From Macrostomum hystrix (Eukaryota > Animalia > Platyhelminthes), in assembly GCA_950097015.1 (NCBI GenBank), contig CATNEN010000025.1, forward strand, positions 5,394,001 through 5,458,000: a stretch of DNA of 64,000 nucleotides, written 5' to 3'. The position numbers and the translations under genes are program-made. How positions within the stretch are numbered: the first letter of the stretch is position 1; each line of letters opens with the position of its first letter. The notes below the pieces were generated by a model. It saw only the letters and a program-made list of their open reading frames with translations, searched no databases and was not told where the DNA came from. This document shows, piece by piece, positions 1-64,000 of this stretch.

Positions 1-877
1 TCTGATGGATTGTGTATTGACAGTCGGACATCAGTGTCAGATGAATCGGGTGGATTTAAGGGTTTCATTAATTTCAGTTTTAGCAATTGAAGAAATATGA
101 GACACTCTCTGCCCATCTCTTGGCGATGATCAAAGTGAAAATTAATTGGCGAATTCATGGCCAGATGATTTACAAGGAATTATTCAAATAACTAATTCTC
201 CCAAAGGAAAGTATCTTTAACTAAAGCCGGCAAACACCTGTAATTTAGTCTGCAATCAACACAGAAAATAATTTTCTTCATCCGGGCGTGACTAATAGCC
301 CGTTCGTACGAAAAACCCGCGCTAAAAATAGACCATAGGCAAGGGCAGTGCGCGTAGCAACAGAGGTAAAGGTGCAAGAATCTTATTGACCTGTGTTGGG
401 CGGGTATAGTGTCTCGAGAGAATTTGCTGAGTTGAAAGCAATATTGACATATGGGGACTCGCAGTGTGCAGTCGGGTCACGGCTAGTGAACAACGTTGAC
501 GGCCGACTGTCAGCTGTCAACAGTAATCGGACACATATGGCTGTCTTAGTAACAGTTTTAACTAATCGATAAGGGAAGTTTCTCTTTTAGTAATTCTACT
601 CCGGGGTCGCTATAGTTCATACTGTCTCCGATAGTGCGCAGAGCTAATTTTCTGTGAAACTAATTTTCTGTAAAACAGTGAAACTACGCGCCATGTTAGC
701 TACTAAATTGTCACACTGTCGAGATTTTCAGCGTTCAGAAATCATAACGTTCAGACGCGAAAAGTATCTCTTGCGGCGAAACGATACATTTTTCGAATAG
801 TAAAACTGTCTAACCTGTCAGAACGTCCATCGAAACTATCAAAACATCGAAGAGGCCAGAACGTCTTTTTAGCTAGA

Positions 878-1035
878 GGTTTTGATTCAGTTCCGGTGGT
901 TTTGAGGTAGTTCTAGTGGTTTTGAGGTAGTTCCAGTGGTTTTGAGGTAGTTCCAGTGGTTTTGAGGTAGTTCCAGTGGTTTAGAGTTAGTTCCAGTGGT
1001 TTTGAGTTAGTTTCAGTGGTTTTGAGGCAGTTCTG
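878..1035. repeat. 20-bp minisatellite (GTAGTTCCAGTGGTTTTGAG)n
   Basis: About 7-8 tandem units visible directly. Confidence 0.9.
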
Positions 1036-1579
1036 AGATGTCAATCAAACGTGCCTTTCACCGATTTTCCAAGGACTTCAGTCTTCATGTGGCTATGTGT
1101 CGTTGCTTGGATAAAAGGACATCACTAGATTGCCTTTATACTCCTTAACAAAAGGTATCTGGATCCCATCTACCTTAGCTTGCACAACACCACGCACTTA
1201 GCTTGAGTGGATAGCTCCCACACCATCCTGGGGCTCTGTTTCTATTTGAAAACTTCCCTGTTAATCTTTCTCTATTCACCCAGCCTCCACTTCATCCATT
1301 AGTACGAAAAAGCGGGAAGTTGTCCCGCATTAGACCGTAGGTTGGCTTTCCGAGCCGGCCCCATCCCGCCATCCCTCCAGTGAGAGAAGCGACCAGTTCT
1401 CATTGGCTCCAGTCTCCCAAAGTCATCCCTGAGATCGTCTGACACAGGCTAGTTTGTTGGGTTTCAATTTGAGCCCGTGGGATAAAAACGCAGTTAAGTC
1501 TCTCTCACTATATATCTCTATCTGTCTCTCGCCCAGGGTTTCGGAGAGTCGGCCGCCTGACATCTCGCCCCGATCCCGA

Positions 1580-2839
1580 ATGGTTCTGTCCGTGTGCTCA
1601 CATCCAAGCCTGTGGCTTGACAGCCCGACAGCGTCCCAGCTGGCTGGCAAGGTCAGCATCCTGCTGCTCATGCTGCTGGTCATTCTGGAGACTGTGCTAG
1701 GCAACTCCCTGGTCGTGTCGTCGGTTGTAAAATTTCGTCGACTCCGTTCGCAGCGATGCTTTCACCTGCTGGCTTCGCTAGCTACAGCCGACATCGCCAT
1801 CGCCGTCATCGTGATGATCGCCTCCAGTGTCTACATATTCCTGCGCTGTTGGCCGTTCGGCGATTTCTTCTGCAAATTTTTTCTCTCGTCCGACATCATG
1901 TGCTGCACGGCTAGCATCTTGCACCTGTGCCTAATTAGCGTCGACCGGTACATTGCCGTCAATCGTCCGTTGCGCTACAAACTGATCGTACAACCACGTC
2001 GCATCGCAGTCTCCGTGGCGGGCGTCTGGGCCGTCAGCATCGGGCTGAGCTTCGGTCCGGTCTACTCCGGCATCTTCAGACCTGCCGGGCCCAGCGCGAT
2101 CGTCAGCGACTCCGGGAACTTCAGCAGCCGACTGGCAGCCGAGGTGCCGCAGTGCCGCATGGTGACCAACCAGGTGTACGGCGTGGTTTCAGCCAGCACC
2201 TCCTTCTTCCTGCCGCTGGTGGTCATGACCCTGGCCTACGCTCGGGTCCACAGAATCGCCACTGACCAATGCGAACTCATTCGACAACAGAGCGCCCAGG
2301 CGTCCAGACAGATCCGCCACGAGACCAAGGCCACGAAGACTCTCGGCCTGATCCTCGGCTGTTTCTACGTCTGCTGGCTGCCCTTCTTTGTCATGTACGT
2401 AGTCTGTCCATTCACCAGCAGCCAGTGCAGCGGCCTGGCCGAGTGGCAGGTGGACCTCATCACCTGGATCGGGTACGCCAACTCCGGTCTCAACCCGATC
2501 CTGTACTGCTTCAACCAGCGCGAGTTCCGCTGCGCCTTCCAGCAGCTGCTCGGCTTCCGAGCCGCCGGCGCCTCCGGCTACCTGCGCTCCGAGCGGCACT
2601 CGAACTCCGCCGCCGCAGCCGCCGCGTACCCGCCGTTGCCCAGGACGGGCCGGCAGCACGGCGACAAGGCCGGTGGAGCGGACGCCGGGAAGAACGGCGA
2701 GCAGCGGCTGCTGCGGCTGCAGCTGGCAGCGAATCGGCGGGCCAGGCATCGACGAGCGATGGAGGCGGCGTTGAATTTCGAATACGAAGCCGTTGATTAC
2801 GGGGGAGCCCTGGCTACGAAGGTGGGCAACGGGAACTGA
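1580..2839 (+). CDS. Intronless biogenic-amine class A GPCR (octopamine-beta / 5-HT4 / D1-like group), 419 aa
   Basis: ORF 1454-2839 begins at TTG; first ATG is 1580. Motifs: TM1 GN, TM2 LAxAD, TM3 SSDIMCCTASILHLCLISVDRY (amine-binding Asp plus DRY), TM5 SFFLP, ETKATKTLG, TM6 CWLPFF, TM7 WIGYANSGLNPILY. Confidence 0.93.
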   Translation: MVLSVCSHPSLWLDSPTASQLAGKVSILLLMLLVILETVLGNSLVVSSVVKFRRLRSQRCFHLLASLATADIAIAVIVMIASSVYIFLRCWPFGDFFCKFFLSSDIMCCTASILHLCLISVDRYIAVNRPLRYKLIVQPRRIAVSVAGVWAVSIGLSFGPVYSGIFRPAGPSAIVSDSGNFSSRLAAEVPQCRMVTNQVYGVVSASTSFFLPLVVMTLAYARVHRIATDQCELIRQQSAQASRQIRHETKATKTLGLILGCFYVCWLPFFVMYVVCPFTSSQCSGLAEWQVDLITWIGYANSGLNPILYCFNQREFRCAFQQLLGFRAAGASGYLRSERHSNSAAAAAAYPPLPRTGRQHGDKAGGADAGKNGEQRLLRLQLAANRRARHRRAMEAALNFEYEAVDYGGALATKVGNGN

Positions 2840-3104
2840 CCATTAAATCCTATAGACAACATTCAGGTTTCAACAGGACTGCTTCTCTGATGCGTTGAAT
2901 TTCACTACAAAAATGCTGAATTTTTTCACACAGAAGTGAGAACGAAAGACTTCTTTCTAAATTCTCGTGTATTTGCATCGGTCCGTCTCTTGCCTTTCAG
3001 ATTTTTTTCAACTTCTACTTCTCTCTTCCCCTCAATCTAACCCTGAAGATGATAACCAAATAACGGCAAATTGAATCTTAATTGCTGTCCCTTTCGAGGC
3101 TTAA

Positions 3105-4035
3105 CACTATCCCTCCTCTCTCCCTCCTCTATCTCCTCCTATCTCTCTACCCTCCTCTCTCCCCACACACTCTCCCCAGCTCTCGCTTCCCTCCTCTCTC
3201 TCCCCTCCTCTCTCTCCCCTCCTCACTCTCCCCTCCTCTCTCTCCCCTCCTCACTCTCTCCTCCTCTCTCCCCTCCCCACTCTCTCCCTCCTCTCTATCC
3301 CCTCCCCACTCTCTCCCTCCTCTCTCTCCTCCTCTCTCTCCCTCCCCACTCTCTCCTCCTCTCTCTCTCCTCCTCTCTCTCCCCTCCTCTCTCTCCCCTC
3401 CTCTCTCTCCTCCTCTCTCTCCCTCCCCACTCTCTCCTCCTCTCTCTCTCCTCCTCTCTCTCCTCCTCTCTCTCCCCTCCTCTCTCTCTCCTCCTCTCTC
3501 TCCCCTCCTCTCTCTCTCCTCCTCTCTCTCCCCTCCTCTCTCTCCTCCTCTCTCTCCCTCCCCACTCTCTCCTCCTCTCTCTCTCCTCCTCTCTCTCCCT
3601 CCCCACTCTCTCCTCCTCTCTCTCTCCTCCTCTCTCTCTCCTCCTCTCTCTCCCCTCCACTCTCTCTCCTCCTCTCTCTCCCCTCCTCTCTCTCTCCTCC
3701 TCTCTCTCCCCTCCTCTCTCTCCTCCTCTCTCTCCCTCCCCACTCTCTCCTCCTCTCTCTCTCCTCCTCTCTCTCCCTCCCCACTCTCTCCTCCTCTCTC
3801 TCCCCTCCTCTCTCTCTCCTCCTCTCTCTCCCCTCCTCTCTCTCTCCTCTTCTCTCTCCTCTCCTCTCTCTCTCCTCCTCTCTCTCCCCTCCTCTCTCTC
3901 TCCTCCTCTCTCTCCCCTCCTCTCTCTCTCCTCCTCTCTCTCCCCTCCCCACTCTCTCCCTCCTCTCTCTCCCCTCTTGTCTCTCCTCCTTTCTCTCCCT
4001 CCCCACTCTCCCTCTCCTCTCTCACCTCCTCTCTT
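3105..4035. repeat. CT-rich low-complexity polypyrimidine tract
   Basis: Runs of CTCT/CTCC; the ORFs predicted here are repeat artefacts. Confidence 0.95.
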
Positions 4036-4599
4036 ACAGAATTGATTACTAAGATCACAAAGCTTGCTTAACAGATTAAACCAAAGAATTAGACGAATGA
4101 ATCGATTCATAAATTAATAACGATACACGAACAAATGCTAAAACAACACGCGCCCACGCAGGTGCAAAAGCAAATTTACGCTAAAGAGCTCTTTTTTGAT
4201 AAGCTTATGTTTCAGGCCATCTGCCATTTTTATGTTATTGTATTTCGTTCTTTTCGAATTTATTTTTGATAAATTATACCGACTAATTAGCATAATAACA
4301 TTATTAATTATATAAAACTGTAGGTCTAGTTGGGTTTTCAATCGCGGCCCAAGCATTCTACTCGTACTAAAGAATGTTTCATTGATGACGCTTGCACAAC
4401 TCACACAGATGCTTTTAAGGGTTGTTTTTTATATATTCGGCATTCGGAAAAGTCAAGGAATGGGGCATGATTTATTGCCATTCGGAATCTGGCTTGCTGT
4501 CTGTTGCAAAGTCTCGAACTATTGATTCTGAGTGAGTTCCCTATTCTGTCATTTCATTGAATTGAGAATTATTTGCATACTGTGCCGTATTGCCTTTCT

Positions 4600-5270
4600 T
4601 CCTTCAGTTCTCTACTTTGCCTTCCTCCCTTCCCTCCACTTCCCCTTCATCTCTCTCTTCCTCTCTCCCCTCCTCCCTCCCTTCCTCTCTCCCTTCCTCT
4701 CTCCCTTCCTCTCTCTTCCTGCCTTCTCTCCACTTCCCCTTCCTCTGTCCCTTCCTCTCTCCCTTCCTCTCTCCCTTCCTCTCTCCTCTCCTCTCTCCCT
4801 TCCTCTCTCCCTTCCTCTCTACCTTCCTCTATATCTCTTCGTCTCTCCCTTCCTCCCTTCCCTCCACTCCCCCTTCCTCTCTCTCTTCCTCTCTCCCTTA
4901 CACTCTTCCTGTCTTTTTCTCTCCCTTCCTCTCACCCTTTCTCTCACACCCTTCCTCTCACCCTTCCTCTCACACCCTTCCTCTCACACCCTTCCTCTCA
5001 CACCCTTCCTCTCTCACCCTTCCTCTCACCCTTCTTCTCTCACCCTTCCTCTCTCACCCTTCCTCTCACACCCTTCCTCTCTCACCCTTCCTCTCTCACC
5101 CTTCCTCTCTCACCCTTCCTCTCTCACCCTTCCTCTCACACCCTTCCTCTCACACCCTTCCTCTCACCTTTCCTTTCTTTCCCTTCCACTCTCGCTTCCT
5201 TTCTCCTTCTTTCTCCTTCCTCTGTCTCCCTTCTTCTGTCCACTTTCCTCTCCTCTTTCCTTTTTTGTCC
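4600..5270. repeat. CT-rich simple repeat (CCCTTCCTCTCT / CCCTTCCTCTCACA units)
   Basis: Tandem 12-14-bp pyrimidine units. Confidence 0.9.
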
Positions 5271-5859
5271 CAGTTTCCTAAGCTACAATTTTTAGTTTTA
5301 TGCTGTTTAGAGTTCGAATTAAAAGTGTCGGGCACAGCAACCAAATCACACTTTACCAATCTAGTCTAGCTAGTCTGAAAGTCGATAAGCGTCACTTATC
5401 TTAAAAGTATTTCCGTTTTAAATTGCTTTGAAAGTCTTCCGAAGCCCTGTTCAAATTTCCTAAATGAAAGACGCCGTCTTTGAAAGACGTGTCAAGTGGC
5501 TCAGATGGAGCCAGACAAACTAAGGAGTGAATTCAAGTGACAAATTGTTTTACGAGTAGAAAAACAAGTTTCAAGTTGCTAGACACCCTGACACCCTGAC
5601 CTAATATGAGATTATCAGCATTGGACTGCAGTAAGGTGAGACTACTGTAACCCCTAGCCAAGGTGTTGACAGTTATTTATGGCTCGTTTGTTAAAAACCA
5701 ATTTCAATTTAAGAATGTCGAGATTTAAAACTAAATTCTAGGAAACGGAATGGAAAAGAATCCGAATTTTCTGAAAATGTGAATTTTCGGGTAAGGGGGG
5801 TTCATTTCGGAAAAGCAAAATTCAGTAAAGGTAAAATTCCCCGAAAAGTAATAATAATA

Positions 5860-6122
5860 AGAAATAATTGATTACACCTGCCCCAATTGGGCCAGATGTG
5901 CAGCCGACAGCACAGCCGCAGCTATTGCGCGGCGCATCTGAAGACTGTGTACAGCTGTTCAGTCCATGGACTGGGGGGACGCCACACCCAACCTTCAATT
6001 ATCCCAGCTGATGCTGGTACCCATTTAACAGCTGGGTGACCCAAATTGTTCCAGTGGAGTCGGGAATCGAACCCCCGACCTTCAAGTCGTGAGTCCGACA
6101 CCCTAACCACTAGGCTACAACC
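5860..6122 (-). mobile_element. tRNA-derived SINE family A, copy 1 (CORE partly deleted)
   Basis: Minus strand starts GGTTGTAGCCTAGTGGTTAG (A box) ... GGTTCGATTCCC (B box). Body has CACCCAGCTGTTAAATGGGTACC and CCCCCCAGTCCATGGACTGAAC, then a TTA-rich tail. Homologous copies lie near 10.1-10.6, 25.9-26.6, 38.5-38.8 and 63.0-63.2 kb. Confidence 0.85.
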
Positions 6123-6249
6123 TCTCCGAAAAGTAAAATTCTGAAAAGCGAAATTTCTGGACAGAGAGATTTCGGAAAATGAAAAAATATGTAAAAGGTA
6201 AATTCGGGAAAAACTAAATTCTAGAAAACGAAAATTTTGGGAAAATGAA

Positions 6250-7545
6250 AATTCGTTAGTAGAAAAATTCGGGAAAGGGAAAATTCGGGAAAGGGAAAAT
6301 TCGGAAAGGGAAAATTCGGAAAGGGAAAATTCGGGAAAGGGAAAATTCGGAAAGGGAAAATTCGGGAAAGGGAAAATTCGAGAAAGGGAAGATTCGGGAA
6401 AGGGAAAATTCGGGAAAGGGAAAATTCGGGAAAGGGAAAATTCGGGAAAGGGAAGATTCGGGAAAGGGAAAATTCGGGAAAGGGAAAATTTAAAAGGGAA
6501 AATTCGAGAAAGGGAACATTCGGGAAAGGGAAAATTTGGGAAAGGGAAAATTCGGGAAAGGGAAAATTCGAGAAAGGGAACATTCGGGAAATAGGAAAAA
6601 TCGGGAAAGGGAAGATTGGGGAAAGGGAAAATTTGGGAAAGGGAAAATTCGGGAAAGGGAAAATTTGGGAAAAGGAAAATTCGGGAAAGGGAAAATTCGG
6701 GAAAGGGAAAATTTGGGAAAGGGAAAAGTCGGGAAAGGGAAAATTCGGGAAAGGGAAAATTTGGGAAAAGGAAAATTTGGGAAAGGGAAAATTCGAGAAA
6801 GGGAACATTCGGGAAAGGGAAGATTGGGGAAAGGGAAAATTTGGGAAAGGGAAAATTTGGGAAAGGGAAGATTGGGGAAAGGGAAAATTTGGGAAAGGGA
6901 AAATTCGGGAAAGGGAAGATTGGGGAAAGGGAAAATTTGGGAAAGGGAAAATTCGGGAAAGGGAAAATTTGGGAAAGGGAAAATTCGGGAAATAGGAAAA
7001 ATCGGGAAAAGGAAAATTTGGGAAAGGGAAAATTTGGGAAAGTGAAAATTCGGGAAAGGGAAGATTGGGGAAAGGGAAAATTTGGGAAAGGGAAAATTCG
7101 GGAAAGGGAAAATTCGGGAAAGGGAAAATTTGGGAAAGGGAAAATTCGGGAAATAGGAAAAATCGGGAAAAGGAAAATTTGGGAAAGGGAAAATTCGGTA
7201 AAGGGAAAATCAGGAAAGGGAAAATTTGGGAAAGGGAAAATTCGGGAAAGGGAAAATTTGGGAAAGGGAAAATTCGGGAAATAGGAAAAATCGGGAAAAG
7301 GAAAATTTGGGAAAGGGAAAATTTGGGAAAGGGAAAATTTGGGAAAGGGAAAATTCGGGAAAGGGAAGATTGGGGAAAGGGAAAATTTGGGAAAGGGAAA
7401 ATTCGGGAAAGGGAAAATTCGGGAAAGGGAAAATTTGGGAAAGGGAAAATTCGGGAAATAGGAAAAATCGGGAAAAGGAAAATTTGGGAAAGGGAAAATT
7501 CGGTAAAGGGAAAATCAGGAAAGGGAAAAATTGGTACAAGAAGCA
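6250..7545. repeat. 16-bp minisatellite (GGGAAAGGGAAAATT[C/T])n
   Basis: About 80 units with variant sub-blocks. Confidence 0.95.
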
Positions 7546-7546
7546 T

Positions 7547-9690
7547 TTGGGAAAATCGAGATAGGAAAAATTCATGAAAGGGGAACATTTAGGAAAGACA
7601 AAAATGATAAAAAGTGATATTTAAAATGTTGAAAAACGAATTTTGATTAAAAAGGAATTGTTTGTGATAGTCTTAAATTTAGTTTTACTGGCATATGAGC
7701 ATGACTAGTTCCAATCGGCTAGAAAATTTGATTTGCATCATCGAAATTTCAATACCATCAAGAAAGCAAGTTACGAAATTTCTGAACTGCTATTCAAGCA
7801 AGTGCACTTTGGAGAATGAACTGCCAGCCAGCCTGTCTGCTGTTCAATCCTCCAAAAAAGACTCAAGTTGAAAAGGCTTGCCCGACTAGACAGACAGATA
7901 TGGAGAGCCAATCAAGCTTCATGACAAGCAAATTAGAATGCTAATATAGGGACCAGGATCCCGTCCTGCTAGACCAGACTAGGGGACAACCCCATCGTTA
8001 TTGTCCCCAATCCAAGCAGCGCCATTCTCTTAAAGAACTCAGCTCACTTGTCATTCACGACCTGTCAGTTAGTCAGTCACATGCAAACATCTTCCTGCTG
8101 CACTCATGCACGATAATAGTCATCCGATTCTCTTCACATTCGCTTTTTTAGCACTGTGGCCTGTTTGTAGGCTATGCGCCTCCCTTCCTCCTCAAGCTTT
8201 TCCTCATCTCCATTTCTTTCTCGCTAACTCTCTACCTCTCCCCCATTCTCCCTTCCATTCTCCCTTCCTCTCTATCCCCTCCTCTCCGATTCTCACTTTC
8301 TCTCTCGATTCCTCTCTCCCTTCCTCCTTTCCTCTCTCCCTTCCTCTCTCTCTTCCTCTTTCTCTTCCCCTCTCCCTTCCTCTCTCCCTTCCTCTCTCCC
8401 TTCCTCCTTTCCTCTCTCCCTTCCTCTCTCCCTTCCTCCTTTCCTCTCTCCCTTCCTCTCTCTCTTCCTCTTTCTCTTCCCCTCTCCCTTCCTCTCTCCC
8501 TTCCTCTCTCCATTCCTCCTTTCCTCTCTTGGAAATTTGGAAAAATCGAGATAGGAAAAATTCATGAAAGGGGAACATTTAGGAAAGACAAAAATGATAA
8601 AAAGTGATATTTAAAATGTTGAAAAACGAATTTTGATTAAAAAGGAATTGTTTGTGATAGTCTTAAATTTAGTTTTACTGGCATATGAGCATGACTAGTT
8701 CCAATCGGCTAGAAAATTTGATTTGCATCATCGAAATTTCAATACCATCAAGAAAGCAAGTTACGAAATTTCTGAACTGCTATTCAAGCAAGTGCACTTT
8801 GGAGAATGAACTGCCAGCCAGCCTGTCTGCTGTTCAATCCTCCAAAAAAGACTCAAGTTGAAAAGGCTTGCCCGACTAGACAGACAGATATGGAGAGCCA
8901 ATCAAGCTTCATGACAAGCAAATTAGAATGCTAATATAGGGACCAGGATCCCGTCCTGCTAGACCAGACTAGGGGACAACCCCATCGTTATTGTCCCCAA
9001 TCCAAGCAGCGCCATTCTCTTAAAGAACTCAGCTCACTTGTCATTCACGACCTGTCAGTTAGTCAGTCACATGCAAACATCTTCCTGCTGCACTCATGCA
9101 CGATAATAGTCATCCGATTCTCTTCACATTCGCTTTTTTAGCACTGTGGCCTGTTTGTAGGCTATGCGCCTCCCTTCCTCCTCAAGCTTTTCCTCATCTC
9201 CATTTCTTTCTCGCTAACTCTCTACCTACCTCTCCCCCATTCTCCCTTCCATTCTCCCTTCCTCTCTATCCCCTCCTCTCCGATTCTCACTTTCTCTCTC
9301 GATTCCTCTCTCCCTTCCTCCTTTCCTCTCTCCCTTCCTCTCTCTCTTCCTCTCTCTCTCTTCCCCTCTCCCTTCCTCTCTCCCTTCCTCTCTCCATTCC
9401 TCCTTTCCTCTCTCCCTTCCTCTCTCCCTTCCTCCTTTCCTCTCTCCCTTCCTCTCTCCCTTCCTCCTTTCCTCTCTCCCTTCCTCTCTCCCTTCCCCTC
9501 TCTCTTCCTCTCTCCCTTCCTCTCTCCCTTCCTCCCTTCCTCTCTCCCTTCCTCCTTTCCTCTTTCCCTTCCTCTCTCTCTTCCTCTCTCCCTTCCTCCC
9601 TTCCTCTCTCCCTTCCTCCCTTCCTCTCTCCCTTCCTCTCTCCCTTCCTCCCTCCTTTCTTCTCTGTCTCCTATCATCTCTCCCTTCCTC
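7547..9690. repeat. 990-bp-period tandem segmental duplication (unique segment plus CT tract)
   Basis: 7561 ATAGGAAAAATTCATG matches 8551. About 690 bp of unique sequence (7547-8236 vs 8537-9226) looks essentially identical by eye; each copy is followed by a CT-rich tract. Confidence 0.9.
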
Positions 9691-10074
9691 TAAACGTCTA
9701 AAATCATCGCAGCGATATAAAACTGACAGAGAAGGCAGCACGAATTTTAGTCTCATTCTTTGTCATTTTTATAGTGAAATTGTGATTTAAGCAAATGTTC
9801 TGACATTTTTTGTTGAGTGTCAGTTTTCTGACGCAAGCTAATTTACGAGCGATTTGAGTACAAAAATAACATGTATTACCTTGAGATTAAACAACGTTTC
9901 TATGAAAGTCGTCCTGGTGAAGGTATGCGTTTTTTCTAGAAAATCTCTTTTTAGATTAAAAAATAATAGTTTTCTACGAAACTTTAGCACGCTTTTTTCT
10001 TTGTCAAAAATTCTAAAAGAGTGTTTCCTTTTCCTAGCTTAAACAGTTTAAAGTTTTTATAATTTTTGTAAATA

Positions 10075-10590
10075 AAATTAGGCCAGATCAGCAGACAGCA
10101 GACAGCAGACAGCAGACAGCAGACAGCAGACAGCAGACAGCAGAAAGCAGACAGCAGACAGCAGACAGCAGACAGCAGACAGCAGACAGCAGACAGCAGA
10201 CAGCAGACAGCAGACAGCAGAAAGCAGACAGCAGACAGCAGACAGCAGACAGCAGACAGCAGACAGCAGACAGCAGACAGCAGACAGCAGACAGCAGAAA
10301 GCAGACAGCAGACAGCAGACAGCAGACAGCAGACAGCAGACAGCAGACAGCAGACAGCAGACAGCCGCGGCCATTGCGCCGCGCATCTGAAGGCTGCGTA
10401 CGGCTGTTCAGTCCATGGACTGGGGGGACGCCACACCCACCTTCAATTAATTCTGGCTCCTATTTAACTGTGAACTGAAGCGATGCAGAGTTAAGTGACT
10501 TTCTTAATGACAAAAATTATTCCAGTAGTGTCGGGAATCGAACCCCCGACCTTCAAGTCGTGAGTCAGACTCACTAACCGCTAGGCTACA
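10075..10590 (-). mobile_element. SINE family A, copy 2, with an internal (AGACAGC)n expansion
   Basis: tRNA head at 10530-10590 (plus strand TCGGGAATCGAACCCCCGACC), body AGTCCATGGACT, and the 3' part GGCCAGAT resumes at 10081 on the far side of the heptamer array. Confidence 0.8.
10088..10365. repeat. Heptamer repeat (AGACAGC)n
   Basis: About 39 near-perfect units with occasional AGAAAGC variants. Confidence 0.95.
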
Positions 10591-11214
10591 AAAGGTTTCA
10601 GACTGGACAAGAAAAGTTATTTTGGAGACATAATTTTCACGAGACTGAAAGCAGATGGCCCAGTTGACTCAATCCTCAATTGATTTTTTTAAATCTGCGA
10701 TTATCCATTTAAATTAGCTTTTTCTCTCAAATTTCGCTGCAGATTTATAAGATCAATCGACGATCTCGATCCTAAGTGTCCGTTTTGGGAGATTTCGAGA
10801 ATTTCTCAATTTGTTTGACTTGGGAATTTCTTTTTGGGGCCGCAGCTGGATTGACCAAGGAAGGGAGAAATTCCCCTGAGAATGGTAGTTGGGACCAAAA
10901 AAAGTTTATTTGCCCATTCTCTCTTTGGTCTGAGTATCTTAATGTTGCGCCGTATCGACATCGGTGGGTTAAGATGGGATTTCGGGACGCGTGGGGGGGG
11001 AAGGGGTTTAATCCCTATTCCGCCAGAGCTGATGATTCCAGCTGATGCTTCTGAAAGAAACAAGCAGAAATGTTAGAAGTAAAAGTCTCTGGATGAGAGC
11101 TTCGGAATGTGGCAAGGGGTAGAACGAAATAATGAGGTGGTGGGATATTGAGATCAGGATTAAAATGAAGAAATACATACAATAAATTCAGGGGGAGAGA
11201 AGCCGAGACGTAAG

Positions 11215-12025
11215 AATGGGTAAGAATGACGTTCAGGGGTAAGAAAGATATACATGGGGTAAGAAAGACGTACAGGGGTACGAAAGACGTACAGGGGTAA
11301 GAAAGACGTACAGGGGTAAGAAAGACGTACAGGGGTAAGAAAGACGTACAGGGGTAAGAAAGACGTTCAGGGGTAAGAAAGACGTTCAGGGGTAAGAAAG
11401 ACGTACAGGGGTAAGAAAGACGTTCAGGGGTAAGAAAGACGTTCAGGGGTAAGAAAGACGTTCAGGGGTAAGAAAGACGTTCAGGGTAAGAAAGACGTTC
11501 AGGGGTAAGAAAGACGTTCAGGGGTAAGAAAGACGTACAGGGGTAAGAAAGACGTTCAGGGGTAAGAAAGACGTTCAGGGGTAAGAAAGACGTACAGGGG
11601 TAAGAAAGACGTTCAGGGGTAAGAAAGACGTTTCAAGGGTAAGAAAGACGTTCAGGGGTAAGAAAGACGTACAGGGGTAAGAAAGACGTTCAGGGGTAAG
11701 AAAGACGTTCAGGGGTAAGAAAGACGTTCAGGGGTAAGAAAGACGTTCAGGGTAAGAAAGACGTTCAGGGGTAAGAAAGACGTTCAGGGGTAAGAAAGAC
11801 GTACAGGGGTAAGAAAGACGTTCAGGGGTAAGAAAGACGTTCAGGGGTAAGAAAGACGTACAGGGGTAAGAAAGACGTTCAGGGGTAAGAAAGACGTTCA
11901 GGGGTAAGAAAGACGTTCAGGGGTAAGAAAGACGTACAGGGGTAAGAAAGACGTACAGGGGTAAGAAAGACGTTCAGGGGTAAGAAAGACTTTCAGGGGT
12001 AAGAAAGACGTACAGGGGTAAGAAT
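11215..12025. repeat. 19-bp minisatellite (AGGGGTAAGAAAGACGT[A/T]C)n
   Basis: About 42 units. Confidence 0.95.
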
Positions 12026-12574
12026 TTGATAGATGGAACACAATTACGTCTGGCGTGAAAAACTACGCACGATTAACGGACAGAAAAGTCAATAATTTTG
12101 TAGTGGACATGACAGTAGAGAAATAGTTATTTTACAAGTTTCAGCAATAACCTCGCTAGTCATGCTCTTCTAGCAGCAATATTGTAACGGCGACAAAATG
12201 AAAAAATGACTGGATAGGGCGGATAGAGGTTTTTAGCTGAATCTTTTGTCTTGTCACCAACCGGAAATTTGGCTTCAACATAAGGAAGGACCCACATGCT
12301 TTCATGTTATTAAATAATGTTCGGCTTCACTAAGTCGTTAGAAAAGAAAATATATAAGATGCGTATTAACAAGAAAGCCTCCCTTCAAGTAAAAAAGCTA
12401 CAGTTTAGTTGCCCAAATCAGCGAGTGGTCACGTGTGGTTAAAAAAAACTACGCGCAATTCAATGTCTTTAGTTTCTTATTTCTACATCTCTTGTTAAAA
12501 TTTGACAATTCATTTGAAAGGCTTTGTCTTTTAGGGCGCCAATCGCTGATCTTTCTTTGTTGAGAAGTTCCTAG

Positions 12575-12622
12575 TGGATGATAGATAGATAGATAGATAG
12601 ATATATAGATAGATAGATAGAT

Positions 12623-12688
<66 letters not shown>

Positions 12689-12739
12689 AAGATAGATAGA
12701 TAGATGATAGATAGATAGATAGATAGATGATAGATAGAT

Positions 12740-12791
<52 letters not shown>

Positions 12792-12825
12792 CAAGGTACA
12801 AGGTACAAGGTACAAGGTACAAGGA
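12575..12825. repeat. (GATA)n microsatellite followed by (ACAAGGT)n
   Basis: Direct reading. Confidence 0.95.
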
Positions 12826-13274
12826 TAGCCTTAAGAGTTCGTTGTGGAGAATGTATTCTCGTTTTCCCTGGTTATCCCATGGGATTTGTTTCTGACTGGG
12901 GGTGGGGGGAAACGCAAAGGTCTGGACGGCCAAAAGAAGTCCAAAATTTTCTCCCCTCTCATGAGATAAGCCCTGGCCATTCCCAAGCCCGGAGCCCAGA
13001 GTCTCTCGGCCAAGAACTTTAGCAGCCGTGTCAGGTTTAATAATAGCTGCATCCCTTACACAGGTGCGGCTACGCAGGTTGCAATGTGTCTGTCAATAAT
13101 CCCCAGATTTTGGCCTGGATTTCAAAGCTAGCCAAGGCTCGAAACGCAATTGTGAGGCCTGTTTTTTGCTCGAAGTTGACTTTAGTTTACGTTACATTAG
13201 CTTGTATTGGCCTCAGAATCCTACTGGCACTTTGCAAACACTTCTTTACCAGATATCCGAACTCATCGCTTGTC

Positions 13275-14140
13275 TCTGTGTCTCTCCCCCAGTCTCTTCC
13301 CTGTCTCACTTCCCCTGTCCCTCTTCCCCTGTCTCTCTTTTCCCCTGTCTCTCTTCCCCTGTCTCCCTCACCCTGTCTCTCTTCCCCTGTGTCTCTTCCT
13401 CTGTCTCTCTCCCCCTGTCTCTCTTCCCCTGTCCCTCTTCCCCTGTCTCTCTTTTCCCCTGTCTCTCTTCCCCTGTCTCCCTCACCCTGTCTCTCTTACC
13501 CTGTCTCTCTTCCCCTGTCTTTCTTCCCCTGTCTCTCTTCCCCTGTCTTTCTTCCCCTGTCTCTCTTACCCTGTCTCAATTACCCTGTCTCTCTTCCCCT
13601 GTCTCCCTCACCCTGTCTCTCTTACCCTGTCTCTCTTCCCCTGTCTTTCTTCCCCTGTCTCTCTTCCCCTGTCTTTCTTCCCCTGTCTCTCTTACCCTGT
13701 CTCTCTTCCCCTGTCTTTCTTACCCTGTCTCTCTTCCCCTGTCTTTCTTCCCCTGTCTCTCTTCCCCTGTCTTTCTTCCCCTGTCTCTCTTACCCTGTCT
13801 CAATTACCCTGTCTCCCTCTCCCTGTCTCTCTTACCCTGTCTCTCTTACCCTGTCTATCTTATCCTGTCTCAATTACCCTGTCTCTCTTACCCTGTCTCA
13901 ATTACCCTGTTGCTCTTATCCTGTCTCTCTTACCCTGTCTCTCTTACCCTGTCTCTCTTACCCTGTCTCTCTTACCCTGTCTCTCTTACCCTGTCTCTCT
14001 TACCCTGTCTCTCTTACCCTGTCTCTCTTACCCTGTCTCTCTTACCCTGTCTCTCTTACCCTGTCTCTCTTACCTTGTCTCAATTACCCTGTCCCCTACT
14101 CCCGTCCCTCTTACCCTGTCTCTCTTCCCTTGTCTCTCTC
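13275..14140. repeat. 14-bp minisatellite (CTCTCTT[C/A]CCCTGT)n
   Basis: Direct reading; the C variant gives way to the A variant along the array. Confidence 0.9.
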
Positions 14141-14539
14141 CCTCTGGTCTCTGTCAATCTTTCCAACGGACACGCAAAAATAACCATGTAAAAAGCTGAC
14201 CCACATTCGAGCAACAAAAAAGCAAAAGAAAAAATTGAAAATACTGAATAGGACGGAGAGTCAGGATCAGTTATTTTAACCCACATCGATCCAAACACAA
14301 ACCTGGCAATCCAATTTATCTTTACCTGAGGGCATGATCTCCGCTTTCCCGGAAAATCAAAAAATTCGCGGTTGTCACTCTGTTGTTTCTTTAGTTTATC
14401 AATTGTGAACGCCTGTGTCTTGGCGAATGCATTTTCTGCAGGCTCTAGATTTGGAATGTACTTTTGTGTCGGCCTTGTGCTATTTATGCACTGGGCAGCG
14501 ATTCGACCGATCGACGAAACCTAAATCTCAACCTTAACC

Positions 14540-15410
14540 ACGAAACTAATCCTGAAACCAAACACTAATCCCGAAACCGAACACTAATCCCGAAACCGAA
14601 CACTAATCCCGAAACCGAACAGTAATCCCGAAACCGAACAGTAATCCCGAAACCAAACACTAATCCCGAAACCGAACAGTAATCCCGAAACCAAACACTA
14701 ATCCCGAAACCGAACAGTAATCCCGAAACCGAACAGTAATCCCGAAACCGAACACTAATCCCGAAACCGAACAGTAATCCCGAAACCGAACAGTAATCCC
14801 GAAACCGAACAGTAATCCCGAAACCAAACACTAATCCCGAAACCGAACAGTAATCCCGAAACCGAACAATAATCCCGAAACCGAGCACTAATCCCAAAAA
14901 ACCGAACAATAATCCCGAAACCGAACAGTAATCCCAAAAACCGAACAGTAATCCCGAAACCGAACAATAATCCCAAAACCGAGCACTAATCCAAAAAACC
15001 GGACAGTAATCCCGAAACCGAACAGTAATCCCGAAACCGAACAATAATCCCAAAACCGAGCACTAATCCCAAAAACCGGACAGTAATCCCGAAACCGAAC
15101 AGTAATCCCGAAACCGAACAGTAATCCCAAAACCGAACACTAATTCCGAAACCGAACAGTAATCCCGAAACCGAACAGTAATCCCGAAACCGAACACTAA
15201 TCCCAAAAACCGGACAGTAATCCCGAAACCGAACAGTAATCCCGAAACCGAGCACTAATCCCAAAAAACCGAACAGTAATCCCGAAACCGAACAGTAATC
15301 CCGAAACCGAACAGTAATCCCAAAACCGAGCACTAATCCCAAAAACCGGACAGTAATCCCGAAACCGAACAGTAATCCCGAAACCGAGCACTAATCCCAA
15401 AAACCGAACA
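14540..15410. repeat. 19-bp minisatellite (CGAACAGTAATCCCGAAAC)n
   Basis: Direct reading. Confidence 0.95.
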
Positions 15411-16004
15411 CAAGTCCCGAAGCCGCGACCCAAATCTGGAAAATTCATACATTTTAGGCTGGAAAAAAATTACTGTGCACTTTTGCTATAGAAGAGACGA
15501 ACACATTATCTCAACAAAATTTCAGCTAAATAATTTATAGCTTATATTCAGCTTTGATTGAACAAATAATTATTCACAGTGACATGAAACAAATACACTA
15601 GACTGATTAACTATACCGTGTTGTAAACACAATTTCAACACAACAGAATAACAAAACACATTTTTTGTGGCCAAATTTGTACACAAAATCGGAAAATTAG
15701 GCCATACGAAACAATACTGACATTTATCTATAGGTTAATAGTATAGATAAATAGAAAAATACTACAAATGAATGTTATCTTACAAATTCGTAATATTGAA
15801 AATTGAACTAATTTAAAATGTCTAATTAAGTTGCTTCTTTAGCAAAATCTGTGCACTTAAGAAACTAAAAAATTTGTCTAAGAAAAAATTATTTGGTTCC
15901 GACTAAAAAGTAATATTTAAAAAATCAATAAAAAATTAATAGTTCTAATTTCTTGTAACATTATTTATGTACAACAGAAAGTTAGTGCGTAAAAAGACTA
16001 AATC

Positions 16005-16995
16005 ACCTCATGACACAATGACCTCATCAGACAATGACATCATGACACAATGACCTCATCAGACAATGACATCATGACGACACAATGACCTCATCAGACA
16101 ATGACATCATGACACAATGACATCATGACACAATGACCTCATGGCACAATAACGTTCGTGACACAATGATCTCATGATACAATGACGTCATGACACAATG
16201 ACCTCATGACACAATGACCTCATGACACAATGACCTCATGACACAATGACCTCATGACACAATGACCTCATGACACAATGACCTCATGACACAATGACCT
16301 CATGACACAATGACCTCATGACACAATGACCTCATGACACAATGACCTCATCAGACAATGACATCATGACACAATGACCTCATGGCACAATAACGTTCGT
16401 GACACAATGACCTCATGATACAATGACGTCATGACACAATGACCTCATGACACAATGACGTCATGACACAATGACCTCATGACACAATGACGTCATGACA
16501 CAATGACCTCATGGCACAATAACGTTCGTGACACAATGATCTCATGATACAATGACGTCATGACACAATGACCTCATGACACAATGACCTCATGACACAA
16601 TGACGTCATGACACAATGACATCATGACACAATGACCGTCATGGACACAATGACCGTCAGTGACACAATGATCTCATGATACAATGACGTCATGACACAA
16701 TGACCTCATGACACAATGACCTCATGACACAATGACCTCATGACACAATGACCTCATGACACAATGACCTCATGACACAATGACCTCATGACACAATGAC
16801 CTCATCAGACAATGACATCATGACACAATGACCTCATGGCACAATAACGTTCGTGACACAATGATCTCATGATACAATGACGTCATGACACAATGACCTC
16901 ATGACACAATGACGTCATGACACAATGACCTCATGACACAATGACCTCATGACACAATGACCTCATGACACAATGACCTCATGACACAATGACAG
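16005..16995. repeat. 16-bp minisatellite (CATGACACAATGACCT)n
   Basis: Direct reading. Confidence 0.95.
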
Positions 16996-17061
16996 CTTGT
17001 GAGATCTATTTCTACAGTTCTAAGAAATTGATGGACCGATTGCCTTAGTTGGCAGGAAAGT

Positions 17062-31285
<14,224 letters not shown>

Positions 31286-31946
31286 GATTTAGTGGGATAG
31301 ATGTACTATTATCAGTTTATGGTGTTTCATCTAGCGCCGACAGGGCGACAGGGCATATCCTCCCCGCAGACTTTTATATTTGTGCCGTCCTCTTAACCAA
31401 TCGCTGCGGTTTGTAGATTTCAGGACCCACTGAACTGAGATTTCCTAGCCAACCAATGGCTATCTGAGAGGAGCACTTGCGATTCGCCTCAACGATAATA
31501 CACTTCTCAATGGGCCTTGTTGTTAAAACGAATTCCCCAAAGGACTGGGGCGCGGATCAGTTTCGAAAAACTCTACCGCTGAATTTTAAGATATATTTAA
31601 CCGAATTTATTTAAAAATTTACAGCGATTCGATTTAGATTATTTTATACGGATATCAAACATAGAAATTAGTAAATTATTAGTAAATAAGTAAATAAATG
31701 GATAATAAATATTTTAATAAAAAAATTAAATAATATAAAAGCTTGCAGTTTGTGAGCAAAGAGCAAAAGTGACAATTCAGCCATTAGTACTCATAGGCAA
31801 TAAAATATATTAAGTCAGTAGGAAAAAAGCGTAAAAAATGGAATATTTGAGCAGCTGAGCACTGCTCACCAGCCCTCTTAAGCTCAGGCAGCTATATTTG
31901 AGTTTTATTTTGGTTTTCTTTCAGGGCCATAGGTGTCAGAGACTGC

Positions 31947-34886
31947 TCAACCCTGGATTTGGAGTCGGTTCTGCCTGTTGATTTGTCCCCGCCTCAGGGT
32001 AGCCCACAGGACATTGAGGATGGGGACACGGCCCGGAGCGCGAGGCAGCTCCGGCTCGATGTGGAAGCCGTGCAGCCGAGCTGCTCTCATCTTGAGCAGC
32101 CAGGCCACACCGAGCTGTTTGACTCTGGCCGAGAGCATTGGCATGCCGGCCAGTTTGTGAAGGTACTCGGTGCTCAGGTAGGAAGGCACACCGTAGCAGA
32201 TTCGCAGAGCAAGGTTCTGGATCTTTTGTAGCTTGATCTGATTGGTGACGCAGATCAGAGTCAAGATTGGGGCGCCGTAGGTGAGAGCGCTCTCACCGTA
32301 GGCCCTGTACAGCATTCTGAGAGTGACGCTGCTCAGTTTGGTGATCTTGGCGATGCGGCACAGGGACATGACAATGGCCCTGCACGTATTCGCCATGTTG
32401 TCGACGTGTTTATTCAGGCAAAGATTGGCGTCGAGGAGGACACCTAGAAATTTTACTTCCTGACAGTAGGGGACCACCGTCTGCCCCAGCTGCAGTTTGG
32501 GTCGCAAGTCGGCGCGAGCTGTCGGCTTGTAGTTGAAGGCGATGGCCTTGCTCTTGTCGGCATTCAGTCTGATGCCTTGCTTTCCGCACCACTCCCAGAC
32601 TTGTCTGAGGTAGCTCTGGAGGCATGTCCGCAGACCAGCAAAGGTGTCTGCGGAGGCCCAGATGGCCATGTCGTCAGCAAATTGACTGCGTTTCACGTTT
32701 GGATTTTCAGGAATCGGCATTGTGCTGACGTACAGCAGGTACAGGAGAGGACTCAAGATGCCTCCCTGAGGTACGCCAGCTAGGATTCTGATCAGCTCAC
32801 TGAGCGAGTTGTTGACTCGCACCTGGATGTACCTGTTCCTGAGGTAGTCAGACAGGATGCGCGTCAGCATCGAAGGAAAGCCAGCGTTGAGCATGCGGCT
32901 CCTGAGCATGTCGTGCCAGGCAGAGTCAAAGGCCGCCTCTACATCAAGGAAGACTGCAGCGGCCCTCTTTGTTTTGCACTTTGCGACCATCATGTCCTGC
33001 ACCAGTCGGCACAGGTTGTCGTAGGTGGAGTGGACTTTGCGATAAGCGCATTGGTCATCGCCAAGAATGTTCTTGTCTTCAAGGTATTTGGAGAGTCTCT
33101 TGGCAATCAGCTTCTCAAACACCTTGCCTAAGCAAGAGGTCAGGCTGATTGGCCTGTACGAGTTTGGATTGTCTGGCGGTTTGTCAGGCTTCGGGATCAT
33201 TGTCACCACAGCTTTCTTCCAAGCGCTGGGGAAGATCCCTTGACTGAAGCAGGCGTTAAAGAGTCTGGTGATCCTGGTGATCGCCACGCCTTCAAGGCCG
33301 AGTTTGAGCACTCGATTGGGAATCTTATCCAGCCCGGGTGCTCCATCAGGCTTGAGGTGCTCAAGCTCCCACACTGTGTCGGCTACAGTGAATGCGGCTT
33401 CAAGCGGGTGAGTGGCTATGCCATTGATGTCGGCCGGAATCGGATAGAAAGCGATGAACTTGGCCACTTCGGCCACCTCCTGTTTGAGCTGGTCACAAGT
33501 TGATGGGACTGGGCGCATCTTTGAGTCCTGAGTGGCAGCGAGAAGGTTCGCTTTCTCCAGATCAGTGTGCGCACTGGTTTGACCCGAAGTGAGGGTTGGA
33601 ATGGAGCTGGGCTTGAACTTGCCCATCAGCTTCCTGGTGTCATGCCAGAAGTTCTTGACCTTGCTGTTCTTGCTGTTCTCGACAACATTCTCACACAGCT
33701 TGGTGAGCTTGCCGCTCTGGAAGGAAGTGATTTCCCTTTTGATCCTGTTGGCCATTTGGTTGGCCAGCCTTTTAAAGTTTTCATCCCCGGTGCTGTTGAA
33801 GAGTCGTCTGAGTCGTCGGCGCTCTTTGATCAGCTCAAGGATGTGCTTGGGCAGAGCATTTCGGCCACCACAGTCTGGCACAGTCGACTCAATGACCGTG
33901 TGGATGGCTTTTGTGATGAGCTCGACCTCGGCGTCGATTTGCTGAGCACTCGATAGGCGAGTCGGCTGGTCAGGAAGAAGGGCTTCACTAATTCTCAGCC
34001 TGAACTGATCCCAGTCGGTTTTGGAAAAGTTTTTCGGCTTAGCGGGACCTGCCCACTTTGCCGACTGAATGTTGAGGGTGAGGATGATTGGCAGGTGGTC
34101 GCTGTCCAGGTCAGGACCGACTGCAAAGTCCTGCACAAAGGGCAGAAAGTCCTCCGTGGCCAGGCCGAGGTCCAAGACATTCCTGGAAGTGACGCCATTC
34201 TTGGTGGCGATTCTGGTGAACTGGCCAACTTGATTGAGGATGGTGGGCGAGGTCGGACCTTCAGAGAGCCAGTCGTACAGCTCATGGCCAGCCTTGTTGT
34301 TGCTGCTGTCACCGCCAAGGAAGCGGTGTCTGGCATTGAGGTCGCCAAGGAGAACACTGCGTCTGCGCGAGACCAGGCTCTTGAGTAGGTTCAGGTTCAG
34401 GTGGTAAGGTGCCGGAGACCTGTACACCAGAGCCAGATTAAAGTCGGCACCGTGAGAGTTGTCAGACAGGCTGACGGTGCAGGAGATGGCTTCATGGTTC
34501 ACGTTGTCGTAGTGCAAGCGAACATTGGTGAGTTTGACGCGCGGTGAGTGAGCAAGGAGCAAGCCGCGTCTGACATGCGGAGTGTCGTATCGGATGATGG
34601 AGTAGCCAGGGATCTGGACCGTGTGCGAACTCTTGAGAATGGTTTCAGAGAAGAGAGCAATGTCTATCTCTTGACTAATGACCCATTGGGTGAGTTCTCT
34701 GCTTTTCGGGTGAAACCCTCTGCAGTTGAGGTGCATAATTTTCAGACCCGTTGTCTGGGTAATGGGGTTCCCATTTAAATTAAGGAATTTCCAGTTTTCT
34801 GGTTTAGCTGCCTGGGCCCACGACCCCGGTGGCGGCGGAGGCCATGCCAGACACGTCCTGGAGGACAGCCCGCACAATGTCCTCAA
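31947..34886 (-). CDS. LINE ORF2: AP-like endonuclease plus reverse transcriptase
   Basis: APE motifs: LKIMHLNCRG, FSET, LLGDLNARH, NVLDL, DSDHLPI. RT motifs: PGLDKIP, SYRPISLTSCLGKVFEK, FLDVEAAFD, GVPQGGILSPLLY, QFADD, FLGVLLD. No stops. The frame opens at 34904; the first ATG (34736) lies inside the first APE strand. Confidence 0.95.
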   Translation of the reverse strand: MRTLCGLSSRTCLAWPPPPPGSWAQAAKPENWKFLNLNGNPITQTTGLKIMHLNCRGFHPKSRELTQWVISQEIDIALFSETILKSSHTVQIPGYSIIRYDTPHVRRGLLLAHSPRVKLTNVRLHYDNVNHEAISCTVSLSDNSHGADFNLALVYRSPAPYHLNLNLLKSLVSRRRSVLLGDLNARHRFLGGDSSNNKAGHELYDWLSEGPTSPTILNQVGQFTRIATKNGVTSRNVLDLGLATEDFLPFVQDFAVGPDLDSDHLPIILTLNIQSAKWAGPAKPKNFSKTDWDQFRLRISEALLPDQPTRLSSAQQIDAEVELITKAIHTVIESTVPDCGGRNALPKHILELIKERRRLRRLFNSTGDENFKRLANQMANRIKREITSFQSGKLTKLCENVVENSKNSKVKNFWHDTRKLMGKFKPSSIPTLTSGQTSAHTDLEKANLLAATQDSKMRPVPSTCDQLKQEVAEVAKFIAFYPIPADINGIATHPLEAAFTVADTVWELEHLKPDGAPGLDKIPNRVLKLGLEGVAITRITRLFNACFSQGIFPSAWKKAVVTMIPKPDKPPDNPNSYRPISLTSCLGKVFEKLIAKRLSKYLEDKNILGDDQCAYRKVHSTYDNLCRLVQDMMVAKCKTKRAAAVFLDVEAAFDSAWHDMLRSRMLNAGFPSMLTRILSDYLRNRYIQVRVNNSLSELIRILAGVPQGGILSPLLYLLYVSTMPIPENPNVKRSQFADDMAIWASADTFAGLRTCLQSYLRQVWEWCGKQGIRLNADKSKAIAFNYKPTARADLRPKLQLGQTVVPYCQEVKFLGVLLDANLCLNKHVDNMANTCRAIVMSLCRIAKITKLSSVTLRMLYRAYGESALTYGAPILTLICVTNQIKLQKIQNLALRICYGVPSYLSTEYLHKLAGMPMLSARVKQLGVAWLLKMRAARLHGFHIEPELPRAPGRVPILNVLWATLRRGQINRQNRLQIQG

Positions 34887-37485
34887 CCATTTTACTGGTC
34901 GATTCTACCGTGAGGAGCTCACCAGGCGGTCTGGACAGGGCCCGCACAATCACCTGGGTCAGAGAGCGGGTGAACAGGGGCAACAGCATGCTCACCATCT
35001 GCTTCAAGTCAGTTTGCTGCTGCTGCTGCTGTGGCTCACTGCCAGCGTCCAGGGAGGGTGCAGCCTCATTGGCGCTCGTGCACCTGGCGCTGACAGTCTC
35101 GGCGGCCGGTCGGCTCCTGGCATCATCGGTGCTGATGAACAGCGGCCGGATGGCGGCATTGACGGGCACGTTGCGGCGGCCTTGGCGCATCAGCCAGCCA
35201 CTGTCCGAAGCGTCGGACACGTCGGCGGGCGCACTCGAGGCAGGCGGGGCATCCGTAGGCGCGGCTTCCGCTGCTCGCGCCGCAGCAGCTTTGGCCTCAG
35301 CTGCCGCCTTCGTCGCCTTGGCGTGCTCCTCCTGCGCAACAGTGCAGGCTCGGCTGGTCGTGCGGTGCTGACCACCGCAGTTGGAGCATGTCGCCGGGCC
35401 TTCGTGCTGGCAGTCCTTCCAGGCATGCGAGCCGCCGCAGATTCGGCATCGCAGCTCCGCCTGGCACTGGGCCGCACGGTGGCCGAACTGCTGGCAGCGC
35501 TGGCACTGCAGGGCGCGGATCGGCTCATCAGTGCGGCTCTCCTCACAGGCGAACCTCACAAAGTCAGTGCAGATTCCGTCACGGAGGCACTGCTCGACGG
35601 TTGCACGCGACCTCGTGAAGACGCGCATGAACCGGGTGGCCTGTCCGGACGCCTTGGCTCGAATTCGCTGGACACTAGTAATGTCCAGCTTGAGGCTGTC
35701 CCGTAGCATTGTTGCGAACTCAGCATCCGTGATGGAGAGCGGAACTTCCAGTGCAACAAATGTCTGCACACGCTGCTGTTGGACTCTGTCAGCGCCAGTC
35801 CGGTTGTCCAGCGGTCTCGATCGGGCTGGACGACGCTCGACACTGTGGCCGAGGAGGCTGTCGTGACGCAGAGCACCGCCTAGGAAGACGTTGTAATCCC
35901 GCTCAGTGGCCGGGAATACTAGGTAGGCGGGCTGATTGGCCATTTCGGCTGTGTTGATGGCACGGGCATCGCCGGCAAAGTTGGCCTGAAGCCAGGTGAT
36001 GAAGGCCACCAGCTTGCTTGCCGCACTCTGATGGACCTCGAAGACCACCGGTGGAATGGCAGCCTGGGGTCTCTTAGGAGGTGCGCGAGCCGAAGCCACT
36101 TGCGCATAGGGCCGCGCCGTCGCAGCCTGGGTCGTTGAAGCCGTCGCCGCTACCGCTGCCGCCGACGCCGCCGACGAACCCGTCACCGCGTTCGCCGACG
36201 CTGCCGCCGCACCCGCCGCTGCACCCCGGCCGCCGCCGCCACCTCGCGTGCCTCGCTGTCTGCCGCCGCCGCCACCGCGGCTGCCTCGCTGCTGACCGCC
36301 GCCGCCGCTCTGACCACGTGCGCCGCGCTGACCACCGCCGCCGCGCTCTGCCTGCTGGTCTTGGGGTTGGCCTGGGTTGCCTTGCCGGTCGCCGAAGGGA
36401 CCGCAGTCCAGTGGCTGGCTGTAGGTTGGGTCGTCGGTCGCCGCCCTCTTGCGCCGCAGCTCCGGCTTGGTGACGCGGAATGTCAGCGAGATCCGGACGC
36501 CGGTCTGGGTGCGAACTGCAGGCACCTGATGCTGCAGCCGCTTCTGACAGTTGCCTCCCATCAGGATCAGCGACCCAGGAAGCGTCGGAAATTTGTGCGT
36601 GACGTTGCCGTCACGTCGACGCAACATAAAAGTGCGCTCAGCGCCGAAAGAAACTGTAGCGATGGTCGGCTTGTCACCGAGCTCCCCCTCGTCATCTGCA
36701 TGCCACGGAATCCGGTCCTCTGGCTCGGTGTAGAAGTTCACCAGAACGGAGTTGAACTTCGGGACCTCGAGCCCAGCATCGTCGTAAAGGAAGTCACGAA
36801 TGTCTTCGATTACGGGATGCCAGGTTTGGTTCTCCTTCAGCTCAACCCCGCTGTAGGTGTACGCCGGGCCGATCCAGAAGACACGGCGCTGCTCGTGCGG
36901 GCGATGACGGAAGGCGAGTGGGAGCACGTCTTCTATCAGGCGCTGGTAGATCTGGTCGGCGACCTCGCCAAGAAAGTAGGGCGCATAGACGATGTTGCAG
37001 TCACCCGCGTAGCTCGTCTTCTGACACTCGCTGAAGTCCGGCTCGTCAGGGAAGACGATTTGAGACACATCAGCCTCGGACTGTACAGCGGTGGGCTTTG
37101 GGATAGTTGTTAGGGCACTTGCCATATCAGATGCCGTTGGCGCTGGCGCAGGTGCTGCCGCAGCCACGGTCTGTTGGGCAACCGTCTCGGCTGCCTCGGC
37201 TTCATCAACGGACATTTCGTTTAATTCAGCGGTCGCGGGGGCCGCAGTCCCTGCTGGAGGCTCGTCTTCGACGATGACAAGCCGACCATCTGGCGGGCTG
37301 AGCGAGCCGCGGTCTTGGTCACAGTTGGCCGGTTCTAAAATCTCGCTGGCCGGCATCGGAGTCGACATCAGCGCTGTCGCGACCTTCGGCTGTAGCTTGC
37401 GACTGGCATCCTCAGTGCGGCCGTACCGATGCTCGAGCGAGGGGCGGCCGTCGTGTTTTTTTGCAGTGGCGCTATTCGCAGCCAT
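34804..37485 (-). CDS. LINE ORF1 (893 aa): AlkB/ALKBH2-3-like 2OG-Fe(II) dioxygenase, RGG linker and three zinc knuckles
   Basis: First ATG 37485 (the ORF-track start at 37548 is GTG). AlkB about 37000-36470: YTYSG, FNSVLVNFY, WHADDE, IATVSFGAERTF, GSLILM, QHQVP, RISLTFR. Knuckles about 35506-35345: CQRCQQFGHRAAQC, CRICGGSHAWKDC, CSNCGGQHRTTSRAC. Confidence 0.92.
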   Translation of the reverse strand: MAANSATAKKHDGRPSLEHRYGRTEDASRKLQPKVATALMSTPMPASEILEPANCDQDRGSLSPPDGRLVIVEDEPPAGTAAPATAELNEMSVDEAEAAETVAQQTVAAAAPAPAPTASDMASALTTIPKPTAVQSEADVSQIVFPDEPDFSECQKTSYAGDCNIVYAPYFLGEVADQIYQRLIEDVLPLAFRHRPHEQRRVFWIGPAYTYSGVELKENQTWHPVIEDIRDFLYDDAGLEVPKFNSVLVNFYTEPEDRIPWHADDEGELGDKPTIATVSFGAERTFMLRRRDGNVTHKFPTLPGSLILMGGNCQKRLQHQVPAVRTQTGVRISLTFRVTKPELRRKRAATDDPTYSQPLDCGPFGDRQGNPGQPQDQQAERGGGGQRGARGQSGGGGQQRGSRGGGGGRQRGTRGGGGGRGAAAGAAAASANAVTGSSAASAAAVAATASTTQAATARPYAQVASARAPPKRPQAAIPPVVFEVHQSAASKLVAFITWLQANFAGDARAINTAEMANQPAYLVFPATERDYNVFLGGALRHDSLLGHSVERRPARSRPLDNRTGADRVQQQRVQTFVALEVPLSITDAEFATMLRDSLKLDITSVQRIRAKASGQATRFMRVFTRSRATVEQCLRDGICTDFVRFACEESRTDEPIRALQCQRCQQFGHRAAQCQAELRCRICGGSHAWKDCQHEGPATCSNCGGQHRTTSRACTVAQEEHAKATKAAAEAKAAAARAAEAAPTDAPPASSAPADVSDASDSGWLMRQGRRNVPVNAAIRPLFISTDDARSRPAAETVSARCTSANEAAPSLDAGSEPQQQQQQTDLKQMVSMLLPLFTRSLTQVIVRALSRPPGELLTVESTSKMVEDIVRAVLQDVSGMASAATGVVGPGS

Positions 37486-37889
37486 GTGGTGTGATTTCTC
37501 ACTAGTGCAGTCTGGGTGAGCAAAATAAACAAAGGGGGTAGGTGGCACGCAAAGTGCGCACTCAATGGAGGGGGTGGGGTGACAACTAGACTAAAACAAC
37601 AAGGACAGGGGGAGAGAAAAACATCAAAATAAAGCTAAAGCAGTTAAGAAAATACAAAGGACACTATAGGGAGCTTACTGGTGTACTTTAAAAGTACCCC
37701 CTTCTAGGAATGGGGTTGCACAAATCAAGGAACACTCAATGAATGTACCTCTCCACGGAAATCTTTAGTAAAAGGCGAAAGATTTAAGCGTGGAATGAAG
37801 AGAAACCAGAGTTTCAATGGGCCTTAAGTGTGTAAATTAGTTTGTCCCCGTTTTGTACTCATAACAGTGTCAGTAAAAACGTTTCGATC

Positions 37890-38350
37890 TGATCTCATCT
37901 CTATCCTTATCTCATCTCTACCCAAATCGCATCTCTATCATTATCTCATCTCTACACTTATCTCATCTATCCTTATCTTATCTCTACCCTAATCTCATCT
38001 CTATCCTTATTGTAACACACTAAAAGTGAGGAACGAACCTCGCGCCGGCAGACCGAGACCGGTTTCTGGCTTGTTTGCCTTCGTCAGTCAGCCATAGCCA
38101 CACGCAGTCCTCTCCTCTCCCACCACTCTAAATGTGCACAGAAGTCTCTTTTTTAAGCTTGCCATTTTTATGGCGATACTTTATTAGTGTTATGTGAGAG
38201 TTTTGCAGCCAAGTCTTTGCTTTTCTACTGTTGTCAGTAGTCTGAATTGTATCTCTCACACTTTTCTCATCTCTACACTTATCTCATCTCTACCCTTATC
38301 GCATCTCTATATTATCTCATCTTTAGACTTATCTAATCTCTACCCTTATC
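37890..38350. repeat. Degenerate (ATCTCATCTCTATCCTT)-type repeat interrupted by a 250-bp insert
   Basis: The repeat phase continues on both sides of 38011-38260. Confidence 0.7.
38011..38260. mobile_element. Solo-LTR-like insertion (TGT...ACA) with a hammerhead-like motif
   Basis: Starts TGTAACAC and ends CTCACA. Flanked by CTTAT / CTTTT (5-bp TSD, one mismatch), which restores the host repeat phase. AATAAA on minus at 38180-38185. Confidence 0.6.
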
Positions 38351-38531
38351 TCATCTCTTCACTTATCTTTTCCCTACTGTCTCTAGACAAAAATAAGTAG
38401 CTTTTAGTCTATTTGTTAGAGCTTCTGACACCTTAATGAGAGGTTTTGAGTTCGATCTCAGCCCAAGGAAAATTTGTCCTGAACAAGGCTTATATGCTGT
38501 CGGTTTATTTATAAAAATAATATTATTACTA

Positions 38532-38882
38532 GATTACACCTGGCCCAATCAGATCTGATGTGCAGCCGCTGCTATTCTGCGGCGCACCTATAAGCTGCGT
38601 ACGGCTGTTCTGTCCATGGACTGGGGGGGCGGCACACCAACAATCAATTACCCTCAGCTAATGCTGGTACCCATTTAACAGCTGGGTGAACTGAAGCAAT
38701 GCAGAGTAAGGTGTCTTGCTAAAGGACACAATTTGTTCCAGTGGAGTCGGGGATCGAACCCACGAACTTTATTAAGGGTAGAAATTCGGGCGGCTGTGGC
38801 AAACCCCCAGTCCATGGACTGAACAATTGTAGCTAGCCATTGGATGAAACGTGCAATTGCAGCGGCTGTGGCTGCACATCGT
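38532..38882 (-). mobile_element. SINE family A, copy 4 (minus, 38532-38766), plus an inverted partial copy (plus, about 38790-38882)
   Basis: Full CORE on minus (TGTGTCCTTTAGCAAGACACCTTACTCTGCATTGCTTCAGTTCACCCAGCTGTTAAATGGGTACC); a second CCCCCAGTCCATGGACTGAAC block lies on plus. Confidence 0.8.
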
Positions 38883-40104
38883 AGCACAATTCTGTTAAAT
38901 GTCATTCGATACAAAGCGATGTCAGAGTTTTCATTGCAACTTAATTAACTTAGATCATGTTTAAAAAACGGACTACACTACTGACTATTTCCGATCAGTA
39001 GGCAGATAATTATTGTAAGAAATAAAGTTAGTTTTGTGCATTTAACTCGTAGTAAGAAAATATGCTAGCTTAATATTTTCTTGTTAAAAACAAGATCGTT
39101 TAATAATCTCGTAAAACTAGAGCCTTTCTAGAGACAAATTCTAAAATACTGAATTGATACCGTGGCAAAAAGAAAGAAAAGCAGATAAATTTTGAATACT
39201 CAATTGGCTATAAGGAAAAATCTGCATAGAGACAATTTAGCTTTCTTTAGCTTAGCAATAATCTTTGAACAAGACCGGAGAATAATATTTAGAATTAATT
39301 GAACAGATTTATTTACAATATGCACATTCTCGGATAGCAAATCGGAGAATGAAGCTTAACAAAAAATTAGTACAAAAGCAAGGCTTCCATTAGTTAGATT
39401 GCAGAGGGCACCGTAAGGAAGAATAAAGAACTAAAATTTGCATAGATTAACGAATCCATGTAATAAAAGGGTAATACAATGTTTACTAAGCAACGCTCTT
39501 TGCAATATTTTTGGTTCGGTAAGTAACTAATTTCAATAATAAGTGACGAAAGTTGTTTAGCTAATTTACCCTGGTTGTAAAATTATATAGATACAAAGCA
39601 TATTCATGAAAGTGAAATTTTACCAGCAAAATTAACTGATAGAAGTTATTATTTAAAGTACAGCAAGGGAGAGCCAACATTAAGTGTTTATGCCAGACGT
39701 ATGATTCGCGTTTCAATTGGTCAATGACTACACTAAAAAAATGCTGAATAAATAAAACAAGCTTTTTATAAACTTGCATTCTCAGTTCAGTGAAATAATG
39801 CTTTGCTTCTCAATGACAAACGCTTGTTATGAAATGTGAGCACACTTTTATCGGAATAAATGGAGCATTGGGTTAGTGCGAAGCAAGCACTAACGAAGCG
39901 AGTGTTAGATGGCGCGCCATTAGTAGACTAACGCAAAGAAAGTATTTTACTTAGTATCAAGGAATCCTTATATATTATCCATATAGGATATCCTTATCTA
40001 TTTTGATAGTTTTAGCGTTGAAATTCGAATTCAACTGAAGTCTGTGTAATAGAAAGGCAGGGAGACAGTAAACTCGCATTAGATTTTCTAATTGGATTTG
40101 AATG

Positions 40105-40590
40105 TACATTGGGGAAAGACGTCCAGTTAGTTTGACTGTAGATTGGGGCAAGAGGTCCAGTTAGTTTGACTGTACATTGGGGTAAGAGGTCCAGTTAGTT
40201 TGATTGTACATTGGGGTAAGAGGTTCAGTTAGTTTGACTGTACATTGGGGTAAGAGGTTCAGTTAGTTTGACTGTACATTGGGGTAAGAGGTCCAGTTAG
40301 TTTGATTGTACATTGGGGTAAGAGGTCCAGTTAGTTTGATTGTACATTGGGGTAAGAGGTTCAGTTAGTTTGACTGTACATTGGGGTAAGAGGTCCAGTT
40401 AGTTTGACTGTACATTGGGGTAAGAGGTCCAGTTAGTTTGATTGTACATTGGGGTAAGAGGTTCAGTTAGTTTGACTGTACATTGGGGTAAGAGGTTCAG
40501 TTAGTTTGACTGTACATTGGGGTAAGAGGTTCAGTTAGTTTGACTGTAAATTGGGGTAAGAGGTTCAGTTAGTTTGACTGTACATTGGGG
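40105..40590. repeat. 34-bp minisatellite (TACATTGGGGTAAGAGGT[C/T]CAGTTAGTTTGA[C/T]TG)n
   Basis: About 14 units. Confidence 0.95.
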
Positions 40591-41264
40591 AAATAGGTTC
40601 AAGTAGCTCGAACGTACATCGGGATAAGAATTTCTGAGCAGGTCAAATATAAATTGGGGTAAGGAGTTTAAGCAGGTTACACCGTGGTTACGTGGTTTAT
40701 AAACAGATAAATTTATTTCACGAGACATTGCAAGAATGTAAGTAAAAATAATAAAATTGAAATGATATAGCTTATGGTATACTCAGGCTTTTCAAAAGCA
40801 AAGAATTTATATGAAATTAGTAACTTATCCACACAGAAGGTACATAGAATATGTATATAGAAACAAAGCCACGTGTACTAGAGTATTATAGTTTCGAATT
40901 CACCAAGTAAAGACGTACTTCACGAAACCAAGAATTAAGCGAATGACCAAAAATAAAATGAATGAAAAACGTAAATCGTGACGCAATTGTAGTAATTAAT
41001 TGGTTTGAAAGCGCGTGGCGATTTTATGTATAAAAGAGGAAACGAAAATAGTAAGGTTCAACTGGCGAGACGAATAAGAGTAATTTTCAAAGCAACATTG
41101 TGTTTCTCAAATCCTGTTTAAATTAGTCTCATGAATCATATACAAAAGCAATTGTATCATGGTCGTCTGGTACGATATGTACATTTGGGATACTCAAGAC
41201 TGAGGTGTAAAATATGTACATAAAGTAGAAAGATGCAGGCTAGCGGGGTGGGGATGTATATCAG

Positions 41265-41545
41265 GAGAAGTATGCACATCGAGGTGAGGGATGTGCGTCG
41301 AGGTGAGGGATGTACATCGAGGTGAGGGATGTACATCGAGGTGAGGGATGTACATCGAGGTGAGGGATGTACATCGAGGTGAGGGATGTACATCAAGGTG
41401 AGGGATGTACATCGAGGTGAGGGATGCACATCGAGGTGAGGGATGTACATCGAGGTGAGGGATGTACATCGAGGAGAGGGATGTACATCGAAAAGAGGGA
41501 TGTACATCGAAAAGAGGGATGTAAACGATAACGAGGGGGTAAACG
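41265..41545. repeat. 19-bp minisatellite (GATGTACATCGAGGTGAGG)n
   Basis: Direct reading. Confidence 0.9.
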
Positions 41546-41781
41546 ATGTACTTTAAACAAAATGTAGATTTGATCATTGATGAAGCTTGAAGAATAGATT
41601 AAAGACTTATTTTCATATTTATGAAAAGAGTCGGAAGAGCTGAGAACCATTCCGACTGGCCAAATATAATGCAAAAATTATTAAATTACTTTAAACGGTT
41701 ATTTCTAATTGGCAACGCCATCAAAATCTTATGATGAAATCTAATTAACTGAAAAATACACAAGCAAAGCTAATTGCAAAG

Positions 41782-43952
41782 CTACTTAAGCGACAGTCCG
41801 TTTCGTTTTAATAGCAAAGCTACGGTTTTGTCGCGATCTAGATCGGAGGCGACAGCCGCGGCCGCGATGTCGTCAGAGCTGAATCCAAAGTCCAGCATCT
41901 CGGCGTGGAGCCGAAGGTAGCGGATGGCCTTGGGGAATGGAATCGCGAGGATAGAACAATGGTGGAATGGCGAGGATAGAACAACAATAGAAAGTCGAGG
42001 ATATAACAGTGATAGAAAGGCGAGGATATAACAATGATAGAAAGGCGAGGATATAACAATGATAGAAAGGCGAGGATATAACAATGATAGAAAGGCGAGG
42101 ATATAACAATGATAGAAAGGCGAGGATATAACAATGATAGAAAGGCGAGGATATAACAATGATAGAAAGGCGAGGATATAACAATGATAGAAAGGCGAGG
42201 ATATAACAATGATAGAAAGACGAGGATATAACAATGATTGAAAGGCGAGGATATAACAATGATAGAAAGGCGAGGATATAACAATGATAGAAAGGTGAGG
42301 ATATAACAATGATTGAAAGGCGAGGATATAACAATGATAGAAAGGCGAGGATATAACAGTGGCAGAAGGGCGAGGAGAGAAAAATTTGTGGAATGGCGAG
42401 GATAGAACTAATAGAATGACGAGGATAGAACTAAAAGAATGGCGAGAATATAATATAATAACATTACACGAGGAGCTAGTACCTAAAAAGTGCAGAATGG
42501 CAGAAGGAAATAATTGGTAGCAAAAACTGCTTCGATGAGCACAAGCCTCACCTTAGCTTCTGAGCCAAGCATTCTGATGGCATTCTCCGCTTCAATCGGA
42601 GCCACAGCGCAAGCGTCGGATACTCGATCAACGCTACACAGATAGGCGAATAGTTCGGCGTCTGACATGCCTAGCCTAGCAACTGCCCGAGCCGCTCGAT
42701 CTCGAGGAAATCCCATTGCGCAGAGACTGTCGGCTTTAACTCGCTCTAGCACGGACAGCTCCGGGTAAGGATCCGGACCGGCCAGCTTCGATGCTGACAA
42801 TCTGGGCGCTGTCGGCGGTGCCTGTGCCAATGACTTACTCGCCTGTTCTTGTCGCTGCTGCTGCTGCTGTAGCCTGGCCGACGGTTGCAAGGATGTCGAA
42901 GAAACTGAAGACAGCTCCGGATAGCTAGATGAGCGAATTCCCGCTGTTGTCAAACTGCCAATCTGCTGGTTCAAGGCTGCGGGAATCTGCGGCGGAAGAA
43001 GCAGCGGCAGCGGCGGCGGCAAAGGCTGCAACAGTCGAGGCGGCAACGGCTGTGGATTTGACAGCGTCGGTATTGACGATAAAGGCGTCGACATTGAAGT
43101 CGACAATTGGGGAATTTGGGGTTGAGTAGTAGGTTGTTGAGTAGGCAAAGTAGACAATTGCGGCGGCATCATTGACGAAGGCGGCATGTAGAACGGCAGG
43201 GTCGATGGCGCATTGGCAGCATCCCTAGTTGTTGTGGCCATAGACAATGCAGAGCTAGTTGGCGAATCCAGTGCCAGGCTTAGCTTAGGAAAGGTAATCT
43301 CGTGCACACTCTGCACCGGGGACCGGTGATTGCTCTGCTTGCCGCTGCTGCTGGAGTCATCGCTGCTGTCTAAGACGCAGCTCTGGCCAGAAACGCCGTT
43401 TAAGACATTTTTCAATTCAGCCATGTCATCAATTGTGCGCAATTCGGCATCGTCGAATGGATCTTCGACTCGATCGAAGTCCTTCAACGAGGTTACATTA
43501 AGCGGAGCTGTAATAGCTGGCGACCGGACGCCGGGTGCGGCTGGCGCAGGAGCGACTGGTTGCGGCTTCAAAGGATCCTTGGACAATTGAAAAGTGGCAA
43601 TCGAATTTCGAACCGGCGGTGCATAACCATTCTTTTTAGCTGCTTGAGAATGGTCAACAGTTGCTTTTGTTGCGTTTCCTTCAGAATGTTTCGGTTTATC
43701 AGCTTTTGCATTCTCCTGTTGCCTCTGAAGAATGATTGCTTCTTGTCTTTCGGATTCAGGTGGAAACAGCACCCTGTGCTCCAATGCAAAATCGTAGTCC
43801 CGGCCAGTCCAATTGTCTAACAGCTGCGGCTGCACAGGAGGAGGCGAGTCTGGCAAGCTGGGCAGCTGGCGCGGCTTCCAGCGCAACTCGAACGGCACCC
43901 CGCTGAGCATGTGGCTGCCCCAGCCGCGTTGCTTTCCACCACCGCCTGGCAT
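41782..43952 (-). CDS. UBAP1: Ubiquitin-associated protein 1 (ESCRT-I subunit), 2 exons, 515 aa
   Basis: Exons 43952-42552 and 41928-41782 (GT-AG, phase 0). N-terminal UMA region (LSGVPF...DYDFALE), conserved SLKDFDRVEDPFDDAELRTIDDMAELKNVL, and a C-terminal SOUBA-like triple UBA (CAMGF..., LDFGFSSDDI...DRDKTVALLL). Confidence 0.88.
41945..42460. repeat. 25-bp minisatellite (GGCGAGGATATAACAATGATAGAAA)n filling the UBAP1 intron
   Basis: Direct reading. Confidence 0.95.
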
Positions 43953-44808
43953 GCCCAGTGCAAAAGACCAGACTGTTTAAATGGCAATTGTAATAAGATG
44001 GCAGCTGGACTGTCTCTATCTATGGGTGCCACAATTGTTGAACTGTTGATTTTAGAAATCAGAAGACAAATCACAACAAAAGATTATCTGTGTTTTAGTA
44101 CACTGTATGTTTATGAGATTTGGGCTGGAAAATTTTTAGAATAGATTGGAGTAGGTGGATTAACTACCAGCAATGAGTCTTCCAGCAAGAAACAATTATG
44201 TAAATCAAAAAGCTTTCTTGTTGCAGAATACCTACATGATTATTTTGCATTTTGCATAGAAAATATAAGAAAAATCTAAACAGACAAACTTTAAGCAAAA
44301 TATGGGTAGATTACAAGTTGAACCAATTAAAAGTTATCTCTAACCCAAAAACATGCTAGAAAACTTTTGATATATGTATAATTTAGTTTGCTTTATCATG
44401 TGATGAGCTTTCTTATAAATCTCTTATATACTCAAAGCTGAATTTAGATAAAATAAAACAGCAAATATGATATGACTAAAGTTTTAGTCTATAGTCTATA
44501 ACCAATGAAACTTATTATCAATTTACCGGGAGTAAATAGTTTAAGTGGCAAGGGGTTGATAATCATACAATCCTACAATTGCAAATAGCTATTAAACTGT
44601 CAAAGTGCTTAATGATGAATACAAAATTCACTATGACATTGCTATAATGCTGTTACCCTGGGGCTACTATTAGTATCTAGCACCAATTTGTATTCCATTA
44701 GATAATGTCATGGTGTGTTATAAACTTTATCTTGACTGAATATCTTGATATAGCTAGATACAATTGTAGCTCTATATTTGTGTTTATATTCTAGCACCTA
44801 GTTCTGTG

Positions 44809-45194
44809 GGATCCTAGACACTTTTCATCTTACAACTTTGTCATCCAATTGGAAGGTAGGACACTTTGTCATCCAGCCAATTGGCATGCTTTAAAGTTTG
44901 GTCAGTTTGTCATCTACTAATAACAAGCAATCAAGTTTGTCATCAATAAAGTGAGGGTAGGGTGGTGGGACAGAGGTGTTGACACACTTCACACTCTTAA
45001 TTGTCAAAAAGAGGTGAAAGATAGGTGCCAACACAATGTGAGGAGGGGTACTTCTGTTCTAACTTTGAAAACTTTTGTTTTATAGATGACAAAGTGTCCA
45101 CAAGTCTAAGTCTCTTCGTCATCCACCCTCTGAGATATTGGACAGATCATCATCTGGATGACGAAGTTGTAAGATGACAAAGTGTCCAGGTACC
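44809..45194 (+). mobile_element. MITE with about 40-bp TIRs starting GG and a perfect 8-bp TSD (Merlin-like)
   Basis: Left GGATCCTAGACACTTTTCATCTTACAACTTTGTCATCCA; right end reverse-complements to GGTACCTGGACACTTTGTCATCTTACAACTTCGTCATCCA. TSD GTTCTGTG at 44801-44808 and 45195-45202. Confidence 0.8.
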
Positions 45195-46717
45195 GTTCTG
45201 TGAGGGGTGAGAGACAAAGTGTTTAATATATGTCTCTTATAGTTGTACAAAGGTCTCTGAGCTCAAATTTGTAACACAACCACATTAATTTGGGGTGCAG
45301 CAACAGAAAAGTCTTAGAGGCTTGTCATGCAATTTATGGCTGGGAGGGCCAACCTCAAAGGCATACAGAGAGTAGAGATAGCCTAAAAGTGCCAGAAGTG
45401 AATGTGAAATGAGAAGTGAGTGAGTTCAGAGTTAGTGCTAAGTGAACAGAAGCTTGTTTAGTTTTGGACAATGGGAGTTAAAATGGAAGGATAGATAGAG
45501 GCAAGGGGTATGTTATAGTACTCATGAATCATTCATTTAGATTTAAGGCCTTCAAAAGATAGAATAAATTAAGATTTTGCTGTCACTACCAGCCCCCTTG
45601 CACAGAAAGACCTGAAAGATAAACAGGGGGGCAAGAAAATTTTGGTGTTCATATACCAAAAATGTGTTTACCTGAAATCAAAAGTAACCAAAATCTTTAC
45701 ACTGAAAAACTTCAGATAAAATTTTGTATTATATCTAAGTGAGAGACTACACTGCTACTCTTTTATGTCTCATATATAAGCTATCTCTCTCCTGTCAGTG
45801 TCACCATCTCTTACAAGCAAATAAATAAATAAATAAAAGGTTGCCGACAGTCAAGTACTACAATAAAATTTACATTTGTTTGTACGTTAACGTTGTCTGT
45901 TAATGCAAATACGATGACATAAGTACTTGCAATTATACAACGACAAAGAAATATGTTTGCAAAATATGCATTCGCAAGAAAAACCCTTTACTGTCCGTCT
46001 GTTTCTACGAAACTCAAAAATTTTCAAATTGTCTGACATTATTAAACAAACATTTTTGATTGGCATCCTTATACATTTTTTGTAAATATGCGAGAATAAA
46101 ATTAACTGTGTATAATCTGTAAGGTATGTTTATTTTAGTTTACCTACTTTGTCCTCATGTGGCTCGTGCGAAAAAGAAAAGACGTTCTGTTTAAATTGCT
46201 ATCGGCATATATTTTTTGCTAGCGTTCTCTTGCGACTAGTACAATCAGAACGTTTTTACATTCCAACTTTTGCTTGCAGTTGAAGCTGAAAGTTTTAATA
46301 ATATATTTTTCGTTTGTGCGTAATAAGTACATTTCTTAGATGTCTGTAAACCTTCTGCTCATCTGACTAACCACATTTGAGTGAAGTATTAATGAACACC
46401 AACTTTGGGCGTCAAGATGATGTAAGAGAATTCAAGAATTCACTTTTATATTTATTTTATACTCTGTTAAATATAATTATATTTGAGCCTGTTTATATGC
46501 CCAGCACCTATGGCCATGGACTGGTGAATGTATAACAAAAATTGTGGTTGTAACTATTATAGTAATAAATTGAAAATATCATCTAGGCCCCTATAGCTAG
46601 AAGTTAATTTCAGCTAAGAACTTTTTTCATTAGCCAAATAACCAAACTAGGCCTCCTTAGCTGGTATTTGTTGTAACGTTGTATTTTATAATCAAATTGC
46701 AAGGCCTGAGTTAAAAA

Positions 46718-47111
46718 GTTCCCTGGACACTTCATCTTACAACTTTGTCATCCAGATGACAATCTATACAATATCTCAAAGGGTGGATGACGAAGTGACT
46801 TAGACTTGTGGACACTTAGTCATCTATAAAACGAAAGTTTTCAAAGTTCGAAAAGAACCACCACTCCCCCACTGGGCCCACCCCTTCCCACATCCTGTTG
46901 GCATCTATCTTTCAACTCTTAAAATGAAATTGTTACGCAGAAGCATCTTTTAATTGAGTCTACAGACTACAATGCTTGTTATTAGTAGAATGACAAACTG
47001 ACCAAACTGTAAAGCATGCCGATTGGCTGGATGACAAAGTATCCTACCTTAAAAATAGATGACAAAGTTGTAAGATGACGAAGTAGTAAGATGACTAAGT
47101 GTCTAGGATCC
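46718..47111 (-). mobile_element. Second, inverted copy of the same Merlin-like MITE
   Basis: The reverse complement aligns with 44809-45194; TSD is degenerate. Confidence 0.75.
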
Positions 47112-48316
47112 ATTTAAATATAATAGTGGTAGGACTTATTTCGTTTTTATTATTTATTCTTTCACCTCTAACTTTTTCATTACTTTCTATACCTCCTTAC
47201 TTTTTATGGAAAGCCAAACTGAACTAGTATATATTTATTTAATAGCTCAACTTTAATATGTTCATGTAAATTTACTTTTTAGGCCTAACTTTGAAATAGC
47301 AATGAGAAAAAAGTTTTTTGTTCCTAATGTCCAAACAAGAGGATGATATTTGTGTATCTAAAGTATGTATAGCTAATACATTATGTCAATTAAAATTCTA
47401 TTGTAAATTTGCCTGACAATTATGCTGTCAATCAGTTTTTTGTGCTGTTATATTATATAAAATGTATCAAATTTTGTTTCTTTTGGTTGTTGCATAGGCA
47501 TAGCTAAGAAATCTAAATGATGAAACTCAATTTTTTCCTTCTATAACCAATACTAACATTTTGGGCAAATATGCTCAGACTAAGAGCTTAGCTAACTTAA
47601 GTCATTTAAATGACACTATCTACTTACTATATATTTATATGATCTTCAAAATTTTGCTTCATTATTTAGATAGACCTATATACTTTTTTACACATTTATA
47701 CTCATAATTTTTAGATAGCAGTCATTCTTACCAAAAGCTTTAAACTTAGTATTAGATATGTGACACTTTCATTAGGTTACATTTTTATGAGCTTATGTTT
47801 TACTGAGGGTGTCGTTAAAGCTATAATACATATAGCTGACTCACTATGTAAAAAATTGTATATGTAACCTAGGTAGGCTAGATGTATAGCTAGTAGCATA
47901 CCCACTGTAATTGGTATATCCATTCAGCACCAGTGGGTTCTTAGTCATTAACCAACATGGCACTTTGGTGCTAAAGGATGGCAAAGGGCAATCTGGGACT
48001 TGTTGCTTTTGTTGGCTCTCAGACTTGGTCCCCCATTTACTGCAACCTGCCCCTCCCACCGTTATTACAAATATATGCATACAATGAGCCACCCTCTGTA
48101 TGCTTATATAAAAATTATGTCCATGAACTGCCACAACCTCCGAAATTTCTACCCTAGCTGACAACGGTACTTATTTTTTTTAATTTTCTAATTTTCTAAT
48201 TTTGATTAACAAAGCTTATGGCTTGAACATGTAAACCTGAACATGTCAAATATAAACTAGTTATTTAAATCGTTAATTTTTTATGATGGAATTCCCACCC
48301 ACCGTCACCTGTGCAG

Positions 48317-51300
48317 CCTTACAGGGGTAATCTTGCCGTCCAGCAGCAACAGCAGCAGCAGCCAGTCGGCGCCACCACTTACATACGCGGCGACAGCAAC
48401 TTTTCTAGCCAAGGATCATTGATTCGACAGGTGAGTTTTAATGATTTATTCTTAAACTTCCATTGTGTTTTCAGCGATTGTCGAGTAGTTTTTAGGATTT
48501 AAAAAATCTGTGGGATTTGAAGATAGAAGATGGGAGAGGCCAAAAAACTAAGGATTAAAGAGTGACAGGCGATGCATTATTTACTACACAGATTTATTGG
48601 CGTTCTATTTTTGGAGTTCCCACCACCTAGAAAATGCAGTCTATTTCTTTTTCAGTTTAGTGTCTTAACTAAAGAAATCCCTATCTATACGATTATTAAA
48701 AATTAATTTTTCCAAATTTAGGATCCACCAATCTATTTAAATAAACCCGGTGGTTGATTTTAAAATCCCTAAGCTTTTTCGGAGTCCTTATCCCTGGATT
48801 TAGGGCGTATAGCTTCAGGTCTCAGTAGAGTGGCTTGTCTAATAGTACAATTCCGCTAACTGTTTGTCAGATCAGACTTAGTTTTCGCTCATTTCTATGA
48901 GGAGCAAGCGAGAGAGAGAGAGAGTGAAATAGAAAGGAGACACCAGGAGCAGTGCTCAGCTGTCAGTGCCTTCCCTAACTCTAGAGTGCATTTTTAGATG
49001 CTCAAAAAAGTTATAATCTCTGTGTCTACGACTGTGCAAAAAAATTTGCTTTAACTTTTGTTCGCCATTTGCGCACCCACTCGCCAATTTCTCTGTTAAC
49101 CCACCCCTCTCTCTCTATCCTCTCTTCCGCGCTGCTAGCACACACACACACACACACTCACACACACACTGGTTCCTCTTCCCCCATGTACCGTCTAGCT
49201 AGTGTATGTGTATGCGTGTGTGCTCAAGCCTGCACCAACTGTTCCCTGCTAGCTATTGTGAGAGCGGAATAAATGCTTGACTTGATCAGGAGCCCCTGCC
49301 CCTTACTACTCTACCCTACCCAATAACTGTTTCTTTTACTCTCCATTCCTCATTTTACATTTCCCACTGCTCCGCCGATCGATGAAATACATAATCATAG
49401 TCGTAATAGTCGTTTATAGTTTTCCTTTTTTCAAATCGATTCAAATGCCAAATTGTTCGTTTAGTACAGGGGTCGGCATACTTATTAGCTAGCGGGCCAA
49501 AGAGAGAACCTAGAAGACGACAGCGGGCCGCATTGACTGTAGAAATATGAGGATAAGGGAGAGATGAGACACGTGAGAGATGAGACACGGGAGAGATGAG
49601 ACACGGGAGAGATGAGACACGGAAGAGATGAGACACGTGAGAGATGAGACACGGAAGAGATTAGACACGGAAGAGATGAGACACGTGAGAGATGAGACAG
49701 GGGAGAGATTAGACACGGAAGAGATGAGACACGGAAGAGATGAGACACGGGAGAGATTAGACACGGAAGAGATGAGACACGTGAGAGATGAGACACGGGA
49801 GAGATTAGACACGTGAGAGATGAGATGAGACAAGTGGGAGCATACGGGCCGAATTCTGGAGCTTTGAGGGCCGCATCTGGCCCCGTGCCGGAGTTTGCCG
49901 ACCCCTGGGACTCTAGTTAGTATGTGAATCTTTTCTAATTGTGCCCGCGATCCTTCAACTAGCTTTGTAAAAAGGAATATGATCAAGGGATGATTTTGCT
50001 TCGACAAATTCTATCCTTTTTTTTATCGATTCTAAATAGTATTGATTATAAATAAACATTGAAAATAAGTAGACAAAGACAATAATTTATCCAACAAAGT
50101 AACTTTCTAATTTCAAACAGTCAGTATACTGGTTAAATCTGGCACTCGACTCAACAGAAAAATACTCTCACTTTAAAATTCTGTGCACAGTGCTATAAAA
50201 AAAGTGTTTTTTAGCCGTATTTGTGCAGCTTTTTGTCTCGAGTGTTGTGGAGGATGGGCGGGACTGACCAAACACTTGGGAAGAGAATAGCTTATTCCGC
50301 TCTGGCAGCTTACTCAGGAAAGAAAATTATTTTGCATTATTTCCTAAATGAATAAACTGCTAGGGGATTTAAAAACACAGTATTGAGGTGAGTGAGACAA
50401 AGAGGGAGCATTTGAACTTTTATAAAGCAATAGAGAATGCGCTTTGCCGATCAACCAAAGTCGTGGTCGCGGCCCCGCTTCAAGCACTCTTGAGCAGCTT
50501 TTTTGGCGCACTTGAGCATTTTTTATACTGTTGTACTTTAGCTATGAGTACGAGGCTTCTCTCTCTTTTTCATTCACTGCCCCTTGCTCTACCATCTGCA
50601 GGAGGAGTCTGCGTAGCTTCATCAGTCCTATCCTTCTTTCAAAGCCCAAAAATTTCCTCCTAGATCTATGCATGCGCATGCTTGGGCATGAAGAGCGAGA
50701 AGCATGCCTGTTAGGCCTAACTCTTACAGAAAATTAACCCAACGACGCCGTAAATATGTTTTCTTCTTTGGCCTCCAATGTTCTCCACAGTCTCCATGCC
50801 TCATTTCTAATCTCTTTTCACCCTTTTAGTTAACTCTCTTTAACTAACTTTAAAATTTAAAACCTAAAAATGACAGCTCTTAAAACTGAGCACTTCATTT
50901 ACGACGTCACCAGGTTTATACTTTTACGGTTACCTTATTAACCTGGGAACTACCTTAGGAGCTATAATTCGTTTCCTCAAGCAAGTCACTTATTTCCTTG
51001 TGCTTTAGTTCACCGAGCTGTAAAATTGGTACAAGCGTCAGCTAGGGTTTAAAGTCGGGTTGGTACCTAAGCTCGATTCCGCGGCGAGGCCACATTCATT
51101 TAGGGCGCGGCCGCGGAGAGAAGGCTTGGGGGCTTGTCGTGCACAAGCACGAGGGCCAACCTTCAAGTCATAGTGGAAGTGTACACTATCTGACTATTAG
51201 AAAGTCAGAGCAGATGCACACACCTGTGTGAGCGTGTGCCTGCGTACGGTGTCTGTGTGGTGTGTGCTCAGGAGTCAGCGAAATAGGCAGAATTGCCTCC

Positions 51301-51385
51301 TCGCTGGCTGCGGGTCTAGTGCCACTAAATGATGTGCCATGGCCTGCAGACTTATTGCAGTTATTATTATTATTATTATTATTCC

Positions 51386-51417
<32 letters not shown>

Positions 51418-54400
51418 TAACTATTACCTTCGTATAGAAAGTACAAACTAGCAAGTTTTGCCCCCCTTCGGGGAGCAGAAATATTTTTAATTCGTCTAGT
51501 ATATACTCGTACTTTTTTGCAGCTGAATTTACAGCTTTTTAAAACTACAATGATCCCCCAGTTGACAATGATCCCCCAGTCGACAATGATTCCCCAGTTG
51601 ACAATGATCCCCCAATTGATGATGATCACCCAGTTGATAATGATCCCCCAGTTGATGATGACTCCCCATTGACAATGATCCCCCAGTTGACAATGATCCC
51701 CCAGTTAACAATGATCCCCCAGTTGATGATGATCACCCAGTTGACAATGATCCCCCAGTTGACAATGATCCCCCAGTTGACAATGATGCCACAGTTGACA
51801 ATGATCCCCCAGTTGACAATGATCCCCCAGTTACCAATGATCCCCCAGTTGATGATGACTCCCCATTGACAATGATCCCACAGTTGACAATTATCTCCCA
51901 GTTGACAATGATCCCCCAGTTACCAATGATCCCCCAGTTGATGACGACTCCCCATTGAGACCACAGTTGACAATTATCTCCCAGTTGACAATGATGCCCC
52001 ATTGATGATGATCCCCAGTTGACAATGTTCCCCCAGTTGACCATGATCGCCTAGTTGACAATGATCCCCCAGTTAATGATGATCACCCAGTTGACAATGA
52101 TCTCCCAGTTGACCATGATCCCCCAATTGATGATGATTCCCCAGTTGACAATTATCCCCAGTTATGACAGTTCTATGAGTTTGTTATCGACTGAATTGTA
52201 CGAAAAATAAAAACCGAAATATTCCAGGGTCCAATGTGACCTAAGTAATGCTGGTTTTATTCCAGATAGTTTTGTATCTTTCACTTTTCAGCAAACCGTT
52301 GAAAAATATTAATCTAAACCAAATGCCTAAATATTTGAGTAAGCCTCAGACTAAGGTAAATGCGGAGGCTTTTAATTAAATTATTATAAAATGAGCACGA
52401 TGAAATGAGCACGCATCGAAGTGCACTTGAGCTTATTTTCTGCTATTACTTTGAGATTGTAATGCACTTTTAAACCAGCCTCGAAATTAGTTATATACGA
52501 TAATTGCTGATGAGGAAAAATGTGATCCAATAATTGTCGCATAACTAATTATCTTGACGATAAAATATTTAATAGCTTAGATTACAAAGTAGACAGAATA
52601 TATAAGTGAGCAGTTGAGTGCACTTGTATAGCAATGCGTAATGCACGAAGTAAACTTTTGGCTCTGTCTAAAATGGGATAACTTTTAGCTAATTTTTGTA
52701 CTCAAGTATACTTCAAAGTTGAGCATGGCTGTGCCAGAATTCAAATGTGCTTCGAACAGTAAATCTTTAGCTGAGAAACATTGCTAATACATAATTAGCT
52801 TATCCATGAGATGTGCATACAGTATAGTAGCTAGGCATTGTTTAATCACTGTACAGTAATCTTCACGATGGTGTCGACGATAGCAACACTTGTAAATATT
52901 TCCAAAATATTTATAGGAAACGAATGACACAAAATCTGTTAAAATGACACATTTTTATGGTTTGTTACGCCTCTTATTAATAAAGGGAGTTTTAGGATTT
53001 TTATTCACGATGCCAAGTTTCAGATTTGAAAGACTTTGTTTGGGGCCTCTTTATGCTTCTAGTTAGTGTTTCTTTTCTGTGAAGGTACTGGTTTGTGATG
53101 TTACAGACATCTAAAAGTTCTAGTTTGTGACTTAAGATTAGTGACGTCTCGGTTTTGGGACGTTTGTGATGTGCGAATTTTCTTTCCGTGAAATTCCTGA
53201 TGACGTCTCTTAATTGTGACGTTTCTAGGTTTTGAAGTTTTAGTTAGCGACATTGTTTGTTTGTAACGTTTTTGTGTTTGGTGACATATGATTTGTGACA
53301 GTTCTGGGTTGTGGCGTTTCTGGATTGTGACATTTCTGGGTTGTGGCGTTTTTGGATTGTGACATTTCTGGGTTGTGGCGTTTCTGGATTGTGACATTTC
53401 TGGGTTGTGGCGTTTTTGGATTGTGACATTTCTGGGTTGTGGCGTTTCTGGATTGTGACATTTCTGGGTTGTGGCGTTTTTGGATTGTGACATTTCTGGG
53501 TTGTGGCGTTTCTGGATTGTGACATTTCTGGGTTGTGGCGTTTCTGGATTGTGACATTTCTGGGTTGTGGCGTTTCTGGATTGTAACATTTCTGGATTGT
53601 GACGTTTCTGGATTGTGACATTTCTGGATTGTGACATTTCTGGGTTGTGGCGTTTCTGGATTGTAACATTTCTGGATTGTGACGTTTCTGGGTTGTGACA
53701 TTTCTGGATTGTGACATTTCTGGATTGTGACATTTCTGGATTGTGACATTTCTGGGTTGTGGCGTTTCTGGATTGTGACATTTCTGGGTTGTGGCGTTTT
53801 TGGATTGTGACATTTCTGGGTTGTGGCGTTTCTGGATTGTGACATTTCTGGGTTGTGGCGTTTCTGGATTGTGACATTTCTGGGTTGTGGCGTTTCTGGA
53901 TTGTAACATTTCTGGATTGTGACGTTTCTGGATTGTGACATTTCTGGATTGTGACATTTCTGGGTTGTGGCGTTTCTGGATTGTAACATTTCTGGATTGT
54001 GACGTTTCTGGGTTGTGACATTTCTGGATTGTGACATTTCTGGATTGTGACATTTCTGGATTGTGACGTTTCTGTATTGGAGCTTTACTGGATTGTGGCG
54101 TGTCGCGTTGGGATGTTTCTAGATTGTGACGTTACTGGATTGTGACGGTTCTGAATTGTGACGTTACTGGATTGTGACGGTTCTGAATTGTGACGTTACT
54201 GGATTGTGACGGTTCTGAATTGTGACGTTTCTGGATTACGACGTTTCTGCATTACGATGTTTCTGGATTAGGACGTTTCTGAATTACGATGTTTCTGGAT
54301 TATGATGTTTCTGGATTAGGACGTTTCTGAATTACGATGTTTCTGGATTATGATGTTTCTGGATTAGGACGTTTCTGAATTGTGGTGACGTTGCTGAAAT

Positions 54401-57400
54401 AAAATGTTTCTGGAATGTGTTACGGAGCTTTTGGCTTTAAAACATAGAGCTACAGGTCAGAAACATTTTTATCGGTCTTATGGCCTTATCGCTCAATCCG
54501 ACGGAACGCCCCGCACCACACCGCCATCGAGCAGGGCAGCGCCGAGTCCAGCTACTCGGGCCGTAGCTCGGCTGAGCCAGTCCTAGACGAAGATACCAAG
54601 CGCGAGCGTCAACGCCAGGCCGCCGAACAGTTGGAGAAGGCCAAAACCAAGCCCGTTGCATTCGCCGTGCGCACTAACGTAGCCTACAATGGCTCCAACG
54701 ATGCCGAGAGTCCGGTTCCTGGCCAGGCCATCACATTCGACATTAAAGACTTTCTTCACATCAAGGAGAAATTCGACAGCTACTGGTGGATTGGCCGGCT
54801 GGTGCGTGAGAACTGCGACTGCCAGTTCGTGCCGTCTCCGGCCCGGCTTGACTGCCTGCGAGTGCAGCAGCGCTCCGGCACCTCCAAGAGTGGCGGCACC
54901 GCGGCTGGCGGCTTAACGGCTGGGTCTTCTGGTAAGGATTTTTTACCAGGAAAAATTCTCTTATCTCTTCTTACTCCCTCTTGTCTCTTCTCACTCTTCT
55001 CACTTATCTCTTCTCACTCCTCTCTTATCTCTTCACTCCTCTCTTATCTCTTCTCACTCTTCTCTTATCTTTTCACTCCTCTCTTATCTGTTCTCACTCT
55101 TCTCTTATCTCTTATCACACCCCTTATCTCTTTTCACTCCTCTCTTATCTCTTCTCACTCCTCTCTTCTCACTTATCTCTTATCTCTTCTCACTCCTCTT
55201 TTATCTCTTCCCACTCCTCTCTTATCTCTTCTCACTCCTCTCTTATCTCTTATCTCTTCTCACTGGTCTCTTCTCTCTTTTCACACCCCTTATCTCTTCC
55301 AACTCCTCTTTTATCTCTTCCCACTCCTCTCTAATCTCTTCTCACTCCTCTCTTATCTCTTCTCACTCCTCTCTTATCTCTTCTCACTCCTCTCTTATAT
55401 CTTCTCACTCCTCTCTTATCTCTTCTCACTCCTCTCTTATCTCTTTTCACGCCCCTTATCTCTTCCAACACCTCTCTTATCTTTTCTCACTCCCCCTTAT
55501 CTCTACTCACTCCTCTCTTATCTCTTCTCACTCCCCTCCCATCTCTTCTCACCTAACTATTATCATGTCTAGATTATCATACTAGTTCATGCCACCCATC
55601 TATTAGCAGATTTTTTTACTCTTCATGAACCAGTTTTTTATTGCACAATGGGACTCTGGATTCGTCAGAAATCGCCTAATGGAATTGGGAAATAGTCTTG
55701 GGAAAAATCTCTTTAATGGGATTTTAATTTCTGAAATCGATTTGAACACCAGAAATCTGTTATTTCGCAGGTAAATATTTATTTAAAGAAGAGTATAATC
55801 TGGGTCCCATCTCGGGATTTTTATCCCCGACAACATTGCAGGCAGCACACCGCCAGTGCAGAGTCCCCTAGTGGACGTAGCCGAAGAGTCGGACAAGGGC
55901 GACAGCGATTCGCTGGGTCGCGGCGGCGCCGCAATGGGTCGAAGCGACGCCGCTAGGAAGAAGGCCTTCTTTAAAAAGGTAAATCAAATTAAATGTGATT
56001 TTCATAGTTCTAAAAAATGTTTTTCGAGTGTCATTAGTTTTCTATGAAATTCCTGAAGCCGTAGTTTTACGCGTTCTTGACGCGTCCGACCCGATTCCAC
56101 TACAGGTGAGTAAATGAAAGGGGAAATAATTCTACTGCATTTCCTGTGTGCACTTTTCTCACTTATAAAGAAGCATAGCATAACCAAAACTGGCTTATAG
56201 TTTCAAACGATAGGAGAGAAAAGTTTAGATCAAATATAAAAATGAGTTGTCTGTTTAGAAAAATCATGCGCATCGACTGACAAAATCTAACGTGCCCAGG
56301 TTACTTACGGAGGCAGCGATCGATTTATTTATTATCCGCGCGCCACAGACGACTACACTGGACCCACTGTACACTTTATGGTAAAATATACCCCCCCTGT
56401 CCCTTGCCAACTGTCAACTCGTCCACTTCTTGTCCATATGCTTCTTCTTTTGTTTCACACCTTCCAATCAATGCCTCTCTGCTTTTCACTCCTTTCTTAT
56501 CTTTTCCAAGTCCTCTCTTATCTCTTCTCACTCATCTCTTGCCTCATATCTTCTCACCCCCCTCGTATCTTCTCACCCCCCTTATATCTTCTCACCCCCC
56601 TCATATTTTCTCACTCCCCCTTATATTTTCTCACCCCCCTCATCTCTTCTCACTCCTCTTATAGTCTCACCCCTCCTATCTCTTCTCACCCCTCTTATCT
56701 TTTCTCACTCCTCTTATAGTCTCACTGCTCTTATAGTCTCACTCCTCTTATATCTTCTCACCTCTCTTATCTCTTCTCACTTCTCTCTTATCTCCTCTCA
56801 CTCCTCTCCTATCTCTTCTCACCTCCATTATCTCTTCTCACTCCTCTCTTATCTCTTCTCACTCCTCTCCTATCTCTTCTCACCTCCCTTATCTCTTTTC
56901 ACTCCTCTCTGATCTGTTCTCACTCCTCTCTGATCTGTTCTCACTCCTCTCTTATCTTTTCTCACTCCTCTTATCTTTTCTCACTCCTCTCTTATCTTTT
57001 CTCACTCCTCTCCTATCTCTTCTCACCTCCCTTATCTCTTTTCACTCCTCTCTTATCTTTTCTCACTCCTCTCCTATCTCTTCTCACCTCCCTTATCTCT
57101 TTTCACTCCTCTCTGATCTGTTCTCACTCCTCTCTGATCTGTTCTCACTCCTCTCTTATCTTTTCTCACTCCTCTCCTATCTCTTCTCACCTCCCTTATC
57201 TCTTTTCACTCCTCTCTGATCTGTTCTCACTCCTCTCTGATCTGTTCTCACTCCTCTCTTATCTTTTCTCACTCCTCTCTTATCTCTTCTCACTCCTCTC
57301 TTATCTCTTCTTAATCCTATTATCTCTTCTCACTCCTCTCTTATCTCTTCACACCCAACTAGTCTCATCTCTCTATGTTCATACGAGACTTTAAAAAAGT

Positions 57401-60305
57401 ATATTTTTCTTGAAAAAGTTGTTCAATTGCACGGCCCAACTGCACAGTGGGATTAACAGTGCAATCTTTTCGGCATGATTTGGAAATAGTTTTTTTCGTA
57501 TTTGTTTTTTTCAGTTGCCTTGATTTTGGGACAGTTTGTTGCTTTTGCATTTCATCTGCTTGATCTTGTGCTTGACAGGTCGATAATTTTTTTAAACCTT
57601 AGTAACATAAATTTCAGAGCTCTTCCAGAAATTAAAACATGTTCATTATTTTAAACTGAGAAGTTTACATTTATACAGTATTCTTCTCCTTCTAAATGTA
57701 CATTTTGTTAAATTTCATTGGCGGTTTGGTGGACTCAAGTTATTTGTAAACTGTATTTTTCCTTACTGGATTTCCCAAAAAAATCGTACTAAAAATTTTC
57801 TTTTTGTATAAAAAAATATTTAACGACTGATAAAAATCGAATTCCAGAAATCCCATTTGGAAGAAATCCCTTTTGGAAGAAATCCCATTTGGAAGAAATC
57901 CCATTTGGAAGAAATCCCAGTTAGGAAAAAATCCCATTTGGAAGATATCCCTTTTGGAAGAAATCCCATTTGGAAGAAATCCCAGTAAGGAAAAAATCCC
58001 AGTTAAAGAAATCCCAGTTAGGAAAAAATCCCATTTGGAAGAAATCCCTTTTGGAAGAAATCCCATTTGGAAGAAATCCCAGTTGAAGAAATCCCAGTTT
58101 GGAAAAAATCCCAGTTGAAGAAATCCCAGTTTGAAAAATCCTAGTAAAAAATCCCAACTCTCTGAAATCCCAGCGCGCTACGATCCTTAGCCTCCAAAAT
58201 CCCAGTTTGAGAAAGTCAATGTTCTTTAAAATCTCCATTTTAAGTGTTCAACCTGCTCTGGGGGTCGGTGGCCGAGTGGTTAACGCGTTTGCCTCTCGTA
58301 CCAAGGTCCCTGAGCTCGATTCCGCGGCGAGGCCACATTTATTTGGGGCTGCAGCCGCGGAGAGAAGGCTTAGGGGCTTGACGTGCAATTTACGCCCCTG
58401 AGGGCCAACCTCCAAGTCACAGTGAAATGTACACTGCCTGACGATGAGAAAGTCGGCAGATGTACACACCTGTGTGAGAGTGTGCCTTTGTACAGTTTCT
58501 GTGTGCTCAGGAGTCAGCGAAATGGGCAGAATTGCCTCCCCGCTGGCTGCGGGTCTAGTGTCACCAAATGATGTGCCATTGCCCGCAGCCCTCCTGCAAA
58601 TAATAATAGTAACAAGCTCCTCCAAACCCGCCACTGCAGTCGGACTCTTCGCCGCCCTACGAAGTGGTGCCCTCGATGCGTCCCGTGGTGCTGATTGGGC
58701 CCAGCCTGAAGGGCTACGAAGTCACCGACATGATGCAGCGGGCGATGTTTGACTTTCTTAAACGCCGCTTCGAGGGTCGCGTCATTATTACTCAGGTGTC
58801 GGCCGATATCTCTTTGGCTAAGAGAAGCGTGCTCAACAATCCCAACCGGTGGGCCCTGATGGAGCGCGGCAGCCGGGCTAGCAACATTGGTGAGAACCAG
58901 CTCGAATGTAATGACTGCTGACACAATGAGCTGGGATGTAATGACTGCTCACACAATGAGCTGGGATGTAATGACTGCTCACACAATAAGCTGGGATGTA
59001 ATGACTGCTCACACAATGAGCTGGGATGTAATGACTGCTCACACAATGAGCTGGGATGTAATGACTGCTCACACAATGAGCTGGGATGTAATGACTGCTC
59101 ACACAATGAGCTGAGTGTAATGACTGTATGTAAAAGCCTCGATGTAAATGACTGACTTCTCATCACCTGAGTTGCAACCGACTGCTAACCTAACCCTGTA
59201 CTTGTTCTCACCCGCTAGCGGAAGTTCAGCAGGAGATCGAGCGCATCTTCGAGCTCGCCCGCACCCTGCAGCTCGTGGTGTTGGACTGCGACACAATCAA
59301 TCATCCCGGCCAGCTAGCGAAGACTTCTCTGGCTCCTATTGTTGTCTATTTGAAGATCAACTCTCTGAAAGTGTTGCAGCGTCTGATTAAAAGCCGCGGA
59401 AAATCGCAGACTCGAAGTATGACGCAACAGCTGAGCTTGGCGGAGAAATTGCAGCAGTGTAGCGCTGTGAGCTGACGTTTAGGGAGTAGGATGCTTTCCT
59501 CTCGCCCTACTTCTCACCTGCTTGCCTCTCCCTCTCGCCCTACTTCTCACCTGCTTGCTTCTCCGCCTCACACTACTTCTCACCGGCTTGCCTCTCCCTC
59601 TCACTCTACTTCTCATCTGCTTGCCTCTCCCTCTCACTCTACTTCTCACCGGCTTGCCTCTCCCTCTCACTCTACTTCTCACCGGCTTGCCTCTCCCTCT
59701 CACTCTACTTCTCACCGGCTTGTCTCTCCCTCTCACCCAACTTCTCACCGGCTTGCCTCTCCGTCTCGCCCTACTTCTCACCTGCTTTACCTTCCTCGCA
59801 TGAAATCAATTGAAAATCCTCATCCTATCTGCGTGCCCCATCTCCGTCGCAGGATCTGTACGATGTGGTGCTAGACGAGAACCAGCTAGAGGACGCATGC
59901 GAGCACCTATCCGAATACTTGGAGGCCTACTGGCGAGCTACTCACCCGCCCTCCATGCTGAGCAAAGCTGAGCGCCTGCTAGGCATGTCTGGCCAGTCGA
60001 CAGCCGGTCATCAGCATCATCATCAGCACCTGCACAGTCAGCCGCCGCCACCGCCGCCGCAGCAGCAGCAGCATCAACCGCTCAACGCGACAATGTCTGG
60101 CCACCTCGGCGGAGCAACCGTTGGCGCAGTCGGCGCGGCTGGCGGCGGCCTTTGGAGCGGCGATCCGGAGGATTATCGAAGCGATCGACAACTGCGCGTC
60201 GATCGTGGCGGCCTGCAGCAGCAGCAGCAGCAGCAGCAGCAGCGGCGTCGGCAGCTCCCGCAACCGCCGGGTCAGGCTAGACAGCAGGGCTCCTTGCCGA
60301 TCTAG
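48317..60305 (+). CDS. CACNB: Voltage-gated calcium channel beta subunit (SH3-HOOK-GK); 5' end not located
   Basis: Exons: about 48317/48325-48430 (…SLIRQ), 54535-54931 (GSAES…[10 protein letters not shown]…[16 protein letters not shown]), 55842-55978 (…KKAFFKK), 58640-58889 ([28 protein letters not shown]), 59219-59466 ([29 protein letters not shown]), 59853-60305 ([26 protein letters not shown]…TAG). Splice phases are consistent. Confidence 0.92.
49467..49907 (+). mobile_element. hAT-like MITE carrying a 16-bp minisatellite
   Basis: TIRs CAGGGGTCGGCA…TGCCGACCCCTG; internal (GGGAGAGATGAGACAC)n; homologous to 60759-61411. No clean TSD. Confidence 0.8.
51045..51415 (+). mobile_element. SINE family B, 5'-degenerate copy with a (TTA)n tail
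   Basis: Aligns with 58260-58612 (GCTCGATTCCGCGGCGAGGCCACATT…CTCAGGAGTCAGCGAAAT…GCTGCGGGTCTAGTG…ATGATGTGCCAT). Confidence 0.75.
51546..52165. repeat. 18-bp minisatellite (CAATGATCCCCCAGTTGA)n
   Basis: Direct reading. Confidence 0.9.
53290..54390. repeat. 16-bp minisatellite (TTCTGGATTGTGACAT / TTCTGGGTTGTGGCGT), often alternating as a 32-bp dimer
   Basis: Direct reading. Confidence 0.9.
54955..55560. repeat. 21-bp CT-rich minisatellite (CTCACTCCTCTCTTATCTCTT)n
   Basis: Direct reading; same family as 56500-57350. Confidence 0.9.
56490..57350. repeat. 21-bp CT-rich minisatellite (CTCACTCCTCTCTTATCTCTT)n
   Basis: Direct reading. Confidence 0.9.
57845..58210. repeat. 16-bp minisatellite (AAATCCCATTTGGAAG)n
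   Basis: Direct reading. Confidence 0.85.
58260..58612 (+). mobile_element. tRNA-derived SINE family B, full-length copy
   Basis: 5' GGGGTCGGTGGCCGAGTGGTTAACGCG (A box), GCTCGATTCC (B-box variant), shared body with the 51-kb copy and an AAT-rich tail. Confidence 0.8.
58905..59125. repeat. 30-bp minisatellite (ACACAATGAGCTGGGATGTAATGACTGCTC)n
   Basis: About 7 near-perfect units in a CACNB intron. Confidence 0.95.
59480..59790. repeat. 33-bp minisatellite (TTGCCTCTCCCTCTCACTCTACTTCTCACCGGC)n
   Basis: Fills the last CACNB intron. Confidence 0.9.
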
Positions 60306-60758
60306 TTTTGAAGCATGTATAGTTATTAATGTTATTTGTTTCCGCGTCTATCTACTACTAACCGTATTCACTTTACTGCACTAGTACATTGTACTTTACT
60401 CTACTGTACTAATACCATGTATTGTGCTGTCTTTTACTAGTACAGTGTACTGCATTAATTTGGTACGCAGCTTTTTCTATGTTTGATAAAATTTCAAAAC
60501 AATATTAGAAATTCACTGTATTTTGTTTAACTAATTTGCACAGTATAAAAGTCTATCTATCTAGTCGTAGCAGTAGATTCTAAAACTCTTATACATAAAA
60601 TAGTAAGGAGTTTGTATCGATTTGTTTGTTCTTTTAGTTCTAAATTTTTTACTTTTCGGAATATCTTTTTAAGTCCTTATATAAGGCAAATATTTGGCAC
60701 AGTAGAGTAATGAAATCTTCATTTAAGAGAAGCCCAAGCTACTCTAGATCGTCTAAGG

Positions 60759-61411
60759 CAGGGATCGGAAAACTTTTTAGCTAGCGGGCCAAAGAGAGAA
60801 CCTAAAAGACGACAGCGGGCCGCATTGACTATAGAAATTTGAGATAGGGGGAGATGAGACAGTGGAGAGATGAGACACGGGAGAGATGAGACACGGGAGA
60901 GATGAGACACGGGAGAGATGAGACACGGGAGAGATGAGACACGGGAGAGATGAGACACGGGAGAGATGAGACACGGGAGAGATGAGACACGGGAGAGATG
61001 AGACACGGGAGAGATGAGACACGGGAGAGATGAGACACGGGAGAGATGAGACACGGGAGAGATTAGACATGGGAGAGATGAGACACGGGAGAGATGAGAC
61101 ACGGGAGAGATGAGACACGGGAGAGATGAGACACGGGAGAGATGAGACACGGGAGAGATGAGACATGGGAGAGATGAGACACGGGAGAGATGAGACACGG
61201 GAGAGATGAGACACGGGAGAGATTAGACATGGGAGAGATGAGACACGGGAGAGATGAGACACGGGAGAGATGAGACACGGGAGAGATGAGACACGGGAGA
61301 GATAAGATAGGTGAGCGACGCGGCCGAGGAGAGATGAGACAGGGGGAAAGATACAGGATACAGGATACTGTAGGTGTCTGAACGGAAGGGGCCGGAGTTT
61401 GCCGACCCCTT
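60759..61411 (+). mobile_element. hAT-like MITE copy 2 with an expanded 16-bp minisatellite
   Basis: CAGGGATCGGAAAAC…GTTTGCCGACCCCTT; 8-bp TSD GTCTAAGG / GTCTAAAG (7 of 8 match); about 29 units of GGGAGAGATGAGACAC. Confidence 0.82.
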
Positions 61412-62954
61412 GTCTAAAGGCACTGAAATTCGCTTGTTTATTTTCCTCTCCTATCTTCTTCGCTAACTAGCTATGTCGCTAATTGTAACTATTGCTCATT
61501 GTCAGTATTATGGTTATAGAAATCAATAATCTGGTCATATTTAACTCATCTTGGTGAGTTTTTTCTGATATATATGCTCTCTAACGATTACTTGAAACTT
61601 TGTTAAGTAGTGTGCTACAGTTTTTTTTTCTATTTTTTTGCTTTCTAGTTGAAAAAAACGAGAAATGCAAAAATAGGAAAAGATTGACGCAAATTATGTA
61701 ACACCCAAAATGCTTCATTTTTACACGCTTGCACATTCACCTTTATATTAACGCCTGTATACTACTACTTATTTTTTTATACCAAACAGTAGTGTGATAT
61801 GTTGATAAATACCATTTTGTATTTTCTTTGTTTAGTTCCCAGAAGCGGACTGTGTTTTTTGTTATAATCCGAATCTAGTGCACTGCGCCTGACTTGTTGT
61901 TCTCACTGAGTTCTTCTTTGCCACTCCACTTATTTTTTAAATAAATTCCAGTCAAAACCTCAGAAGATTTTAATTTATATATTACTTGCATATATTTTAG
62001 TGCATGCATAAAATCCTGTGCACAGTTTTATTTCTGTTTCCGATTATGTACGAAGCTGTCTGTATTATTATCCATTTTTCGGACAATTCACTGCGCAAAG
62101 TTGAAACTGATGAAGCGATTAGAATATAGATTTTATCACGCATTTTCCTTTCTACTTTCTTCTGTCTGACACTTTTTTGTTTAATCTCTTTGTGAAACTT
62201 ATTTTCCGCTTAAAAGAACAATGGTTGTGGTTGCTTTCAAAATAATGCTTTCTCTCTAAACATGGGATGTATTAGGTGGTGTAAATAATCCCCTCAATTT
62301 TCAATCCCAGGGGATAATAAATCCGGAATTTCTCAAAGAAAGTCTCCACTCTGATCACAAGTTTTTCGATACATATCGTCTAGTTTTTTTTCAACTAAAA
62401 TGGGAATTATCTCGAGCTGTTTATTCCTAATTGGTGTCCCTGTCACATTTAAGTCCACATTTAAGGTTGGGTCGATTTTTTAGATTCTATATTAAATAGA
62501 ATTTTAAATGAATAGAAATTGTGATTAATCATTAAGCACACTACAATGTGAAGCCACCTTGGTACTGCCGCACCTTAACTCGTTTATAATCAGTTCATTA
62601 TTGCCATGAGATGTTATTAATTTAGTATTTTTTCGTCTACTGTTTACCTGCATGCGTTCGAACGGATTTTGCAAACTTCTAATTATAAATGCTATAGATT
62701 ATATTGCATATTTACATAAATATACATATATATATATATGTTTACATTTTACACACTTCATTTTTTAGATTTAAAATGACACACGCATACACACACGTTA
62801 ATTATGTTAGTGCGGCGCAAATAAAGCATTCATATTGTTTCTGTCATTTTTAAAATCATAAATGTACTAATGAATAGTAATAATATGTACTGTACAGTTG
62901 CATACTGTGACTACAAAAGCTATATAAGATATACAGAAATGAAAAAAAAATAGT

Positions 62955-63205
62955 TGATTACAACTGTCATAATTGCGTCAGATGTGCAGCCGACAGCACG
63001 TGTCACATCTGATGGCTGCGTACGGCTGTTCAGTCCATGGACTGGGGGGGCGCCACACCCACCCTCAATCACCCCCAGCTGATGCTGTGAACTGAAGCAA
63101 CGCAGTGTTAAATGTAAGGACGCAAATTATTCCAGTAGTATTGTCGGGAATCGAACCCCCGACCCTCAAGTCGTGAGGCCATCGCTCTAACCAGTTCGCT
63201 AACCC
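62955..63205 (-). mobile_element. SINE family A, copy 5
   Basis: Plus strand GATTACA…CAGATGTGCAGCCGACAGC…AGTCCATGGACTGGGGGG…TCGGGAATCGAACCCCCGACC…CTAACC. Confidence 0.8.
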
Positions 63206-64000
63206 TCGCAAATTTGCTATCAGAAGCTTCTGGACTGGCCGTTCATTAAGCTGTGCAATTTTTTTACTTAGTTATTTCACTTCTCGTCCCAGACCTTCAA
63301 ATCCTCTATTTGGGATAATCTAAGTGTCGTGTAGACTTAAGCCTGCTCCCTGATAATCCCTTGGGGACGCCTTCCTTCGTTGACCTTGGGATCAGATTTA
63401 GGCGAGGAAAGAGCTAATAAAGACAGCCAACTGACGCAGGACAAAGTGGTTCTGGATTGACCAAAGACCCACTCCTTAATCATCATCTTGATTGGGATAT
63501 CAAAAAAACGTCCTCCCAGAAAGAATCACAGACGTAAAGTGGTGAATTCCTTCAATCCGTCAACTGCTGAAACGACTTCCTGAGCCGGGAACAATCAATT
63601 TTCTTGCCCCTTTTTCAGCAAACATCCGCCACTGCAGGTCAGATTCTCTATTGAGCAAATGAGAGAGAGAGGGAGAGAGAGAGAGTACAGTTGGAAAGCA
63701 AGCAAATGAATAGGCTAATTAGAACTGGCTTCTCAGCAGTGGCTGCGGCAGCTTGTGCCGCGGTTCCGGATGTGATTAACTATTTATTTGCTGTATTATT
63801 ACCTGCTATTTCCATCAGCTAGATGGACTCTAATTTATCTGAATAAATCTACTCTAATATCCTCTTAATTTTAGTGTCAGTGGTAAGTGCAGGGGACTCA
63901 TACTCCGTTAAGTCGTATAGCTAACATTTCTGTGCATGAGATATACACTACTGCTTAGGTAGAATAGAATAAGGAGAGAGATGAAAATTGTAGTTAGGGG

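What the first reader, a model, noticed from the sequence alone, without database searches (positions are those of the whole stretch)
34804..37485. LINE ORF1 fused to a complete AlkB (ALKBH2/3-like) nucleic-acid demethylase domain
Seen: a single stop-free 893-aa ORF1 carries, N-terminal to a normal Jockey/I-type three-knuckle gag module, a domain (about 37000-36470) with all AlkB catalytic residues. These are the H-x-D iron ligands (WHADDE, His at 36702-36700), the distal His (QHQVP, 36531-36529), the 2OG-binding R-x5-R (RISLTFR), N-x-Y (FNSVLVNFY) and YTYSG. Established: ALKBH2/3 and the AlkB domains of plant RNA viruses (Flexi-/Closteroviridae) oxidatively remove 1mA/3mC lesions, and m1A/m3C block reverse transcriptases. 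ORF1p of LINEs coats its own RNA in cis, and the accessory ORF1 domains I recall being described are RRM, CCHC, PHD and esterase. Inference: the element may carry its own RNA/cDNA repair or demethylase activity into the RNP, protecting the template during TPRT or countering host methylation-based silencing. The region before the core (DVLPLAFRHRPHEQRRVFW) looks shorter than the ALKBH3 lid, which would be reminiscent of single-strand-preferring viral AlkBs. I cannot confirm from here whether AlkB-ORF1 LINEs are already catalogued.
Basis: partly seen in the sequence, partly recalled or inferred. Interest (0 to 1): 0.93.

Follow-up and report, generated by a model that had tools for sequence, protein, structure and literature searches.

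The report
LINE gag protein carrying AlkB demethylase
A full-length flatworm jumping gene (LINE) has a complete ALKBH3-type methyl-removing enzyme, kept intact by selection, built into the protein that coats its RNA. This suggests that methylated bases limit its copying, but no enzyme activity has been measured.

Summary
Window 37485..34807 (minus strand) is one stop-free 893-aa ORF1. It contains, in order:
- a disordered N-terminus;
- a complete AlkB dioxygenase (Pfam PF13532, E 1e-22; human ALKBH3, E 2.5e-25; AF2 pLDDT 91; best fold match ALKBH3);
- an RGG-rich linker;
- two RRM-like domains;
- three CCHC knuckles.

ORF2 (APE + RT) follows.

The fusion is not a one-off:
- Macrostomum lignano carries at least five copies of the same family at three loci.
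- Four distant LINE families (25-34% ORF1 identity) from public assemblies have the same layout.
- An AlkB ORF also sits upstream of a Penelope-like RT/GIY-YIG ORF.

All catalytic and substrate-contact residues are identical in the 15 retroelement AlkB domains that cover them and in vertebrate ALKBH3; one copy has a single Tyr-to-His change in the YTYSG motif. dN/dS for the AlkB core is 0.15, the same as for the RRMs.

The family targets loop 1 of U5 snRNA genes. The window copy is an off-target insertion of a whole U5-LINE read-through transcript, flanked by a 12-nt target-site duplication.

The function is inferred, not shown: removal of m1A/m3C-type methyl groups from the element's single-stranded RNA or cDNA. 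I found no paper describing AlkB in a LINE. This scan had already noted the same fusion on other pieces of this genome.

The parts
37814..37825 (-). 5' copy of the 12-nt target-site duplication (AAGGCCCATTGA). It ends immediately before the first base of U5.
   Evidence: It is the only shared 12-mer between the two flanks; 6 of 20000 shuffles give one.
37696..37814 (-). Complete U5 snRNA sequence forming the 5' end of the retro-copied unit. The Rfam match includes base 37814, which is also the last base of the duplication, so the element proper starts at 37813.
   Evidence: Rfam RF00020, 82.6 bits, model 1-117/117. Homology to the M. lignano copies starts exactly at the U5 5' end. There is no M. 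lignano-type U5 upstream block here.
37486..37695 (-). 5' UTR between U5 and the ORF1 start codon.
34804..37485 (-). ORF1, 893 aa plus stop: AlkB-gag fusion protein.
36451..37023 (-). AlkB (ALKBH3-type Fe(II)/2OG dioxygenase) domain, about aa 155-345. Key residues are R200, Y209, Y211, N250, Y252, H262, D264, D265, H319, R331 and R337.
   Evidence: Pfam E 1e-22; ALKBH3 E 2.5e-25; AF2 pLDDT 91; Foldseek ALKBH3 E 3e-17; dN/dS 0.15; conserved residues.
36076..36450 (-). Low-complexity linker, RGG/Gly-rich then Ala/Ser-rich, about aa 346-470.
   Evidence: It is not alignable between families.
35827..36051 (-). RRM-like domain 1, about aa 479-553.
   Evidence: AF2 model, pLDDT above 90; Foldseek hits to tandem-RRM proteins.
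35539..35766 (-). RRM-like domain 2, about aa 574-649.
   Evidence: dN/dS for the region covering both RRMs is 0.15.
35344..35505 (-). Three CCHC zinc knuckles (aa 661-674, 680-692, 700-714).
   Evidence: They are conserved in four distant families.
31947..34886 (-). ORF2, 979 codons. The APE endonuclease is at about aa 51-268 and the RT at about aa 564-816. ORF2 overlaps the end of ORF1 by 83 nt in another frame, and its first ATG is codon 51.
31519..31946 (-). 3' UTR ending in the family's conserved terminus (...TTTTAACAAC), with no poly(A).
31507..31518 (-). 3' copy of the 12-nt target-site duplication.

Best explanation
Window 37813..31519 (minus strand) is a full-length non-LTR retrotransposon with both reading frames open. 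It belongs to a family that in Macrostomum flatworms inserts into loop 1 of U5 snRNA genes and is transcribed as a U5-LINE read-through RNA. This copy is an off-target insertion of such an RNA, flanked by a 12-nt duplication.

Its ORF1 protein contains a complete ALKBH3-type Fe(II)/2-oxoglutarate dioxygenase, followed by an RGG linker, two RRMs and three CCHC knuckles.

Most likely (inferred) the enzyme is loaded in cis onto the element's own RNA with the rest of ORF1p. There it would oxidatively remove N1-methyladenine/N3-methylcytosine-type methyl groups from single-stranded RNA, and possibly from the cDNA or the exposed target strand. These groups would otherwise stall the ORF2 reverse transcriptase. 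They could be alkylation damage or marks added by the host.

Shown here: the domain, its completeness, its ALKBH3 kinship, its presence in several retroelement families, and purifying selection on it. Inferred: the activity, the substrate and the benefit to the element.

My confidence that this is a real, selected, catalytically competent AlkB domain in a LINE ORF1p is about 0.9. My confidence in the template-demethylation role is about 0.5. The overall figure given is a compromise between the two.
For: Domain identity:
- Pfam PF13532, E 1e-22.
- Human ALKBH3 E 2.5e-25, ALKBH2 1e-17; E. coli AlkB does not appear at E<=0.01.
- AF2 pLDDT 91. Foldseek ranks ALKBH3 first (E 3e-17, TM 0.75-0.81), then ALKBH2, with E. 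coli AlkB and ALKBH5/6/8 far behind.

Residues: the Fe ligands, the 2OG arginines, N-x-Y, R200 (aligned with the Arg of ALKBH3's PRLTAWYG strand) and D265 are identical in the 15 retroelement copies that cover them and in vole ALKBH3; one further copy, P0154, has His for Y211.

Selection, window copy against the M. lignano copies: dN/dS for the AlkB core is 0.15 (bootstrap 0.09-0.25). The RRM region is 0.15, the knuckles 0.18, the C-terminal tail 0.41 and ORF2 about 0.11.

Recurrence:
- Copies of the same family lie at three M. lignano loci (L011-L013).
- Four distant families have AlkB + RRM + 3 knuckles. For L001, L003, L004 and L008 an APE-RT ORF2 follows directly.

Tree: all retroelement AlkBs form one clade (support 87/59) inside an ALKBH3-like group that also holds the metazoan ALKBH3s.

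Element anatomy.

Precedent for a retrotransposon-encoded AlkB-family demethylase with measured activity: an orchid Ty3/Gypsy element (PMC9289625).

From established knowledge, not tested here: ALKBH3 prefers single-stranded DNA/RNA carrying m1A or m3C; these lesions block reverse transcriptases; LINE ORF1p binds its own RNA in cis.
Against: - No biochemical, expression or read-level evidence was obtained.
- Substrate specificity cannot be read from sequence alone. AlkB-family members act on m6A, tRNA bases and other targets.
- The single-origin clade of retroelement AlkBs has only moderate support (87/59).
- The organism behind the four distant families is unknown, so the taxonomic breadth of the fusion is unclear.
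- Most LINEs manage without such a domain, so the selective benefit may be specific to this host or to snRNA-type transcripts.
Confidence: 0.6

Rival explanations
1. The domain is an epitranscriptomic counter-defence eraser rather than a repair enzyme. It would strip host-installed regulatory methyl marks (m1A, m6A or similar) from the LINE RNA, marks that would otherwise trigger decay, silencing or poor translation.
For: The orchid Gypsy AlkB protein demethylates m6A in vitro, and its authors read it as escape from epitranscriptomic control (PMC9289625). m6A writers and erasers modulate L1 activity in mammals (PMC7873242). The same conservation data fit this reading.
Against: The domain groups with ALKBH3/ALKBH2, not with ALKBH5 or FTO, by sequence, fold and tree. 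Nothing is known here about RNA marks in this host. This reading overlaps the best explanation and differs only in where the methyl group comes from.
Confidence: 0.2
2. The enzyme works on DNA at the integration site. It would clean methyl lesions from the single-stranded target strand or from the first-strand cDNA at heavily transcribed U5 genes, so that priming and second-strand synthesis can proceed.
For: ALKBH3 and ALKBH2 are DNA repair enzymes, and ALKBH3 prefers ssDNA (established knowledge; PDB titles). The family is tied to highly transcribed snRNA genes.
Against: AlkB is fused to the RNA-binding ORF1p, not to ORF2p, which is the protein that engages the target. AlkB is also present in families with no detected snRNA association, and beside a Penelope-like RT.
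Confidence: 0.1
3. The domain serves only as an extra nucleic-acid-binding or chaperone module, and its catalysis is irrelevant.
For: AlkB folds bind single-stranded nucleic acids. ORF1p function depends on RNA binding and chaperone activity.
Against: The metal and 2OG ligands are not needed for binding, yet they are invariant in every copy that covers them, across families only 25-34% identical overall.
Confidence: 0.05
4. The fusion is an artefact: a misassembly, a one-off exon capture, or a host ALKBH3 gene misread as part of a transposon.
For: None found. The full-length protein search was blank at first.
Against: One continuous ORF lies inside an element bounded by a target-site duplication. 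The same layout occurs in independent assemblies: M. lignano GCA_002269645.1 at three contigs, and Logan assemblies of several runs.
Confidence: 0.01

Closest known systems
Human ALKBH3 (PDB 2IUW, 8JNR, 8JNK, 9NCZ)
   Same: It is the best sequence and fold match, at 31-33% identity. The H-x-D...H triad, R-x5-R, N-x-Y, the substrate-contact Arg and Asp, and the double-stranded beta-helix with its N-terminal lid are all shared. It falls in the same tree group.
   Different: Here the domain is not a free repair enzyme. It is an internal domain of a retrotransposon RNA-coating protein. Its hairpin before the YTYS strand is about 6 residues shorter, and a later loop about 9 residues shorter. Its activity is untested.
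AlkB domains in replicases of plant RNA viruses (Flexiviridae, Closteroviridae and others)
   Same: A selfish genetic element with an RNA stage carries its own AlkB. The fold is shared: Foldseek against BFVD gives E 1e-10 to 1e-12 to grapevine leafroll-associated virus, vitivirus and little cherry virus replicases.
   Different: Identity to those replicase domains is only about 20-22%, lower than to ALKBH3. There the domain sits inside the replicase polyprotein, not the RNA-coating protein. No viral sequences were placed in my tree.
Orchid (Phalaenopsis) Ty3/Gypsy elements with an ALKBH5-like ORF (PMC9289625)
   Same: A retrotransposon encodes an AlkB-family demethylase. RNA binding and demethylase activity were shown there, and the same host-versus-transposon reading was proposed.
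   Different: That is an LTR element in plants, with a separate extra ORF, of ALKBH5 type acting on m6A, and recently acquired. Here it is a non-LTR element in an animal, with the domain fused into ORF1p, of ALKBH3 type, and spread over several diverged families.
Type I LINE ORF1 proteins (RRM plus CCHC knuckles, as in the I, Jockey, R1, LOA and Tad groups)
   Same: Two RRM-like domains followed by three CCHC knuckles, upstream of an APE-RT ORF2.
   Different: An enzymatic AlkB domain and an RGG linker are added N-terminally. As far as I know, the accessory domains described for ORF1p are PHD, esterase and coiled coil. The RT clade was not resolved here.
Sequence-specific LINEs of small-RNA genes (Keno in U2 snRNA genes; a Tx1-clade family listed with U5 as target; R1/R2 in rDNA)
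   Same: Copies insert at one position of a multicopy RNA gene and are co-transcribed with it (PMC4494074). All five M. lignano 3' junctions examined lie at U5 loop 1.
   Different: ORF2 here shows no L1/Tx1-type C-terminal Cys motif, and its ORF1 is the knuckle type, so it is probably a different lineage (not tested by a tree). The insertion regenerates a complete U5 upstream. The window copy itself is off-target.

Membership tests
AlkB / ALKBH3-type Fe(II)/2-oxoglutarate dioxygenases | Sequence match to the family profile above the curated threshold | tested here: met
   PF13532 scores 81.7 bits against a cut-off of 31.2, E 1e-22. ALKBH3 chains match at E 2.5e-25.
AlkB / ALKBH3-type Fe(II)/2-oxoglutarate dioxygenases | Iron-binding H-x-D...H triad | tested here: met
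   H262, D264 and H319 are present, and conserved in every retroelement copy that covers them.
AlkB / ALKBH3-type Fe(II)/2-oxoglutarate dioxygenases | 2-oxoglutarate ligands (R-x5-R and N-x-Y) | tested here: met
   R331, R337, N250 and Y252 are present and conserved.
AlkB / ALKBH3-type Fe(II)/2-oxoglutarate dioxygenases | Double-stranded beta-helix fold with an N-terminal nucleotide-recognition lid | tested here: met
   AF2 pLDDT 91, pTM 0.87. Foldseek aligns 199-216 columns to ALKBH3 with TM 0.75-0.81, normalised by target.
AlkB / ALKBH3-type Fe(II)/2-oxoglutarate dioxygenases | Placement in the ALKBH3 branch rather than with bacterial AlkB or ALKBH5/FTO | tested here: met
   The quick tree has a 36-row clade holding the ALKBH3s with SH-aLRT 97. 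The careful tree separates it from the bacterial outgroup at 81/87. Support is moderate, and no ALKBH2, ALKBH5 or FTO reference rows were in the tree.
AlkB / ALKBH3-type Fe(II)/2-oxoglutarate dioxygenases | Oxidative demethylation of m1A/m3C in single-stranded nucleic acid | not testable with these tools
   Needs an enzyme assay.
APE-type non-LTR retrotransposon (LINE) | ORF2 with an apurinic-like endonuclease and a reverse transcriptase | tested here: met
   Exo_endo_phos_2 E 1.8e-11 and RVT_1 E 1.9e-34. The RT matches L1 ORF2p and R2 structures.
APE-type non-LTR retrotransposon (LINE) | Target-site duplication, and a defined 3' terminus shared by copies | tested here: met
   A 12-nt duplication (6 of 20000 shuffles give one). 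The same 3' terminus occurs in the window and in five M. lignano copies.
APE-type non-LTR retrotransposon (LINE) | Assignment to a named clade (Jockey, I, R1 and others) | tested here: inconclusive
   The ORF1 type fits the I/Jockey/R1 group. No reference RT sequences were available for a tree, and the PDB and Atlas hits are generic.
U5-snRNA-gene-specific LINE family | Independent copies joined to the same position of the target gene | tested here: met
   All five M. lignano 3' junctions examined, on three contigs, abut U5 loop 1. A complete or partial U5 lies directly upstream of the copies.
U5-snRNA-gene-specific LINE family | The window copy itself sits in a U5 gene | tested here: not met
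   The 3' flank is not U5. The whole U5 lies inside the duplicated-site boundaries, and the upstream block shared by M. lignano U5 genes is absent. This copy is an off-target insertion by a member of the family.

The most novel reading that the evidence does not exclude
An ALKBH3-type demethylase is a module that has moved between unrelated retroelement classes: several LINE families and a Penelope-like element. This would imply that methylation of single-stranded retroelement RNA or cDNA, whether damage or a host-installed mark, is a real and so far unrecognised barrier to reverse transcription in these animals. A more speculative extension is that the link with Sm-class snRNA-type transcripts (U5 here; spliced-leader genes according to an earlier, untested note of this scan) means the enzyme deals with methyl groups acquired through the snRNA maturation pathway.
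Probability: 0.25. Interest if true: 0.85.

Novelty: new variant of a known kind. Interest (0 to 1): 0.72.

Why it matters
LINE ORF1 proteins are regarded as RNA-binding chaperones, and enzymatic accessory domains in them are rare. A selected ALKBH3-type demethylase inside ORF1p, recurring in several retroelement families, points to base methylation of the template as a constraint on retrotransposition.

It offers a directly testable system. M. lignano is transgenic-tractable: transgenic lines are reported in PMC12801592.

It parallels the AlkB domains of plant RNA viruses and the orchid Gypsy demethylase, so three unrelated kinds of RNA-stage elements appear to have reached the same solution.

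The window copy adds clean structural evidence that this family is transcribed from the U5 snRNA start site. A whole U5 from its first base, together with the LINE, was copied into a non-U5 site with a duplication.

Tried and rejected
- **Full-length ORF1 in the word-indexed protein search:** no hit, probably because the low-complexity linker supplied most of the words. Restricting the search to the AlkB region, with candidate lengths still set by the whole protein, found only two unrelated methyltransferase-AlkB fusions.
- **AlkB domain alone:** mostly bacterial or unnamed AlkBs of about 200 aa, at 28-47% identity. I considered bacterial origin. I set it aside because the exhaustive search plus trees place the domain with the metazoan ALKBH3s.
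- **Metagenome scan with the ORF1 alignment:** the 80 best loci match the AlkB part only and hold no gag or ORF2, so it found no further fusions.
- **ESM Atlas with ORF1:** no usable hit.
- **Exact look-up of the window ORF1:** The closest proteins are M. lignano at 65-78% identity.
- **Read laying:** I therefore have no copy number, read-level variants or expression data.
- **RT clade:** PDB and Atlas hits are generic, so it is unresolved.
- **No second copy** of the element lies in the window.
- **One-off chimera and decaying domain** were both rejected.
Full report
**Observation**

On the minus strand there is a stop-free ORF from 37548 to 34804. A 979-codon ORF2 follows at 34886..31947, overlapping ORF1 by 83 nt in another frame.

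Pfam finds 2OG-FeII_Oxy_2 (PF13532) in ORF1 at aa 202-337, with 81.7 bits against a cut-off of 31.2 and E 1e-22. In ORF2 it finds Exo_endo_phos_2, Exo_endo_phos and RVT_1. Against the PDB sequences the domain matches human ALKBH3 at E 2.5e-25 and ALKBH2 at about 1e-17. E. coli AlkB does not appear at E<=0.01.

The three knuckles are at aa 661-674, 680-692 and 700-714.

**Structure**

An AF2 model of aa 126-352, built on a 50-row alignment, has pLDDT 91 and pTM 0.87. Foldseek ranks ALKBH3 structures first (E 3e-17, target-normalised TM 0.75-0.81, 31-33% identity). ALKBH2 comes next, and E. coli AlkB and ALKBH5/6/8 are far lower.

Viral AlkB domains share the fold at lower identity. The matches to plant-virus replicases are at about 20-22% identity.

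The region between the AlkB domain and the knuckles folds as two RRM-like domains with pLDDT above 90. Its best matches are tandem-RRM proteins.

ORF1p is therefore: disordered N-terminus, AlkB, RGG/Ala-rich linker, RRM, RRM, three CCHC knuckles, tail. In other words it is a Type I LINE ORF1p with an enzyme added at the front.

**Not a one-off**

The exhaustive HMMER search of 1.84 billion representatives returned two kinds of relevant hit:
- Close relatives from Macrostomum lignano, at 65-73% identity. They are annotated only as hypothetical or 'Fe2OG dioxygenase domain-containing'.
- Four distant full-length fusions from Logan assemblies: P0005 to P0008, 757-962 aa, 25-34% identical to the window ORF1 overall.

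All four distant proteins have AlkB, the RRM region and three knuckles. In L001, L003, L004 and L008 an APE-RT ORF2 follows directly.

In M. lignano contigs L011, L012 and L013 there are at least five copies of the same family as the window copy, at about 77% nucleotide identity to it.

**Selection**

Twelve of the fifteen functional positions I checked lie in columns that are invariant across six ORF1 proteins that are otherwise 25-34% identical. I tabulated all fifteen in 17 retroelement-borne domains. In the 15 sequences that cover them they are identical to each other and to vole ALKBH3. The exceptions are P0154, which has His for Y211; P0022, a fragment that has Ser for D265; and P0003, a fragment.

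Nei-Gojobori dN/dS between the window copy and the M. lignano copies is:

| Region | dN/dS | Source |
|---|---|---|
| AlkB core, 181 codons | 0.15 (bootstrap 0.09-0.25) | |
| RRM region | 0.15 | |
| Knuckles | 0.18 | |
| C-terminal tail | 0.41 | |
| ORF2 | about 0.11 | |

The M. lignano copies are near-identical to each other, so this is in effect one comparison between two lineages.

**Origin of the domain**

In a 201-row tree the retroelement domains fall in a 36-row clade (SH-aLRT 97). That clade also holds vertebrate, crinoid and nemertean ALKBH3, and a 263-aa M. lignano protein that may be the host ALKBH3.

In a careful 45-row tree the eight LINE domains and two domains from a Penelope-like context form one clade (support 87/59). 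This is neither firmly shown nor rejected. The clade sits beside the metazoan ALKBH3s (93/94) and apart from the bacterial rows (81/87).

A single capture of an ALKBH3-like gene followed by spread among elements is the simplest reading, but it is not proven.

**The element and its target**

Rfam finds a complete U5 snRNA at 37814..37696, directly 5' of the LINE. The M. lignano loci show the following:
- A U5 sequence, complete in L011 and L012 and partial in L013, lies directly upstream of the LINE copies.
- Copies are arranged in tandem.
- All five 3' ends examined carry the same terminus and abut the same point in U5 loop 1.
- In L011, the U5 3' halves attached to the LINE 5' ends are a different sequence variant from the U5 3' half that follows the last copy.

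That last point indicates that the U5 sequence travels with the LINE RNA. The RNA would be a read-through from the U5 promoter, and the upstream U5 gene is regenerated on insertion.

The window copy differs:
- The same 3' terminus is followed by non-U5 DNA.
- A 12-nt direct repeat (37825-37814 and 31518-31507) brackets a unit that starts at the first base of U5. Only 6 of 20000 shuffles of the flanks share a 12-mer.
- The upstream block shared by two M. lignano U5 genes is absent.

I read this as an off-target insertion of a full-length U5-LINE transcript. It is direct structural evidence that the transcript starts at the U5 start site. Both ORFs are open, so the insertion is probably young, but it may lack a promoter.

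Kojima (PMC4494074) lists a Tx1-clade family with U5 as target. The ORF1 type and ORF2 C-terminus here suggest a different lineage, but I could not build an RT tree.

**Mechanism**

Shown: a complete, conserved, ALKBH3-like catalytic domain that is physically part of the RNA-coating protein.

Established knowledge, not tested here: ALKBH3 removes m1A and m3C from single-stranded DNA and RNA; these lesions block reverse transcriptases; ORF1p coats its own RNA in cis.

Inference: the enzyme keeps the template, and perhaps the cDNA or the target strand, free of such methyl groups. Whether those groups are damage or host-installed marks cannot be told from sequence.

The rivals are listed separately: an m6A/m1A eraser acting as counter-defence, a role on DNA, and binding only. 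The invariance of the metal and 2OG ligands argues against a purely structural role.

**Novelty**

Searches of about 8.4 million papers and preprints found AlkB in a retrotransposon only for orchid Ty3/Gypsy elements (PMC9289625). They found nothing for LINEs, Penelope-like elements or Macrostomum transposons. Repbase and Dfam could not be consulted.

This scan had already noted the same fusion on other pieces of this genome. Its follow-ups reached similar readings, naming U5 and spliced-leader gene association. I re-tested the U5 association and the selection claim myself. I did not test the spliced-leader claim.

**Limits**
I therefore have no copy number, variants or expression data.
Later U5 statements rest on earlier calls and on M. 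lignano loci.
- The species of the window, and of the Logan runs, is not identified.

Noticed in passing
L014:2120-7398 and L015:3134-7083 (Logan runs SRR19430222, SRR19193851): An AlkB-containing ORF (P0219, 1012 aa; P0015, 569 aa) lies directly upstream of an ORF with weak RVT_1 and GIY-YIG hits and the precomputed families DUF8422 and HTH_animal. That is a Penelope-like element layout. The first ORF shares only the AlkB domain with the LINE ORF1s (no RRM, no knuckles). In the tree its AlkB groups with the LINE AlkBs. The organisms are unknown.
   Followed up: partly
L011:1123-12203, L012:9666-21132, L013:9071-16200 (M. lignano GCA_002269645.1): Tandem arrays of the form U5, LINE, U5 3' part, LINE, U5 3' part. 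One copy (L011, first copy) has an internal ORF1 deletion of about aa 206-837. The U5 halves attached to the LINEs are a different variant from the target's own 3' half. The insertion regenerates a complete U5 upstream, which can then be hit again.
   Followed up: partly
window 34804-34886: ORF2 overlaps the end of ORF1 by 83 nt in another frame, and its first ATG is codon 51. Codons 31-50, which lie after the ORF1 stop, are conserved as protein against M. lignano. This hints at a frameshift or a non-AUG start rather than initiation at Met51.
   Followed up: no
window 29610-30879: A 20-bp tandem repeat of about 64 copies, 93% matches. It produces the long repetitive ORFs listed at 30407-31285. 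A CCAAT-like and a TATA-like sequence lie just 3' of the LINE, at about 31380-31450.
   Followed up: no
window 37892-38010 and 38251-38368: Two blocks of a 17/34-bp minisatellite flank a GC-rich segment of about 100 nt (roughly 38030-38140), just upstream of the insertion site. The Rfam E-value scan of 37500-38300 found nothing there except U5.
   Followed up: partly
window 6055-6124 (minus strand): A borderline tRNA match: 29.4 bits against a gathering score of 29.
   Followed up: no
window 2001-12000: Alternating 2-kb blocks of very strong GC and AT skew (plus or minus 0.3-0.5), suggesting strand-biased satellite arrays.
   Followed up: no
M. lignano proteins P0220 (490 aa), P0222 (526 aa), P0221 (1309 aa); Asterias amurensis P0143 (795 aa): Further long proteins carry an ALKBH3-like domain and no other Pfam domain. 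It is unknown whether they are host genes or other mobile-element fusions.
   Followed up: no
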